DNA of 52,155 nucleotides from Acidobacteriota bacterium (GTDB taxonomy: Bacteria; Acidobacteriota; Vicinamibacteria; Vicinamibacterales; UBA2999). This document shows positions 1-52,155 of the stretch, piece after piece. The stretch spans positions 1 through 52,155 of the forward strand of contig JANMUX010000043.1 of the NCBI GenBank assembly GCA_031392125.1, in the 5' to 3' direction. The notes below the pieces were generated by a model. That model searched no databases. It was not told where the DNA came from and was given only the letters and a program-made list of their open reading frames with translations. Made by a program: the position numbers and the translations under genes. The first letter of the stretch is position 1; each line of letters starts with the position of its first letter.

Positions 1-11
1 CCGCCGATGCG

Positions 12-1193
12 TTGATCGCCGCCGACCAATTGGTGGCAGCGGGAGTGGATTTCGACGCTGCCTACGCGCGGCTCAAGAAGGGTCGCCCTTACGGCGACGA
101 GAAGCGCGGCGAGTACGCGCTGCGCTGGAAGTCGAAGTCCGGTCCCTTCTTCAACAACATCGTCAATGTGCCTGCGGACTACGACCCGGCCAGGCCGTGG
201 CAACTGCGGGTGCAGTTGCACGGCGGCGTGGCCCGGCCCTCGCCGAATCCGCCTGCTCGTGGGGACAACCCTTCAGGTTTGTCCGCTTCGGGTCGCACTC
301 CCAACCGCATAGCAGGCGAGAATCAAATCTACTTGCATCCCAGTGGCTGGGCTGCCGCCCAGTGGTGGGATGAGGAGCAGATCGACAATATTCTCCGCAG
401 CGTCGACACGCTGAAGCGGAGATACAACATCGACGAGTCGCGGATTTACGTCACCGGCATTTCAGACGGCGGCACCGGCGTGTATTACATGGCGCTGAAG
501 GAGCCGAACCTGTGGTCGTCATACTTGCCGCTGAACGGCAGCATCGCCGTAATTCGCAGCTTGCAGAACGGTGCTGATGGCGAGATGTACGGCAATAACC
601 TGTCGCACGCGCCGTTCTACATCGTCAACGGCGAACACGACAACCTGTATCCCGTTTACCAGGTCGAGCCGCATATCAAATGGTTCCAGTCGCTGGGCAT
701 GCCGTTGGTGTTCCGGCCGCAGGCCGGCGCCGGTCACAACACCGCGTGGTGGCCCACCGAGCGCGAGTCCTACGAGAAATTCGTGCGCGAGCACGCGCGC
801 GTAGCGCATCCGGCCAAGGTGTCGTGGGAGACGGAGCGAACCGACAAGTTCAATCGCCACCGCTGGCTTGTAATCAACGAACTGCGCCAGGACCCGTCGC
901 GCGACACCCTGCTCAAGGACCGGGGTTTTTTTCAGCACACCAAGTTGTCGGGACGGGTGGACGTGAACAGGACGGGTAACGCCTTTGAGGCGACGGTCCG
1001 CGACGTGGCCGCCTTTACGCTGTTGCTGTCACCAGACGCAGTGGATTTCGCTAAGCCTGTCACGGTGACCGTGAATGGCAAGCCGGCGTTTACCGGCATG
1101 GTCAAGAAAGATCCGGCGACGCTGCTGCGGTGGTCGGCGCGCGACAATGATCGAACCGCGCTGTACGGCGCAGAAATAAGGATTACTCCATGA
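12..1193 (+). CDS. alpha/beta-fold esterase or peptidase (PHB-depolymerase/dienelactone-hydrolase-like), possibly 5'-partial
   Basis: Long ORF with a nucleophile-elbow-like 'TGISDGGTG', an 'VQLHGG' oxyanion-type motif and a C-terminal 'GAGHNTAWW' His. The frame is open to the window edge and the listed start is TTG, so the true N-terminus and signal peptide may lie upstream. ATGA overlap with the next gene. Confidence 0.6.
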   Translation: MIAADQLVAAGVDFDAAYARLKKGRPYGDEKRGEYALRWKSKSGPFFNNIVNVPADYDPARPWQLRVQLHGGVARPSPNPPARGDNPSGLSASGRTPNRIAGENQIYLHPSGWAAAQWWDEEQIDNILRSVDTLKRRYNIDESRIYVTGISDGGTGVYYMALKEPNLWSSYLPLNGSIAVIRSLQNGADGEMYGNNLSHAPFYIVNGEHDNLYPVYQVEPHIKWFQSLGMPLVFRPQAGAGHNTAWWPTERESYEKFVREHARVAHPAKVSWETERTDKFNRHRWLVINELRQDPSRDTLLKDRGFFQHTKLSGRVDVNRTGNAFEATVRDVAAFTLLLSPDAVDFAKPVTVTVNGKPAFTGMVKKDPATLLRWSARDNDRTALYGAEIRITP

Positions 1194-2011
1194 ACCCGGT
1201 CCTCTGGCTCACGGCGGCCGCGGTGCTCGCCACGACTGTCGGCGCGAGCGCCCAACGCCGGCCGTTCGACCTCACCACGCCGCGGCCCATTCCTGCCGCC
1301 GACAAGGTCTGGATCGAAGAGCTGACCTGGATGGAAGTGCGCGATGCGATGGCGGCAGGCAAGACCACCGCGATCGTGGTTGCCGGCAGCACCGAGCAGA
1401 ACGGCCCCTACGTGCCGACCGGCAAGCACGTGTTCGTGCTGCGGGCGACCGCCGAGGCAATTGCCCGCAAGCTCGGCACGGCGCTCGTCGCGCCGGCGAT
1501 TCCGTTCGAACCGGGCAACTTCTCGACTACGCCCGGCACGATCCAGGTGCGCGAGACCACCTACGACGCACTGGTGGAAGACCAGGCAGAGAGCCTCAAG
1601 GCCAACGGCTTCAAGCACATCGTCCTGATTGGCGACAGCGGCGGCAACCAGCGCGGCCTCGAGCGGGTTGCCAAGAAGCTGTCGGCTGCCTGGGCTACCG
1701 GCGACACGACGATTCACTACATCAAGGAGTACTACGACAGCTGGGTCGCGGCCGATGGCGCGTGGGACTCGCTGGGCGTGCCGAAGACGAAAGATGAAGG
1801 GATTCACGACGACTACAGCGTGAACAGCATCATCGCCACCGTCGATCCCGAGAAGATCCGGTTCAAGCAGCGACAGGAGACAGGCAAAGCCTCGATCAAC
1901 GGCCAGACCCTGCTGCCGCTTGAAACCACCATCGCCAACGGCCGGAAGCTGGTTGAGATCCGCGCCAACATTACCGTCGAGGCGATCAGGAAAGCGCTCG
2001 GCGCGAGGTAG
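1190..2011 (+). CDS. creatininase-family amidohydrolase with N-terminal signal peptide
   Basis: 'VVAGSTEQNGPYVPTGKH' and 'VLIGDSGGNQ' resemble the creatininase-family metal-binding motifs (GSxEQHGPHLP / GHGGN). N-terminus 'MNPVLWLTAAAVLATTVGASAQ' looks like a signal peptide. Start overlaps the upstream stop (ATGA). Confidence 0.7.
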   Translation: MNPVLWLTAAAVLATTVGASAQRRPFDLTTPRPIPAADKVWIEELTWMEVRDAMAAGKTTAIVVAGSTEQNGPYVPTGKHVFVLRATAEAIARKLGTALVAPAIPFEPGNFSTTPGTIQVRETTYDALVEDQAESLKANGFKHIVLIGDSGGNQRGLERVAKKLSAAWATGDTTIHYIKEYYDSWVAADGAWDSLGVPKTKDEGIHDDYSVNSIIATVDPEKIRFKQRQETGKASINGQTLLPLETTIANGRKLVEIRANITVEAIRKALGAR

Positions 2012-2018
2012 GCGCTCG

Positions 2019-2576
2019 GTGAAGGCGACCTTTTTCGCGACGCCCGCCGCGTTTCGCGCGTGGCTCAAGAAACATCACAAGACCGAGCCTGAATTGCTGG
2101 TCGGCCTCTACAAGAAGGGCAGCGGCAAGCCGAGCATGACCTGGTCCGAGTCGGTGGACGAGGCGCTGTGCGTAGGGTGGATCGACGGCGTGACCCGCCG
2201 GCTCGACGACGAGGCCTATGCGATCCGCTTCACCCCACGGAGGCGCGGCAGCATCTGGAGCGCGGTGAACATTCGCAAGGTTGCGGAGCTGACCAGGCAA
2301 GGCCGCATGCGGCCTGCCGGGGTGGCGGCATTCGCCATGCGCACGGCGGATAAGTCGATGGTCTACTCATACGAGCAGAAGGAGGCTCCGGTCCTTGACG
2401 CCAAGTATGAGAAAACGTTCCGTTCGAACAAGGCGGCGTGGCAGTTCTTCGAACTGCAAGCCAATTGGTACCGCCGGAACATGATCCGCTGGGTGATGAC
2501 AGCCAAGGCCGAGACGACGCGGGTCCGGCGTCTTTTGCAGTTGATCACCGCGTCGGCTGAGGGGCGCCGCCTGTAA
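2019..2576 (+). CDS. YdeI/OmpD-associated family protein
   Basis: 'ATFFATPAAFRAWLKKHH...LLVGLYKKGSGKPSMTWSESVDEALCVGWIDG...FTPRRRGSIWSAVN' matches the YdeI-type family as I recall it. I prefer the in-frame GTG at 2019, just after the upstream stop, to the ORF-track start at 1920, which overlaps the creatininase gene. Confidence 0.7.
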   Translation: MKATFFATPAAFRAWLKKHHKTEPELLVGLYKKGSGKPSMTWSESVDEALCVGWIDGVTRRLDDEAYAIRFTPRRRGSIWSAVNIRKVAELTRQGRMRPAGVAAFAMRTADKSMVYSYEQKEAPVLDAKYEKTFRSNKAAWQFFELQANWYRRNMIRWVMTAKAETTRVRRLLQLITASAEGRRL

Positions 2577-2605
2577 GGGCAGGCCGTGCGGCACGTGCAT
2601 GACCG

Positions 2606-2632
2606 CCAGGAGGGCGGCACTTTAGTGCCGCC
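2606..2632. repeat. REP-like hairpin, left copy
   Basis: GGCGGCAC-TTTA-GTGCCGCC palindrome preceded by CCAGGAG. Exact inverted partner at 3175-3201. Confidence 0.85.
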
Positions 2633-2692
2633 GATCACCGTGCCGCCGATCACCGTGCCGCCGATCACCGTGCCGCCGATCACCGTGCCGCA
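2633..2692. repeat. 15-bp tandem repeat x4 (GATCACCGTGCCGCC)
   Basis: Four head-to-tail units at 2633, 2648, 2663 and 2678 (the last unit ends in A). Together with 2625-2632 this gives five copies of the hairpin half-site GTGCCGCC at 15-bp spacing. Confidence 0.95.
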
Positions 2693-2720
2693 GGCACCGC
2701 GATTGCAGTCTCTGCCGGCC

Positions 2721-3185
2721 ATGGCCAGGCCACCACGTCTCGATCGCATTTCTTACAACGGCCGTTCGACGTACTTGGTCACGACAATCACACGCGATCG
2801 CGTGAAAGCGTTTAACGACATTGATTTCGGACGATTTGCCGAAGACCGGATAATAGACCTCGCCGACATTACAGGATTTGCGATTCCTGCGTACTGCCTG
2901 ATGCCGGACCACGCGCACATGGTTGCAACCGGCCTCTTGTCGGATTCCGACCTCAACCGGTTCGTGAGCAAATGGAAACAGGCCACCGGGTACGCCTGGA
3001 GTCGCCTCGGCCACGGACGCCTGTGGCAACCCGGCTACTGGGAAAGACGCGCGCGGTTCGACGAGCCCGTGGACGCGATGGTGCGATATGTCATCGAGAA
3101 TCCGGTTCGCGCCAACCTCGTTGAGGAGGCGTTGCTTTATCCCCTGACGGGATCGACCACTGGCGAGCGGCGTTGGCGGCACTAA
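2721..3185 (+). CDS. REP-associated tyrosine transposase (RAYT; IS200/IS605-type Y1 HUH transposase family)
   Basis: 'STYLVTTITRDR', HUH motif in 'YCLMPDHAHMVATG', 'LWQPGYWERR' and the catalytic-Tyr region 'RYVIENPVRANLV'. ATG at 2721 ('MARPPRLDR') is a typical RAYT start. The ORF-track start at 2586 would add a (PPITV)n peptide encoded by the tandem repeat. The TAA stop (3183-3185) lies in the loop of the right hairpin. Confidence 0.8.
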   Translation: MARPPRLDRISYNGRSTYLVTTITRDRVKAFNDIDFGRFAEDRIIDLADITGFAIPAYCLMPDHAHMVATGLLSDSDLNRFVSKWKQATGYAWSRLGHGRLWQPGYWERRARFDEPVDAMVRYVIENPVRANLVEEALLYPLTGSTTGERRWRH

Positions 3186-3201
3186 AGTGCCGCCCTCCTG
3201 G
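3175..3201. repeat. REP-like hairpin, right copy
   Basis: GGCGGCACTAAAGTGCCGCCCTCCTGG, the exact reverse complement of 2606-2632. Confidence 0.85.
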
Positions 3202-3232
3202 CATGCTCGCCGACGGTGCCGCCCTCCTGGCA
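3187..3232. repeat. 17-nt direct repeat GTGCCGCCCTCCTGGCA (2 copies, 29-bp period)
   Basis: Copies at 3187-3203 and 3216-3232. The second is a hairpin-less partial copy of the REP right end. Confidence 0.8.
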
Positions 3233-3266
3233 CGCTTGCCTACGGGGCCGCGCCCCGCACGCACGC

Positions 3267-4667
3267 CTACGATGCCCTCCTTCTGGCGCCTCTTGTCATC
3301 AACACCACGAGGAACCCAATGGCGCTGGCCATCAGGCCCCACAGGCTCGGGTCCCACCATCCCTGGCGGCTCGTGCCGAAGTGCACGGCCAGCAGTGTGG
3401 TCACACCGCAGACAATCGCCGCGATCGCCTCGCGGGATCCCGCGCGCGGCCAGAGCAGCGCGCCGGCCACGGGAACAAACAGCGTGGCGCTCAACAACGA
3501 ATAGAAGATTCTCAACGCATCGATGATGGTTGCCAGTTGCAGGGCGAGGATCATGCCCAGCACGCCGCCGATCAAGGCGGCGGCGCGGGCGACGCGCAGC
3601 ATCTGCTCCGGCGACGCGGCGGGATTGATGAACCGCTGATAGAGATCGCGCGACGAGGAAGTCGACACCATGAAGAGGATGGCGTCGCAGGTGCTGACTT
3701 CGGCGGAAAAGATAGCGGCCAGCCCGAGGGCGCCGATCCATACCGGTAACTCGTTCAGCACTACCGTGGGCAGCACGACGTTGGCGCTGGCGATGTCGGG
3801 GTAGTTGACGCGCGCAGCCATGCCCAGCAGAACCGGTAAAAACGAGAACAAGATCTGCGCGCCGGCGGCGAGCCCCAGCCCGATACGCACGGTACGGGCA
3901 TCGATCGCGCCGTAGGCCTTTTGGACCAGGCCAGGCGAAATAATGAAGCCGGGTGTCAGTAGAATCAGCAACGTCCAGCCGGATGAAACACCGGCGGAGT
4001 ACATCGGATCCCAGAACGTGGCGGGCACGCCTGGTGCGGCCGCGATTGCATCGAGACCACCTACTTTTGCCAGCACCATCGGCACGGCGATCAAGAACCC
4101 GCCCAGCAGTACGACCAGCTGCAGCGCGTTGACCCATGCCGAACTGAGCAGCCCACCCGCCGTGAAGTACACGGTCATGGCGATGCCGCCAATGGCGACG
4201 CCCTGCCAGCGCGGCAGGCCGGCCACGACCTCGAGGACCGCGGCGCCGGCAATCAACTGCGCCGCGAGAATCGCCAACGCGCCCACCGAGATCAGCACGG
4301 CCACCAGGCCGCGCACCGTGGCGCCATAGCGGTCTTCCAGGAAATCGCCGACCGTGAAATGACCACGCGCGGACGCCAGCGCCCACAGCTTCGGGCCCAC
4401 CCACAGCGCCAGCACCAGCGTGCCGATGCCTACCGCGCCGTTCCACCACAGCGCACTAATGCCGTCGCGATAGGCGAGTCCTGCTGCGCCGACGGTCGTG
4501 CCCGCGCCGATGTTCGCGGCGAGTACCGTGCCGCCGACGAGCGGCCAGGTCAGGCTGCGGCCCGCCACGAAGAAATCTGCCGGCACCTTCACGCGGCGGC
4601 CGACCCACACACCAAAGGCGGTGAGGCCGATCGTGTAGACGAGCAGGAAGATGAGTGCGACGTTCAC
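3267..4667 (-). CDS. sodium:solute symporter (SSF) family transporter
   Basis: Polytopic membrane protein. N-terminus 'FFVAGRSLTWPLVGGTVLAANIGAGTTVGAAGLAY' is the typical SSF signature region. GTGA overlap with the upstream peptidase gene. Confidence 0.8.
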   Translation of the reverse strand: MNVALIFLLVYTIGLTAFGVWVGRRVKVPADFFVAGRSLTWPLVGGTVLAANIGAGTTVGAAGLAYRDGISALWWNGAVGIGTLVLALWVGPKLWALASARGHFTVGDFLEDRYGATVRGLVAVLISVGALAILAAQLIAGAAVLEVVAGLPRWQGVAIGGIAMTVYFTAGGLLSSAWVNALQLVVLLGGFLIAVPMVLAKVGGLDAIAAAPGVPATFWDPMYSAGVSSGWTLLILLTPGFIISPGLVQKAYGAIDARTVRIGLGLAAGAQILFSFLPVLLGMAARVNYPDIASANVVLPTVVLNELPVWIGALGLAAIFSAEVSTCDAILFMVSTSSSRDLYQRFINPAASPEQMLRVARAAALIGGVLGMILALQLATIIDALRIFYSLLSATLFVPVAGALLWPRAGSREAIAAIVCGVTTLLAVHFGTSRQGWWDPSLWGLMASAIGFLVVLMTRGARRRAS

Positions 4668-5707
4668 GGCCGTCGCAGGTCGCGAATGGCGGGATAGCCG
4701 GGCACGCCAGTGGCTTCGCGGACGGCCCGCAGGATCGCGTCGGCCATCATCTCGGCGCCAAGTGCGCCGATGACGGTCATGTTGACCTCACCGGCATGCG
4801 AGCCGGTGCCGAAGGCAAACACGATGTCGCCGTCGTTCATGGTGTGGGCGGGGACGATGGCTCGCGCGAAACCGTCGTGGGCCATGTCGGCGACCTTGCG
4901 GGCCTGCGCCTTGGTCAGCCGCGCGTTGGTCGCGATCAGCCCGAGCGTGGTGTTCTCGGCGGGGCGCGGTTGGGCGACCTTGCCACCACTGCGAAGAATG
5001 ACGCGCGCGTCCAGGAAGGTCTTGCCATCGGCGGCGAGCGCCCCGGCGACAACGCGGCCGGTGGCGGGATCGATGACGTCGCCTGCCGCATTCACCGCCA
5101 CCAGTGCCGCAACCGTCAGTCCGCTCGCGAGCGTAATGGACGCGGTGCCGATTCCGCCTTTCATCGGCTTGCCGCCTCCGCCGAACTTGCCGACGGTTGC
5201 ACCGGCGCCAGCGCCGACACTGCCCTCGGCAACCGCGCCCGTGGCGGCCGCCTTGGCGGCGGCGTAGCCGCAGGCGCCATCGGGTCGAATCAGCGGCTTA
5301 CCCCCGACCGGTAAATCAAATAGCACCGCACCGGGGACGATCGGCACATACGCGCCGCCGAACGGGAAGCCAATTTTCTGCTCTTCGAGATACTTCATCA
5401 CGCCCGAGGCGACATCGAGGCCGAACGCACTGCCGCCCGAGAACGCAATCGCATGGATCTGTTCGACCAGGTTCGACGGATCGAGCAGATCGGTTTCTCG
5501 GGTACCCGGCGCAGAGCCGCGCACGGAGACGCCGGCGGTCGCGCCCTTCTCGACGAGAATCACGGTGCAGCCCGTGGGCCGGTCCGCGAGGGTCACGTGG
5601 CCCACCTTCACGCCGTCCACCGCGGTGATGCCATGCGGCCGGGTCTGCGCCGAGGGCATCGACAGCGTTCCCCCCGCCACGGCAAGGGCGAGCAACAAGC
5701 GGGTCAT
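4664..5707 (-). CDS. P1/S58 (DmpA-type) family aminopeptidase, secreted
   Basis: From the in-frame ATG at 5707: 'MTRLLLALAVAGGTLSMPSAQ' signal peptide, then 'GITAVDGVKVGHVTL...TGCTVIL...GSAPGTRETDLL...AFSGGSAFGLD...NTTLGLIATNA', typical of DmpA/peptidase-S58 proteins. The upstream part of the 545-aa ORF overlaps a plus-strand gene and is low-complexity. Confidence 0.75.
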   Translation of the reverse strand: MTRLLLALAVAGGTLSMPSAQTRPHGITAVDGVKVGHVTLADRPTGCTVILVEKGATAGVSVRGSAPGTRETDLLDPSNLVEQIHAIAFSGGSAFGLDVASGVMKYLEEQKIGFPFGGAYVPIVPGAVLFDLPVGGKPLIRPDGACGYAAAKAAATGAVAEGSVGAGAGATVGKFGGGGKPMKGGIGTASITLASGLTVAALVAVNAAGDVIDPATGRVVAGALAADGKTFLDARVILRSGGKVAQPRPAENTTLGLIATNARLTKAQARKVADMAHDGFARAIVPAHTMNDGDIVFAFGTGSHAGEVNMTVIGALGAEMMADAILRAVREATGVPGYPAIRDLRRP

Positions 5708-5771
5708 GGCGTCAGGATACACCGGCAAGAACGTGGTAGCCGTGGCTTCCCCAGAGGCGGTATCAACGTTC

Positions 5772-6353
5772 ATGCTGATTGCCGTTGCCTTGCTCCTCGC
5801 CGTCCTGCCCTGGTCATTAACGCTGCCACAGGCTCCGGCCGTGCCCGCGGCACCGCCGCCCAAGCCGTTCGATTGCAGCGCGCCGGAACACCGGCAGTTC
5901 GACTTCTGGATCGGCGACTGGGACGTAGTGCCCAACCCAGCGTCGATTCCGCCCGCCACGCCGCCGCCCCCGACCGGACAGCAACCGGGCCGGAATGTCG
6001 TGGAGAAGGCGCACAGCGGCTGCGTCCTGATCGAGAATTGGAGCACGACCGGGCAGACGGGCCAGAGCTTCAACCTGTATGACCGCACCAGCAGGCGCTG
6101 GCACCAAACCTGGGTCGACAGCGGCGGCGGCCGGCACGAATACTGGGGGGAACTGAAGGACGGCAACATGGTGTTCTCGGGAGAGATCCCGCTCGGCCCG
6201 GGATCACGCTTCGCGGGACGCCGCGTGGTCCGCCTGACCTTCTTTCCGCTCGGGCCCGACAAGGTGCGCCAGTTCCTGGAGGCGCTTAATATGGATGGCA
6301 CGTGGAGCGCCGGCTACGACTTCATCTACACCCGCCGCGCGCGGCCGAAGTGA
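5772..6353 (+). CDS. secreted hypothetical protein (DUF1579-like 'FDFWIGDWDV' family)
   Basis: ATG at 5772 gives a hydrophobic N-terminus 'MLIAVALLLAVLPWSL'. 'FDFWIGDWDV...ENWS...WHQTWVDS' recalls small lipocalin-like DUF1579-type proteins. This assignment is tentative. Confidence 0.5.
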   Translation: MLIAVALLLAVLPWSLTLPQAPAVPAAPPPKPFDCSAPEHRQFDFWIGDWDVVPNPASIPPATPPPPTGQQPGRNVVEKAHSGCVLIENWSTTGQTGQSFNLYDRTSRRWHQTWVDSGGGRHEYWGELKDGNMVFSGEIPLGPGSRFAGRRVVRLTFFPLGPDKVRQFLEALNMDGTWSAGYDFIYTRRARPK

Positions 6354-7222
6354 CGATTACCGCCGAAAGCCCGCGCCACCACATCGACGTCGTGGTGTTC
6401 TCGTCGCCGTTGATGCAGATTGGCCGCTGGCGCTGCCCGGCCGATCATCCGCATTTTCCCGACTCTGGTCCCGCGTCCGACGCGCTGTTCGTCTTCCCGC
6501 GGCAGAGCGTCTGGATTCAACACGCCGGTGGCCGGCCGTTCGTAGCCGATGCGAACACCGTGACCTATTACAACAAGGGTCAGCGCTATCGACGGCAGCA
6601 ACTGAGCGAGCTCGGCGACCATGGGGAGTGGTACGCCGTGTCGCCGGACGCCATTACGGAAACGCTGGCGGCGCACGAACCGGCGGCGATCGATCGTCCC
6701 GACGTGCCGTTCAAGTTCACGCATGGCCCGAGCGATGCCGACAGCTACCTGCGCCAGCGGATGGTGTTCGAGCACGTCAGCCGCGAGGCCGCGCCCGATC
6801 AGCTGTTCGTGGAGGAAGCGGTGTTGTCGGTGTTGGCGGCCGTGACGCGACTGGCATATCACCGCGATGGTCAGCCTGCGGTGAGGCTTCGTCGCAACCG
6901 CGGCGATGTTGATGCGGTCGAGGCCGCGCGCGACCTGATTGCCCGCCGCTTCCAGCACAACCTGTCGCTGTCGGACATCGCCCGCGAAGTGGCGACGTCG
7001 GTCTTCCACTTGTCGCGCATCTTTCACGCCCGGACCGGGTTTTCTCTGCACGCGTATCGCAACCAGTTGCGGCTGCGCGCCGCACTTGAACGGCTGGCCG
7101 AGCGTGACGTCGACTTGACCGGCATCGCGCTCGACTTGGGGTTCTCCAGTCACAGCCACTTCACCGAGACGTTCCGGCGGACGTTCGGACGCACGCCGTC
7201 GGCGGTGAGGCGGCGTCTGTAG
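6350..7222 (+). CDS. AraC-family transcriptional regulator
   Basis: C-terminal double HTH 'LSLSDIAREVATSVFHLSRIFHARTGFSLHAYRNQLRLRAAL...LDLGFSSHSHFTETFRRTFGRTPSAVRR'. GTG at 6350 overlaps the upstream stop (GTGA). Start is uncertain (alternative ATG at 'MQIGRW'). Confidence 0.8.
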   Translation: MTITAESPRHHIDVVVFSSPLMQIGRWRCPADHPHFPDSGPASDALFVFPRQSVWIQHAGGRPFVADANTVTYYNKGQRYRRQQLSELGDHGEWYAVSPDAITETLAAHEPAAIDRPDVPFKFTHGPSDADSYLRQRMVFEHVSREAAPDQLFVEEAVLSVLAAVTRLAYHRDGQPAVRLRRNRGDVDAVEAARDLIARRFQHNLSLSDIAREVATSVFHLSRIFHARTGFSLHAYRNQLRLRAALERLAERDVDLTGIALDLGFSSHSHFTETFRRTFGRTPSAVRRRL

Positions 7223-7236
7223 ATGGGGTCAGACCT

Positions 7237-10200
7237 CTATTTTGGTTCGGTTCCCCACCAGAACTGCTTTGGCAACGGCTTCGCCGTCGGCCAAATCACA
7301 TTCAGCGTATCGGCTTCGTAGAGGTCGCCGTTCTTCATCACGTAGCGAATCGAGTTCGTGTTCTTGATGTTTTCAAGCGGGTTGCGATCGAGCACCAGCA
7401 GGTCTGCCAGTTTCCCCGGCTCGAGCGAGCCGAGATCCTGGTGCAGGGCGATGGCCTCGGCGCTGAACAGCGTGATGATCCGCAGCGTCTCGTGCGGCGT
7501 CAAGCCACCTGACGCCAGGTTCCAAGTTTCCCAATGGGCGCCCAGGCCCTGCAGCTGGCCATGGCTACCGAGTCCGGCCTTTCCGCCGGCGCGCACCACG
7601 TCGGTCACACCCTTGGCAATCAAGGTGTGGCCGTACTCCTCAGGCAGGAACCACTGCGGACGCCGCCGCACCATGCCGTCGAGCAGCTCCCACGGAATCC
7701 ACTTCTTCAGCTTCGCATCCTGCGCCGGGTTCTCGTTCTCGAACCAGTAGTTCTCGGACCACGGCGCGCCGTACGCCACCAGGATGGTTGGCGTGTAGAA
7801 CGTCTTGGTTCTTGCCACGAACGTCGTCACGTCCTTGTAGAGCGGCGCAATCGGCAGGCTGTGCTCCTGGCCGGAGTAGCCGTCGGCCATCTGGGTGAGG
7901 TTCAGCTTCAAGTCGAGCGAACCCTCGATGGTGGCGGTGATGCCGTACTCCTTGCATGCCTCAATGATCCATTGCCTGACGACGCGGTCGCCGGCGACGT
8001 ACTGTTTCAGCGTGTTGGTCCGGTACGCTTCCTTGTAGCGCTTGACAAAGCGGAACGCGGCGTCGCGGTCTTCGATGCCTGATCCGGCGAACACGCCGGG
8101 GCCGGTGGCGTAGACGCGCGGCCCGGGCATCATGCCGGCATCCACCATGTCGGCATATGCAAACACGTCAGGCGTCGAGGTCTGCGGATCCCTGGTCGTC
8201 GTGACGCCGTAGGCGAGGTTCGCGAGGAACTGCCACACCTCCGTTTGATGCAGGCCGCGCGGCGCCCACATGTGCGAGTGGGCATCGACGATGCCGGGCA
8301 TGATGGTTTTTCCGGCCACGCTGATCGTGCGCGTGCCGGCAGGAACCGAGAGCGAACCACGCCGGCCGACCGCGGCGACGCGATTGTCGGTGACCAGCAC
8401 GTCACCTTGCGGAATCACCTCGTCACCCTTCATCGTGATGACGCGCGCGCCGGTCAGCAGCACCGAGCCCTTGGGCTTGGAGCGCGGCAGTTCGACGACG
8501 ACGTCGGTCTTTTGCGGATCGTTGTCCGTAATCGGCTGGCGGAAAAACTGCGCGCCCCAGGCCCAGGTCACGGCGCTACCGTCTGCGGACCAGCGCAGAT
8601 AGTCGCCGCCCTCGAGCGACATTCGCGTGACCGGCACCGACGTGTTGTCGGCGCGGCCCTGGATGCGCACTTCGACCGTTTCGCGTCCGGTGCGTGGCAC
8701 GGTGACGAGGTAGTGCTTCTCCTGCAGGTTAACGAAGGCGCGGGTGCCGTCGGGCGAGAGGCGAATGTCTGACGCGGCCGGCGGATTGTTGCCCGGCCCG
8801 ACGCCGGTGATGCGGAGCAGCGTGCGCCGATCGTAGCCATCTATCGTGATCGACTGCAGGCCCCGGTTGGTCGTGAGGTAGACCCGCGACGAATCGTTGC
8901 GGGCGAAGTGAGGACCACGTCCGCTCTGCGCGGAACCCACCAGCGTCGAGGTGCCGCCGGCCGACGGCATCCACCGAATCTCGAGGGTGTTGGGCGGGCT
9001 GATGCCACCAATTTCGCGCGGCGCTTCTTCATCGCCTTCGCGCTCGTTTTCGGGCGGCGTGTCCATCAGGATCGAATAGAGCTGATCGGAGGCCGCGCCG
9101 GCCAGGAAGACCACTCGCGTGCCGTCGGGCGTGAAGGTCGGATCCAGGTAGTAGCCTTCGCTGCGAGTCAACGCTTCGGGCTGACCGCCGGCCGCCGCCA
9201 CCCGCTTGATCTGCCCGCCGGTCGTGGTCCAGGTGGTGTAGACGATCGAGCGGCCATCGGGCGACCAGGAAGGCATGAATTCACCCTCAGTGGTGCCTGT
9301 GCCAGGGGTGCTAGGGGTGCCTGGGGTGCCAGCCGTGCTCGTCAGCAGCCGGGGCGCGCCGGTCGGCATGTCCTTGATGTAGAGACGGTTCATCGCGCTG
9401 AACACCAACTTCGTGCCATCGGGCGAGATCGATGGCCAGCGAATCAGCCGCGCGCGAACGGCATCGCCGTCTTCGACGCGCGTTGGCGTGTAGACCCGAG
9501 GTGCGATTTCGGCCTGGACCTTTGCGGTGAACGGGATCGGTGTGGCCGCGCCGGTTTCAAAGTCGATGCGCTGCAGCTTGCCGGCAACCGGCACGATCAG
9601 CGACTTGCCGTCGGGCATGAAGTCATAACGGGGCAGCGTGTCGCGGCTGGCGCGCGATTCCTGGTCATCGCGCGTCACTGGATACGCGAGCCATCGCTCG
9701 GCGCCGGTTTCGAGGTTGCGCACGCGCAGGCCGGTCTGCGACTTGTGGCGGGTGCCGAACACCATCGACTTGCCATCGGGCGAAATCACCGGGCGAATGG
9801 CGCTGCCCTGGGCGTTGGTTACCTGCGTGACATCACCGGTTTCGCGATCGTGGCGGTAGACCTGCCACAGCGGGAAGCGCGCGTTGTAGGTGAAGCTGCC
9901 CGTCCGCTGCGTGTAGTAGATGAAGCGGCCATCGGGCGTCACCACCGCACCCATCTTGTTGGTGGGCGGCGCGGGCGGCGGCCCCTGCGCGTCAGGGCCG
10001 GGCTGGGGTGGCGGAGCAGGACCCACGCGCACACCGGTGCCGCCATCGCGGTGATACATGAACAGGCCGAACGTGCCGGGTTCGGGCGGACGCGACTTCG
10101 ATACGATGATGAACTGGCCGTCGGGCGTCCACGCCGGCGATGCCATGATCTGCGGCCGGTCGTTGGTCTTGCCGTCCTTGGTGACGGCGCGCGGATTGCC

Positions 10201-10578
10201 ACCGTCGGCGTTGGCAAGCCACAGGTTCTCCACGCCGCTGCGGTCGGTCAGGAAGGCAATGGCGCGGCCATCAGGAGACCACGTCGGCTGGCTTTCGAAT
10301 GACAGCCCGCCCATGATGCGGGTGGCCTCGCCGCCGGCAATCGGCATCGTGTAGAGGTCGCCTAGCAGATCGAACAGGATGGTGCGGCCGTCGGGCGAGA
10401 CGTCCACCTGCATCCACGTCACTTCATCGGTGGTGAACTCAATCGTCTCGGCCGTCTTCAGCGTGAAGCCCTCGCCGGGCTTGGCGGTGTCGTCGGCCTG
10501 GCGATCCTGCCCGCGCACGGTGGCGAACGCGATCATGCCAATGGCCAGCAGGGACGCAGACAAGGTTCTGATACGCAT
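7237..10578 (-). CDS. TolB-like beta-propeller (PD40 repeats) fused to a C-terminal amidohydrolase domain, secreted
   Basis: Signal peptide 'MRIRTLSASLLAIGMIAFATVRG'. Repeated 'SPDG(R/K)xIxF' PD40-type motifs in the N-terminal ~650 aa. C-terminal 'MPGIVDAHSHMW' metal-binding HxH motif of the amidohydrolase superfamily. Confidence 0.8.
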   Translation of the reverse strand: MRIRTLSASLLAIGMIAFATVRGQDRQADDTAKPGEGFTLKTAETIEFTTDEVTWMQVDVSPDGRTILFDLLGDLYTMPIAGGEATRIMGGLSFESQPTWSPDGRAIAFLTDRSGVENLWLANADGGNPRAVTKDGKTNDRPQIMASPAWTPDGQFIIVSKSRPPEPGTFGLFMYHRDGGTGVRVGPAPPPQPGPDAQGPPPAPPTNKMGAVVTPDGRFIYYTQRTGSFTYNARFPLWQVYRHDRETGDVTQVTNAQGSAIRPVISPDGKSMVFGTRHKSQTGLRVRNLETGAERWLAYPVTRDDQESRASRDTLPRYDFMPDGKSLIVPVAGKLQRIDFETGAATPIPFTAKVQAEIAPRVYTPTRVEDGDAVRARLIRWPSISPDGTKLVFSAMNRLYIKDMPTGAPRLLTSTAGTPGTPSTPGTGTTEGEFMPSWSPDGRSIVYTTWTTTGGQIKRVAAAGGQPEALTRSEGYYLDPTFTPDGTRVVFLAGAASDQLYSILMDTPPENEREGDEEAPREIGGISPPNTLEIRWMPSAGGTSTLVGSAQSGRGPHFARNDSSRVYLTTNRGLQSITIDGYDRRTLLRITGVGPGNNPPAASDIRLSPDGTRAFVNLQEKHYLVTVPRTGRETVEVRIQGRADNTSVPVTRMSLEGGDYLRWSADGSAVTWAWGAQFFRQPITDNDPQKTDVVVELPRSKPKGSVLLTGARVITMKGDEVIPQGDVLVTDNRVAAVGRRGSLSVPAGTRTISVAGKTIMPGIVDAHSHMWAPRGLHQTEVWQFLANLAYGVTTTRDPQTSTPDVFAYADMVDAGMMPGPRVYATGPGVFAGSGIEDRDAAFRFVKRYKEAYRTNTLKQYVAGDRVVRQWIIEACKEYGITATIEGSLDLKLNLTQMADGYSGQEHSLPIAPLYKDVTTFVARTKTFYTPTILVAYGAPWSENYWFENENPAQDAKLKKWIPWELLDGMVRRRPQWFLPEEYGHTLIAKGVTDVVRAGGKAGLGSHGQLQGLGAHWETWNLASGGLTPHETLRIITLFSAEAIALHQDLGSLEPGKLADLLVLDRNPLENIKNTNSIRYVMKNGDLYEADTLNVIWPTAKPLPKQFWWGTEPK
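9292..9342. repeat. 9-bp periodic GGTGCC-type repeat inside a CDS
   Basis: Units GGTGCCTGT (9292), GGTGCTAGG (9307), GGTGCCTGG (9316), GGTGCCAGC (9325), CGTGCTCGT (9334). On the minus strand they encode the linker 'TSTAGTPGTPSTPGTGTT'. Confidence 0.7.
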
Positions 10579-10601
10579 GGCGAGAGTATAGACTCGCGCC
10601 C

Positions 10602-13070
10602 ATGCGAATCCTCAAGGCATTGGCCCTCGCGATGACCGGGGCCGCGTGTTTCGTCATCAGTGTCGCCGCGGTAACGCGAGTGCCGTCTGGCGACGGTCAG
10701 TTCTGGGACATCCAGGACACCTCGCCGTGGTCGCAGGATAGTGGCGGCATCGCCACCGGCGGGCGCGCCAACCCGTTCAACGGGTTTGGCTATCTCAAGC
10801 TGCAGGTACGGCGTGCCGACAGCACGCTGCTCGTGAGCAATCAGCACCTGCGCGGGTTTGGATTGCACCACGATGGCGCCGGACGCTTCGACTCGATCAC
10901 GCCGGTGCTGCAGGAGGGCATCCTGGTGTCGCGCGGCATCACGACCGCGAAGGACTCGCCCTACCTACGATACTTCGACACCTTCACCAACACCTCCGCC
11001 GAGGATCGCACCGTGCGGGTGGCCTGGGGAGGAGCAGTGGGTGCCGTCGACGATGGCGGGCGCGTGACGGTGGCGGCGACCTCGAGCGGCGATCGGCAAA
11101 TCGACATGGCCGACAGCTTCGTGACGATGATGCAGAACGCGAAGGGTAACGCTAATCCTCCCGATGGACCATCGGGGCATGGGCCTTCCGCGCATGTGCT
11201 GGGGACGCGCCGCGGGCCGCTCACGTCAGTGGGCGACATGTATGGCGACCCGTTCGACGGCACCTGGCCGGGCTTTGACACCTCGCACATCGGGTACGTG
11301 TTTACGCTGCGGCTGCGGCCTGGGCAAACCTCGGCGCTCGTCACCTTTGTCGTGAAGGGGTTGAGCGAGGTCTACGATCCGCGAGGCGGGTATCCCATTC
11401 CGTTCAAGGACACCCTGGTGACGGGCGAGGCCGTCTACTCTGGACCGGACGCCAGGGTCCCGGCAGCCGGGTCGGAGATCGCCCGGGTCACGAACGTGGC
11501 GAAGCAACTCGTGTCGGCCCCCGACCTACGTGGGCTGACGGCCCTGCAGCGGTCGCAGATCGTCAACTGGACTACCAACACGCCTGCGCCGCCGGCCTTC
11601 ACCGTGTTCGAGAAGACGGTGATCGAACTGCAGGACGCCATGACTCGCGGCTTGGTCACAGCCGAGGACATCGCCAAGGAGTACTTGGCTCGCCTTTCGC
11701 GATACGACCGGAACGGGCCGACGTTCCGCTCGGTGCTGTCGCTCAACCCACGAGCGGTTGCCGATGCGCGCGCAAGGGATGCCGAGCGGGCGGCGGGCCG
11801 CGTGCGCAGCCCGTTCCACGGCGTGCCCGTGGTGTTCAAGGACAACATCGATGCGACCGAGTTGCCGAGTACCGGCGGCTCGCTCGCGCTACTCGATCAT
11901 CGCCCGCGCCTCGACTCGCGCGTGGCGGCCGGCATGAAGCAGGGCGGTGCGGTCGTGCTCGGCAAGGCCAACCTCGACGAGTTTCCGTTCGGGGATTTCG
12001 GCATCAGCTCGGTTGGCGGCACGGTCGGGAATGCCTATGACCCTTCACTGAGCACCTCGGGTTCAAGCGGCGGCAGTGCGACTGCGGTAGCGGCGAGCCT
12101 GGCCGCGTTGGGTTTCGGCACCGACACTTGTAACTCGCTTTCGAATCCCGCTGCCTTTGCATCGCTCGCAACCATTCGCACGACGCGGGGGCTCACCAGC
12201 CGCGCGGGCGTTATGCCGCTCAACACTTTCAATGACGCAGTAGGTCCGATGGCGAAGACGGTGCGCGATGTCGCGTTGGCGCTCGATCTCGTGACCGGCG
12301 CGGACCCGGAGGATCCAGTCACCGCGAACGCGGCGTCGCATATCGCAGGCTCATTTGCGCAGGGGTTGGACGCTGCGACGCTGACCGGCAAGCGCATCGG
12401 CGTCTTGCGCCAGCGTTTTGTCGGCTTCACCGGCGAGCGCGAGGTCGCGGCCAACATGGAGCGCGTCATCAAGGAACTTCAGTCGGCCGGCGCCATCGTG
12501 GTGGACGTCGCCATCGCCGACTACGACGCGAAGTATGCGGCGGCCCGCGGCGCGGCGCCCGGCTCGTTGCGGGATGGCTGGGCCGCATACCTGTCGCGAG
12601 GCGCGAAGGCCGGGGACAAGGTGCTGACCATTCAGGACCTTCTGGCGTCAGGAAAACTCGCGCCCGTGAGCGCGCGCCGCTTCGAGGGCGCGTTGGCGCC
12701 GGTGCCCGCTGGCGCCGCGCTTGAAGAAGCTACCCGTCTGTTCTTTAGCGGTCGAGAAACCTTCCGACAGATTTTCGTAACGTTGCTGGACCAGCAGAAA
12801 CTCGACGCCCTGCTTTATCCCGCCAACCAAGCGCGTCCGCACACCCATGAAGGCGGCCTCGAACGCTACGGATCGGAACCTGGCACTTGCGAAGAGAGCG
12901 CGGCGACCGGCCTGCCGCAGGTGACCGTGCCGGCCGGCTTCATCGCCGGGCGCTATCCCGTGGGCATCTCGCTATTGGGAAGAATGTGGGACGACAAGCG
13001 ATTGCTGGAGCTAGCGGCCGCTTATGAACGGGCGACGCACCATCGCCGTCCGCCAACGACCGTGCAGTAG
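10602..13070 (+). CDS. amidase-signature (AS) family amidase with ~330-aa N-terminal domain of unknown function, secreted
   Basis: 'GVPVVFKDNIDA' and 'GGSSGGSATAVAASLAALGFGTDT' are the amidase-signature Lys and Ser-cisSer region. Hydrophobic N-terminus 'MRILKALALAMTGAACFVISVAAV'. Confidence 0.8.
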   Translation: MRILKALALAMTGAACFVISVAAVTRVPSGDGQFWDIQDTSPWSQDSGGIATGGRANPFNGFGYLKLQVRRADSTLLVSNQHLRGFGLHHDGAGRFDSITPVLQEGILVSRGITTAKDSPYLRYFDTFTNTSAEDRTVRVAWGGAVGAVDDGGRVTVAATSSGDRQIDMADSFVTMMQNAKGNANPPDGPSGHGPSAHVLGTRRGPLTSVGDMYGDPFDGTWPGFDTSHIGYVFTLRLRPGQTSALVTFVVKGLSEVYDPRGGYPIPFKDTLVTGEAVYSGPDARVPAAGSEIARVTNVAKQLVSAPDLRGLTALQRSQIVNWTTNTPAPPAFTVFEKTVIELQDAMTRGLVTAEDIAKEYLARLSRYDRNGPTFRSVLSLNPRAVADARARDAERAAGRVRSPFHGVPVVFKDNIDATELPSTGGSLALLDHRPRLDSRVAAGMKQGGAVVLGKANLDEFPFGDFGISSVGGTVGNAYDPSLSTSGSSGGSATAVAASLAALGFGTDTCNSLSNPAAFASLATIRTTRGLTSRAGVMPLNTFNDAVGPMAKTVRDVALALDLVTGADPEDPVTANAASHIAGSFAQGLDAATLTGKRIGVLRQRFVGFTGEREVAANMERVIKELQSAGAIVVDVAIADYDAKYAAARGAAPGSLRDGWAAYLSRGAKAGDKVLTIQDLLASGKLAPVSARRFEGALAPVPAGAALEEATRLFFSGRETFRQIFVTLLDQQKLDALLYPANQARPHTHEGGLERYGSEPGTCEESAATGLPQVTVPAGFIAGRYPVGISLLGRMWDDKRLLELAAAYERATHHRRPPTTVQ

Positions 13071-13086
13071 GGGTGGCGGTCTGAAC

Positions 13087-13941
13087 CTAGTACAAAACAG
13101 CGCGCTCGCCGAGATCGGCAATCAGCTTCTTGAAGTGCGCGACGATGATGTCGCGCCGCTTCATGACCGCCTCGATCTCAGGACCGGTGAGCTGATCCTC
13201 GACGGCCTTCTTCACACCATCTTTCGTCAGGGCCTCCAGGCGGGGCAGTAGCGCCCGGTCGATCTTGCCGAGGTCCTTGCCGTAGACCAGTTCGGTCTGC
13301 AGCCGGAAGGCGCGGCTGAAGTCGATCATCATCACCTTCCAATCAGGCGTGATCAGCACGTTGCCGAGATTGCGATCGGTATCGCGGGCGAGCGCCGCAA
13401 ATACGCGCATGCGATACATCTGGTGGTTCCAGGTGGTCGCGTTGGGCGGCTCGATCTTCTTCTTCAACCGTTCGCCCTCGTCCATGAGGGTATCGACCCA
13501 CCAGCTGAGCGATCCGTTCTTGCCGTTCCAGCGGCGTTCAACGTGCACCGGCATCATGTGGCCGAGGCCCAGCAGTTCCGCCAGCGCATAGGCGGCCAGG
13601 TTGTAGCGGTAGGCATCGACGAAGTTCATCTCGACGGCAGCCGAACGTCCCCCGCCGTTGAGGTTGGCGACCGTCTGCCGTTCGTCGACCGCCTGGAACG
13701 CGGCATCGTGCGTGAGCGTGCCGTTGGTCAGCGTGAGGCGCTTGGGACTGGTGACACCCTTGCTGGTGTCTCGCGACCGAATGATCTTCGCGGTTAACAG
13801 GAAGTCGCGCATCTCGGCGCGCGTGAGGGCCGCGGGCGCCGCAGCGGGCGCCGCAGCCGGCGCCGGCTGCGCGAGAGAAGGACGGCAAACGAGTAGCGAA
13901 AGCCCGACGAGGACGACGACGCGAAGGCCGGCCCGGTTCAT
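13087..13941 (-). CDS. secreted hypothetical protein with PI3/PI4-kinase-like catalytic motifs
   Basis: Signal peptide 'MNRAGLRVVVLVGLSLLVCRPSLAQ'. 'YRYNLAAYALAELLGLGHMMPVHV', 'ARDTDRNLGNVLI' (DRxxxN catalytic-loop-like) and 'VMMIDFSRAF' (DFG/IDxG-like) resemble the type-II PI4K/PI3_PI4-kinase fold as I recall it. Confidence 0.45.
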   Translation of the reverse strand: MNRAGLRVVVLVGLSLLVCRPSLAQPAPAAAPAAAPAALTRAEMRDFLLTAKIIRSRDTSKGVTSPKRLTLTNGTLTHDAAFQAVDERQTVANLNGGGRSAAVEMNFVDAYRYNLAAYALAELLGLGHMMPVHVERRWNGKNGSLSWWVDTLMDEGERLKKKIEPPNATTWNHQMYRMRVFAALARDTDRNLGNVLITPDWKVMMIDFSRAFRLQTELVYGKDLGKIDRALLPRLEALTKDGVKKAVEDQLTGPEIEAVMKRRDIIVAHFKKLIADLGERAVLY

Positions 13942-13947
13942 GGGTGG

Positions 13948-14811
13948 CTACTTGTATATCTTGGTGAAGTTGATTGACGCGCCGCCCACTTGCGGCTGGA
14001 CGCCCATGTTGAACTTGCTGCCGCCAAGGTTCATCGTCACCGTCCGCGCGGAAGCGATGCCGAGGCCAGCGCCCATCACCACGTCGGTGGCATGGTGGCG
14101 ATTCCAGGCCATGCGGGCCAGGGCGACATACGACCCGAATGCGTAGGCCGGCACTGCAGCCTTCCAGCCGTAATGACGCTGCAGCACGGTGGCGGTGGCG
14201 AACGCGCTGGCCGAGTGGCCGGATGGGAACGACATGTTATTGCTGGCGTCGGGACGCGGACGCCGCACCGTGACCTTGACGCTCTGCACGATTACCTGCG
14301 ACAGAATCTGGGCGCGCACGACATCGCGCCCGACCATCGAGAGCTTCTCGTTGCGAACCAACTTCCCGAACCCGTAACCCGCAAAGCCAGCGCCCGCCTG
14401 GAAGGCGAAGCTGCCCATGATGTTGCCCGATTCGAACAAGGTGGTCGGAATGTTGAAGCCGTTGTTCACGCCTTCCCGATCCCACGGCGCGGCGGCAATG
14501 GCGCCGATCGACGTAAACGCCAACACGCGGACCGTGTCGTGGCTGAAGAAGTGCTTGAAGTCGCCGCCGACGAGCTTGAAGAAGCCGCCTGACTGCACGT
14601 CGCTGGTCGCAGGCGCAATCATGCCGGCCGGCAGGGGCTGACCGGGACGCGGGAACTGCCCCGCGTTCGCTGCCTCGCTGTCCGGGCCGGACGTCGGTTC
14701 GGCAGTCGCTTCGGTGCGCGAGGATTCGGCCGGCGCCGGTTCCTGGGCCCAGGCTGGAGCGGCCAGCGTCAGGGCGGCAACAAACAGGGCGGCAGCACGT
14801 GGCGTATTCAT
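13948..14811 (-). CDS. PAP2-family (acid phosphatase/lipid phosphate phosphatase) protein
   Basis: The three PAP2 motifs are readable: 'KVTVRRPRP', 'PSGHSA' and 'ARMAWNRHHATDV'. ATG at 14811 gives signal peptide 'MNTPRAAALFVAALTLAAPAWAQ'. Confidence 0.8.
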   Translation of the reverse strand: MNTPRAAALFVAALTLAAPAWAQEPAPAESSRTEATAEPTSGPDSEAANAGQFPRPGQPLPAGMIAPATSDVQSGGFFKLVGGDFKHFFSHDTVRVLAFTSIGAIAAAPWDREGVNNGFNIPTTLFESGNIMGSFAFQAGAGFAGYGFGKLVRNEKLSMVGRDVVRAQILSQVIVQSVKVTVRRPRPDASNNMSFPSGHSASAFATATVLQRHYGWKAAVPAYAFGSYVALARMAWNRHHATDVVMGAGLGIASARTVTMNLGGSKFNMGVQPQVGGASINFTKIYK

Positions 14812-14916
14812 CAAGAAAGCCTTCGGTTGAGAGGTCAAAACGGTCCGCAAGTATCGCACGGAATTTACAAGGGCCGGCTCAGTTGGCCCCCTATAGCTAT
14901 CGGCAGGCGGCCGCCC

Positions 14917-16551
14917 TCAGGGTAGTCGCTCGAGCCCAACCAGGGTCCAACCGCTGGAATCTCTCCGAAAATAGACAGAAATGGGCTTATTCCACGCTTC
15001 CGGACCGCCGACCGTGGAGATGTCCACCTTGATGAACTCGGAAGCCGGCAGGGCCGGCATGGGCAGGGGGCTCTGGGTTTCCTCGGTGGTGGCCACGAGC
15101 GTGGCCTTGTCGGCCACGTTGTCGAATGTGTACCAGAGAGCCCGGTAGCCTGGCGCGCGATCGGCGACTGCGGCGTCGACGGCGATGTTGCGGAAGGTCA
15201 GCCGCCCGTCGGTGATCGCGACATCCACCAGCGGGTTCACCTTAGGCAGGAAGGTCTGAAGAACTCGCAGGCGGCGGTCGGCGATCGCCTTGGCGAGAAA
15301 GGCCTCCGCTTCCGGGTCGCCAAACTTTCCCTCGGCGACCGCGGCCTTGATCATCCCGTCGTCGATTGCCGCCAGCTTGGTGGCCGCCCAGAAGGTGTCG
15401 TCGGCGCGCATGTGCCTGAAGGCCGCGTTGGTGATGTGCGGCCACCACGTCTCCGGGTCCCAATCCGAGTGGTCGCGCGGCAACCGGCCGATCGCGGGAG
15501 ATTCGAAGTAATCCTGCGTGCGCCAGCGCGGGATCTTGAATCCCAACGACAACACACGCCCGAAGATATCTCCTGGCTGTTCGACCAGCGCTTCGTAGCC
15601 TTCCCAGCCTTCGCGCGGGCCAATTGACGCACTGCCGAGTGCCGACGAGAAGTCGAGCAGGTAGTGGCGAATGAAGCTGCGCCCGTTCTCCGTCACCAGC
15701 GACGACAGCGAATTGATGCCCTTGGCATCAACGTGGTTCAGCCACGCCGCAAACACGAAGTAGCCGCGCAGCTCGCGGCGATGCTCGTGCGGCACGATGT
15801 CGTTCGGGTCGTCCGCGCGCGTACCGTGAAAGGCGATGCGTCCGACCGGACGGCCGGGGGTGGCCTTACTGAGGATCACGCGATAGCTGCCGTCGGCATC
15901 GCGGTCGGCCCGCGATAGCAGCGACGCGATATCGCCCTGCTGCATCGACCGTGCGACCTCGCCGGGCGGCGTAATCCGCGTGTCCTTGCCGATTGTCAGG
16001 TTCGCCGGCTTCAATTGGCCGATGTAGTACTCGGTGGTGTGATAGCCGGCCGCCCAGAACAGCTTCGCCGCCACGACCTCGCTGCCGCTGCCCATGGCGC
16101 GCCAGCCAGGAGGATCGAACTTCACGAACCACGTTTGTCCCGCGGTGTCGCGGATGGTGAAGCCCGGCGACACGCCGTCGCTCTTGGCCGAGACCACGGT
16201 CCAGGCGCCGGGTGCGGGACCGTCGGTGGTGTTCGCCGCGCGCGCCACCCGTGCGGGCGTCAGCGCCATGCGGCCGGCGCGGTTGACGAAGAACGGCCCA
16301 TCGGGCACTTCGTCCAGCGTGTTGATGTTCTTGGCCCGCTGGCCAATTTCTCGGTCGCCCGGGCGCCAGAACAGGTTCTCGATGGTCTGGTACGCCAGGT
16401 CGGGCTCGTAGCGATTGGCGTTCTTCACGTCTTGCGTCACCGGCTCGCGCCAGATCGGATCGTCGGGAAAGAAGCGGCGCGACTGCGCGCTCACGGTCCA
16501 GGTGAGTGCCGCAATGGCCAGGAGCGTCAGGACGATGCGTGTGCGAGTCAT
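14917..16551 (-). CDS. secreted hypothetical protein with protein-kinase-like fold motifs
   Basis: Signal peptide 'MTRTRIVLTLLAIAALTWTVSAQ'. 'QTWFVKFDPPG...SEVVAAKLFWAAGYHT' (beta3-Lys/alphaC-Glu-like), 'FAAWLNHVDAKGINSL' (HxDxxxxN-like) and 'HYLLDFSSALGS' (DFG-like). Only 1 nt separates it from the upstream Omp85 gene. Confidence 0.45.
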   Translation of the reverse strand: MTRTRIVLTLLAIAALTWTVSAQSRRFFPDDPIWREPVTQDVKNANRYEPDLAYQTIENLFWRPGDREIGQRAKNINTLDEVPDGPFFVNRAGRMALTPARVARAANTTDGPAPGAWTVVSAKSDGVSPGFTIRDTAGQTWFVKFDPPGWRAMGSGSEVVAAKLFWAAGYHTTEYYIGQLKPANLTIGKDTRITPPGEVARSMQQGDIASLLSRADRDADGSYRVILSKATPGRPVGRIAFHGTRADDPNDIVPHEHRRELRGYFVFAAWLNHVDAKGINSLSSLVTENGRSFIRHYLLDFSSALGSASIGPREGWEGYEALVEQPGDIFGRVLSLGFKIPRWRTQDYFESPAIGRLPRDHSDWDPETWWPHITNAAFRHMRADDTFWAATKLAAIDDGMIKAAVAEGKFGDPEAEAFLAKAIADRRLRVLQTFLPKVNPLVDVAITDGRLTFRNIAVDAAVADRAPGYRALWYTFDNVADKATLVATTEETQSPLPMPALPASEFIKVDISTVGGPEAWNKPISVYFRRDSSGWTLVGLERLP

Positions 16552-16552
16552 A

Positions 16553-17725
16553 CTAAAAAATCTGGCTACCGGCGACGATCAGGCCCATGCCTTCGCGGCC
16601 GCGCGCGACTTCGACGCGCAGCGCCGTGAACAACGGACCGTGAAAGCGGGCACCAAGGCCCCAGCTGGTCTCAAAGTCACGCGTCTGGAATTGCTTGCGG
16701 TCCGACGCCACCTGTCCAGCGTCCAGGAACAAGGCCATGTCGATGTAGCGCGACGGCCGCCAGCGATACTCGCCGGTCAACAGCACGCGGTTGCGATCGG
16801 TGAACCGCCGCGTCGCGAAGCCCCGTAACGTGCTGCCGCTGCCAAGGTAGGGCGACAGCATGACCGGCACGCTGGCGCCCGGCTCGGTGCTGGTGAGCGT
16901 CACGAGGCCGCGCGCGGCCAGCACGAACTGCTCACGCACGAGCGGCACCAGCTGCACCACCTCGAATTCCTGCAGGTCGAACGAGTTGGGGTTGCTGTTG
17001 GTCTCGTTGTGCCGCTCCCACGTGGCGCGATAGAAGCCCCCCCTGGTGCTGTAGCCCGGCGAGCTGCGCCAGTCGATGGCGACACCGCCGCGAGTCACGT
17101 TGTAGCGCAAGTCGTCACCAAGCCCTGGGCCCGCGTCCGACAGGGTGCCCCGGGCCTCGCTGGCGGTCTCGATGTTGACGAATGAGTAGCCGCTGCTGAA
17201 CGACAGCCACTTGGCCGGCTTGAAGGCGGCGTTGAACGTCAGATCGGTAGGCTGATAGTCATATCGCAGGCGAGAGCTCTTGTCGGAGGCGGGTCCAAGG
17301 CCATAAAACGACACGCCTCGGGCGTTAAGCCAGCTTCCGCTCGCATCCACGCGCAGCCTGCCACGCCACAACCCAGGCGCCGCCAGCTTGGTCTCGAACA
17401 GTACCGAATTGTTCAGCGAGATGCCGCCCATCACATTGAAAGACGCCGCCTTCTGCAGACGCTTCAGGTAGCCGGCGCCGACCGCCATACCCGAGCCGCC
17501 GAACACGCTGCCAAACCACGGGTAGATGCCGTCGCCGCCGCTGAGCAGCGGCGAGATCAGGATGCGACGGATGACCAGCTCCGCATCCGACGGCCCCTCT
17601 TCTGCCAGCCTCTTTGCCTTCTCAGCTTGCTGCTCGGCAATCGCGCCTTCGCGCGTGGCCTGTGCGAATGAGGGCACGCTGACGAGAAGGGCTAGCAGGA
17701 AGGCGGTGAGCCGAAACATCGGCAT
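16553..17725 (-). CDS. Omp85/BamA-family outer-membrane beta-barrel without POTRA domains
   Basis: Signal peptide 'MPMFRLTAFLLALLVSVPSFAQ'. Alternating beta-strand pattern, 'LGSGSTLRGFATRRF' (Omp85 loop-6 RGF-type motif) and a C-terminal aromatic residue ('...AGSQIF'). Confidence 0.7.
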   Translation of the reverse strand: MPMFRLTAFLLALLVSVPSFAQATREGAIAEQQAEKAKRLAEEGPSDAELVIRRILISPLLSGGDGIYPWFGSVFGGSGMAVGAGYLKRLQKAASFNVMGGISLNNSVLFETKLAAPGLWRGRLRVDASGSWLNARGVSFYGLGPASDKSSRLRYDYQPTDLTFNAAFKPAKWLSFSSGYSFVNIETASEARGTLSDAGPGLGDDLRYNVTRGGVAIDWRSSPGYSTRGGFYRATWERHNETNSNPNSFDLQEFEVVQLVPLVREQFVLAARGLVTLTSTEPGASVPVMLSPYLGSGSTLRGFATRRFTDRNRVLLTGEYRWRPSRYIDMALFLDAGQVASDRKQFQTRDFETSWGLGARFHGPLFTALRVEVARGREGMGLIVAGSQIF

Positions 17726-17743
17726 ATTATAAGGGTCTGACCC

Positions 17744-18553
17744 CTAAAGGCGTTCGAGCTGCCATTTCGTGCGGGTATAGGCGATGCGGAAGCCGTTTCG
17801 CTCCGCATTTCTCTGCGACGCACTACCAGGTGCGGCGCACATCATGGCCAGCTGGCACCCTTCCTCTGCCAGGCGCTTGAGCCGCCACTCGAGCAGCGCC
17901 GACTGCGCGCCTTGCCGCCGCCCCTCCGGCACCGTGCTCGCCCCAGCCAGCAGGCCGACGCCATTCGACATGAACAGGGCCGCAGTTGCGATGGCCCGGT
18001 CGTCGATCTCCGCGATGATGCAGGTGGCGTATTCCACGCTGATGCGCGCGAACCCCTCGATGAACGACTGAACGTCGGCAGATTCGCTCCAGCCGCGGGC
18101 CGACACCGACGCAAATAACCCCGCCTCTTCAGGCGTCACCACGCGCACGCGAATTCTCGAGTTCACCTCGCGCGCATCGGCCTTGGCGCCGATCGACCTG
18201 AACATGACACTCGATAGCTCGACGGGCCGGTAGCCACGCGCGGCGAGGGTGGCCAACGCCTCAACGCCGGCGAGCGGGCTGACCTCGTGAATCACGGCGG
18301 AGCCGCGCGACGTGAAGAACGCTTCCATGGCATCGAGGTCGGCATCGGTGAGCGTGGTCGCAACCCCGAGACCGAACGTCTGGGTGAGCGGCGAGCCAAC
18401 GCCGGAAAACATCGCCAGCGTGCCGCCGAACTGCTGCCACGTGGCGCACGAGGCTGGCTCGCGCCGGCCCTGGATCTCTACGAACGCCGCATTACCGCGT
18501 CCTTCGGTCAGCTCGAGCCGTCGCGAGAGTTCGCGATCGCTGAACACAGTCAC
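17744..18553 (-). CDS. GNAT-family N-acetyltransferase
   Basis: C-terminal half 'VPEGRRQGAQSALLEWRLKRLAEEGCQLAMM...SQRNAERNGFRIAYTR' fits the GNAT motif A (R/Q-x-x-G-x-G/A) and motif B region. Confidence 0.65.
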   Translation of the reverse strand: MTVFSDRELSRRLELTEGRGNAAFVEIQGRREPASCATWQQFGGTLAMFSGVGSPLTQTFGLGVATTLTDADLDAMEAFFTSRGSAVIHEVSPLAGVEALATLAARGYRPVELSSVMFRSIGAKADAREVNSRIRVRVVTPEEAGLFASVSARGWSESADVQSFIEGFARISVEYATCIIAEIDDRAIATAALFMSNGVGLLAGASTVPEGRRQGAQSALLEWRLKRLAEEGCQLAMMCAAPGSASQRNAERNGFRIAYTRTKWQLERL

Positions 18554-19809
18554 CGCAGCGCCTGGTAGACCAGGTTCGGAAACGCCTCCCGAATGTCGGT
18601 GCCGTTGGGAATGAGCTGGATCATCAGCAGCATGACCAGCTTCTCTTCCGGATCGATCCGGTAGACCGAACCATACGCACCGCCCCAGCCGAATGCACCT
18701 TCGCTCTGCATGCCGTTGGCGCCAAAGCGATCGGTGGTCTCGAAACCAAGACCGAAACCCAGGCCGTTAGTGGAGTGCAGCGTGCCGACTTGGTTGGTCG
18801 CCATCAACCGCACACTACGCGGCGACAGCAGACGAACTCCGTCAAGGGAACCACCAAGCCGAATCGCCTCCAGGAACCGCGCATAGTCGCGAGCGGTGGA
18901 CAGCAGGCCAGCGCCGCCGGCGAAGTTTTTCCGCGGACCGTCGGCGTAGTGGCCCTGGCCGCGTGCGCCATCAGGCGCGCGTTCGTAGGCGCCATCCTTG
19001 GCCGCATAGACCGCGGCCAGTCGCAAGCGGTCTGCGGGTGGCAGGAAAAACTGGGTGTCCTTCATGCCGAGCGGCGCGATGATGCGCGTGCGCAGATAGT
19101 CATCGAGCGGCATGCCCGATACCTTCTCGACGATGCAGCCCAGAATGTCGGTGTTGTAACCGTAGACCCATTTCTCGCCGGGCTGAGCGACGAACGGCAG
19201 CGTCCCCAGCCGTTCCATCGTGGCGCACACCGGCTCGTCTTTGTCGGCGGTGTACCAGCCAAAGCCAGCGGCGGGCCCGAGGCCCTTTGCCGCATACAGC
19301 TCTGAGACGACCGCATCGGTGCCGTAGGAAATGCCGGCGGTATGGGTTAGCAGGTCGCGAATCGTAATCGGCCGTCGCGCGGGCTCGGTAACGACGCCGG
19401 TGGTCATCTTCGCCGTGGCGACGGTGGTCTTGGCAAAGGTCGGAATGAAGTCGCCAGCGCGCCGGCCGAGCGAGAGGCGGCCCTCTTCGATCAGCTGCAT
19501 GATCGCGACGCTCGTCAGCGCCTTGGTCTGCGATGCAATGCGGAAGATCGTGTCGGTCGTCATGCGGCGCCCGGCTTCGCGGTCGCTCCAGCCGAAGGCC
19601 TTCTCGTAAATGGGCTTACCGTCCTGCATCACCAGCGCCACGATTCCGGGGACGCGGTTGTCGTCCACGAAACGTTGCAGGCCACTGTCGATGACGGCGA
19701 CCCGGTCGGCAGCGAGGCCGGCAGGCCTGGTTTGCAGTGACGGCGATGCCGGCAACAGCACGAGCGCGGCCAGCACGGCCGCAATTCCGATTCGCATTCT
19801 CATCATCAC
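18550..19809 (-). CDS. beta-lactamase-fold serine hydrolase (class C/DD-peptidase-like), secreted
   Basis: 'FRIASQTKALTSVAIMQL' contains the SxxK motif. 'YGYN' fits the YxN-type motif. N-terminal signal peptide. 4-nt overlap with the downstream GNAT gene. Confidence 0.75.
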   Translation of the reverse strand: MMMRMRIGIAAVLAALVLLPASPSLQTRPAGLAADRVAVIDSGLQRFVDDNRVPGIVALVMQDGKPIYEKAFGWSDREAGRRMTTDTIFRIASQTKALTSVAIMQLIEEGRLSLGRRAGDFIPTFAKTTVATAKMTTGVVTEPARRPITIRDLLTHTAGISYGTDAVVSELYAAKGLGPAAGFGWYTADKDEPVCATMERLGTLPFVAQPGEKWVYGYNTDILGCIVEKVSGMPLDDYLRTRIIAPLGMKDTQFFLPPADRLRLAAVYAAKDGAYERAPDGARGQGHYADGPRKNFAGGAGLLSTARDYARFLEAIRLGGSLDGVRLLSPRSVRLMATNQVGTLHSTNGLGFGLGFETTDRFGANGMQSEGAFGWGGAYGSVYRIDPEEKLVMLLMIQLIPNGTDIREAFPNLVYQALR

Positions 19810-19835
19810 AACACCCCTGCAGTTTGCTGCCTAAG

Positions 19836-20834
19836 CTAGGGCAGCCGCAACATTCCGGCGGTCGCGCATTCCTCCGCGACCTTGAGATAGCGAAGCACGC
19901 TGTCAGTGCCGATCACGTACGGGTGCGGGTCACCCGGCTTACGGGCAGCCATCGCCGGGAGCTTGGTTTTCGAGCCATCGAAGATGGTGTGGTTGGCGAT
20001 CAGCACGTCGGCGCCGGCCTTGGCGGCGATGTCGCGGAAGCGCCGCGCGGAATCGATGTAGACCTGGAAGCGCTCTTTCGAGTGAGGGAAGTTGAAGGCC
20101 GTGCCGCCCCACGCCGCGGCCACGTGTCTCGTGCCGCGATCGAACACGGGCACGATCGTCGACACGGTTCCCATGGTGTGCCCGGGCGTGATGTAGAAAG
20201 TGAGCGTTTGATCGCCAACCGTGAGCACCTGCCCGTCGGTCACGACCATGTCGCGTTTCGGCTTCGAGGGATCGCGAGTGTTCTTCTCGAGCATGTCCCA
20301 GTCGGCTGCCGACAACAGGACGCGGGTCTTGAATGAATCCTGCAGGTATTGCGCGCCGCCGGAGTGATCGCGATGCCCATGGCTGACGAGCGCGTATTTG
20401 ATCGTTGTGGGATCGAGCCCGAGCTTTTTCAGCCCGCCGACGATCTGGCTGTCAACGGAGTACTCGAAGATCGTGTCGAGAACGACGATGCCGTCTTTCG
20501 TGGCGACAGCCCAGGCTGAATATTCTTTCTCGCCGACGAAGTAGAGGTTGTCGAACACCTTGACGGGGTCAGCCTCCCACGTCGATTTGGCCGGCGGACC
20601 CGGCGGTCGGGGCGCAGCGGCCGCCGATGGCGTGGCGGCCGGGGCCGCAGGTCGCGCCGGTTCAGGTTGGCACAGGCGATTGAACAGGCCGATGTGGTCC
20701 TGGCCCGCAGCCGCGCGAGCGGCGGCCACGTGCGCAGCCACGGTTCCTGCCGGCGCCTGTGCGGTGAGAGTGAACCCGCCGAGTCCCCAGGCCAGTGCGG
20801 TTGCCGCCAAGAATCCCGTTGTGATTGTCGTCAT
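19836..20834 (-). CDS. MBL-fold metallo-hydrolase, secreted
   Basis: 'YALVSHGHRDHSGGAQYL' is the HxHxDH metallo-beta-lactamase motif. Signal peptide 'MTTITTGFLAATALAWGLGGFTLTAQA'. Confidence 0.75.
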   Translation of the reverse strand: MTTITTGFLAATALAWGLGGFTLTAQAPAGTVAAHVAAARAAAGQDHIGLFNRLCQPEPARPAAPAATPSAAAAPRPPGPPAKSTWEADPVKVFDNLYFVGEKEYSAWAVATKDGIVVLDTIFEYSVDSQIVGGLKKLGLDPTTIKYALVSHGHRDHSGGAQYLQDSFKTRVLLSAADWDMLEKNTRDPSKPKRDMVVTDGQVLTVGDQTLTFYITPGHTMGTVSTIVPVFDRGTRHVAAAWGGTAFNFPHSKERFQVYIDSARRFRDIAAKAGADVLIANHTIFDGSKTKLPAMAARKPGDPHPYVIGTDSVLRYLKVAEECATAGMLRLP

Positions 20835-20918
20835 GCCATCCCCCGGCGCGATTCTACGCCGACAGCACCACGCCGATTGCGACGATCGGGCCCGCCAGCA
20901 GGGTGAGCGGGTCCGGGG

Positions 20919-20942
20919 GATGCGGTAGCTGAAAACCGCATC
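20919..20942 (-). terminator. hairpin just downstream of pntB (terminator-like, no clear U tract)
   Basis: GATGCGG (20919-20925) pairs with CCGCATC (20936-20942) across a 10-nt loop, 6 nt beyond the pntB stop on the minus strand. Confidence 0.35.
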
Positions 20943-20948
20943 ACGGGG

Positions 20949-22355
20949 TCATTTCTTCAGTTCGGCCAGCACCGCGTCGATCATCTTCTTGGCATCGCCG
21001 AACAACATCTGCGTGTTGTCCTTGTAGAAGAGCGGATTATCCACGCCGGCGTAACCGCTGGCCATGCCGCGCTTCATCACGATGCAGGTCTTGGCCTTCC
21101 ACACTTCCAGGATCGGCATGCCGTAAATCGGGCTCGACGGATCGTCGAGCGCGCCCGGATTAACGATGTCGTTGGCACCGATCACGATCACGACGTCCGT
21201 GCTGGGGAAGTCGTGGTTGATCTCCTCCATCTCGAGCACGATGTCGTACGGGACCTTCGCTTCGGCCAGCAGCACGTTCATGTGGCCAGGCAGCCGGCCG
21301 GCGACCGGGTGAATGGCGAACCGCACGTTCGCCCCCTTATCGCGCAGGATCTTCGTGACTTCGTACATCGGGTGCTGCGCTTGGGCGACGGCCATGCCGT
21401 AACCCGGCACGACGACCACGCTCTTGGCATCCCGCAGCAGCTCCGCGGTCTCTTCGGCGGTGATGCTCTTCACCTCGCCCGCGGGCTGGCCGCCCGCCGC
21501 CGGGGCCTTGCCTTCGTCGGCGCCGAAGCCGCCGAGAATCACGCTGAGGAACGAGCGGTTCATCGCGTGGCACATGATGTAGCTCAGGATCGCGCCGCTT
21601 GATCCCACCAGCGCACCGGTGATGATCAGCAGGTCGTTTCCGAGCATGAAGCCCGCCGCCGCCGCCGCCCATCCCGAATAGCTGTTCAGCATCGAGACGA
21701 CCACCGGCATGTCGGCGCCGCCAATTGCCATGACCAGGTGAATGCCCAGCAGCGATGCAATCAGCGTGGCGATGATCAGCGGCTGCAGCGCCGCGCCGTG
21801 TTCGGCGCTCACGAACTGAAAGCCCAGAAACACGCAAGCGAGCAGCGCCACCAGGTTCAGTAGATGGCGGCCGGGCATCAGCAGTGGCTTGCTGCCAATC
21901 AGGCCCTGCAGCTTGCCAAACGCGATGATCGAGCCCGTGAACGTCACGGCACCGACGAAGACCCCGATGAACGTCTCGACCGAGTGGATGGTCGCTTCGA
22001 CGCCGACCAGTGTGTTGCCCAGGTCGAGCGTGCCGCCAAACCCAACCAGCACGGCCGCCAGGCCGACGAAGCTGTGGAGCATGGCCACCAGCTGCGGCAT
22101 GTCGGTCATCTCGACTCGCGCGGCCATGGCGGCGCCAATCGCGCCGCCGATCACCAGCGCGCCAATCAGCACGCCGTAGTTGCCGGCGTGCGGTCCGAAC
22201 GCGGTGACGCCGACCGCCAGCGCCATGCCGAGCATGCCGAACAGGTTGCCGCGCCGCGCCGATTCCTGCGCCGACAGTCCACCCAGGCTGAGGATGAAGA
22301 GAATGCCGGCGGCGAGGTAAGCGATGGTGACGAGTGTTTCTGGCAGAGTGATCAT
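20949..22355 (-). CDS. pntB: NAD(P) transhydrogenase subunit beta
   Basis: From ATG at 22355: '[26 protein letters not shown]', multiple TM helices, then the dIII domain '[13 protein letters not shown]...[18 protein letters not shown]...GANDIVNP'. ATGA overlap with pntA. Confidence 0.9.
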
Positions 22356-23905
22356 CGGCGGAACATCCGCAGCATCCGCTGCGTCACCATGAAGCCGCCC
22401 ACGATGTTGATGGTGGCGAGAAGAATGGCCGCGGCGCCGACGAGCACGACGGGCGAGGTAACCGGACCGTTCAACTGGAGCATGCCGCCGAGCACGATGA
22501 TGCCGCTGATGGCGTTGGTCACGCTCATGAGCGGCGTGTGCAAGGCCGGGGTGACGTTCCACACCACCTGCCAGCCAATCACTACCGACAGCGCGAACAC
22601 GGTCAGGTGGGAAAGGAAGGCCGGCGGGGCAACCAGCCCGAGGCCGACGAGCCCTACCGCGGCAATCAGCGCGAAGATCGGGCCGGCCACGCTCTTCGAC
22701 GGGGCTGCCTTGACCGCCGCCACAGCAGGCGCGGCAATCAGCTTGGGGTCAGGCGGCAGGGCAGCCGGCGGCCGAGGCGGTGGCGGCCACAGTACTTCAC
22801 CGTCGCGCAGCACCAACGCACCCCGCACGACCTCATCTGCGAGATCCAGGTGGAAGTGGCTGGCGCCGCCGAGGTCCGCGAGCAGGTGCGTGAGGTTATT
22901 ACCGAACAGGAAGCTGGCCGTTGGCGCCAGGCGGCTTGGCAGGTCGGTGTAGCCCAGAATATGGACGCCGTACTTCTGCACGACGTTGCCCGGTTCGGTC
23001 AGCGCGCAGTTGCCGCCGTTCTCGGCAGCGAGATCGACGATCACCGACCCCTTCTTCATCCCCTTCACCATTTCTTCGGTGATGAGGATCGGAGCGGGCC
23101 GGTTGGGGATGAGCGCGGTCGTGATGATGATGTCGACGTCGCGCGCCTGCGCGGCGAACATTTCCATCTCCGCCTTGATGAAGGCCGGGCTCATTTCCTT
23201 GGCGTAGCCGCCGGTGCCCTCGCCGTCTTCGTGCACGTTGAGTTCGATGAACTCCGCCCCCATGCTCTTGACTTGCTCTTTCACCGTCGGCCGCGTGTCG
23301 AAGGCACGGACGATGGCGCCCATGCCGCGCGCGGCGCCGATTGCCGCAAGCCCGGCAACCCCGGCGCCGATCACCAGCACCTTGGCGGGCGGCACGCGAC
23401 CGGCCGCGGTCATCTGGCCGGTGAAGAAGCGCCCGTAGAAGCTGGCCGCCTCGACCACCGCGCGATAGCCGGCGATGTTGGCCATCGACGACAGCGCGTC
23501 CATCTTCTGCGCGCGCGAGATGCGCGGAATCTGGTCAACCGCGATGGCCGTCGCCTTGCGCGCCGCCAGCAGGTCGATGATGTCCTTGTTCTTGCCGGGA
23601 TACAGGAAGCTGATCAGCGTGCCGCCTTCGCGAATCAACTCGGCTTCGTGCACGCCGACCAGCGGATGCGCCGCCGGCGGCTGCACCTTAAGCACGATGT
23701 CGCCGGCCTGCCAGATCTCGCGCGTGCCGGTGATGATCTCCGCGCCGGCGGCGGCGTAGTCGTCGTCGCCGAACGATGCGGCGGCGCCCGCGTCGTGTTC
23801 GACGGCGACGGTGAAGCCAAGCTTGACGAGGCGCGCGACGTTTTCGGGGGTGACCGCGACCCGGCGTTCACCGGGGCGGCATTCTTTCGGGACGGCGAGC
23901 TTCAT
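22352..23905 (-). CDS. pntA: NAD(P) transhydrogenase subunit alpha (dI fused to alpha TM part)
   Basis: From ATG at 23905: '[21 protein letters not shown]', Rossmann '[22 protein letters not shown]', C-terminal TM helices. The upstream extension of the ORF-track entry is not supported. Confidence 0.9.
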
Positions 23906-23934
23906 GTGCGTGGCGATTATATAGGCACAACCGC

Positions 23935-25269
23935 CTACGCCAGCTTCAACCGGAACTCTCGCTGTAACAACACCAGGTTCAACGTCATCTGCAGCGTCGT
24001 CGACAGCACGGTGAACCACCAGATCCACGTCAGTGCGAACTCGGGCCGGCGCGACAAGACGATGGCCGGCACGATGCCGACGACCATCCGCAGAAACGAC
24101 GTCGCGAGCAACGGCAGCGTGTTGCCCATGCCCTGGAACATGCTGGCGGACACAAACGTGATGCCCGATGCCACGAAGTTGAGGGTCACGATGTGCAGGT
24201 AGTCCACGCCAACGTGGATCACCTCTGGATCCGAGCTGAAAAGACGCATCAGCTGTGGCGCGGCGAGGTAGATGCCGACGCCGAGCACCAGCATGAAGCC
24301 CGCGGCGATTGACGCCGCCGTCTTGAAGACCGAGCGCACCCGGTCGCCCTTATTGGCGCCGAAGTTCTGACCCGCCACCGGCGCAACGGCAAAGCCTAAG
24401 GCCACGATTGGCAGGAAGGCCGATTGAACGATCCGGAAGCCGACGCCGAATCCCGCCTGCGCCGCGGCCCCGAAGCGGCGGCTGATGGCGTAGACGACGA
24501 CCATGTAAAGTCCCATCAAGCCAAACTCGACCCCGGCCGGCAGGCCGATCTTCAGCATCTGCCACCACACGGAGAACTTCGGCTTCCAGTCGGCGAAGTG
24601 GAAGCGGAGGTACGCGTCGGGGTCGAGGAAGTAGAACGAGATCCAGATCACGCCAACGACCACGGCGACGAAGGTGGCCAGGGCGGCGCCGCCGACGCCC
24701 ATCACCGGGAATGGACCCCACCCGAAGATCAAGATGGGCGCCAGAACGATGTTGAGAATCACCGTGCCGGTTTGCACGATCATGCCCGGCTTGAAGTTGC
24801 CTGTGCCGCGCAGTGCCGCGCCCATGGCGACAATGGCGAACTGCAGCGCCATGGCCGGAATGAACCACAACAGGTACTCCTCGGTCAGGCGCTGCGTGGC
24901 CGCATCGGCGCTGAGTGCGGCGGCGTAGGCCGTGCGCGAAGCCATGGCCACCGCGAAGAACAGTACGCCCGCGACCATCGACAGGACCTGCGACTGGTTG
25001 AACAGGTAGGTAGCCTCGGCGTGCTCCTTGCGCCCCGCGGCATGCGACACCGCCGTGGTGGTGCCGACGCCGAGCATCTGCGAAATGGCGAGCACCACGA
25101 ACGACAGGTTGGCGCTGATGCCGACCGCCGCAACCGCATCGGTGCCAAGCCTGCCCACCCAGAACAGATCCACCAGCACGTACAGCGCCTGGAAAACCAT
25201 GCTGACGAGCATGAAGCTGGTGGTCTTCAGTAAGTGGCCGGTGAGCGAGCCCGTGGTGAGGTCCTGCAT
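23935..25269 (-). CDS. MATE-family efflux transporter
   Basis: About 12 predicted TM segments. N-terminal '[38 protein letters not shown]' is typical of MATE (NorM/DinF-type) proteins. Confidence 0.75.
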
Positions 25270-25303
25270 GGTCGCAGGAATTATATCTACCGTAGCGGGG
25301 CGC

Positions 25304-25798
25304 CTACGGCGGATAAACGCGGGCGATGCTGACTTCGATGGGATCGCGGGCGGCCACGTTGAACTGCTTGAGGATCTCGTGCTGGCGGAAGGTAAAGATG
25401 CGTTCCAGGTCGCGGCGCACCATCAGGCCGTGCATCAGCGCGCCGCCGATTGGCGAGTACGACACGGTGTCCTCGACCAGGGTGCCGCCGTCGACCTCGG
25501 CAAAAGTATGGGTATGGTGCCAGCGCCAGTACGGGCCCCACAGCTGTTCGTCAACGAACCGCGCCGGAGGCGTCCAGTCGCTGATGAGGGTGCGCCACGG
25601 CACTGGGAGTCCGCGCACGACAATCAGGTAATCGATCAGCGTGCCCGACCGCATCTCGATGGGTTGCGGCGTGCGAATACGAAAGTTCAGCCACGGCGGC
25701 GTGAGCACCTGCAGGTTAGCGGCGTCGGCGAAGAACGCGAAGGTTTCAGCGAGCGGGCGCGCCACGAACAGCCGGGTGTTGAGCCTATACTGGGCCAT
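25304..25798 (-). CDS. SRPBCC-family protein (cyclase/dehydrase-like)
   Basis: 164 aa. 'RPLAETFAFFADAANLQVLTPPWLNFRI' and 'WHHTHTF' match the small SRPBCC ligand-binding proteins as I recall them. Confidence 0.6.
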   Translation of the reverse strand: MAQYRLNTRLFVARPLAETFAFFADAANLQVLTPPWLNFRIRTPQPIEMRSGTLIDYLIVVRGLPVPWRTLISDWTPPARFVDEQLWGPYWRWHHTHTFAEVDGGTLVEDTVSYSPIGGALMHGLMVRRDLERIFTFRQHEILKQFNVAARDPIEVSIARVYPP

Positions 25799-25858
25799 CG
25801 TTGCTAAGACGCTTTTTACTCGACTCGCGGTGCACGCGGTGCCGACCAGGACGACCTC

Positions 25859-27628
25859 GTGATTCGCGACCTGCGCACCGTGTTGGGCTGGCTCGCGCCC
25901 CGCGACCGATGGCGGTGGCTGATGCTCGGGCCGCTGGTCACGGTCGGCGCGCTGATCGAGGCCGTTGGCGCGCTGGCCACCTTCGGGCTGCTTCGCCTGG
26001 TCGTCGAACCGGAACAGGTGCGCACGCTGCCGGTGGTGTCACAGATCTGGCGCGCCTGGCCCACCGACGACCCGCGGGCGGTCGTCGCCACGCTCGCACT
26101 TTCCGTCGGCGTGTTTTACCTGGGCCGCGCGCTCTTCCTGTCCTGGGTGGAGTGGGTCCGGCAGGGCATCATCTTCACCTCGTCGTCTGGCGCGGCTGAA
26201 CGGCTGCTGGCGCGGTATCTCGCCGCCGACTACCTGTTCCACGTGAAGCGGAACTCGGCCTCGCTGATTCAGCCGATGACGCGTGCCTCTGACATCGCGT
26301 ACGAGCTGGTTGCGGGTTCGGCGGTCAACATTCTCGCCGAGGCGGTGACGATCGCGGCGCTGGCGTTGGTGCTGCTGTCGTCGGCACCGCCGATCACCCT
26401 CGTCGCGGTGGCAATCGTGCTCGCGGTGGTGCTCGGACCGATCGTCCTGACTCGCCGCGCATGGGAACGGATCGGCGAGACCGAGCGCGCGCTGTTGCAG
26501 CAACAACTCCACGTGCTGCAGCAAAGCCTGGGCGCGATCAAGGATGTCAGGATCTCCGGCCGCCAGCCGTTCTTCGAGGAGCAGTTTCGCGACGTCAAGC
26601 GCAACCTGACGCGCGTGAAACAGCGACGATCGTGGGCCGCGAGCGCTGCCAGGCACGGGGTCGAGACGACCCTCGTCCTGAGCATGTTGCTGGTCGTCTT
26701 TCTCGTCATGCGCGAGGGCGCCTCGAGCAGCGACACTGTCTCGATTCTCGCGCTGTTTGCCTACACCGGCTTTCGGGTCATCCCGTCGGTCAATCGCATC
26801 ATGATGAACGCCGGCTACCTCCGCGAAGCCCACCCATGGGTCGCGAACATGGACGACGACATGCGAGCGCTGAAGGCGCCGTCACCCCGGTCGTTCACGC
26901 CAGAGCCGCCGATGTTGGTCGACTCGCTTGCCTGCGAGGACGTGTCGTTCCGATACGACGACGGCCAGCTCGCGCTTGAGCACGTCTCGCTGACCATCCG
27001 CCGCGGTCAGTCGGTCGGCATAGTCGGCGCCACCGGCGCGGGCAAGACGACGCTCGTTGATGTGCTGCTCGGTCTGCTGACACCCGCGTCCGGACGAGTG
27101 CTGATTGACGGCCAGCCGCTCGAGGGCCGTGAGCGCGCGTGGCAGCGGCAAATTGGCTACGTTCCGCAGGACGTCTACCTGCTGGACGATTCGCTCAGGC
27201 GCAACATCGCATTCGGCATCCCTGACGGCGCGATCGATGAGGCCCGCCTCGCCGCCGCCACTGCATTGGCGCGGCTCGACGGAGTGATCGCCGGATTGCC
27301 TCAGAAGCTCGAGACCGTCGTCGGTGAAGGCGGCGTGCGGCTGTCGGGCGGTCAGCGTCAGCGCGTCGCAATTGCGCGCGCGCTTTACCACGACCCGCCA
27401 GTACTGTTCTTTGACGAGGCGACCGCCGCACTCGACAGTCAGACCGAGCGGGAAGTCACCGAGGCGATTGCCGCCGTCCACGGCACGCGCACAGTGATTG
27501 CAATCGCCCATCGTTTGACGACCGTCAAGGCGTGCGATCAGCTGATCTATCTGAAGGACGGCCGGGTTGCCGGAGCTGGTACATACCAGGAGCTGCTGCA
27601 CGATCCTGGTTTCCGTCAGTTGACGTGA
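25859..27628 (+). CDS. ABC exporter, fused permease/ATPase (MsbA/PglK-like type I exporter)
   Basis: N-terminal 6-TM domain. Walker A 'GATGAGKTT', signature 'LSGGQRQRVAIARAL', Walker B 'VLFFDEATAALD', H-loop 'IAHRL'. GTG start at 25859. Confidence 0.85.
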   Translation: MIRDLRTVLGWLAPRDRWRWLMLGPLVTVGALIEAVGALATFGLLRLVVEPEQVRTLPVVSQIWRAWPTDDPRAVVATLALSVGVFYLGRALFLSWVEWVRQGIIFTSSSGAAERLLARYLAADYLFHVKRNSASLIQPMTRASDIAYELVAGSAVNILAEAVTIAALALVLLSSAPPITLVAVAIVLAVVLGPIVLTRRAWERIGETERALLQQQLHVLQQSLGAIKDVRISGRQPFFEEQFRDVKRNLTRVKQRRSWAASAARHGVETTLVLSMLLVVFLVMREGASSSDTVSILALFAYTGFRVIPSVNRIMMNAGYLREAHPWVANMDDDMRALKAPSPRSFTPEPPMLVDSLACEDVSFRYDDGQLALEHVSLTIRRGQSVGIVGATGAGKTTLVDVLLGLLTPASGRVLIDGQPLEGRERAWQRQIGYVPQDVYLLDDSLRRNIAFGIPDGAIDEARLAAATALARLDGVIAGLPQKLETVVGEGGVRLSGGQRQRVAIARALYHDPPVLFFDEATAALDSQTEREVTEAIAAVHGTRTVIAIAHRLTTVKACDQLIYLKDGRVAGAGTYQELLHDPGFRQLT

Positions 27629-27643
27629 GGTGAAGTCTGCAGG

Positions 27644-28066
27644 CTAGTTGCGGAAGGCGCTCACAATCTCGCGGACCTCGCGCACGAAGCGGTCGGTCGA
27701 AAACATCTCGGCCCGCGCCGCGAGCGAGGTGCGAAGTCGCTGTTGCGCCGCCGGGTCAGCCAGCACCGCGGTAATCCTGGCCGCGCCGTCTTCTTCGGCG
27801 TCGTACATCAGCGCCGGCTCTTGGCCGACAATTTCCACTTGGCCGCCGCCCTTTGGCACCCACACGATGATGCCGGCACGCGCCATCTCGGCGGGCGCCA
27901 TGCCGAAATGCTCTTCACGCATGCCGTGAATGCCGTACCGGTGGGTGCCCATCAACTCGCGCAACTCTTGGCGGCTTACGTCCTGGCGGAACTGAATCCA
28001 TGCGCCGAGCGATCGTGCCTCGGCCTGCAGGCTCTCAAAGTAGCGCCGCGAGGCCGTTGCTGCCAC
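27644..28066 (-). pseudogene. C-terminal fragment of a GT4 glycosyltransferase (ALG11-like)
   Basis: 140-aa ORF 'YGIHGMREEHFGMAPAEMARAGIIVWVPKGGGQVEIVG' carries the GT4 EX7E region and resembles my recollection of Alg11 ('...MWNEHFGIAVVE.MASGLIPIVH..GPLLDIV'). There is no room for the N-terminal Rossmann half: only 39 bp separate it from the upstream gene's stop. Confidence 0.5.
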
Positions 28067-28105
28067 CTGGCGGCTGCAAGGATGGCTGCACCAGCAAGAC
28101 CCGTT

Positions 28106-29092
28106 TCATGGCGTTTGTGCCGTGAAGAATGCCAGCAGCGACAAGATGGCGGTGACGACGTAGAGGATCAGCACCGTGCGCCGCGGGGACCAGCCGAGCG
28201 CCAGCAGGCGATGATGGATGTGCTGCCGATCCGGTTCAACCAGATGCCGGACAGCTGCCGGAATCGACGCCGGTCGAGCGGTCGGCCGCGCCAGGCCTCG
28301 CCGGACAATCGTGGTGACGACGTCGGCAATCGGCAGCGCGAAAATCATCAACGGGACGGCTGTGGCGAGCGCGGTCGCGCCTTTCTGCCAGCCGGCAATC
28401 GCGGTGGTGGCCAGCAGGAACCCGATCATCAAGCTGCCGCTGTCGCCCAGAAAGATCGAGGCCGGCGCGAAGTTGAACACCAGGAAACCAACCGACGCGC
28501 CGACCAGTGCCGTAAGCAACATTGCCTCGGCCGGATGTCCGCGGACCACGAGAATGGCGGCGCAGGTGGTGCCGGCGAGTACGGCGATTCCGGCTGCCAG
28601 GCCATCGATGCCATCGATCAAGTTGAAGGCGTTGGTGAGGCCGACGATCCATCCGGCCGTGATCGGCCAGGCCAGCCAGCCAGGCTCCCACGACACGCCG
28701 AACAGGGTCACGCGCTCAATCAGCAGCCCCGACAGCATCATCACCGTCGCGGCGGCAAACTGCGCGGCCAGCTTCGGCACGGGCCCCACGCCGCGCAGAT
28801 CGTCGAGCAGGCCAATACCGAAAATCAGCGCGCCTGCGGTCGCAAACGGCGACAAGGCGGGCCAGATTGCAGGGGCGAAATCCTCCGGGCCCAGCCAGCG
28901 GACGAGTATCATCGCCAGAATCGTGGCGGCGACGACTGCCACGCCCCCCAACCGCGGCACCGATTGGGCGTGAACCTTCCGGCCTCCAGGGGCGTCGACC
29001 AGTCCGAGCCAGTTCGAGCCTCGCGAGACCAGCGGGGTCATGACCAGGGCAAGAGCCGCACCACAGAAGGCAAGCAGCAGGTAGACCGTCAA
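28106..29092 (-). CDS. polyprenyl-phosphate GlcNAc-1-phosphate transferase family protein (WecA/MraY/ALG7 superfamily)
   Basis: 'LVDAPGGRKVH', 'NAFNLIDGIDGLAAG' and about 10 TM segments. TTG start at 29092 (revcomp of 29090-29092). Confidence 0.8.
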   Translation of the reverse strand: MTVYLLLAFCGAALALVMTPLVSRGSNWLGLVDAPGGRKVHAQSVPRLGGVAVVAATILAMILVRWLGPEDFAPAIWPALSPFATAGALIFGIGLLDDLRGVGPVPKLAAQFAAATVMMLSGLLIERVTLFGVSWEPGWLAWPITAGWIVGLTNAFNLIDGIDGLAAGIAVLAGTTCAAILVVRGHPAEAMLLTALVGASVGFLVFNFAPASIFLGDSGSLMIGFLLATTAIAGWQKGATALATAVPLMIFALPIADVVTTIVRRGLARPTARPASIPAAVRHLVEPDRQHIHHRLLALGWSPRRTVLILYVVTAILSLLAFFTAQTP

Positions 29093-30318
29093 TGCGAACC
29101 GTCGTCATCGTACTCGGAGATCTTGGCCGTAGCCCGCGGATGCAGTATCACGCCGCCTCGCTGGCCGATGCCGGGCACGACGTGGATCTGGTGGGACTTG
29201 AAGGCGCGCCCCCCGTGCCAGCAGTGGCGAACCACCCTCGCATAACCTGTCATCGGCTGTCCGACCGCGCTTTCCAGGGTCGCGCCACCGGCGGCATCAA
29301 GCGATTTGTTGCGGGCTCGCTCCTGCGCGTGCTCGGCCAGGCCCGCCAACTGTTGCTGACGCTGATGCGGCTGCCGAAGGCAGATGTCATCCTCGTTCAG
29401 AATCCGCCCTCGATTCCCGCGTTGGCGGTGGCGTGGCTGGTAACGAGGCTTCGCGGCGGCCGGTTCGTGATCGACTGGCACAACTTGTCGCACACCGTGG
29501 TGGCGATTCGGCTTGGCGAGTCACATCGCGCCGTGAGGGCCGTGGCACGGAGCGAGCGCCGGTGGGCCCGGCGCGCCGATGGGCATCTCGCGGTCTCGAA
29601 GGCGCTTGCGGCTTGGTTGGCGGGCAATTACGGCATCACCACGTCGGTCGTTTACGACCGGCCGCCCTCTCTGTTCACCACCACGGCTCCCTCCTCGGCG
29701 GTCACGCTGTGGAATAAGCTCGCAACCGAAGCATCCCTCGGCGCAGCGCGACTGCCGCTGGTCGTCTGTCCAACCAGTTGGACGCCGGATGAAGATTTCG
29801 ATCTCTTGCTCGAGGCGCTTGAACGCGCCGAGCGCCTGCTCGCGCGCACCGCCGTGGCGCCTTGTCTTGCTGTCGTACTCACCGGTCGCGGCCTTCTTCG
29901 CGCAGGCTTCGAAGCGCGGGCCGCGCGACGTTCGTTCAAGGCGATTGCCCTGCGAACCCACTGGCTCGAGCCAGCCGACTATCCGGTGCTGATCGGCATG
30001 GCCGACCTGGGTCTCTGCCTGCACCAGTCGTCGTCCGGTCTCGACTTGCCGATGAAGGTTGCCGACTTCCGAGGTGCCGGCGTTCCGGTCGCTGCCTTTG
30101 ACTACGCGCCAGTCCTGGGTGAAGTGCTGACCGACAGCCACGAGGGCATCAAGTTTCGCGATCCAGGAGATCTCGCGGGCATATTGGTGTCGGTGGCGTC
30201 GGGGTCGATTGAGCCTGGCTCGACGCTTGGCAAATCGAAGACGTGGTTGCGCGAGCATCCCGCCGAACGATGGGACGAGCAGTGGCAGCACGCCGCCCGG
30301 CAGGTGCTGCTCGGGTAG
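29092..30318 (+). CDS. ALG1-like beta-1,4-mannosyltransferase (GT33 family)
   Basis: Blocks 'VIVLGDLGRSPRMQYHA', 'ILVQNPPSIP', 'VIDWHNL', 'VVYDRPPSLF', 'PTSWTPDEDFDLLLEAL', 'LHQSSSGLDLPMKVADF' and 'PVLGEVLTDSHEGIKF' line up block-for-block with yeast Alg1 as I recall it ('FVLGDVGHSPRICYHA', 'ILVQNPPSIP', 'IIDWHNL', 'VLYDRPASQF', 'STSFTPDEDIGILLGAL', 'LHTSSSGLDLPMKILDM', 'PVLDELVQHNVNGLKF'). Confidence 0.8.
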   Translation: MRTVVIVLGDLGRSPRMQYHAASLADAGHDVDLVGLEGAPPVPAVANHPRITCHRLSDRAFQGRATGGIKRFVAGSLLRVLGQARQLLLTLMRLPKADVILVQNPPSIPALAVAWLVTRLRGGRFVIDWHNLSHTVVAIRLGESHRAVRAVARSERRWARRADGHLAVSKALAAWLAGNYGITTSVVYDRPPSLFTTTAPSSAVTLWNKLATEASLGAARLPLVVCPTSWTPDEDFDLLLEALERAERLLARTAVAPCLAVVLTGRGLLRAGFEARAARRSFKAIALRTHWLEPADYPVLIGMADLGLCLHQSSSGLDLPMKVADFRGAGVPVAAFDYAPVLGEVLTDSHEGIKFRDPGDLAGILVSVASGSIEPGSTLGKSKTWLREHPAERWDEQWQHAARQVLLG

Positions 30319-30338
30319 TCCTGTAAGATGTTGCGCGA

Positions 30339-31952
30339 ATGCGCCCCATCACAGAGATTGCCACCCGCCTTGGTTTGACCGACGACTTGCTCGAACCCTA
30401 CGGCCGCGCCATTGCCAAGATTCGCCTCGAAGTGCTCGAGCGTTTTCCGGTGCGCAAGGGCAAGATGATCCTGGTCACCGCCATGACGCCGACCACGAGC
30501 GGCGAGGGCAAGACGGTGAACACCATCGGCATCACCCAAGGGCTCGTCAAGCTGGGACACAACGCGGTGGCCGCGCTGCGCGAGCCGTCGCTCGGACCAG
30601 TGTTCGGGATGAAGGGCGGCGCCACCGGCGGAGGCAAGGCGTCACTCGAGCCGATTGACAAGATCAATCTGCACTTCACCGGCGACTTCCACGCCATCAC
30701 CGCGGCCCACAACCTGCTTGCGGCGCTGCTCGATACGCACCTGCACTTCGGCAACGACCTGCGGATCAATCCACAGGAGATCTTGTGGCCGCGCTGCATG
30801 GACATGAACGACCGGGCATTGCGGCGCATCGCCACGGGGCTGGGCGGGCGCGAGAGCGGCCCGGCGCGCGAGACCGGGTTCGTGATCACGGCCGCGTCCG
30901 AGATCATGGCGATTCTCGCGTTGTCCGACAGCCGCGCCGATCTCCGCCGTCGCCTGTCGCGCATCGTCGTCGGCTTCAACTACGACGGCGCCCCGGTGAC
31001 CGCAGCGGACCTCAAGGCCGTTGGTCCGATGATGGTGTTGCTGAACGAGGCGGTGCTGCCAAACCTCGTGCAGACCACTGAAGGAGCGCCGGCCATCGTG
31101 CATTGTGGGCCGTTTGCCAACATTGCGCACGGCACCAGCAGCGTGCTGGCGCAGCGCATGGGTCTGCATCTCGCGGACTACGTCGTCAACGAAACTGGCT
31201 TCGCTGCCGACCTTGGCGCCGAAAAATTCTTCGACCTGGTGATGCCGATGTGCGGTCACGTGCCGGCGGCGGCAGCCGTGATCGTTACGCTCAAAGCGCT
31301 GCGGGCACAGGGCGGCGCCGCCGATGGCCCGGTGGCGGCCGGCTTTCCGAACTTGCTGCGTCACCTCGAGAACTTGAAGCGATGGGGGGTGCCCGCCGTG
31401 ATCGCGCTCAACCGCTTCCCGGCTGACACCACGGCCGATCTCGATGAAGTAATGAGCTATTGCCGATCGATTGGCGCCGACGTGGCACTGGCTGACGGCT
31501 ATACCAAGGGCGGCGACGGCATGATTGAGCTGGCTGGTAAGCTCGTGACCGCGGCGGCCGGGTCCGATCCGGCGGCCGTCCTGCCGACCTACACGGCCGA
31601 CCAGCCGCTCGAAGAAAAAATCAAGGTCGTGGCGACCAAGGTCTACGGCGCGGCAGGCGTGTCTTTCAAGCCCGCGGCGAAGTCGCGTCTCGCGAAGCTC
31701 GAGACCCTCGGCTATGGCGCGTTACCCGTGTGCATAGCCAAGACTCAGTACTCGTTCACCGACGACCCAAAGCAAATGGGCGCGCCATCGGGATGGACGC
31801 TGACCGTGAATGAGGTGTCGCTGTCTGCCGGCGCGGGTTTCGTCGTGGCGATTGCCGGCAGCATGATGCTGATGCCCGGTCTCGGCAAAGTGCCGCAAGC
31901 CCAGAAGCTGGACGTAGACGAGCACGGAGCAGTCATCGGCATGGATTATTGA
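30339..31952 (+). CDS. fhs: formate--tetrahydrofolate ligase
   Basis: 'LVTAMTPTTSGEGKTVNTIGITQGL' P-loop region, 'EPSLGPVFGMKGGATGGG', 'PVCIAKTQYSFTDDP'. Length is 537 aa. Confidence 0.9.
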   Translation: MRPITEIATRLGLTDDLLEPYGRAIAKIRLEVLERFPVRKGKMILVTAMTPTTSGEGKTVNTIGITQGLVKLGHNAVAALREPSLGPVFGMKGGATGGGKASLEPIDKINLHFTGDFHAITAAHNLLAALLDTHLHFGNDLRINPQEILWPRCMDMNDRALRRIATGLGGRESGPARETGFVITAASEIMAILALSDSRADLRRRLSRIVVGFNYDGAPVTAADLKAVGPMMVLLNEAVLPNLVQTTEGAPAIVHCGPFANIAHGTSSVLAQRMGLHLADYVVNETGFAADLGAEKFFDLVMPMCGHVPAAAAVIVTLKALRAQGGAADGPVAAGFPNLLRHLENLKRWGVPAVIALNRFPADTTADLDEVMSYCRSIGADVALADGYTKGGDGMIELAGKLVTAAAGSDPAAVLPTYTADQPLEEKIKVVATKVYGAAGVSFKPAAKSRLAKLETLGYGALPVCIAKTQYSFTDDPKQMGAPSGWTLTVNEVSLSAGAGFVVAIAGSMMLMPGLGKVPQAQKLDVDEHGAVIGMDY

Positions 31953-31997
31953 CTCTGCCGGAGGTCGGGAGGTGGAAACGGGATTCGGAAGATCGTT

Positions 31998-32024
31998 TGT
32001 CGATTCCGAGGCGCCCCGTTCGTC
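31998..32024 (+). promoter_or_regulatory. candidate ECF-type promoter (TGTCGA-N17-CGTC) upstream of the DGPF/ECF-sigma pair
   Basis: TGTCGA at 31998-32003 and CGTC at 32021-32024 with a 17-nt spacer, about 70 nt upstream of the DGPF gene start. It matches my recollection of the ECF41/42-type motif (TGTC(A/G)..-N16-17-CGTC). That recollection is unverified. Confidence 0.35.
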
Positions 32025-32054
32025 ATCTGGGTGAACGCCGAGAGTGAGCGGATT

Positions 32055-32078
32055 CGACTCCCGACTCCCGACTCCCGA
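32055..32078 (+). repeat. 7-bp tandem repeat (CGACTCC)x3 + CGA in a 5' leader
   Basis: Units at 32055, 32062 and 32069, directly upstream of the AAGGA Shine-Dalgarno and the ATG at 32092. Confidence 0.9.
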
Positions 32079-32091
32079 AAGGATCATTGAG

Positions 32092-32439
32092 ATGCCCAAG
32101 TTCATCATGTTGTTACACGACTCCGGGACTTTCCCGCCCGACCTCAGCCCCGATCAGATCCAGGCCATCATCGAGCGCTACGTAGCGTGGAAGGATAGAG
32201 TCGAGGCCAACGGCCGCAAGATGGAAGGTCATAAGCTCGCTGACGGCGAAGGCCGCGTGATGCGCGGCGCCGTGGGAACGCCCAAGGTCACCGACGGTCC
32301 CTACGCCGAAGCCCGCGAAGTGATTGGCGGCCTGTTCATCGTTGATGCCGCCAATTACGAGGAGGTGGTCGAGCTCAGCAAAGATTGCCCCCACCTCGAC
32401 TTCGGCACCATCGAAATCCGCGAGGTCCAGCCCACCTAG
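32092..32439 (+). CDS. YCII-related/DGPF-domain protein
   Basis: 'MPKFIMLLH...AWKDRVEANGRKMEGHKLADGEGRV...VTDGPYAEAREVIGGLFIVDAANYEEVVELSKDCP' with the hallmark DGP(Y/F) motif. AAGGA RBS 6-10 nt upstream of the ATG at 32092. Confidence 0.8.
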   Translation: MPKFIMLLHDSGTFPPDLSPDQIQAIIERYVAWKDRVEANGRKMEGHKLADGEGRVMRGAVGTPKVTDGPYAEAREVIGGLFIVDAANYEEVVELSKDCPHLDFGTIEIREVQPT

Positions 32440-32483
32440 GGGCCTGGCACGGTTACATCGTGTTTGCTGCAGTTTTTGCCACC

Positions 32484-33746
32484 GTGGGCCAAGACTCGAT
32501 CGAACTTGTTGAGCATCTGTTCCGCCGCCAGGCGGGACAGATGGTCGCGAGGCTGACCCGGGCACTCGGTTCGCGTCACCTCGCGGTGGCCGAAGATGCC
32601 GTGCAGGACGCTCTCATCACGGCGCTTCAACAGTGGCCGTTCAGGGGCGTTCCCGATCAGCCTGAAGCCTGGTTGTATCTGGTCGCAAGGAACCGGGCGC
32701 TAGACCGCTTGCGGCACTCGAAGATGGCGGCGGCGAAAGAGCCGGCGATCGCCCACGAAGGCGCCGCCTTTCAACGTCCCGAGACCGAGGCACTGCTGCG
32801 AGACGAGCTGCCGCCCATGTACGATGACCAGCTCGGGCTACTGTTCCTTGCCTGCCATCCCGCGGTCGCTGCCGATGCCCGAGTCGCCCTGGCCCTGAAG
32901 CTGGTTGGGGGCTTCAGCGTGGGAGAGATCGCGCGCGCATTCCTGTCGCAGGAAAGCACCATCGCCCAGCGGTTGGTGCGCGCCAAACGGACCCTGCGCG
33001 AGCGGGACGTCCACTTCGGCATGCCCGCGTTTTCGGAACTGGGGCCGCGGCTCGACTCCGTCCTCGATTCGCTCTATCTGATGTTCAACGAAGGCTATGC
33101 GGCCACGTCAGGCGAGTCCCTGGTCCGAGATGATGTCGCGGGCGAGGCGATTCGGCTGACGTCGCTCGTGGCGGCGCACCCGGCGACCGATTCGCCCAAG
33201 GCATGGGCGCTGCTCAGTTTGATGTTGCTGCACGCCGCGCGCTTTCCCGCCCGCGTGGACTCGAGCGGCACCTTGTTCCTGCTTCGCGATCAGGACCGAG
33301 CGACCTGGGATCGACACGCGATTGCGGCCGGCCTGCATGCCCTCGACCGCGCCTCGACCGGTGACCGCCTGAGCGCGTTTCACGTCGAGGCGGGAATTGC
33401 CGCCTGCCACGCCGTCGCGCCATCGTGGGACGACACCGATTGGCCGCAGATCGTGGAGTTGTATGACGAGCTGCTGGCGCTCACCGCATCGCCAGTGGTG
33501 GCACTGAATCGGGCCATTGCCTTGTCTCGAGTCGAGGGACCGGTCGCTGGATTGGCCGCGCTCGACGGCATGGTCGGCCGCGGTGCCCTGGCCCGTTATC
33601 CACTGTTGCCCGCGGTGCAGGCAGAGTTCTGGCGCGAATCGGGTGACCTGGCGCAGGCGGCCGCTTGCTACCGCGAAGCCCTCACCCTGGCCCGGTCAGA
33701 CCCGGAGCAACGCTGGTTGAAATCCCGGCTGGCGCATCTCGTATAA
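32484..33746 (+). CDS. ECF sigma factor with long C-terminal extension (ECF42/SigJ-like)
   Basis: Region 2 'AEDAVQDALITALQQW...PEAWLYLVARNRALDRLR', region 4 'VGGFSVGEIARAFLSQESTIAQRLVRAKRTLRE', then a ~230-aa helical extension. GTG at 32484 is chosen as the first start after the DGPF stop, so the start is uncertain. Confidence 0.75.
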   Translation: MGQDSIELVEHLFRRQAGQMVARLTRALGSRHLAVAEDAVQDALITALQQWPFRGVPDQPEAWLYLVARNRALDRLRHSKMAAAKEPAIAHEGAAFQRPETEALLRDELPPMYDDQLGLLFLACHPAVAADARVALALKLVGGFSVGEIARAFLSQESTIAQRLVRAKRTLRERDVHFGMPAFSELGPRLDSVLDSLYLMFNEGYAATSGESLVRDDVAGEAIRLTSLVAAHPATDSPKAWALLSLMLLHAARFPARVDSSGTLFLLRDQDRATWDRHAIAAGLHALDRASTGDRLSAFHVEAGIAACHAVAPSWDDTDWPQIVELYDELLALTASPVVALNRAIALSRVEGPVAGLAALDGMVGRGALARYPLLPAVQAEFWRESGDLAQAAACYREALTLARSDPEQRWLKSRLAHLV

Positions 33747-33757
33747 TCGTCCGACCC

Positions 33758-34354
33758 GTGGAGTACCTCATCAAGCAATACGCGCTCGAACCGGGCGCGT
33801 TAGAGATCCAGTACATCGAGGAATACTTCGGCGAGTTCCCTCGCCGCAAGACGGCCGCGGAGATCATCGAGCGGTTGCACGAACGCGAATCTCTGATCCT
33901 GATGGCCGAGGCGCCTCTCCCGGATGATCCCTCGGGCGCCCTGGTGCCCGTCTCGTACAAGATCGTCCACGAGATTCGCCACAATGAATCGGTGCCCAAG
34001 CTTCGTGACCTAGTGGACCGGTTGACGGGTTCCGTAACCTTCGACGGCCGTCGCATCCTTTACTCGTGGATCGGCGGCACGCGGCGCGACTGGCGCGGCC
34101 AGGGCCACTTCCGCGCGCTCACCGAAGAGTCCGAGGTATGGGCGCACGCTGCCGGCTTCGAGGAAGTGGTCGTCAAGACCAAGAACCGTTACTACGACAT
34201 GCGAGCGGTGCTCGCGCAGCTGCATTTCAACGTCGTCAAGCACGAGCCAAATCACGCGGACAGTGCCGAGTCGAAGGTCTACCTGAGCAAGCCGCTGCCG
34301 GCGGAACTGGCGCGGCGCCACCGCAGCGTTCGCACCGTCGTTTATTCAGAGTAG
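33758..34354 (+). CDS. GNAT-like acetyltransferase (putative)
   Basis: 'GGTRRDWRGQGHFRALTEESEVWAHAAGFEEVVVKTKNRYYDMRAVLAQLHFNVV' fits GNAT motif A and B. GTG at 33758 is the first in-frame start after the sigma-factor stop. Confidence 0.45.
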   Translation: MEYLIKQYALEPGALEIQYIEEYFGEFPRRKTAAEIIERLHERESLILMAEAPLPDDPSGALVPVSYKIVHEIRHNESVPKLRDLVDRLTGSVTFDGRRILYSWIGGTRRDWRGQGHFRALTEESEVWAHAAGFEEVVVKTKNRYYDMRAVLAQLHFNVVKHEPNHADSAESKVYLSKPLPAELARRHRSVRTVVYSE

Positions 34355-34373
34355 CGGCATTAAACCGCGCCGC

Positions 34374-35789
34374 TCACTTGCCTGGTTTGGAAACAACAAA
34401 CGCTGGCGCGGCAATCGCTGTCGCGCATGATTGATCCAGGCCCGCGGCCGAACCTTTCTCGAGGAAAGTTGCGAACAAGGCACCGACACAAGCCTCGGCG
34501 TTGCCAATCGGATGCCCGTTGTTGCGGATGATCACGTGTGTGCCGTTCGACAAGGTGCGGAGCACTTCGTCTCCTCCCGCCGGCGGCGTCACGGGATCCA
34601 GTTGCCCAGACAGCATCAACGTGGCCGTCGCCGAGCGAGTTGGTTGCCGGTGGGCGTTCGAGACAGTTCCCCGAGGCCATACGGCGCACGCGGCGGTTTG
34701 TTGCTGAAGGCGGTAATCACCGCCGAATGTGCCGGCGGCCAGCGCGCCCGCGTTCTTCGCCAGATAGGGGACATCCTCGGTACAGGTCACCGAAAGGAAG
34801 AAGCCGGCGGCCAGACGCTCGCCGCCGAGCACGGTGCGTCCCGCGAGAGCAGTTTCGGTGAGGCTTCTGTCGTCGCCGTCGAGCAACTGCCGGACCAGTT
34901 TCGGTGTTTGCGCCGCACTCTCGGGTGTGTAGAGCATGTTGCGAAACGCTTCGGCAAACAACCCGCGCGTGACCTTCACCGATGTTGCCGGGCGGGCCGA
35001 GCCCGCGGGCAGCGTGAGGACCGGCGACGCTTTCTCCAGGCGAGCCAGCAGTGAGCGAAAGTCGGCATCGAGCATCGGGAACGCGCGCCGGCAGTGATCG
35101 TCTTCGTTGCAACGCGCCACCAGTGCCCTCCAGGCGTCGTCTCCTGCGCGCGCATGGGTTTCAGGCATCGCCATCGACGGCGGCACGATCCCTTTCATGG
35201 TGACCGCTCGCAAGCTGCCCGGGTGGCGCCGCATGTAGACCTGGGCGACGCGACTGCCGTATGACGTGCCATAAAGATTGATTGGCCCATAGCCGAGAGC
35301 CTGCCGTACCTCTTCGAGATCGTCGACCGCGATCTCCGTGGTGTAGCGAGTGAGGTCGGCGGTTCGCTCGAGTCGAGTTCGGCAAGCCATCACCGCCGGC
35401 ACGCTTAGCAGGTCGGCATCAAAGGCCCCCGATGGACCTGGCTTCGCCAATTCGGGACACGTCAGCGCACCCGACCTCCCGGTGCCACGCAAGTCGATGA
35501 ACACAAGGTCACGGTTCTTGCGAATCTCGCTGAACGCGCGGCTGAAGAAACGCGCGTTGAAAGAGGGCGCATCGCCGGGACCTCCCGAAAGGGTGAACAA
35601 GGGATCAGGCCGGCGCTCAGGCGTGGTCGCACTGAGGACGATGATCGAGAGATCGATCTGCCGTCCTTGCTTGGCGTCACGGTTTTCCCAGACGCGGTGC
35701 GTGCCGCAGCGGGCTTCGCCCGCCACTCCTTCAATCACGCACGGCGCGAGAACAACCTGCGCCGCCATCGCGAGCGCCGGCAGGATCAT
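34374..35789 (-). CDS. alpha/beta hydrolase (TAP-like/prolyl-tripeptidyl aminopeptidase family), secreted
   Basis: 'LSGGPGD', nucleophile elbow 'LYGTSYGSRVAQ', C-terminal 'MLSGQLDPVTP' and 'GHP'. ATGA overlap with the upstream M56 gene. Confidence 0.7.
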   Translation of the reverse strand: MILPALAMAAQVVLAPCVIEGVAGEARCGTHRVWENRDAKQGRQIDLSIIVLSATTPERRPDPLFTLSGGPGDAPSFNARFFSRAFSEIRKNRDLVFIDLRGTGRSGALTCPELAKPGPSGAFDADLLSVPAVMACRTRLERTADLTRYTTEIAVDDLEEVRQALGYGPINLYGTSYGSRVAQVYMRRHPGSLRAVTMKGIVPPSMAMPETHARAGDDAWRALVARCNEDDHCRRAFPMLDADFRSLLARLEKASPVLTLPAGSARPATSVKVTRGLFAEAFRNMLYTPESAAQTPKLVRQLLDGDDRSLTETALAGRTVLGGERLAAGFFLSVTCTEDVPYLAKNAGALAAGTFGGDYRLQQQTAACAVWPRGTVSNAHRQPTRSATATLMLSGQLDPVTPPAGGDEVLRTLSNGTHVIIRNNGHPIGNAEACVGALFATFLEKGSAAGLDQSCATAIAAPAFVVSKPGK

Positions 35790-37135
35790 TTCCGCAGCCC
35801 CAACAGCACTAGTCCAGCGACCGCTTTTTCGCGCACTTGTGGATCCGGATCGCCCGTCGCGGTCTTTAACGCGTTGAGGGCACGCGGGTCGCCGCTGGCG
35901 CCAAGGGCAATGGCCGCTTTCTCACGAACCTGGCCGTCCTGATCGGTGATCGCCGCCAGTAACGGTTCGATGATTCGCGGATCCCGGCGGAAGGCCAGGC
36001 CCATCGCCGCTTTCTCGCGCACCTGCGAATCGCGGTCCTGTAGAGCCGTCAACAGCGGAGCGATGACGACGTCGCCAGGTGTGAGGGCGAGCCCCATGGC
36101 CGCCTGCTCACGCACCTGGCTGCTGGCGTCGCCCAAGGCACTGACCAGGAGGTCGGTGAGCCCTGTGACAATTTGCCTGTCGTCCGGCTGCATTTCCTCC
36201 CTTGCTGGTTGCGCGCCGAGAATGGCGGTGGCAAAGGCCGCCAGTGCGGCGCACACCAGCCAACCTGTCGAGCGGCGTGGTGTGCGAACCACGTCGGCGA
36301 GGATCATCAGCAGCCTGCCCTCGACTGCTGAGGGCCGCGCCATACTAAGAGCGGTGGCCGGAGTGGACGAAGCGGGATGCCGCGCGATGTCGAGCAGTAA
36401 CGCCGCATAGGCCGAGGGCTTCACCCCCGCGCGCAGCACCTCGTCATCACAGACGCGCTCGCGTTCGCGCGCCAAACTGGCAGCGGCGTACCACACAAGG
36501 GGATTAAACCAATAGATCGCGCAGGCCAATTGCGCCACTGCCAGCGTGCTGCGGTCGCGGCGTCGAATGTGGGTCAGCTCGTGGACAAACGCCGCCTGCC
36601 GGTCGTCCGTCGTCCACTGCGCGGCCGCCGCCGGCATCATCACCACTGAACGGAACAATCCGGCGACATGCGGACTGCCGTCGGTCACAGTGACTCGCAC
36701 GTCGACGGCGCCTCGATAGCCAAGGCGTGCCGCCACGTTCCGAGCTTCCGACACCCATTCTCCAGGCGCCGGCCGCGACCCGCGCTTGACCGAAAGTCCG
36801 CTTGCGAGCCAACAGAAAAGGAACCAGGAGCCTACAGACAGGGTGCCTATGGTGCCTATGGTGCCAAGGGTGCCGCTGTCGAAATCCCCGTGGGTAGTTG
36901 CAACTTGCACTTCAGGCACCTTAGGCCCGCTAGGCACCCTAGGCACGTTAATCACCATCGGCACACTGAACCTTGGCGCGAGCGGAGTAACAATCGGCGC
37001 GAGCAGAACGAGCCCGATCGCCAATTGCCACACGAGGTGGCGAGTGGACGGCGCTGCGCGGTGCAGCAGCCGCGTCAACAGGGTCGCCACAGCCAGCAGG
37101 GCCGTCGTCCGGAGGATGAGCTCGAGATTCATCAA
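35786..37135 (-). CDS. M56-family (BlaR1/MecR1-like) membrane metalloprotease sensor with C-terminal HEAT repeats
   Basis: 'FVHELTHIRRRDR' HExxH zincin motif after N-terminal TM helices. Four C-terminal 'D.(D/S).QVREKAA.(G/A)L' HEAT-like repeats replace a penicillin-binding sensor domain. 4-nt overlap with blaI-like gene upstream. Confidence 0.8.
   Translation of the reverse strand: MMNLELILRTTALLAVATLLTRLLHRAAPSTRHLVWQLAIGLVLLAPIVTPLAPRFSVPMVINVPRVPSGPKVPEVQVATTHGDFDSGTLGTIGTIGTLSVGSWFLFCWLASGLSVKRGSRPAPGEWVSEARNVAARLGYRGAVDVRVTVTDGSPHVAGLFRSVVMMPAAAAQWTTDDRQAAFVHELTHIRRRDRSTLAVAQLACAIYWFNPLVWYAAASLARERERVCDDEVLRAGVKPSAYAALLLDIARHPASSTPATALSMARPSAVEGRLLMILADVVRTPRRSTGWLVCAALAAFATAILGAQPAREEMQPDDRQIVTGLTDLLVSALGDASSQVREQAAMGLALTPGDVVIAPLLTALQDRDSQVREKAAMGLAFRRDPRIIEPLLAAITDQDGQVREKAAIALGASGDPRALNALKTATGDPDPQVREKAVAGLVLLGLRK
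36842..36947. repeat. inverted pair of 4x 9-bp tandem repeats (GGTGCCTAN family) embedded in frame in the M56 gene
   Basis: Left arm 36842-36877: GGTGCCTAT GGTGCCTAT GGTGCCAAG GGTGCCGCT. Right arm 36912-36947: TCAGGCACC TTAGGCCCG CTAGGCACC CTAGGCACG, the reverse complement of GGTGCCTAN-type units. The spacer contains the perfect palindrome AGTTGCAACT (36896-36905). Confidence 0.85.
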
Positions 37136-37509
37136 CGTCCTTCTTTCCGCGCCCGCGCGATCAAAGACGACAACTTCTCCAGCTCGTCGTCGGATAGCGA
37201 TCCGGAGTCAACCAAGGCCGCGGCGGCGTGAGCCGCCGAACCATCGAAAAAGGTTTTGACGATGCGACTGAGGGCTGAGTTGCGCGCCTTCTCCCGCGGC
37301 ACCGTCGGCAGGTAAACGTAGCGCGTGCCCTGGGCTTCGTGGCGAGCATGTCCTTTCTCCTCGAGGATGCGCAGTAACGCGCGGACCGCCGAGTAGCTGG
37401 GAGGATCAGGCAACGCCTCCTGCACTTCGGCAGCGCTCGCCGTGCCTTTCGTGTAGAGGATGTCGAGGATCTGTCGTTCTCGCCGAGAGAGGGGGTCATT
37501 CGTGGCCAT
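37132..37509 (-). CDS. BlaI/MecI/CopY-family transcriptional repressor
   Basis: 125 aa. Winged-helix N-terminus 'LSRRERQILDILYTKGTASAAEVQEAL...YSAVRALLRILEEKGH'. Paired with the M56 sensor-protease. Confidence 0.85.
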   Translation of the reverse strand: MATNDPLSRRERQILDILYTKGTASAAEVQEALPDPPSYSAVRALLRILEEKGHARHEAQGTRYVYLPTVPREKARNSALSRIVKTFFDGSAAHAAAALVDSGSLSDDELEKLSSLIARARKEGR

Positions 37510-37636
37510 GCTAAAAATTCAGCACCTGCTGTTTATTTAGCACGTCCCTCATTCCTGATGCAACTGTTGCCGCCGACCAGTCCGGTCGTATATGCTCAAC
37601 GCTGGACTTGAGATTGAATCTCAGGATGACGGCCTT

Positions 37637-38422
37637 ATGCTTCAAGCGTTTGTGATCACTCTCCGGGAAGGCCTCGAGGCCTTCCTCATCATTGCCATCA
37701 GCCTGGCCTATCTTCGCAAGAGCGGCCGTCGGGAACTGATTCCCGCCGTCCATTGGGGGATTGGGCTGTCGGTGCTGTTAAGCGTCGGAGCGGCGTACCT
37801 GTTTCAGCAGGCGTCGAACCAGGCGTTATGGGAAGGTGTGCTGGCGCTGGCCGCCGCCGTCTCGGTGGCGTCGCTGACGGTGCACATGTGGCGCACCGCC
37901 AAGAAGATCAAGGGCGAGATTGAGGGCCAGTTACGGACCTCGGCTGAGAAGACCGGCATGGCGGCCTGGCTTGGCGTGTTCTTCTTCACGCTGCTCATGA
38001 TCTCGCGCGAGGGGATGGAGACTGCGTTGCTGATGGGCACCTTGCTCACGCAGGTGCAGACCATGTCGATTCTCGCGGGCGCGGTGGCCGGCACGCTCAG
38101 CGCCGCGGCGGTCGCGGCCATGTGGTCGCGCTACGGCCATCGCGTGAACCTCGCCCTGTTCTTCCAGGTGACGGCGATCTTCTTGATGGTATTCGTGGTG
38201 CAGTTGCTGATTTATGGCTTCCACGAACTGACCGAGGCCAACCTGTTCCCGGGCAGCGAGGCATTGCACTGGGCCACCGAGCCGTACGGTCCTGACGGCG
38301 CATATGGGCAGTACCTCACTTACCTGCTGGTCGCTGTGCCCCTGGGCTGGTTGCTGTTCGCGATGGTCACAGGCGTCGGCCGTCCGCCGGTCCGCCCACT
38401 GACCTCCGAACGACCTGCGTAG
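37637..38422 (+). CDS. FTR1-family iron permease
   Basis: Two REXXE motifs, 'TLREGLEAFLI' and 'SREGMETALL', in a 7-TM protein. ATG at 37637 places the first motif at the usual N-terminal position. Confidence 0.75.
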   Translation: MLQAFVITLREGLEAFLIIAISLAYLRKSGRRELIPAVHWGIGLSVLLSVGAAYLFQQASNQALWEGVLALAAAVSVASLTVHMWRTAKKIKGEIEGQLRTSAEKTGMAAWLGVFFFTLLMISREGMETALLMGTLLTQVQTMSILAGAVAGTLSAAAVAAMWSRYGHRVNLALFFQVTAIFLMVFVVQLLIYGFHELTEANLFPGSEALHWATEPYGPDGAYGQYLTYLLVAVPLGWLLFAMVTGVGRPPVRPLTSERPA

Positions 38423-38442
38423 ATCATCCCTATACTGTTGGC

Positions 38443-38847
38443 GTGAAACCGCCAATTACCGCCACGCTGACCTGGCAGGGCGATCTGCGCTTTGCCGCCC
38501 GCACCGGCAGTTCCGAAATCGTGCTCGACAGCGACAGTAGTGCCGGGCCGTCGCCGCCACAGGCGCTCGCCATCGCCCTGGCCGGCTGCATGGCGATCGA
38601 CGTCGCCGACATCGTGACCAAGGGCCGGCATGTGTTCAGTGCGCTCGAGGCCACTATCGTCGGCGAGCGCAAGGCCGACCCGCCGAGCCACTTCGTACGC
38701 TTCACCCTCCACTTCATCATCACCGGGAATGTGCCCGCCTTTGCCGTCGAGCGCGCGACGTTGTTGTCGCGAGAAAAGTACTGCTCGGTGTGGCACTCAC
38801 TCCGGCAGGACATCCAGTTCGATACCTCGTTCGAGGTTCGGCCCTGA
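38443..38847 (+). CDS. OsmC-family protein
   Basis: 134 aa with the two conserved Cys contexts 'LAGCMAIDV' and 'SREKYCSVWHSL'. Confidence 0.7.
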   Translation: MKPPITATLTWQGDLRFAARTGSSEIVLDSDSSAGPSPPQALAIALAGCMAIDVADIVTKGRHVFSALEATIVGERKADPPSHFVRFTLHFIITGNVPAFAVERATLLSREKYCSVWHSLRQDIQFDTSFEVRP

Positions 38848-39953
38848 GCGCACCGGATCGCAAGGTCTATCTCGATTGGCTCCGTGGTGTCGCCGTGATC
38901 GTGATGGTCGGTGCGCACGTCAACGACGCCTGGACGCGCGACGCCGATCGCCAGAGCGGCCTCTACATGGTGACGGTGTTCATTGCCGGCCTGGCCTCGC
39001 CGCTGTTCCTGTTCCTGGCCGGCCTCTCGCTGTCGATGGCAGCCTCGTTGCGGGCGACCACCATTGGGCACGCCACCGCGGCGCGGATGGCATTCAAGCG
39101 GGGCGCGCAGGTGCTGGCGCTCGCGTTCCTCTTTCGCCTGCAGTCGCAACTGCTCGGCTGGGGCGCGCTGGCCAACTTCCTGAAGGTCGACATCCTCAAC
39201 GTGATGGGCGTAACGATGATGGCCGCCGCGCTGTTGTGGGCCGCATCGCAATCCCGCGTGGTGAGGGTCGCGCTGTTTGCGCTCGCCACGATAGCAGTGG
39301 CGATGAGCACACCATTGGTGCGTGAGGCCGGCGCGCTGGCGGCCTTGCCGGATCCGCTCGAGGCCTACATTCGGCCCATTCCTGGCCGGACGACCTTCGC
39401 GCTCTTCCCGTGGGCCGGATTTCTGCTGGCGGGCAGCATCGCAGGCGAGCTGATTCACGCTGCCAGGTCGCGCACGCTGGAGATTCGGCTGCAGATTGGG
39501 CTGTTCGTCTGCGGCGTCGCGGGCATGGCGCTAGGCTACGCCGCCTCCTTTCAGCCTTCGATCTATCCGGTCGCTAACTTCTGGACGAGCTCGCCGACCT
39601 TCTTCTTCATTCGTTTAGGGGTCTGCGCCGCACTGGTGCCGTTCGCTCGAGCCATCGACCTGTTTCACGTCTTCATGCGCACAACTTTCCCGGGCAGCTT
39701 CTCGCCTGACACCCCCGGCCGCGTCACTGCAACGCTGGGACGGGCGTCGTTGTTCGTGTACTGGATTCACGTCGAGATGGTTTACGGCGTGCTGGGCCGA
39801 CCCCTTCGCCGCACCTTGCCGCTCGAGGCCTCGCTGATGGCGATGATGGTGCTGTGCCTGGTCCTTTACGCGATCGTGCTGTGGAAGGACCGGCTCATGG
39901 TCGGCGTGAAGCTGACCGGCCCGTTCCGGGTGTTCGCGCCGGTCCTCAAGTAG
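38790..39953 (+). CDS. DUF1624/heparan-alpha-glucosaminide N-acetyltransferase-like membrane acyltransferase
   Basis: 'RKVYLDWLRGVAVIVMVGAHV' is the family's N-terminal motif, followed by about 9 TM helices. Start is uncertain: GTG 38790 overlaps the OsmC gene by 58 nt, and the alternative CTG 38844 is a rare start codon. Confidence 0.6.
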   Translation: MALTPAGHPVRYLVRGSALSAPDRKVYLDWLRGVAVIVMVGAHVNDAWTRDADRQSGLYMVTVFIAGLASPLFLFLAGLSLSMAASLRATTIGHATAARMAFKRGAQVLALAFLFRLQSQLLGWGALANFLKVDILNVMGVTMMAAALLWAASQSRVVRVALFALATIAVAMSTPLVREAGALAALPDPLEAYIRPIPGRTTFALFPWAGFLLAGSIAGELIHAARSRTLEIRLQIGLFVCGVAGMALGYAASFQPSIYPVANFWTSSPTFFFIRLGVCAALVPFARAIDLFHVFMRTTFPGSFSPDTPGRVTATLGRASLFVYWIHVEMVYGVLGRPLRRTLPLEASLMAMMVLCLVLYAIVLWKDRLMVGVKLTGPFRVFAPVLK

Positions 39954-39994
39954 ACGGCCCACTGGCCCCCGAGCGGGCGCCGCGAGTCGAAGGG

Positions 39995-42241
39995 CTAGAA
40001 CGCCAGCAGGTAAGTCATTTTCGCGATTACCGCGCGGCTGATCAGCGCGCCGCTCCGCGAGTCGTGCCGCTCGTTGTAGACCAGGTACAGGTCACTGAGC
40101 GGCCGATGAATGATGTCGAGCCGCACGTTCGAGCTCCACTGGCTGGTGTCGGTGTTGTACTGCACCAGCGCGTTCACGAACACCTTGGTGCTGAAGTAGT
40201 AGTTGACCCTGGCCGTCAGCAGGTTGGTGACGAACGAGCCGGATGACAGGTCGATGTCATTGATCGAGTCGCTCAGCGACACGTTGAGGTGCTCGTTCAT
40301 CCGGTAGGTGCCGCCAACCGTGTAGCTGCGTCGGTAGCCATCATAGAAGTCGCCAATACCGTAGCGGATGTTCATCGAGAACGGCGCGGCACTGTTGGTG
40401 TTGGCGAGCAGGAAGTGTTCCTTGAACTCGTAGCGGCCCGGGTCGACGTAGATCCCGCGCCGGCTGTTGATGGTGAAGCGGTCGTCGATGATCTCGACGT
40501 TGGGATTGGTGCCGACTTCGATAAACGAACTATTCTGCAGCGTGATCGGCCAGTGCCAGTCCATGTAGCGCGATTCCAGCCCGCCGTTGTTCCGCTTGCT
40601 GAAGTTTTCGATCTGGAAGTGCGGGAAGGTTTCCCGCAGCCAACCCTGCAGGCGCTTGATCCGGATGTGGGTGCCGAGGAAAAACTCGGCGTTGTCGACG
40701 CCCAGTCGCGGCACAAAGCCCATCTCGTCGTTGAACCGCGAGCCAATCGTCTGGTATGCGCCGCGGGTTTCCCAGAAGTCGCTGCGATAGCCGAAGCTGC
40801 TCTTCGAGTACCAGTCGTCGCCGCTGCCCGGCAAGCGAGAAGCCGGAGTGTCGCTCTTGGCGCCGGCGAAATTGAGCGTCAGGTCACGGAAGAAGCGGAA
40901 GTTGGCATCGGCGCCGAAGGCACGGTTGTGGTCGGCGCCATTCGGATCCTTGTTGAGCATCATCACGCCGACGTCGGAGTTGGCGAGGATGTCGCGACGC
41001 AGCCGCAGCGCCGTGAAGTTGGTCGACGGACTCAGGTTCTTCTCGCGCTGTTGGATGTTGAGCGCGCCCACTGACCATCCGCCGACCCGGCCCGTCAGGC
41101 GGGTGCCGGCCAACAGCGGGATGGCATCGCCGCTCGGCGAGAGGCCGATCTGCCGGCTGAAGAAGAAGATCATGTCCTGCGAGGCATTCTGACGTCCGCC
41201 TCCGCCGCCACCTCCGCCGCCGCCCTGGCTGCCGGCGCCGAACTGGAACACGCCTGAATTCTCGAGGAAGAAATCGCGCTTCTCAGGAAAAAACAGATTG
41301 AAGCGGGTCAGATTCACCTGCTGCTCGTCGGCCTCGACCTGCGAGAAATCGGTGTTGACGGTGAAGTCCCAGGTCAGTCCCGAGGTCACGCCGTACTTGA
41401 CGTCGAAGCCGGCATCGTACTCGCGATCGACATCCAGGCCCGACAGCTTGTTGAAGTTGGCGAGCGCGTAGGGCTTGACGCGGATGTTCGAGCCCGGCCG
41501 CAGGCCCTGCAGGCCCTCGACCGTGCCTGCCATCGAGACCCGCGACAACTGGTGGATACGGCGCAGCGGCGACCAGTAGCTGTTCTCGTTTCGGCGCCTG
41601 AGGCGTCGCTGAAAGTTAATCCCCCAGGTCTGCATGGCGTCGGGACCAAACTTCAGCGTCTTGAACGGGATCTCGATCTCGGCGTACCAGCCGTCGTCGC
41701 CGATGCGCGTGCCGACGTCCCAGATGCCATCCCAGTTGGCATTCTGGTCGCGGCCTTCGTTCGACATCTGCGAATCCCACTTCGCCCCCATCGGGTTAAT
41801 GGCGAACTGGTACCCGTTGCGCTCGTCGTGGAAGGTATCGATTACCACCTGGAAGCCGTCCGCCGACCCGGTATTGAAGTCTTTGCGCAGCTCGTTGACG
41901 ATAATCTGGCCCGGTTCGGGATCCCTGGCGAACACGCCGATGTAGAGCGCGCGGTCGTCGTAGAGCAACTTGACTTCGGTGTCGTAAGTGGCCGGCTCGC
42001 CCTCTCGCGGATCGTTCTGCACGAACCCCTTGGCCACCGGCGCCGCCGCCCACGACGGCTCGTCGAGCCGGCCGTCGAGCGCGATCGGCCCCTGGGACGG
42101 CGTCGCCTGCATGCGCCTGTCGCGCCGCGCCGTGTCGTAATCAATCCCGCCGTTCTGGGAAGACTGGGCTGCCGCGGTCCCGGCCGACACCAGGAGTACC
42201 GCGCAAGCGAAAAAGCGAACGAGTGGCGTCATCAAAGTCAT
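39995..42241 (-). CDS. DUF5916 / carbohydrate-binding family-9-like outer-membrane protein
   Basis: 'DGRLDEPSWAAAPVAKGFVQNDPREGEPATYDTEVKLLYDDRALYIGV' is CBM9-like. A long beta-rich C-terminal part ends in an aromatic residue ('...MTYLLAF'). Signal peptide from ATG 42241 or 42232 ('MTLMTPLVRFFACAVLLVSAGTAAAQ'). Confidence 0.65.
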   Translation of the reverse strand: MTLMTPLVRFFACAVLLVSAGTAAAQSSQNGGIDYDTARRDRRMQATPSQGPIALDGRLDEPSWAAAPVAKGFVQNDPREGEPATYDTEVKLLYDDRALYIGVFARDPEPGQIIVNELRKDFNTGSADGFQVVIDTFHDERNGYQFAINPMGAKWDSQMSNEGRDQNANWDGIWDVGTRIGDDGWYAEIEIPFKTLKFGPDAMQTWGINFQRRLRRRNENSYWSPLRRIHQLSRVSMAGTVEGLQGLRPGSNIRVKPYALANFNKLSGLDVDREYDAGFDVKYGVTSGLTWDFTVNTDFSQVEADEQQVNLTRFNLFFPEKRDFFLENSGVFQFGAGSQGGGGGGGGGGRQNASQDMIFFFSRQIGLSPSGDAIPLLAGTRLTGRVGGWSVGALNIQQREKNLSPSTNFTALRLRRDILANSDVGVMMLNKDPNGADHNRAFGADANFRFFRDLTLNFAGAKSDTPASRLPGSGDDWYSKSSFGYRSDFWETRGAYQTIGSRFNDEMGFVPRLGVDNAEFFLGTHIRIKRLQGWLRETFPHFQIENFSKRNNGGLESRYMDWHWPITLQNSSFIEVGTNPNVEIIDDRFTINSRRGIYVDPGRYEFKEHFLLANTNSAAPFSMNIRYGIGDFYDGYRRSYTVGGTYRMNEHLNVSLSDSINDIDLSSGSFVTNLLTARVNYYFSTKVFVNALVQYNTDTSQWSSNVRLDIIHRPLSDLYLVYNERHDSRSGALISRAVIAKMTYLLAF

Positions 42242-42318
42242 GAGCAGTAGTCTGTGTGGCGAACGGGAACCGTGTATCGTGGCCCGGAACCGCACGACCG
42301 AATGTAACTAGATGTAAA

Positions 42319-42331
42319 GGTGCCAGGCACC
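42319..42331. promoter_or_regulatory. 13-nt perfect palindrome GGTGCC-A-GGCACC 14 nt upstream of the M24 gene start
   Basis: Read directly at 42319-42331 in the divergent intergenic region. The loop is too tight for an RNA hairpin, so a dimeric DNA-binding site is the more likely explanation. Confidence 0.3.
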
Positions 42332-42344
42332 GATCCAGGGGATT

Positions 42345-43646
42345 GTGATGAAGATTTTGCTGACCACCGTGCTGCTGATGTTGCTATCGCTGCCATCCCT
42401 TGCACAGGAAGCACGCCGGCGATGGGAAATGGAGCGGCAGATTCGGCTCGATAAGTTCGAGCAGGTGCTGCCGCGCGCCATGCGCGACAACGGCATCGAC
42501 ATGTGGATCGTCGCCGCCAAGGAAAACCATTACGACCCGCTCTGGAAAGATCTGGGCCGCGGCTACATTTCGGGCATCGGCTACTACGTGTTTGCCGATC
42601 GCGGCGGCGACCGCATCGAGCGCGCCGCCCTCGGGCCCAGTGGCTACCTGCTGGCTGAGTCGGGCGCCTACGACACCATCGCACCCGCGGCCACCCTTGC
42701 CGAATACGTCAAGACCCGCGACCCCAAGCGCATTGGCGTGAACATGTCGGAGCAGATCGGTCCCGCCGATGGACTGTCGGTGACCATGATGGCTCACCTC
42801 AAGAAGACGCTGGGAGAACCGTACGCGTCGCGTTTCGTGACTGCCGAGAAGCTGGTCGCCGATTTCCGTTCGCACCGCGTCGCCGCCGAGATCGTTGCCT
42901 TCGGGGAAGCCGCCGGCATTGCCATCCAGCTGACCGAACGCGCGTTGTCCAACGAGGTGATCACGCCCGGAAAGACGACGCTCGAAGACGTGGCGTGGTG
43001 GATGCAGGACCGCCTGCTCGATCGCGCACTAGGCTCTGAATTCGACATGCCATCGGTGTACGTCACCGGGCCCAACGGCATCATTGCGACCTCGTCGAAC
43101 CGGATCATCCAGCCCGGCGACGTGATGATGATCGACTGGGGCGTCCAGTTGATGAACTTCGGCACCGACGTGAAGCGCGTCGCCTATGTCCTGAAGGCAG
43201 GGGAGACGACGCCGCCCAAGAGTATCCAGTCGGCGTTCGACCGCGCGCTCTCGGTGCGCGATGTCATCAAGAAGGCAATCAAAGTGGGTGTGCGCGCCGA
43301 CGAGACCATGAAGCGGATGGACGCCGCCCTGCGGGCCGCCGGCTTCGGCGTGATCGAGTTCAACCGGCCGAACAAGGACGACAAGACCGACGTCACTTAT
43401 GGCTTCCATCCCGTCGGCAACACCGGCCACGACATCGGCCCATCGCTGACCACCTGGCAGCCGTTCCAGAGCACCTTTGTCATGCACGCACAGCACATGT
43501 TCTCGTTTGAATACTTCGCCTATTCGCCGATTGCTGAATGGGGCGGCGCGAAGTTGCGGATTCCGATCGAAGACGACGCGATACTGACTGACGCGGGCAT
43601 CCAGTTCCTTCATTCCGCAAACTATCGGCTGCTGGTGATCAAGTAG
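42345..43646 (+). CDS. M24-family metallopeptidase (Xaa-Pro aminopeptidase/creatinase-like), secreted
   Basis: Signal peptide 'MMKILLTTVLLMLLSLPSLAQ'. 'GDVMMIDWGVQLMNFGTDVKR' and 'HPVGNTGHDIG' fit the pita-bread metal-ligand blocks. Confidence 0.6.
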   Translation: MMKILLTTVLLMLLSLPSLAQEARRRWEMERQIRLDKFEQVLPRAMRDNGIDMWIVAAKENHYDPLWKDLGRGYISGIGYYVFADRGGDRIERAALGPSGYLLAESGAYDTIAPAATLAEYVKTRDPKRIGVNMSEQIGPADGLSVTMMAHLKKTLGEPYASRFVTAEKLVADFRSHRVAAEIVAFGEAAGIAIQLTERALSNEVITPGKTTLEDVAWWMQDRLLDRALGSEFDMPSVYVTGPNGIIATSSNRIIQPGDVMMIDWGVQLMNFGTDVKRVAYVLKAGETTPPKSIQSAFDRALSVRDVIKKAIKVGVRADETMKRMDAALRAAGFGVIEFNRPNKDDKTDVTYGFHPVGNTGHDIGPSLTTWQPFQSTFVMHAQHMFSFEYFAYSPIAEWGGAKLRIPIEDDAILTDAGIQFLHSANYRLLVIK

Positions 43647-43741
43647 CGATCGGTTCCGCGCGACGGCAGGTCGAACAGATGACCTTGGCGGCTGCTGATG
43701 CGATGGTTTCCGCCGGGGCGAGTGACGGATAATCGAACGAG

Positions 43742-44287
43742 ATGCTCGAGCTGTTCCTGTGGTGGATGCTGGCGGCGTTCGTGTTCGTGCTGGCCGTCGG
43801 CGTCGTCGGCTACATCGTTGCCCGCTGGTTGTTCATTCGGACTGCCGAGCGGATGGCGCACGAGGTTGACCGGAGGGTGGGCGGCGCCGCCGCCCGCACC
43901 TTCACCCACCTCGCCAACTATGCCCAGGCGACAGGGATTCCACTCGACGAAGCCGATCGCTTCTTCGGCGCGCATGTCGATCGGCTGGCCAAGCTCATGG
44001 ACAGCGCGATCACGCTGCCCATTGTCGGCAAGGTCGGGTTGGATGCGGTGTTCGGCCTCGTGCCGGTGGTGGGCGACCTCGCCGGCACAGCGGTCTCGCT
44101 AACACTCGTTGCCCGCACGCTCCGCTACGGACCGCCGGCGGCGTTGGTTTCGAAAATGTTGTCGAATGTCGCGGTCGATCTCGTCCTCGGTTCAATACCT
44201 GTCATCGGCTTCTTCGCCGATATCTGGTTCAGGTCCAACGATCGCAACGCCGCCTTGATGAAAGAGTTCCTCGACGGCCGCAGCTAG
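43742..44287 (+). CDS. DUF4112 domain-containing membrane protein
   Basis: 'VGLDAVFGLVPVVGDLAGTAVSL...NVAVDLVLGSIPVIGFFADIWFRSNDRN' is the DUF4112 signature as I recall it. Confidence 0.65.
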   Translation: MLELFLWWMLAAFVFVLAVGVVGYIVARWLFIRTAERMAHEVDRRVGGAAARTFTHLANYAQATGIPLDEADRFFGAHVDRLAKLMDSAITLPIVGKVGLDAVFGLVPVVGDLAGTAVSLTLVARTLRYGPPAALVSKMLSNVAVDLVLGSIPVIGFFADIWFRSNDRNAALMKEFLDGRS

Positions 44288-44303
44288 CAGCTGCCGCTTG
44301 AGA

Positions 44304-47147
44304 TCATTGCCGGCCCGGTGCTGTCGCAGTCGGCTTCGCCCCGGCTCCCGCTGCCGGCATGTCGTTCCAGAACAGCAACCCGTTGAACACCATTCCATGC
44401 TCGCCGAAGGTCTGCCAGCGGTAGATCGGGTTGTTGGCGAACAGGATCACGCGACCCTTGCCTGACGCCGCATCGACGATCATTGGCCGGTTGCGCGTTT
44501 GATCGGGATTGCGCATCAGTCCGCTCAGCACGCCCGCCTCGCCGCCCGTGAAGCGCGCGATTACCTGCGGCCGATCGGGTGACGAGCCCGCGAACTGTTC
44601 AAAGCCTGCCGGCGGTCCCGCCTGCAGCAGCGGACCACCCGCGTAGCGCACCGGCAACGTCTTCTGGGGGTAGCCAAACATCACAGGGTGGTTCGGCAGC
44701 AGGATCTCGCTGCTGACATACGGACCCGGTGCGTAGAACCCGGGCGCCGGGCTCTGTGCGTCGACACCCTTGGCGAGCCCGAACTCGGCTGGGAAATAGC
44801 TGGCCACGCCGAGCGTCATCAACACGCCGCCGTCATCCACAAATTTCTGGAGCTCGGCCGCGCCGGCCAGGCCCATGCCGCCACGGACGTCGTCGGTCTC
44901 CGCGTAAAAGCCCATCGACTTGAACTTGTCGCTCTTCTTGTAGGGCAGCGGCTTCGACAGTTTCGGCTGCTCGTAGACGATCGACTTGCCGTTGTTGGTC
45001 TGATGCGGCATCACCACCACGTCGTACTTGGCGCGCAGGTTGGCGCCGGCCTGCACGTGATCCTTATGGATTAAGTCGAAGGGAATTTCCCAACGGTCGA
45101 ACGCCAGGCGCACCCAGCCTACTTTCTCGGTGTTCGCCCATGTCGTGTACATCGCAATGCGAGGCAGGTCGAGGTTCGCGGTCTCGACGCTTGGTGCCGA
45201 CGCCACCGCCGTTGCCACCAGGCCCAGCGACTCCACTTCTTTCTTTACCCGTTCGCTCGCCGATTCGATAATGAACGAGCCGGCCGGATACTCGGTCTCG
45301 CCAACCTTGAAAGCCGTCTTCGCACCTTTGACGGCTACGTCCTTCAACCGGTAGCGCAGCGTAATCAGGTTGAGCGATCCGTTGTGCTTCACAATAGTGA
45401 CGCCACCAGCGCCGGTGACGGCGCCAGTCGTGATCGCATCGGCAGTCAGCAGTACGGCGGTCGCGTCGAATATCGCCTTGTCCTCGATGCTCTTGACGTC
45501 GATGTTATTCGCCATCCCCATGGTCCACGCGCTGTCGTCGTAGGTGGTGAGCGCGGGATCCGGATAGTTCTGCTTCTCGAGCAACGTCTTGGCCAGCGGA
45601 CCGTATGGCTGGTTCAGCTTGACGATGTATGACCCGGCCGGGAAGGTGCCATCCTTAACCTTGATTTCGGCGGTGGCGCGGTGCACTTCTATGGCCTGGC
45701 GGCGTATCAGGTTCACCACCCGATCGACCTGCAACTGGTCGCGCTGCCCCGCCGGCAGGACGAACGCATGCGGTGGCTGGTCGGCGCCACGCTTCATCGC
45801 GTTGAACGACTTCTTGTAGTAGTTCTCGACCACCATCGTCGGGAACTTGGAAGTCAGTTCGAGGGCGGTCAGCACGCCGGTTTGCGCGTAGTTGATGGCG
45901 TTGCGGATCGACCAGTCGACTTCACCGGCCGCTGCCGGCATCGGCCGGTACCACTGCCGCGTCGTCTGCGCGCCAGAGAGCCGGGCCTTCTTCGTGTTGG
46001 CACCGCCCTGGTTGAAGATCTCGTACATCCGGAGCATGCCGTTATGGTTGGCGGCAGCGAAACCCAGGTAGCCTGGCGACCACATATCGACAAACCCAAA
46101 GTGCCAGACGCCAGGCATGCCATAGCCGGTCAGCTTGTTGACTTCGTAGTTCGCGAAGAACGGCAGCTCCGTGTAAAGAATCGGATCGAGGTTCGCGTTC
46201 TGGGGCGGCTGGCCGCTGAAGGTGTAGAGCAGCGTTTGCGCTTCATGCAGGTCGTGCCAGATGGGCGGCACCCAGTTCAGGTACCACGTCAAGTGCGCAC
46301 GCAGCGAATCGACGCCGTAGTTGATGTCGCGGTTGTTGTCGTGAAATACGTACTTGCCCCAGTACGGAGGGCCGCCGTAGTTCTCGCCGCCGTCGTAGAG
46401 TTCGTCCACTTTGTAGGCGTAGTACCAGTCGACATATCGATCGCGGCCGTCAACATCGGTCGCGCCGGTGATGCTGACAATCACATTGTCGCGAATTTGC
46501 TGGATATAGGGCTCTTCGCTCACGGCAAGGCGATAAGCGAGTTCCATCACGGCTTCAGGTGGATTGGTCTCGCCGCTGTGGAGACCTGCGCTGATGTGGT
46601 AGTGCGGCTTGGTGGTGGCAATCAGGTGCTGCACCTGGACATCGGTCAAGCCGCGCGGGTCGGCCAGCTTGCGCGTGTTCTGGCGGTTCGCCTCGAGGCC
46701 CTTCATGTTCGCCTCCGACGAGATGTACACCACCATGATGTCGCGACCTTCTTCGGTCTTGGCGACCACCTCGGTCTTAAAGCGCCCGGGCAAAGCCTTC
46801 TCGAGCGCCTTGAAATAGCGCTGCTGATCGGCGACGTAGGTCAGCTTTTTCTCGGTACCGATGTGGTAGCCAAGAATGTCCTTAGGTGTGGGGACGCCCA
46901 GCTTCTTGGGCAGATGATCGACAAGCGGTGAAAGGAATTCAGGCTTGGTTGTAGCTTTCTTCACAAACTCGGCGAACTCCGCGTCGTTCACGGCTGGGGC
47001 AGCCGGCGTGGCCTGCCGGCCCTGAGCAGAGGCGTTAGGTTGGGTTTGAGCCGCGGTGAGGGTCTCAACCCTGGAAAAGGCGCCCAAAGCGATAGAAAGG
47101 AGGATGAGGCAGCCGAAAATGGCAATTCGGCGATTCAGGTCGATCAT
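44304..47147 (-). CDS. M14-family zinc carboxypeptidase-like protein (large, secreted)
   Basis: Signal peptide. 'HISAGLHSGETNPPEAVMELAYRL' provides the HxxE zinc-binding motif. 947 aa with a long C-terminal extension. Confidence 0.7.
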   Translation of the reverse strand: MIDLNRRIAIFGCLILLSIALGAFSRVETLTAAQTQPNASAQGRQATPAAPAVNDAEFAEFVKKATTKPEFLSPLVDHLPKKLGVPTPKDILGYHIGTEKKLTYVADQQRYFKALEKALPGRFKTEVVAKTEEGRDIMVVYISSEANMKGLEANRQNTRKLADPRGLTDVQVQHLIATTKPHYHISAGLHSGETNPPEAVMELAYRLAVSEEPYIQQIRDNVIVSITGATDVDGRDRYVDWYYAYKVDELYDGGENYGGPPYWGKYVFHDNNRDINYGVDSLRAHLTWYLNWVPPIWHDLHEAQTLLYTFSGQPPQNANLDPILYTELPFFANYEVNKLTGYGMPGVWHFGFVDMWSPGYLGFAAANHNGMLRMYEIFNQGGANTKKARLSGAQTTRQWYRPMPAAAGEVDWSIRNAINYAQTGVLTALELTSKFPTMVVENYYKKSFNAMKRGADQPPHAFVLPAGQRDQLQVDRVVNLIRRQAIEVHRATAEIKVKDGTFPAGSYIVKLNQPYGPLAKTLLEKQNYPDPALTTYDDSAWTMGMANNIDVKSIEDKAIFDATAVLLTADAITTGAVTGAGGVTIVKHNGSLNLITLRYRLKDVAVKGAKTAFKVGETEYPAGSFIIESASERVKKEVESLGLVATAVASAPSVETANLDLPRIAMYTTWANTEKVGWVRLAFDRWEIPFDLIHKDHVQAGANLRAKYDVVVMPHQTNNGKSIVYEQPKLSKPLPYKKSDKFKSMGFYAETDDVRGGMGLAGAAELQKFVDDGGVLMTLGVASYFPAEFGLAKGVDAQSPAPGFYAPGPYVSSEILLPNHPVMFGYPQKTLPVRYAGGPLLQAGPPAGFEQFAGSSPDRPQVIARFTGGEAGVLSGLMRNPDQTRNRPMIVDAASGKGRVILFANNPIYRWQTFGEHGMVFNGLLFWNDMPAAGAGAKPTATAPGRQ

Positions 47148-47234
47148 TTTTATAAACCCTTAATCCTCATAGACTTACGTGAGCTTACCAGGTCGTTACA
47201 GGACCGGATCGTCCATGAAATGGGGCAAAAGCCA

Positions 47235-47263
47235 TTGAGCGGGCGCGAGCGGGATTATAGAAT
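47235..47263 (+). promoter_or_regulatory. near-consensus sigma70-type promoter for the DGQHR gene
   Basis: TTGAGC (47235-47240), 17-nt spacer, TAGAAT (47258-47263), 24 nt upstream of the ATG at 47287. It lies in an AT-richer intergenic region. Confidence 0.4.
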
Positions 47264-47286
47264 CTGACCTCTTTGGACGGACTCAT

Positions 47287-48423
47287 ATGATCAGCGTAGC
47301 CGCTATCCGGATGCAGCAGTTCGGCGTGCAATTCTATCAGGCCTCTCTCACGGCCAGTGATATCGACAAGCTCGTGCGTTTCGAGGTGTTGAGCTACCAG
47401 GACCAGGGGCAAGCGGGCGTTCGCGGAAAGAAGAAAGCCGCCCAGTCCAAGATCAACTGGGACCTGCTCGAGCGGCGAATCGCCTCGAACGAGAAGGCGT
47501 ACCAGCGACAGATCATCCGCAAGAAGATTGATGAACTGGTCCAGTATTACGAACAGTGCCGACAGGCCCGCGACCTGCCATCAATTCCTGGCGCGGTGAT
47601 CATTTCCTGTGATGAGAAGCTGAGCTTCGAGGCGGTGGAGAGCGGCTCATCCGTGGGCCGCTTGAAGGTCCCCGAACGTGAAGGCATCCTGCGCGCTATC
47701 GACGGCCAGCACCGGTTGCTTGCCCTGCACGCCGACATCGATCGGTTTGGCGACGAGCCCTTCACGGTGCCCGCGATCATTTTCGACCGCGTGCCCGAAG
47801 ATCACATCGTGCAGATGTTCGTCACCATCAATGCGAAGCACACTCGCCTGAACGCGTCGCACCTGGTCTCGTTGTCGGGACGCCAGCTCTATCGCGACGA
47901 ATCGCTGGCGGCAGCGCACGACGTCGTGCGCGCATTGAATGACCGCGATGAATCGCCACTGTTTGGCGAGATCAAGCTGCTCGGCGTCGGCAAGGGCCGC
48001 GTCGGCCAGGCGCCGCTCGCGCAGGAACTCAAGAAGCTGTTCTCGGATGAGGCGGCACTGGGTGGCGCCCGCAAGAGCGCGGAGTTCCGTGAGGAGTCGA
48101 AGAAGTTCTTCGTCAATTACCTCAAGCAGATCGCCAGCATTTTCGAATCGGCATGGAACGGCCGGAAGTACAGCATCAAGTCGGCCACCGCCTTGCGCGC
48201 ATTCATCCGCGTGGCCCCTGATGTGATCCAGAAGATCGACCAGCTGCACGCGGACCGCACTGACTTCCGCGCCATTGGCCGCGTGATTTCGCCGTGGGGC
48301 CGCCGCATCGGCGCGCTGCGCTTCGAAACCGACGGTGCCTGGAAGCGCCAGGGGACGACGGTCGACAATCTCACCAAGGAACTGCGCCTGGCGCTGCAGT
48401 ACCCCGAAGGTGCGGCCGGTTAA
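47287..48423 (+). CDS. DGQHR-domain protein (DndB-like, ParB/Srx-fold superfamily)
   Basis: Literal 'AIDGQHRLLAL' motif followed by 'QMFVTINAKHTRL'. The N-terminal 'FYQASLTASDI' and the length (378 aa) fit DndB/DpdB-type DGQHR proteins. Confidence 0.75.
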   Translation: MISVAAIRMQQFGVQFYQASLTASDIDKLVRFEVLSYQDQGQAGVRGKKKAAQSKINWDLLERRIASNEKAYQRQIIRKKIDELVQYYEQCRQARDLPSIPGAVIISCDEKLSFEAVESGSSVGRLKVPEREGILRAIDGQHRLLALHADIDRFGDEPFTVPAIIFDRVPEDHIVQMFVTINAKHTRLNASHLVSLSGRQLYRDESLAAAHDVVRALNDRDESPLFGEIKLLGVGKGRVGQAPLAQELKKLFSDEAALGGARKSAEFREESKKFFVNYLKQIASIFESAWNGRKYSIKSATALRAFIRVAPDVIQKIDQLHADRTDFRAIGRVISPWGRRIGALRFETDGAWKRQGTTVDNLTKELRLALQYPEGAAG

Positions 48424-48613
48424 CGGTACGGACGAATCTGTGATCGCGCCAACAAAGTTGTCGGCGCCGAGCGAGGGCAGTCGCGCAAAATCGCGCGAAA
48501 AGGCCAGAAAACGATCGGCACAGACTGTGGATTAAAGGTGGCTGACGCCAGTCTGTTTACTACGGCATTAGTGCAGTAGTAGCTGGGGGGGAGCCAGGTT
48601 GGCGGCAACTTTT

Positions 48614-48645
48614 GGGCGGCGGTTTCAGCAATGAAATCGCCGCCC
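48614..48645 (+). terminator. 13-bp-stem hairpin between the convergent DGQHR and pxpA genes
   Basis: GGGCGGCGGTTTC (48614-48626) pairs with GAAATCGCCGCCC (48633-48645) across a 6-nt loop. One G-U pair on plus-strand RNA would be a C-A mismatch on the minus strand. Followed by CTTAGTCATTTC (weak U tract). Confidence 0.45.
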
Positions 48646-48649
48646 TTAG

Positions 48650-49408
48650 TCATTTCTGGAGGCTTTCGACGGCGATGCCGGCGGCTTCCAGGCCCTTGCG
48701 AAGGCACCGTGCCAGGGCGGCCGCGCCCCGGGTGTCGCCGTGCAGGCAGATGGTGTCGGCCTTGAGCGAAATCACTGAACCATCGGTTGCCACGACCTGG
48801 TGCTCGCGCACCATGCGAATCGCGCGCTCGAGCACCGCCGCCTCGTCGTGGATCACGCTGCCGGCTTTCTGACGCGAGGCGAGCGATCCATCGGGCTCAT
48901 ACGCGCGATCGGCGAAGACCTCGGCGGCTACTTGCAATCCGGCGCGGTCGCCGGCCCTCATCAGTTCCGACTCAGGGAGTCCAAACAGGATCAAGCCTCG
49001 ATCGAGGGCTGCCACCGCGCGCGCGATGGCGTCGGCGAGGCTGCGGTCGCGAGCCGCCATGTTATAGAGCGCCCCATGCGCCTTCACATGCTGCAGGCGC
49101 ACCCCGTATGTGCTGGCGACACCGGCCAATGCCGCGACCTGGTAAAGCACGAGGTCTTCCACCTCCTGCGGCGTGGCTTTAATCTCGCGGCGGCCGAAGC
49201 CGACGAGATCCTGGAATCCAGGATGGGCCCCGATGGCGACGCCACTGGCCTTCGCGAGCGCGACGGTGGTGCGCATGACGCCCGGGTCGCCCGCGTGAAA
49301 GCCGCATGCAACGTTTGCCGAAGAAATGCTTGCCATCAAGGCCGCATCGTCGCCCATGGGCCAAGGGCCAAAGGACTCGCCAAGATCCGAGTTGAGGTCA
49401 ATTCTCAT
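48650..49408 (-). CDS. pxpA: 5-oxoprolinase subunit A (LamB/YcsF family)
   Basis: From ATG 49408: 'MRIDLNSDLGESFGPW...SANVACGFHAGDP...GAHPGFQDLVGFGRR...VKAHGALYN'. The upstream extension in the ORF track is not supported. Confidence 0.85.
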   Translation of the reverse strand: MRIDLNSDLGESFGPWPMGDDAALMASISSANVACGFHAGDPGVMRTTVALAKASGVAIGAHPGFQDLVGFGRREIKATPQEVEDLVLYQVAALAGVASTYGVRLQHVKAHGALYNMAARDRSLADAIARAVAALDRGLILFGLPESELMRAGDRAGLQVAAEVFADRAYEPDGSLASRQKAGSVIHDEAAVLERAIRMVREHQVVATDGSVISLKADTICLHGDTRGAAALARCLRKGLEAAGIAVESLQK

Positions 49409-49512
49409 TTTTCCGGACCGCCCATTGTAGTCGGCAAAATACCGCGCTGCGGCCACCGTCTGCAGCAACGCTGGTTGCCACGCGGCCATCCCCAAGCGGT
49501 ATGATCTGCGAC

Positions 49513-50778
49513 ATGAAATCGAGACCGGCGTCATTGGCGTTGTCTGCTGCCCTGATGGTCCTGTGGGCGGCCTCATCGGGTTTGGCGCAGGCGCCACAGC
49601 GACAGACCCAGGAAGACGATTACACCCGCTACGAGCTGCTTGGTCCCGACACGGCTCAGTTTCGAATCCTCTATGAAGTGAGCGCCACCACCGCCGGTGC
49701 GCCGTTCTTCTTCAACGCCATTCGCCGCGGCAGCATCGCCACCGACGAGCGCGTTACCGACCTGATGACCGGACAGCCGCTCAAGTGGGAAGTGGTGAGC
49801 GGCAAGCAGGCGCGCAGCGAGGGACACCCCACCGCCGACCTCGAAACCGAATGGCTGAAGGTGCACCTCGCCCGGCCCGTACCCAAGGGCGGCGAAGGAC
49901 GCGTGCTGATCGATAAGACCTACAAGGACGCCAAGAGCTATTTCCGCGATGGCGACGCCATCGTCTTTGACCGCTCACTGGGCATTCGGCGTAACGCAGT
50001 TGTGCTGCCGGCGGGATACCGGTTGGTCAGCTGCAACGTGCCCTCGCAGGTGATGACCACCGAAGACGGTCGCGTGATGATTACGTTCATGAACACCAGC
50101 GCGGCCGCAGCGCCACTGGTGATTCGCGCCAAGCCGGGACTAAGCGCCTTCACGCCGAAGCTGCCGACCACACGCGGCGCCGCCGCATCCGTGACCCTGG
50201 CATCCCAGGCAAGCCGGCTCTCCGATCGCGCGCACCAGGATCGCGAGATTGTGTATTTCCCCAATGACCCGGCCACCCATTCATTCAGCCTTTACCACGA
50301 CTACACCGAGTCACGACCCGGCATCGGCCATTACTTCAACGTCGTGCGGGCCGGCAGCTCGGTGTCAAATCCATCGGCGGTGTTGCTGGATACCGGCGAG
50401 GTGCTGAAAGTCGAAACCGTCAGTGGCGCCGAACTCAAGAAGCGCGGACTCGACGCCGGCGAGCCGGTGGCCGACACCGTGCAAGTTGTGGTGATTTCGT
50501 TTCCGGCGGTGAAGACCGGGGAGTCGGTGCGGCTGCGGATTACCGAGACCTACACCGACCCGAATCGCTATCTGCTCGAGGGTGACGAATTGGTTTGGGA
50601 TCGCGCCTTCGGGCGGCCTCGAAACTCGGTAGTGTTGCCGGCCGGGTGGACTGTAGTAGCCAGCTCGATTCCTTCGGTTATCTCGCAGGATCCGGATGGC
50701 CGACAGCGGCTCTACTTCGAGAACGGGCGTAACGACGAGATCCAGGCGCTGATTCGCGCGCGGCGAGCGCCGAACTAG
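49513..50778 (+). CDS. secreted hypothetical protein made of two tandem homologous ~190-aa domains
   Basis: Signal peptide 'MKSRPASLALSAALMVLWAASSGLAQ'. Internal duplication is visible by eye (see findings). A TATGAT hexamer at 49500-49505 ends 7 nt before the ATG, so a leaderless transcript is possible. Its TAG stop overlaps the argF stop (CTAG). Confidence 0.6.
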   Translation: MKSRPASLALSAALMVLWAASSGLAQAPQRQTQEDDYTRYELLGPDTAQFRILYEVSATTAGAPFFFNAIRRGSIATDERVTDLMTGQPLKWEVVSGKQARSEGHPTADLETEWLKVHLARPVPKGGEGRVLIDKTYKDAKSYFRDGDAIVFDRSLGIRRNAVVLPAGYRLVSCNVPSQVMTTEDGRVMITFMNTSAAAAPLVIRAKPGLSAFTPKLPTTRGAAASVTLASQASRLSDRAHQDREIVYFPNDPATHSFSLYHDYTESRPGIGHYFNVVRAGSSVSNPSAVLLDTGEVLKVETVSGAELKKRGLDAGEPVADTVQVVVISFPAVKTGESVRLRITETYTDPNRYLLEGDELVWDRAFGRPRNSVVLPAGWTVVASSIPSVISQDPDGRQRLYFENGRNDEIQALIRARRAPN

Positions 50779-51698
50779 ACCAGCATTTTGACGAGGAGCG
50801 CCTTCTGCGCGTGCAGGCGGTTTTCCGCCTGGTCGAAGACCACTGAGATCGGCGACTCAATCACTTCGTCGGTCACCTCGTCGCCGCGATGCGCGGGGAG
50901 ACAGTGCATGAAGAGTGCGCCCGGCTTGGCCAGCGCCATCAAGGCTTCGTTTACCTGGTAGCGCTGGAAGGTCCTCTTGCGGTCGACGTATTCGACCTCC
51001 TGGCCCATGGAGGTCCAGACGTCGGTGTAGACCGCGTCAACATCGCGCACCGCGGCCTTGGGATCGGTGAACTCGGTGAGGCCCGCCTTGTGTTGCGACA
51101 CCGCGGCTGCCTGATCGACCACCTCGTCGGGCAGTTCGTAGCCCTTCGGAGTTGCCACGTTGACGGCTATCCCCAGCATCATCGCGACGTGCACGAGCGA
51201 CGCGCACACGTTGTTGCCGTCGCCGACGAATGCAATGCGGCGGTTTTCGAACGAGCTCCACTTTTCCACCAGCGTCTGCATGTCGGCCAGTGCCTGGCAG
51301 GGGTGTTCTTCGTTACTGAGTGCGTTGATGACATGCAGCTTCGGCGTGATTTCGGCAATCTGCGAAAGCCGTTCCTGCGCGAACGTGCGGATCACGACGG
51401 CATCGACCCAGCGTTCCAGGTTGCGGGCCACGTCCTGAATCGGCTCGCGATCCGCGTGCATCACGTCGGCTGGAATCTCGACGATGTCACCGCCCAGTTC
51501 GCGAACGCCGATGGTGAAGGTGACGCGCGTCCGCAGCGAAGGCTTTTCGAACAGGAAGCCGACGTGCTTGCCGTTCAACGCTGCGGCGGTCGGCGCCTTC
51601 ATGCCCTTGACGCGCTCGCGCTTCAGCTTGGCCGCGAGCTCGAGAACATTGGCGAGCCGATCGGGATCGAGATCGAGAATCGAGAGGAAATTCTGCAA
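50775..51698 (-). CDS. argF: ornithine carbamoyltransferase
   Basis: 'FEKPSLRTRVTF' (S-x-R-T-R), 'HPCQALAD', 'HCLPAHRGDEV' (HCLP). 307 aa. Confidence 0.9.
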   Translation of the reverse strand: MQNFLSILDLDPDRLANVLELAAKLKRERVKGMKAPTAAALNGKHVGFLFEKPSLRTRVTFTIGVRELGGDIVEIPADVMHADREPIQDVARNLERWVDAVVIRTFAQERLSQIAEITPKLHVINALSNEEHPCQALADMQTLVEKWSSFENRRIAFVGDGNNVCASLVHVAMMLGIAVNVATPKGYELPDEVVDQAAAVSQHKAGLTEFTDPKAAVRDVDAVYTDVWTSMGQEVEYVDRKRTFQRYQVNEALMALAKPGALFMHCLPAHRGDEVTDEVIESPISVVFDQAENRLHAQKALLVKMLV

Positions 51699-51700
51699 AG

Positions 51701-52155
51701 TTAAGTCCGATACTCGGCGTTGATCTTGACGTATTCAGCCGACAGGTCGCAGGTCCAGACGGTTGCCGAATGGCGACCGCCCGTGCCCAGGTCAACCACG
51801 ATCGCCAGGTCCTTGCCGGTGAGGTAATCGGCCGCCTGGGGCGCCAGTTCGTCGAATGGCCTGCCGTTCTCGAACAACACCAGCGATCCAATCTGCACCC
51901 GGGCGCCCTCGAGCACGAACGCGGCGCCAGAGCGTCCGGCGGCAGCGACCAGGCGTCCCCAGTTCGGGTCGCCGCCGTGGATGGCGGTCTTGACCAGCGG
52001 CGAGTTGGCAATCGCGCGCGCGCGGCCATCCAGCCATCGGCGTCGGTGGCGGCACCAGAGACGGTGATCGACACCAGCTTGGTGGCGCCTTCGCCACCCC
52101 TGACAATGCCGAGCGCGAGTTCGTGGGCCACCGTCCGAAACGCCTCGAATAGCAC
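51701..52155 (-). pseudogene. argJ: bifunctional ornithine acetyltransferase/N-acetylglutamate synthase, 3' part, with an apparent frameshift; continues beyond the window
   Basis: The upstream frame reads 'ELALGIVRGGEGATKLVSITVSGAATDADGWMAARA'. The downstream frame reads 'RAIANSPLVKTAIHGGDPNWGRLVAAAGRSGAAFVLEGARVQIGS...WTCDLSAEYVKINAEYRT*'. The two ArgJ-like frames meet in a (CG)6 run at 52013-52024. Confidence 0.7.

Follow-up and report, generated by a model that had tools for sequence, protein, structure and literature searches.

What would kinase-like proteins do if they were exported into the ATP-poor bacterial periplasm? This question is raised by four co-directional minus-strand genes in a 52,155-nucleotide stretch of DNA from a soil member of the Acidobacteriota (hereafter the window), which encode an Omp85 barrel, a 544-aa protein (u544), a PAP2 phosphatase and a 284-aa protein (u284). 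A sequence-only reading had treated the four genes as one operon, possibly for extracytoplasmic phosphotransfer or lipid/glycan remodelling, and the analysis described here partly supports that interpretation. The best reading, to which we give a little less than an even chance, is a kinase/phosphatase module that works outside the cytoplasm and is tied to an Omp85 barrel of its own.

Gene organisation and export signals

The tight gene spacing (gaps of 1, 105 and 6 nt) and the signal peptides ending in AQ were confirmed on the list of open reading frames and the N-termini, and every motif quoted in the sequence-only reading was found at its exact coordinates (Table 1). The 1-nt gap at the Omp85/u544 junction reads TAG-T-ATG. 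The GC3 values of 0.82–0.84 favour the four minus-strand frames over the opposite-strand ORFs. Each N-terminus displayed a basic n-region and a hydrophobic core with xAQ at its end, and the putative cleavage sites were SFA↓Q, VSA↓Q, AWA↓Q and SLA↓Q. Signal peptides were called by eye and by hydropathy; as had been claimed, all four proteins look exported.

The three upstream genes may share one transcript with the four genes in the window's clade only. The synteny of the GNAT and beta-lactamase-family genes was limited to close relatives of the window, and all three genes lie outside the conserved module.

Table 1. Features of the locus in window coordinates (all on the minus strand).
Feature	Nucleotides	Strand	Residues	Remarks
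MBL-fold gene	19836-20834	(-)		Pfam; upstream, co-directional
Serine beta-lactamase-family hydrolase gene	18550-19809	(-)		Pfam; upstream, co-directional
GNAT acetyltransferase gene	17744-18553	(-)		Pfam; overlaps hydrolase gene by 4 nt; 18 nt to Omp85 gene
Omp85 gene	16553-17725	(-)	390 aa	
Omp85 signal peptide	17663-17725	(-)	1-21	
Omp85 loop-6 LRGF	16817-16828	(-)		motif position and conservation
Omp85 FLDAG	16715-16729	(-)		motif position and conservation
Omp85 C-terminal beta-signal ...GSQIF	16556-16570	(-)		motif position and conservation
u544 gene	14917-16551	(-)	544 aa	
u544 signal peptide ...TVSA↓Q	16486-16551	(-)	1-22	hydropathy peak
u544 mature N-terminus RRFFPDDPI	16453-16479	(-)		conserved
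u544 N-lobe motifs FVKFD and SEVVAAKL	16060..16128	(-)	142-146; 157-164	candidate beta3 Lys K144; candidate alphaC Glu E158
u544 DDPNDxxPHEHRRELR	15766..15813	(-)	247-262	hyper-conserved acidic/basic motif just ahead of helix alphaE
u544 NHVDAKGIN and LDFSSALG	15634..15738	(-)	272-280; 299-306	catalytic-loop-like (HxDxKxxN type); DFG-like
PAP2 gene, longest ORF	13948-14859	(-)	303 aa	from GTG
PAP2 gene, ATG start	13948-14811	(-)	287 aa	starts MNTPRAA; homologue starts agree
PAP2 signal peptide		(-)	1-22 of 287	hydropathy
PAP2 motif KVTVRRPRP	14251-14277	(-)		
PAP2 motif PSGH	14215-14226	(-)		
PAP2 third motif ARMAWNRHHATD	14083-14118	(-)		Ala where Ser is usual
u284 gene	13087-13941	(-)	284 aa	
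u284 signal peptide		(-)	1-24	hydropathy
u284 alphaC-like helix AAYALAELL	13549-13596	(-)		
u284 AAYALAELLGLGHMMP		(-)	116-131	motif quoted in the sequence-only reading
u284 DTDRNLGN	13360-13383	(-)	187-194	catalytic-loop-like, DRNxxN
u284 IDFSRAF	13306-13326	(-)	206-212	

The Omp85 barrel and its pairing with u544

The 390-aa protein matched the Omp85 family of Pfam (PF01103, 2.7e-10, 40.7 bits against a cut-off of 24), and weak scores to the NCBIfam models Omp85_fam, BamA and TamA were spread across its C-terminal half. No POTRA domain was matched in Pfam, and the periplasmic N-terminal segment spans ∼45 residues. Judged by its sequence, the protein is a POTRA-less ("noNterm") Omp85-family outer-membrane barrel, as first proposed.

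Of 92 surveyed loci related to the window, 88 had the Omp85 gene immediately upstream of a u544 homologue; the other four were all cut by contig ends. The start and stop codons of the pair often overlapped or lay 1–2 nt apart. The pairwise identities of the two proteins correlated (Pearson 0.90), and paralogous pairs inside one genome had diverged together. The pair was present in five named lineages, namely Acidobacteriota (Vicinamibacterales), Omnitrophota, KSB1, Marinimicrobia and Bryobacteraceae. PAP2 was located downstream of u544 in 40/92 loci and u284 was found in 17/92. The conserved core is the POTRA-less Omp85 with u544 and does not extend to all four genes; of the proposed four-gene operon, the Omp85-u544 linkage stood, while general membership of PAP2 and u284 did not.

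The notion that the four genes share nothing beyond their envelope location, through chance or local history, is very improbable. It fits the restriction of u284 to one clade, with loss or truncation in five loci (L002, L005, L014, L016 and L068), the lack of PAP2 in 52 of the 92 loci, and the promoter/terminator pattern at the locus, in which nothing informative was found. However, it is untenable for the Omp85-u544 pair given the linkage, the five lineages, the overlapping codons and the co-divergence. Where present, PAP2 was also always co-directional and directly downstream, save for one inversion (L040), and u284 always followed PAP2.

Predicted fold and active site of u544

The AF2 model of u544 (pLDDT 94.5, pTM 0.93) was compared with the PDB using Foldseek, and nearly all of the top 50 matches were kinases (CtkA, Fam20C, ERK2, Rio2, PI4KII). 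The leading matches were CtkA (6.4e-4) and Fam20C (7e-4), each with a probability of 0.98–1.0. The protein is predicted to adopt a protein-kinase-like fold, in which an N-terminal extension precedes a kinase-like core (about residues 115–330) and a beta-sandwich (residues 441–544) forms the C-terminus. The sequence gave no match above threshold in Pfam or NCBIfam and no sequence match in the PDB, in agreement with the earlier statement that neither u544 nor u284 has a nameable family. At E ≤ 1e-3, u544 matched 3449 clusters (50% identity), a set with no Pfam or NCBIfam model and for which no descriptive paper was found. On these matches, u544 founds a large unnamed family.

Residue conservation was analysed over 87 diverse homologues with 28–90% identity. 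The candidate beta3 lysine K144, which lies within strand 140–145 of the model, was kept in 78/87, and E/D158, within helix 153–168, in 77/87. The HxDxKxxN catalytic loop is typical for eukaryotic-type kinases; here D275 was retained in 77, K/R277 in 69 and N280 in 81 homologues, followed by D300 in 85 and F301 in 75. Position 302 is glycine in 71/87, giving a family consensus of DFG where the window protein has DFS. As far as conservation can tell, the family keeps the beta3-Lys, alphaC-Glu, HxDx[K/R]xxN and DFG elements, which make up a complete kinase-type active site. The kinase-like folds suspected earlier for both unknown proteins agree with the AF2 and Foldseek predictions, and homologues with as little as ∼28% identity still keep the proposed catalytic Asp/Asn and DF[G/S] residues.

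Residues D248, D251, H255, R259 and R262 were invariant in all 87 homologues, and the motif that carries them could be a substrate- or metal-binding site. Together with D385, W388 and R426, they form the strictest invariants of u544 and are located outside the classical kinase motifs; the chemistry of u544 may therefore differ from simple phosphotransfer. Kinase activity would not follow from the predicted fold and the motifs alone.

These invariants also agree with a non-catalytic role, in which u544 would replace the missing POTRA module, the pair would assemble outer-membrane proteins or lipoproteins, and the kinase fold would be only a scaffold or nucleotide-sensing switch. The strict, one-to-one, co-diverging coupling to Omp85 is in keeping with this, some lipoprotein-like u544 members recall BamA-lipoprotein complexes, and Fam20A, a pseudokinase, exemplifies a kinase fold as a pseudo-enzyme. 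A part in membrane-protein biogenesis has been suggested for noNterm Omp85s (Heinz and Lithgow, PMC4104836). We nevertheless regard such a role as improbable: the active-site set is kept across five lineages, whereas pure scaffolds usually lose such sets, and adjoining phosphatases of three unrelated folds suggest phosphate chemistry.

Export of u544 and the possible role of the barrel

A hydrophobic N-terminal signal was found in 84 of the 87 homologues, and signals were likewise present on distant family members and on their neighbouring phosphatases. At the mature N-terminus, F27, D30, D31 and P32 showed at least 97% conservation (71 homologues), and the RRFFPDDPI motif recurred in Bryobacteraceae and other distant members. 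The motif occupies the site of the secretion signal in TpsA, and an Omp85 gene with a cognate exported partner in one operon reproduces the TpsB/TpsA layout. The barrel might therefore translocate u544 across the outer membrane, or flip its lipoprotein versions to the surface; u544 would then work as an effector or toxin, either at the surface of the cell or inside another one, and would draw its ATP from the target. CtkA, the closest structural match, is described as a secreted Helicobacter pylori kinase; the mature forms of all four proteins contain no Cys, and 25/87 u544 homologues carry a lipobox-like motif. Transport or lipoprotein flipping has also been raised for the noNterm Omp85s of Leptospira, but the extracellular dome of these barrels speaks against a secretion pore (PMC11358297). 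Neither POTRA domains nor a TPS domain were found in Pfam searches, and no immunity-like gene or polymorphic C-terminus accompanies the pair. Inheritance appears vertical and single-copy-like, with the pair in the housekeeping context rpsP-trmD-rplS-rnhB in L083 and L084, and an effector would not readily explain why genes for NTT-like inner-membrane transporters and exported phosphatases repeatedly adjoin the pair. Secretion of this kind, including action on the surface or in a target cell, is rather unlikely, though it deserves weight.

u284, a lineage-specific accessory protein

The AF2 model of u284 (pLDDT 78.8, pTM 0.74) matched Fam20A and Fam20C in Foldseek (4e-8 to 1e-6, TM 0.55–0.62), followed by Vps34, PI4K and CtkA. 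We predict an exported small kinase-fold protein that is Fam20- or PI3K/PI4K-like; the catalytic loop of PI3K/PI4K reads DRHxxN. No family was found above threshold in Pfam or NCBIfam (sub-threshold matches: TIGR03843 2e-6, PI3_PI4_kinase 0.26, KdkA 0.076), and no relatedness was detected between the u284 and u544 cores. The gene was confined to the window's own clade and is a lineage-specific accessory gene.

PAP2 and neighbouring phosphatases

The PAP2 identity was upheld by Pfam (PF01569, 46.2 bits against a cut-off of 27.2). The closest solved sequences were LpxE (6ebu, E = 0.003) and phospholipid phosphatase 2. A Pro/Ala/Glu-rich linker of ∼60 residues follows the signal peptide, and the helices are weakly hydrophobic (Kyte-Doolittle 0.9–1.3), with no 19-residue window at 1.4 and so no clearly hydrophobic transmembrane segment. 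The analogy drawn earlier to LpxT and undecaprenyl-PP-dependent transfer gained no support: an LpxT-type integral-membrane phosphotransferase is unsupported given the cleavable signal peptide, the long linker and these helices, and the scores fall far below the NCBIfam cut-offs (LpxE 22.5 vs 177; SepP 15.6 vs 250).

Some loci without PAP2 have a PTP-type or metallophosphatase gene in its place. Across the loci, exported phosphatases of three unrelated folds adjoin the pair, including PTP/DSP (L051, L076, L083, L084) and metallophosphatase genes (L041, L078, L091), and a 5'-nucleotidase-like gene was also seen.

NTT/TLC transporter genes in related loci

Genes of the NTT/TLC (ATP/ADP-translocase) family flank the pair in 37/92 loci, lying ahead of it in one arrangement and behind it in others, with 39.6–61 bits against a Pfam gathering score of 21. 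The proteins are far from characterised NTP/NDP exchangers (36–61 bits vs a TIGR00769 cut-off of 387). In some loci, TLC/MFS proteins, some ending in HEAT repeats and others lacking them, occur with small cNMP-binding genes. These transporters are a possible answer to the ATP-poor periplasm in the related loci. No such gene was found in the 52 kb of the window or in any locus of its clade, which leaves the window itself without the ATP-supply step.

Phosphatases and transporters together also recall organophosphate or nucleotide scavenging. Exported phosphatases (PAP2, PTP/DSP, metallophosphatase, 5'-nucleotidase-like) would free phosphate, NTT-like and TonB-dependent-type transporters would import nucleotides, and u544 and u284 would bind or process nucleotides and not phosphorylate envelope components. 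A 945-aa CarboxypepD_reg/OMP-barrel protein follows the module in 9–11 loci, and the NTT transporters so far characterised are importers (Major et al., 2017, PMC5381601). However, Omp85 barrels are not known as nutrient channels, pst, pho and other phosphate-starvation genes were absent from all annotated contexts, and the intact kinase active site would have no obvious role. Scavenging, and with it this use of u544 and u284, is decidedly improbable.

Proposed function of the module

From gene order, export signals, predicted folds, motif conservation and linkage across lineages, we infer a physical Omp85-u544 interaction, catalytic activity, a substrate, a phosphate donor and a role for the NTT proteins. 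In the kinase/phosphatase module that we tentatively favour, a POTRA-less Omp85 would be translationally coupled to the Sec-exported, ∼58 kDa u544, and this cognate barrel would either retain u544 at the outer membrane or deliver it there. At the expense of a nucleotide triphosphate, u544 would phosphorylate some part of the envelope, the candidates being the head-group of a glycolipid or glycan and a protein of the outer membrane, and the exported PAP2 would take the phosphate off again, thus completing a cycle outside the cytoplasm. In the window's clade, u284 would be a second small Fam20/PI3K-like kinase-fold protein added after PAP2 and dispensable in sister lineages. In related loci, an ATP/ADP-exchanger-like NTT/TLC inner-membrane transporter would bring ATP to the periplasm; in the window, the donor would have to be supplied by another part of the genome, or be a different compound. 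Against such a module stand the pseudokinase Fam20A among the best structural matches, DFS in place of DFG in the window u544, and the lack of PAP2 in over half of the loci. With secreted phosphatases and ATP-transporter-like genes often close by, the recurrent barrel and kinase-like pair may point to a so far undescribed extracytoplasmic phosphorylation system.

Comparison with known systems

The window barrel shares with noNterm Omp85s the short periplasmic N-terminus, the (L/M)RG(W/Y/F) loop-6 motif, FxDxG and the C-terminal aromatic residue. The literature assigns this subfamily no function (Heinz and Lithgow, 2014, PMC4104836; PMC11358297). The difference is the obligatory pairing with a kinase-fold gene; neighbours of Leptospira LIC12252/12254/12258 are DUF1566 and Big-domain lipoproteins (PMC11358297). 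DUF5982 was not matched by Pfam in the window Omp85.

As in two-partner secretion and the type Vd PlpD, an Omp85-superfamily barrel and an exported partner are encoded together, and in the former the partner likewise bears a conserved N-terminal motif right after the signal peptide. The window barrel has no POTRA domain, whereas two are present in TpsB and one in PlpD; in contrast to TpsA, u544 lacks a TPS domain and is predicted to form a compact, globular enzyme, not a beta-helix.

The TLC/MFS, HEAT and cNMP-binding genes of related loci match the architecture of the widespread, uncharacterised NTT-HEAT(-cNBD) family, although none occurs in the window; the accessible part of the paper on that family gives no linkage to an Omp85/kinase-like pair (PMC5381601). 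All three PAP2 signature motifs are shared with LpxE, LpxF, LpxT, PgpB and the soluble class A PhoN. The signal peptide, linker and weakly hydrophobic helices set the window PAP2 apart.

CtkA (H. pylori JHP0940; 3akj_A, E 6.4e-4, probability 1.0, target TM 0.49) resembles u544 most closely in structure, and 11/87 family members match HipA_2 weakly in Pfam, where the window u544 itself matched neither HipA_C nor HipA_2. Compared with CtkA and HipA, u544 is ∼270 residues longer, with the N-terminal extension and the C-terminal beta-sandwich, carries a Sec signal and always comes with an Omp85 partner.

No Fam20C match in Pfam and no sequence-level relationship was found for u544 or u284, yet in structure the Fam20 kinases (Fam20C, Fam20A, Fam20B) are the best matches of u284 (4e-8, TM ∼0.6) and the second-best of u544. 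Fam20 kinases act in the secretory compartment and depend on imported ATP; u544 and u284 also carry signal peptides and would act outside the cytosol, although mature u284 is much shorter (∼260 vs ∼400 residues) and the setting, a bacterial envelope, differs.

Gene organisation of the module

Four genes were found on the minus strand, in the order Omp85 barrel, u544 (a 544-aa exported kinase-like protein), PAP2 phosphatase and u284 (a 284-aa exported protein with a predicted kinase-like fold). The sequence-only reading gave their spacing as 1, 105 and 6 nt, which was reproduced when the ATG at 14811 was taken for the PAP2 gene; from this start, the product opens with a signal peptide, like its homologues. 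GC3 values of 0.82-0.84 favoured these four frames over the overlapping ORFs on the opposite strand. The signal peptides that had been described in all four proteins were recovered, with a basic n-region, a hydrophobic core and xAQ at the end, and every motif quoted at that stage was found and mapped to nucleotide coordinates.

A promoter and terminator scan between 12.8 and 21.2 kb returned counts at the shuffle level, and no operon boundary was evident. The MBL-fold, beta-lactamase-family and GNAT genes that precede the module may share a common transcript with the Omp85 gene. Scanning the window for tRNAs and Rfam families gave no match. The PADLOC models of known anti-phage defence systems gave no component match for any of the four proteins.

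Genes of the module and further features observed in the window
Feature	Position	Strand	Description
Omp85 barrel gene	16553-17725	-	390 aa; ORF listing
u544 gene	14917-16551	-	544 aa; ORF listing
PAP2 gene ORF	13948-14859	-	287 aa when started from the ATG at 14811; ORF listing
u284 gene	13087-13941	-	284 aa; ORF listing
MBL-fold, serine beta-lactamase-family and GNAT genes	17744-20834	-	Co-directional, leading into the Omp85 gene; one 4-nt overlap, one 18-nt gap; order kept in close relatives only
Beta-propeller/amidohydrolase gene	7237-10578	-	1113 aa; exported PD40/TolB-like beta-propeller fused to amidohydrolase; syntenic in close relatives
Amidase gene	10602-13070	+	822 aa; ~350-aa N-terminal extension; convergent with u284; syntenic in close relatives
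Low-GC stretch	46001-48000		GC 0.587 vs ~0.65 in the remainder of the window

The Omp85 barrel and the PAP2 phosphatase

The noNterm Omp85 proteins are described as having no known function (PMC4104836, PMC11358297). Pfam agreed with the earlier description of a POTRA-less Omp85 barrel: the protein belongs to the Omp85 domain family by its match to PF01103 (40.7 bits, cut-off 24, aa 134-374), while no POTRA domain was matched. Cleavage is predicted after aa 21, and approximately 60 residues follow before the first conserved barrel residues. The barrel carries LRGF in loop 6 (aa 300-303), FLDAG (aa 333-337) and a C-terminal ...SQIF, and the Arg, Gly and Asp of the LRGF and FLDAG motifs are conserved in 71 homologues. 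Judged from its sequence, the protein is a noNterm Omp85, as it combines the domain and the lack of POTRA with the loop-6, FxDxG and aromatic C-terminal motifs.

Pfam also agreed on the PAP2 domain (PF01569, 46.2 bits vs 27.2), whose three signature motifs (KxxxxxxRP, PSGH and SRxxxxxHxxxD) lie at aa 179-187, 196-199 and 232-243, the third with Ala for Ser. The closest solved sequences were LpxE (6ebu, E=0.003) and phospholipid phosphatase 2. The suggestion of an LpxT-like integral-membrane phosphotransferase found no support, and membership of the LpxT or LpxE type was rejected. The protein has a predicted cleavable signal peptide and a ~60-aa Pro/Ala/Glu-rich linker, its helices are moderately hydrophobic (Kyte-Doolittle 0.9-1.3, no 19-residue window at 1.4), and it scored 22.5 bits against the LpxE model NF007159, where the cut-off is 177. 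The score against the SepP equivalog was far under its cut-off, and no LpxT model was among the PAP2 matches listed. The mature protein may be soluble, peripheral or embedded weakly in a membrane.

Predicted fold and active site of u544

Searches against Pfam, NCBIfam and PDB sequences gave no match above threshold for u544; single-sequence and profile searches of the PDB likewise found nothing, and an NCBIfam scan of 87 diverse homologues returned no family. The window's u544 had no HMM match to the HipA family (PF07804 / PF20613), and 11 of the 87 homologues weakly matched HipA_2 in Pfam (best E 7.9e-4). Neither u544 nor u284 matched Fam20C (PF06702) in Pfam; going by their models, both resemble Fam20 in structure only.

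All of the structural evidence for u544 and u284 comes from predicted models. The alignment of the 87 homologues (28-90% identity) was the input for an AlphaFold2 model of u544 with a pLDDT of 94.5 and a pTM of 0.93. When this model was compared with the PDB using Foldseek, the top 50 matches were nearly all protein-kinase-like, and the leading ones had probabilities of 0.95-1.0. The best match was CtkA of H. pylori (6.4e-4, probability 1.0), followed by Fam20C, ERK2, Rio2, hydra Fam20 and PI4KII. The whole-chain TM was low (0.27-0.31 on the query) because the kinase core (~aa 115-330) is preceded by an N-terminal extension and followed by a beta-sandwich at the C-terminus. As a prediction, u544 has a bilobal kinase fold of the PKL superfamily, and the kinase-like fold previously suggested for both u544 and u284 is in line with the matches of their models to kinases.

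The motifs were assigned to structural elements through the secondary structure of the model, not by superposition. K144 was located on a beta-strand, E158 within the next long helix, NHVDAKGIN after an alphaE-equivalent helix and LDFS after two short strands, which is the canonical kinase order along the predicted structure. The residues at these positions were conserved across the alignment: K144 in 78/87, E/D158 in 77/87, D275 in 77/87, K/R277 in 69/87, N280 in 81/87, D300 in 85/87, F301 in 75/87 and Gly302 in 71/87. The family consensus is therefore the textbook K / E / HxDx[K/R]xxN / DFG set, although the window's u544 reads DFS where the consensus reads DFG. As mapped on the model, the u544 family has the PKL active-site residues, namely the beta3 Lys, alphaC Glu, loop Asp/Asn and DFG Asp. 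A different role has to be weighed here, in which u544 would be a non-catalytic stand-in for the absent POTRA module in outer-membrane biogenesis; set beside the conserved catalytic positions, this appears improbable. Invariant in all 87 homologues were G169, D248, D251, H255, R259, R262, G306, D385, W388 and R426. The most conserved stretch was the DDPND..HEHRRELR block immediately before the alphaE-like helix, from which we infer a candidate binding site for an anionic substrate or a metal.

An exhaustive representative search at E<=1e-3 placed 3449 clusters (50% identity) in the u544 family, and every named member is annotated as 'hypothetical protein'. An N-terminal hydrophobic signal was present in 84/87 members and a lipobox-like motif in 25/87 (~29%), where it replaces a plain signal peptide; these members are probably anchored to lipid. 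Lipobox-like homologues in the alignment include P0294, P0301, P0365, P0373 and P0387, and the motif is also seen at L081:5001-6629. Two longer members, P0313 (969 aa; L089:7001-9910) and P0272 (1158 aa), have related C-terminal extensions of 420-600 aa. As fusion ('Rosetta stone') evidence, the extensions of P0272, P0313, P0288, P0375, P0383 and P0268 were of no use: they matched no Pfam family and resembled neither Omp85, PAP2, u284 nor NTT. In P0371 (826 aa), an Omp85 fragment resembling aa 200-320 of the window barrel is joined to a u544 domain, which may be a genuine fusion or an artefact of frameshift, assembly or gene calling.

Conservation of the Omp85-u544 pair

Gene order was compared across 92 loci. 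Scanning a single genome for each GTDB species yielded 80 loci with u544 homologues at 35-90% identity, look-ups of distant representatives (28-35% identity) added L081-L091, and the window completed the set; neighbours were counted by family-specific tblastn. The more divergent u544 members are under-sampled because the GTDB scan used two u544 peptide patterns. MAGs are the source of almost every homologue, and the taxonomic labels of some are evidently wrong.

The Omp85 gene was directly upstream of u544 and co-directional with it in 88/92 loci, the four exceptions being cuts at contig ends, and the two genes frequently overlapped or lay 1-2 nt apart. The PAP2 gene was directly downstream of u544 in 40/92 loci, with one inversion (L040). 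The u284 gene occurred in 17/92, always after PAP2 and only in the window's own clade; it was absent from the sister loci L002, L014, L016 and L068 and truncated in L005. The pair was found in Vicinamibacterales, Bryobacteraceae (L085), Omnitrophota (L083, assigned through neighbouring proteins at least 90% identical), KSB1/Caldithrix (L090) and Marinimicrobia (L091); two Luteitalea sp. MAGs (L034 and L036) are among its carriers. The proposed synteny thus stood in part: the pair recurs elsewhere, so the refutation named in the sequence-only reading (genes not syntenic in any other genome) fails, and the conserved unit consists of two genes, not four.

Pairwise identities of Omp85 and u544 over 63 loci gave a Pearson coefficient of 0.90. 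Where a genome carries the pair twice or three times, both partners had diverged in parallel (51%/29% and 49%/30%), a pattern in the sequences that fits an ancient event in which the two genes were duplicated together. Fortuitous adjacency of the genes is untenable for the pair and reasonable for u284; as an account of the module it is scarcely credible. The multi-copy genomes were those of L016/L045/L078 (one MAG), L008/L079 and L011/L057. Seven contigs (L012, L015, L018, L020, L024, L028 and L063), labelled Alphaproteobacteria, Cyanobacteriota, Bifidobacteriaceae or Fibrobacteraceae, carry a u544 51-79% identical to that of the window in the same synteny, and are probably mis-binned or mislabelled MAGs.

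Neighbouring phosphatases and transporters

The phosphatase position beside the pair was occupied by three unrelated folds, namely PAP2 (40 loci), PTP/DSP (Y_phosphatase2; L051, L076, L083 and L084) and metallophosphatase, the last just downstream of u544 in L041, L078 and L091 and nearby in L024, L086 and L089. The inspected neighbour phosphatases carry signal peptides. This swap across loci looks like a non-homologous replacement, which is the pattern expected of a kinase and its cognate phosphatase.

MFS proteins beside the pair in 37/92 loci passed the gathering score of the Pfam TLC (ATP/ADP transporter) family, with 39.6-61 bits vs 21. These NTT/TLC genes were directly upstream of Omp85 in ~25 Vicinamibacterales loci (about -1300 relative to u544 in L030-L077), directly downstream of u544 in L076, L078, L081, L084 and L088, and also present at L086. 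Many of these loci further encode an NTT-HEAT protein, a small cNMP-binding protein (L082, L086, L087) and a membrane Ser/Thr kinase. Major et al. (PMC5381601) describe NTT-HEAT(-cNBD) proteins as common in free-living bacteria and uncharacterised. The NTT-like proteins are far from the characterised NTP/NDP exchangers, with 36-61 bits vs a TIGR00769 cut-off of 387. Transporters and phosphatases at one locus may also call to mind organophosphate or nucleotide scavenging; alongside an exported family with conserved kinase residues, such a role is highly improbable.

A tblastn search of the 52-kb window found no homologue of NTT/TLC, cNMP-binding, PTP or metallophosphatase proteins, and the family-specific searches found no NTT/TLC gene at the loci of the window's clade either. 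In one MAG, a clade-type locus (L016) coexists with a paralogous copy of the pair (L078), which is accompanied by genes for an NTT-like protein and a metallophosphatase; genomes of this kind may thus encode the transporter at another site. Two distant loci (L088:4601-5248 and L091:1552-2220) have a gene for a membrane protein of the VTT/DedA family upstream of the pair, which may be a coincidence or a lipid-related link. In 9-11 Vicinamibacterales loci (L030-L033, L039, L046, L052, L064, L069 and L073), the module is followed by a gene for a 945-aa TonB-dependent-receptor-like protein with CarboxypepD_reg and an OMP beta-barrel.

The second predicted kinase-fold protein, u284

The AF2 model of u284 had a pLDDT of 78.8 and a pTM of 0.74. 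Its best Foldseek matches were Fam20A and Fam20C (4e-8, TM ~0.6), followed by Vps34/PI3K and PI4K (E ~1e-5) and CtkA. The catalytic loop of PI3K and PI4K is DRHxxN; the u284 loop DTDRNLGN reads DRNxxN, and IDFS follows at the expected spacing, with DFS at the DFG position. Sub-threshold HMM matches were to TIGR03843, PI3_PI4_kinase and KdkA: u284 stayed below the gathering score of PF00454 (E=0.26, 11.6 bits vs 27.1) and reached 27.3 bits vs a cut-off of 172.4 for TIGR03843 (SCO1664 family), over the C-lobe only (aa 170-268). Matches to PDB sequences were at chance level.

BLASTP and hhalign found no core common to u544 and u284. A weak C-terminal helical match (u544 aa 393-441, u284 aa 235-277; E 0.0096, probability 4%) with the pattern L..LT.d.ik.aV ... 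RRD.i..hf could be a remnant of ancestry or chance.

Proposed mechanism and its implications

What the analysis shows is the order of the genes, their export signals, the predicted folds, the conserved motifs, the linkage over several phyla and the co-divergence of the pair; the reading best supported is an extracytoplasmic phosphotransfer module, in which u544 would be active together with its own POTRA-less barrel. We hold it tentatively, at a little short of an even chance. As a kinase-type enzyme at the outer membrane, presumably in physical complex with its dedicated Omp85 barrel, u544 would catalyse the phosphorylation of a lipid, glycan or protein of the envelope; removal of that modification would fall to the exported phosphatase encoded next to it, which in the window is PAP2. 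The donor may be ATP, for which the NTT-like exchanger of the relatives would be the source if it transports outwards. Within the same tentative reading, u284 would be a clade-specific accessory, a second kinase-fold protein.

To our knowledge, ATP-dependent phosphorylation is generally held to be absent from the periplasm of Gram-negative bacteria. The u544 family, exported, with an intact kinase site and located near ATP/ADP-translocase-like genes and phosphatases, makes this assumption testable. A bolder reading, which we regard as rather unlikely, holds that ATP fuels a phospho-cycle in the envelope of bacteria, a counterpart of the eukaryotic secretory-pathway (Fam20) kinases. ATP would be exported to the periplasm by a regulated exchanger of the NTT/TLC type that has HEAT and cNMP-binding modules; the exported, Omp85-docked u544 kinase would spend it on phosphorylating a lipid, glycan or protein of the outer membrane, and an exported PAP2, PTP or metallophosphatase would undo the phosphorylation. 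If true, this would be an unrecognised envelope phospho-cycle in diderm bacteria of at least five phyla, and would provide the first functions for the noNterm Omp85 and NTT-HEAT families.

The claim for the window itself is more modest: the core pair is joined there by PAP2 and by a second kinase-fold gene specific to the clade, and the transporter is missing. The analysis also defines a large unnamed family, u544, with ~3,400 clusters in Acidobacteriota, Omnitrophota, KSB1/Calditrichota and Marinimicrobia. Through the module, two orphan families, the noNterm Omp85 barrels and the NTT-HEAT transporters of free-living bacteria, would gain a partner and perhaps a role.

Comparison with known systems

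The literature found on Omp85 proteins with kinase-like partners, periplasmic kinases and ATP export gave no account of the module, nor of a kinase-fold partner combined with the absence of POTRA and a link to NTT-like and phosphatase genes. The parts belong to the known superfamilies Omp85, PKL and PAP2, and none qualifies for the characterised families HipA, Fam20, PI3/4K, LpxE/LpxT or TpsB. Two-partner secretion and the BamA/TamA-partner modules have a similar layout, with an Omp85 barrel and its exported cognate partner encoded in a single operon, and u544 might accordingly be viewed as a kinase effector exported or displayed on the surface in a TPS-like manner. As no POTRA, ShlB or TPS-domain Pfam match was found in Omp85 or u544, we consider TPS-like export doubtful. 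What sets the module apart from those layouts is its kinase-fold partner, its lack of POTRA and its recurrent links to NTT-like transporters and exported phosphatases.

Follow-up and report, generated by a model that had tools for sequence, protein, structure and literature searches.

Alg1 is the eukaryotic chitobiosyldiphosphodolichol beta-1,4-mannosyltransferase (EC 2.4.1.142, CAZy family GT33), a GT-B enzyme with an N-terminal transmembrane anchor acting on a dolichyl carrier. Three bacterial homologues (GaALG1, PoALG1 and BiALG1), whose hosts are Gammaproteobacteria, Polyangia and Binatia, have beta-1,4-mannosyltransferase activity on GlcNAc2-PP-phytanyl and complement yeast alg1-delta (Xu et al., bioRxiv 10.1101/2025.10.15.682550). 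The same preprint reports no reliable archaeal homologue, and its main text does not mention the Acidobacteriota clade of the protein described here. An exhaustive search revealed 3,368 clusters of bacterial Alg1 homologues at 50% identity, and the view of an earlier note on this DNA, that bacterial members are rare and uncharacterised, fails on both counts. A comparable logic of assembly is found in the Campylobacter jejuni pgl locus (PglC, PglA, PglJ, PglH, PglI, PglK, PglB), which combines an initiating phosphoglycosyl transferase, cytoplasmic GT-Bs and an ABC half-transporter flippase for assembly on undecaprenyl diphosphate.

The window, that is, the whole stretch of 52,155 nucleotides that was analysed, carries the features below, and the four open reading frames listed in the earlier note were all recovered at the same positions.

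25859 to 27628, + strand: ABC half-transporter with transmembrane and nucleotide-binding domains (589 aa, Pfam ABC_membrane and ABC_tran)
27644 to 28066, - strand: C-terminal remnant ORF of GT383, part of a pseudogene (140 aa, residues 251-383, the C-terminal third)
28035 to 28109, - strand: N-terminal stub of GT383, part of the pseudogene (MKRVLLVQPSLQPPGGSNGLAALL, then a stop)
28106 to 29092, - strand: WecA-type polyprenyl-phosphate HexNAc-1-P transferase (328 aa, Pfam PF00953, E=3e-39)
29092 to 30318, + strand: ALG1-like (GT33-family) GT-B glycosyltransferase (408 aa, no N-terminal transmembrane anchor)

The ABC gene is convergent with the GT4 remnant, and the start codons of the WecA-type and ALG1-like genes overlap by 1 nt, start to start on opposite strands.

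Judged from its sequence, the 408-aa protein is a member of the Alg1/GT33 family that lacks the eukaryotic N-terminal membrane anchor. BLASTP aligned its residues 2-403 with residues 40-443 of Saccharomyces cerevisiae Alg1 (32% identity, E=3e-67); a Wickerhamomyces protein named "glycosyltransferase family 33 protein" in its source (34% identity, E=5e-73) and the Alg1s of Paulinella, Tigriopus and Geranomyces (E=1e-78 to 1e-83) were also matched, eukaryotic Alg1s aligning end to end at 32-39% identity. The blocks VLGDxGxSPR.xYHA, LVQNPPSIP, IDWHNL, YDRP, TS(W/F)TPDED, LHxSSSGLDLPMK and PVL.E....G, which the earlier note had quoted, are all present in the true yeast Alg1 alignment; TSWTPDEDF and LHxSSSGLDLPMK are among the motifs common to eukaryotic Alg1 and the window protein. 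Moreover, in 38 other bacterial and eukaryotic members of the family, 43 columns reach a conservation of 90% or more, and the protein has the consensus residue at all 43. Its AlphaFold model has a GT-B fold (pLDDT 87.9), so that fold and length resemble those of eukaryotic Alg1, the anchor aside; the hydropathy maximum is 1.53, versus 2.57 at the anchor of yeast Alg1. The predicted role of the protein is that of an inverting beta-mannosyltransferase whose acceptor is a polyprenyl diphosphate ending in GlcNAc, the carrier presumably being undecaprenyl rather than dolichyl. It belongs to the same family as GaALG1, PoALG1 and BiALG1 but to a separate Acidobacteriota clade, in which the activity is putative. 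The database gene call starts at M17 and gives 392 aa, thereby losing the conserved VLGDLGRSPR block.

The WecA-type protein is the initiating enzyme of the module, and its pairing with the ALG1-like gene, pointed out earlier, holds. It shares with Escherichia coli WecA, the UDP-GlcNAc:undecaprenyl-phosphate GlcNAc-1-P transferase, the PF00953 domain and DxPxxRKxH-like, NxxDGxDGL (here NLIDGIDGL) and HIHH motifs, but is just 328 aa long, and its best NCBIfam model, TIGR02380 (ECA_wecA), scores 123 bits against a cut-off of 326; a sugar specificity like that of E. coli WecA is putative. The closest solved structures are those of MraY (E=1e-13), and none of the eukaryotic GPT/Alg7 chains among solved structures matched at E<=1e-3. 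The initiating enzyme differs from that of C. jejuni pgl, WecA/MraY-type as opposed to PglC-type, and the window locus further departs from pgl in using a GT33 enzyme and in lacking PglB/STT3.

The exporter of PglK/MsbA architecture that had been proposed is borne out by the two Pfam domains and by the best full-length solved half-transporter, C. jejuni PglK/WlaB (5c73, 6hrc; E=1e-63), residues 75-560 of which align with residues 79-570 of the ABC protein. The curated HepA, MsbA and PglK NCBIfam models all scored far below their cut-offs (PglK 235 versus 1000 bits), so the protein cannot be assigned to any of the three by these models. We regard it as a candidate flippase for a lipid-linked glycan.

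The remnant between these two genes had been described as ALG11-like. It is indeed a glycosyltransferase remnant, but nothing supports a likeness to ALG11 in particular; by comparison with intact orthologues it is a pseudogene of a cluster-specific GT4 that we call GT383. The remnant ORF is 73% identical to residues 251-382 of the intact orthologue at locus L001 (BLASTP), covers profile positions 59-166 of 172 of PF00534 and contains EHFGMAPAE, the EX7E motif, within a fragment of the GT-B C-terminal domain; at the nucleotide level, 27639-28045 of the window maps to 7814-8220 of L001 (blastn). The stub has an ATG that shares bases with the stop codon of WecA (ATGA). In three-frame translation, its counterpart in the intact orthologue is residues 1-24 (MKRVLLVQPSMQPPGGSNGVAAWV), and its reading frame is not that of the C-terminal remnant. 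Relative to L007-type loci, about 683 bp are absent, a length that is not a multiple of three, and because of this internal deletion and frameshift GT383 is dead in this genome. In its intact form the orthologue is a divergent GT4 of generic type, named only generically in the sources, and gives no match to the Pfam ALG11_N domain.

Among the 39 clade-A loci whose flanks were long enough (the window included), the ABC gene neighbours ALG1 in 35, WecA adjoins it in 34 and GT383 is intact in 32. WecA, ALG1, GT4 and ABC make up this Vicinamibacterales-type module; in clade B, the ABC gene neighbours ALG1 in 11 of 12 loci. We consider it likely that the window comes from a soil Vicinamibacterales-type acidobacterium in which this conserved four-gene module assembles and flips a short polyprenol-linked glycan. 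At the cytoplasmic face, the WecA-type enzyme would place HexNAc-1-P on undecaprenyl phosphate, most likely GlcNAc-1-P to go by the HIHH motif and the family to which the protein is assigned. The ALG1-like enzyme, soluble or peripheral, would then use GDP-mannose to attach a beta-linked mannose to the lipid diphosphate ending in GlcNAc, an activity suggested by the full conservation of family residues and by the three characterised bacterial homologues. In relatives, the retaining GT4 GT383, sometimes accompanied by its paralogue GT376, would extend the glycan, and a shorter product is expected here since GT383 is dead. Finally, the PglK-like half-transporter would flip the product to the periplasmic face.

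More distant relatives carry the full eukaryote-like pathway in their loci. In clade B, to which loci of Binatia, Polyangia, Deltaproteobacteria and Methylomirabilota belong (40-48% identity to the window protein), GT28 is present in 12/12 loci, an STT3-family enzyme in 10/12 and an ALG2-like GT4 with EHFGLVPLEAM in 8/12; a MurG-like GT28, ALG1, an ALG2-like GT4 and STT3/AglB share one locus in members of other phyla as well as in further Vicinamibacteria (L080, L082, L085). The order at L080 is ALG2-like, ABC, GT383-like, STT3/AglB, WecA, MurG-like GT28 and then a divergent ALG1, and the window is colinear with it except for ALG2-like, STT3 and GT28, all three of which adjoin the clade-B genes and are missing here. 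The window module appears to derive, by trimming, from such a larger locus, a reading drawn mainly from this colinearity since deep branching in the neighbour-joining (NJ) tree is unsettled. That the locus is part of a working eukaryote-like N-glycosylation, with MurG-like GT28, ALG2 homologue and STT3/AglB encoded elsewhere in the genome, is possible but doubtful: L080, L082 and L085 carry all of these beside ALG1, and every conserved residue is kept in the window ALG1, but no second-GlcNAc transferase, ALG2 homologue or oligosaccharyltransferase was found in the 52-kb window or within 10 kb in the 39 clade-A loci (GT28 in 0/39), and in a genome scan copies of clade A and clade B never came from the same assembly. 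Nor is any oligosaccharyltransferase, ligase or polymerase linked at the window locus. With these partners absent and GT383 a pseudogene, the eukaryote-like pathway is just partly present in this locus, and the same two facts tell against the GlcNAc2-Man glycan of the earlier note. Unlike in the eukaryotic Alg1 pathway, neither a chitobiose-forming enzyme nor Alg2/Alg11 partners are linked, and the acceptor of the ALG1-like enzyme is uncertain for lack of the former in the window and clade-A loci: it may be GlcNAc-PP-lipid, or else chitobiose supplied by an enzyme that is encoded elsewhere.

With GT383 lost, the module as a whole could also be in decay in this genome; the frameshifted pseudogene would then be the earliest sign of it, and the other genes would be relics. 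GT383 missing or partial, or lost WecA/ABC, in clade-A loci L012, L022, L035, L043, L047, L050, L051 and L055 would fit such decay, but some of the partial matches are in long-read metagenome-assembled genomes, where indels can fragment genes. L022 keeps intact ABC, WecA and ALG1 without any GT383, so a three-gene core appears viable. Non-functionality is improbable given that the three full-length genes of the window are under purifying selection, with dN/dS relative to L001 of 0.13 (ABC), 0.15 (ALG1-like) and 0.21 (WecA-type) at dS of about 0.4-0.5, and given the intact family-conserved residues of ALG1.

Recent acquisition from a eukaryote or an archaeon, a source of transfer raised in the earlier note, is very unlikely, even though similarity to eukaryotic Alg1 is high and all cellular relatives found are uncultured, metagenome-assembled genomes. 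In the NJ tree, whose deep branching order is without resolution, the window protein belongs to a clade of Acidobacteriota (100% support) that is nested in a wide radiation of bacteria, and the eukaryotes group together in a clade of their own, to which clade A is not sister. Homologues are spread over Acidobacteriota, Methylomirabilota/Rokubacteria, Binatia, Deltaproteobacteria, Polyangia, Verrucomicrobiia and Phycisphaerae, and archaea have no reliable one according to the preprint (bioRxiv 10.1101/2025.10.15.682550). The GC content of the locus (0.65-0.67) is uniform and like that of the rest of the window, its GC by codon position matches the usual values of the genome, and synteny with the housekeeping genes FTHFS, MATE and PNT is kept across the order at 60-89% identity.

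That the 408-aa protein is just one more bacterial GT4/GT-B enzyme, with a superficial likeness to Alg1, is hardly credible: Pfam detects generic GT4-like N-terminal domains only, no NCBIfam model is matched and the PDB structural neighbours are GT4/GT5 enzymes at 12-15% identity, but a GT33-specific Pfam model does not exist and yeast Alg1 itself matches generic models only, no PDB entry is related in sequence at E<=1, GT4 enzymes of related clusters give no BLASTP match better than E=6 (compared with E=1e-66 to 1e-83 for eukaryotic Alg1s) and split from the ALG1-like family with 100% bootstrap in the NJ tree, and the top 150 matches from 1.84 billion representatives include eukaryotic Alg1s by name. 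BLASTP, the tree and the conserved columns refute a generic GT4/GT-B identity at the sequence level, and the claim of Alg1 homology beyond generic GT-B similarity stands.

Bacterial Alg1 activity was already reported in 2025; it is the larger clade-B gene context, with GT28, ALG1, ALG2-like and STT3/AglB genes in one locus, on which we found no paper. In the acidobacterium described here, the short polyprenol-linked glycan may be destined for protein, through an oligosaccharyltransferase encoded elsewhere, or for another envelope glycoconjugate.

Four ORFs make up the locus, with genes coding for an SRPBCC protein, a MATE transporter and a PNT transhydrogenase upstream and a gene coding for formate-tetrahydrofolate ligase downstream.

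Open reading frames of the locus and its downstream neighbour
25859-27628, plus strand: ABC half-transporter, 589 aa (ORF call)
27644-28066, minus strand: 140-aa ORF, GT4 remnant (ORF call)
28106-29092, minus strand: PF00953 protein (WecA/MraY superfamily), 328 aa (ORF call and Pfam)
29092-30318, plus strand: ALG1-like protein, 408 aa (ORF call)
30339-31952: formate-tetrahydrofolate ligase, downstream of the ALG1-like gene

The whole locus has an even GC content (0.65-0.67), and the codon-position GC pattern of all four ORFs is that of the genome. At 29090-29094 two divergent genes share one base: the WecA-like gene starts there with TTG on the minus strand and the ALG1-like gene with ATG on the plus strand. 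This tight pairing is repeated in relatives with gaps of 0-50 bp. Since the pair has no intergenic region to hold divergent promoters, each promoter must be located within the other gene. Elsewhere in the window, a gene coding for a PAP2-family phosphatase (13948-14859), about 14 kb from the locus, adjoins two ORFs with no Pfam match and a gene for an Omp85-family protein; its product could be an undecaprenyl-diphosphate phosphatase, and the gene shows no linkage to the module in relatives. A DndB-like ORF (47287-48423; PF14072, DNA-sulfur modification-associated) is located in a stretch of lower GC (0.587 at 46-48 kb versus about 0.64 elsewhere).

The likeness of the 408-aa protein to Alg1, first noted from motifs, was confirmed by database comparison, the protein being 32% identical to S. 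cerevisiae Alg1 (residues 2-403 against 40-443, E=3e-67, BLASTP). A yeast Alg1 sequence, used only as a search query, retrieved the S. cerevisiae protein (P0121) at 99% identity, together with many proteins named chitobiosyldiphosphodolichol beta-mannosyltransferase by their sources. Identity to the window protein reached 34% for a fungal relative named 'glycosyltransferase family 33 protein' (P0188, E=5e-73) and 36-39% for the Alg1s of Paulinella, Tigriopus and Geranomyces (E=1e-78 to 1e-83), and many close homologues carry the JGI name 'beta-1,4-mannosyltransferase'. Four GT4 enzymes from related clusters gave no BLASTP match to it better than E=6. Every motif block named in the earlier note was present when the window protein was aligned with 13 yeast sequences and 13 bacterial ones; it carries VLGDxGxSPR, QNPP, DWHN, YDRP, TSxTxDED and HxSSSGLDLPMK, as well as the consensus residue at all 43 of the family columns conserved at 90% or more. 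An exhaustive HMMER search of 1.84 billion representatives returned 3,368 related clusters, 871 of them with E<=1e-30, and the top 150 matches include named fungal, animal and rhizarian Alg1s.

The AlphaFold model (pLDDT 87.9, pTM 0.84) shows the two Rossmann-like domains of a GT-B fold, and its best Foldseek matches are all GT-B enzymes (BshA, MshA, PimA and PglA). No PDB entry matched the ALG1-like protein in sequence at E<=1, and thus no solved Alg1 was available for comparison. Pfam and NCBIfam hold no GT33-specific model, and yeast Alg1 itself matches generic Pfam families only. In an NJ tree (405 columns, 100 bootstraps), a distance method that leaves the deep order and backbone unsettled, the bacterial and eukaryotic Alg1 family separates from GT4 outgroups on a long branch with 100% bootstrap support. 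Judged from its sequence, the window protein is assigned to the Alg1 / GT33 family and not to GT4.

The N-terminal transmembrane anchor, a eukaryotic feature, is absent from the window protein, which begins at the VLGD block and whose maximum 19-residue hydropathy is 1.53 compared with 2.57 for yeast Alg1; the anchor is generally missing in bacterial family members. Automatic gene calls for many proteins of the Acidobacteriota group (the window protein, P0001, P0002, P0007 and others) begin at Met17, which yields 392 aa and removes the conserved VLGDLGRSPR block that aligns with yeast Alg1 (29092-29139). This Met17 start is a systematic start-site error. Some family representatives are much longer, with the ALG1 domain at one end (P0266, 719 aa; P0313, 750 aa; P0363, 798 aa; P0295, 876 aa), and may be true fusions or gene-call artefacts. 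An artefact of this kind was met in the Rokubacteria locus L073, where a 305-aa extension upstream of ALG1 was considered as a fused N-terminal domain; it has no Pfam match and is the antisense shadow of a MurG-like GT28 gene on the opposite strand, hence the fusion was dropped.

The nearest relatives of the window protein come from Acidobacteriota MAGs, mostly Vicinamibacterales, at 51-89% identity (clade A), followed at 38-48% by proteins from Binatia, Methylomirabilota/Rokubacteria, Deltaproteobacteria, Polyangia, Verrucomicrobiia, Phycisphaeraceae and some other Vicinamibacteria (clade B). Several MAGs labelled cyanobacterium, Acidimicrobiia, Bifidobacteriaceae or Microthrixaceae (loci L012, L015, L017, L020, L023, L026, L048 and L055) show Vicinamibacterales synteny at 60-68% identity, and these labels are probably wrong or the bins contaminated. 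In the NJ tree clade A is supported at 100%, and the eukaryotic sequences group together (78% support) in a clade whose sister is not clade A. The earlier note had left room for horizontal transfer from eukaryotes or archaea; this placement, the uniform base composition and the conservation of synteny with housekeeping genes jointly rule out a recent transfer from a eukaryote into the window bacterium.

The earlier note's description of bacterial Alg1 proteins as rare and uncharacterised is outdated, the existence and activity of bacterial relatives being already known. The main phylogenomic survey of N-glycosylation left Alg1 unplaced, listing its origin as unknown and treating it as a possible eukaryotic innovation (Lombard 2016, PMC4973528). 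In October 2025, Xu et al. described 204 ALG1 homologues in bacteria and found no reliable one in archaea; proteins from Gammaproteobacteria, Polyangia and Binatia complemented a yeast alg1-delta strain and made Man-GlcNAc2-PP-phytanyl, those from Deltaproteobacteria and Methylomirabilota were inactive, and a bacterial origin of Alg1 was argued from sequence and enzymology (bioRxiv 10.1101/2025.10.15.682550). The two inactive homologues call for caution over the predicted activity of the window protein. The main text of this preprint makes no mention of Acidobacteria, operons or gene clusters, and our literature searches on gene-cluster context, N-glycosylation in Acidobacteria and GT33 in Acidobacteria found nothing relevant. 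The window gene is thus best described as a new predicted member of this recently described bacterial Alg1 branch, in a reduced locus.

A transferase of the WecA/MraY superfamily does stand beside the ALG1-like gene, as originally noticed: the 328-aa protein matches PF00953 at E=3e-39 (135 bits for a cut-off of 27). The proposed kinship with Alg7 did not hold. The best NCBIfam model is the bacterial WecA model TIGR02380 (123 bits, below its 326-bit cut-off), and solved relatives at E<=1e-3 in a PDB sequence search are bacterial MraY chains only, with no eukaryotic GPT among them, which makes the protein bacterial-type rather than Alg7-like. It carries the motifs NLIDGIDGL and HIHH; in E. coli WecA, HIHH is implicated in recognising UDP-GlcNAc. 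The ABC protein, a half-transporter of the type IV exporter class, scores well under the cut-offs of the curated HepA (279 bits), MsbA (268 bits) and PglK models (NF050066, 235 bits for a cut-off of 1000). The solved half-transporter that it matches best is PglK, over its full length (E=1e-63), and a putative role as PglK-type flippase is supported by the conserved linkage of the ABC gene with glycan genes.

The small ORF between these two genes is, as the earlier note supposed, a glycosyltransferase remnant, corresponding at 73% identity to residues 251-383 of a 383-aa GT4 (GT383) conserved in the cluster and intact in L001, the closest related locus (89% identity), where two GT4 genes, coding for 383 and 376 aa, come after WecA. 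Directly upstream of the remnant, a different frame that overlaps the stop codon of WecA still encodes residues 1-24 of GT383 and then a stop. By comparison with L007-type loci, which carry the 383-aa gene only, the window is short of about 683 bp; as this deletion is not a multiple of three and leaves the N-terminal stub in another frame, the gene is a frameshifted pseudogene. The likeness to Alg11, judged by motifs, domain models and homologue names, was not borne out: the intact 383-aa orthologue lacks ALG11_N and matches generic families only (PF00534, PF13692 and PF20706, E<=0.01), its best PDB relative is sucrose-phosphate synthase (E=1.5e-5), and its homologues are named by their sources only 'glycosyltransferase involved in cell wall biosynthesis'. 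On this sequence evidence intact GT383 is classed as a divergent, generic GT4.

A loss of two GT4 genes in the window, as comparison with L001 would imply, was also considered and rejected, the remnant being nearer to loci of the L007/L046 type, which never had the second GT4; the sole certain lesion is a single internal deletion in GT383. Nucleotide identity of the remnant is 81% to L007, 80% to L046 and 76% to L001, the reverse of the pattern in the flanking WecA, ALG1 and ABC genes (85-87% to L001, 78-80% to L007). The GT4 region of L001 may therefore be mosaic; the GT4 segment differs in history from its flanks, either by recombination in the L001 lineage or by accelerated decay in the window. 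Relative to L001, the three intact genes (ALG1, WecA and ABC) are under purifying selection with dN/dS of 0.13-0.21, and the remnant has a dN/dS of 0.23 with both dN and dS raised.

Synteny was counted in loci with adequate flanks, 39 from clade A (window included) and 12 from clade B.

Loci with each gene near ALG1
WecA: clade A 34/39; clade B 7/12
ABC exporter: clade A 35/39; clade B 11/12
GT383, intact: clade A 32/39; clade B 5/12 (GT383-like)
GT383, partial: clade A 4/39; clade B 0/12
GT376 paralogue: clade A 10/39; clade B 0/12
MurG-like GT28: clade A 0/39; clade B 12/12
STT3-family oligosaccharyltransferase: clade A 0/39; clade B 10/12
ALG2-like GT4: clade A 0/39; clade B 8/12

GT376, the 376-aa paralogue, shares about 40% identity with GT383 and is present, between GT383 and the ABC exporter gene, in only about one in four clade-A loci (L001:6687-7817, with equivalents in L004, L013, L015-L017, L019, L027, L029, L037, L044, L045 and L048). 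It is an accessory gene, and this suggests a glycan whose length or composition varies within the order. GT383 was independently lost or fragmented in L022 (7202-11224), L012, L033-L035 and L055; in L022 the ABC exporter directly abuts WecA, and ABC, WecA and ALG1 are kept without any GT4. Indel artefacts in long-read MAGs may account for some of the partial GT383 matches.

A tblastn search with three bacterial STT3-family queries found no STT3 in the window, nor in any of the clade-A loci, and a Pfam scan of the remaining ORFs of the 52-kb window revealed neither another glycosyltransferase nor STT3. The idea of a complete N-glycosylation locus therefore fails for the window and clade A, in which no oligosaccharyltransferase is linked, and applies to the clade-B relatives, in which one is. 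There, the MurG-like GT28 (PF03033 and PF04101) stands head to head with ALG1, and PF02516 with an AglB or PglB core is present in the STT3-family enzymes. The ALG2-like GT4 is marked by EHFGLVPLEAM and by a GIGGAERL loop near its N-terminus; we take both to be ALG2 signatures, the likeness being judged by motif. The preprint's description of ALG2 signatures agrees with these motifs (bioRxiv 10.1101/2025.10.15.682550).

A WecA-type initiator, GT28, ALG1, ALG2-like GT4, GT383-like GT4, PglK-like ABC exporter and STT3/AglB-type oligosaccharyltransferase are grouped in clade-B loci such as L080:393-11245, L073:5005-14965 and L081:5938-15489, the hosts of such loci being Vicinamibacteria, Rokubacteria/Methylomirabilota, Deltaproteobacteria, Binatia and Verrucomicrobiia. 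By predicted function this set resembles the cytosolic half of the LLO pathway of eukaryotes with a transferase added. In the Vicinamibacteria locus L080 the order is ALG2-like(-), ABC(+), GT383-like(-), STT3/AglB(-), WecA(-), GT28(-), ALG1(+), and the window order is that of L080 minus ALG2-like, STT3 and GT28.

Taken as a whole, the original observation stands and its interpretation as a eukaryote-like pathway is supported in part only. Most likely, the locus would prime undecaprenyl phosphate with HexNAc-1-P, a beta-mannose would then be added and the short product flipped, an extension step presumably having been lost in the window genome. As acceptor the ALG1-like enzyme could use mono-GlcNAc, or chitobiose if a gene outside the locus codes for an enzyme that makes it. 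A tentative reading, which we hold to be somewhat improbable as it stands, is that the window module may have been trimmed down from a bacterial N-glycosylation operon of eukaryote-like type (WecA-type initiator, MurG/Alg13-14-like GT28, ALG1, ALG2 homologue, further GT4, PglK-like flippase and STT3/AglB) that would be intact in clade-B relatives, namely sister Vicinamibacteria, Methylomirabilota, Binatia, Deltaproteobacteria and Verrucomicrobiia. No description of such an operon was found in the searchable literature.

These results add the Vicinamibacterales, an abundant soil lineage, to the Alg1 family and, through the relatives of the window, locate bacterial ALG1 genes in polyprenol-linked glycan loci. 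The window locus itself is a reduced, partly decayed version and not a new kind of system; with its GT383 pseudogene and the lack of GT28 and oligosaccharyltransferase, it is useful as part of a natural knock-out series. Of greatest interest is a result from outside the window, the apparently complete eukaryote-like operon of clade-B relatives: in several phyla, loci predicted to contain the entire cytosolic half of the pathway known from eukaryotes together with an STT3-type transferase provide concrete operons for testing. If the tentative reading of the window module as a remnant of such an operon is true, soil bacteria would build a Man(1-3)GlcNAc2-type N-glycan core, clade A would show the pathway dismantled or re-purposed after loss of the transferase, and the eukaryotic Alg13/14, Alg1 and Alg2 steps could have been inherited together from an operon, not gene by gene.
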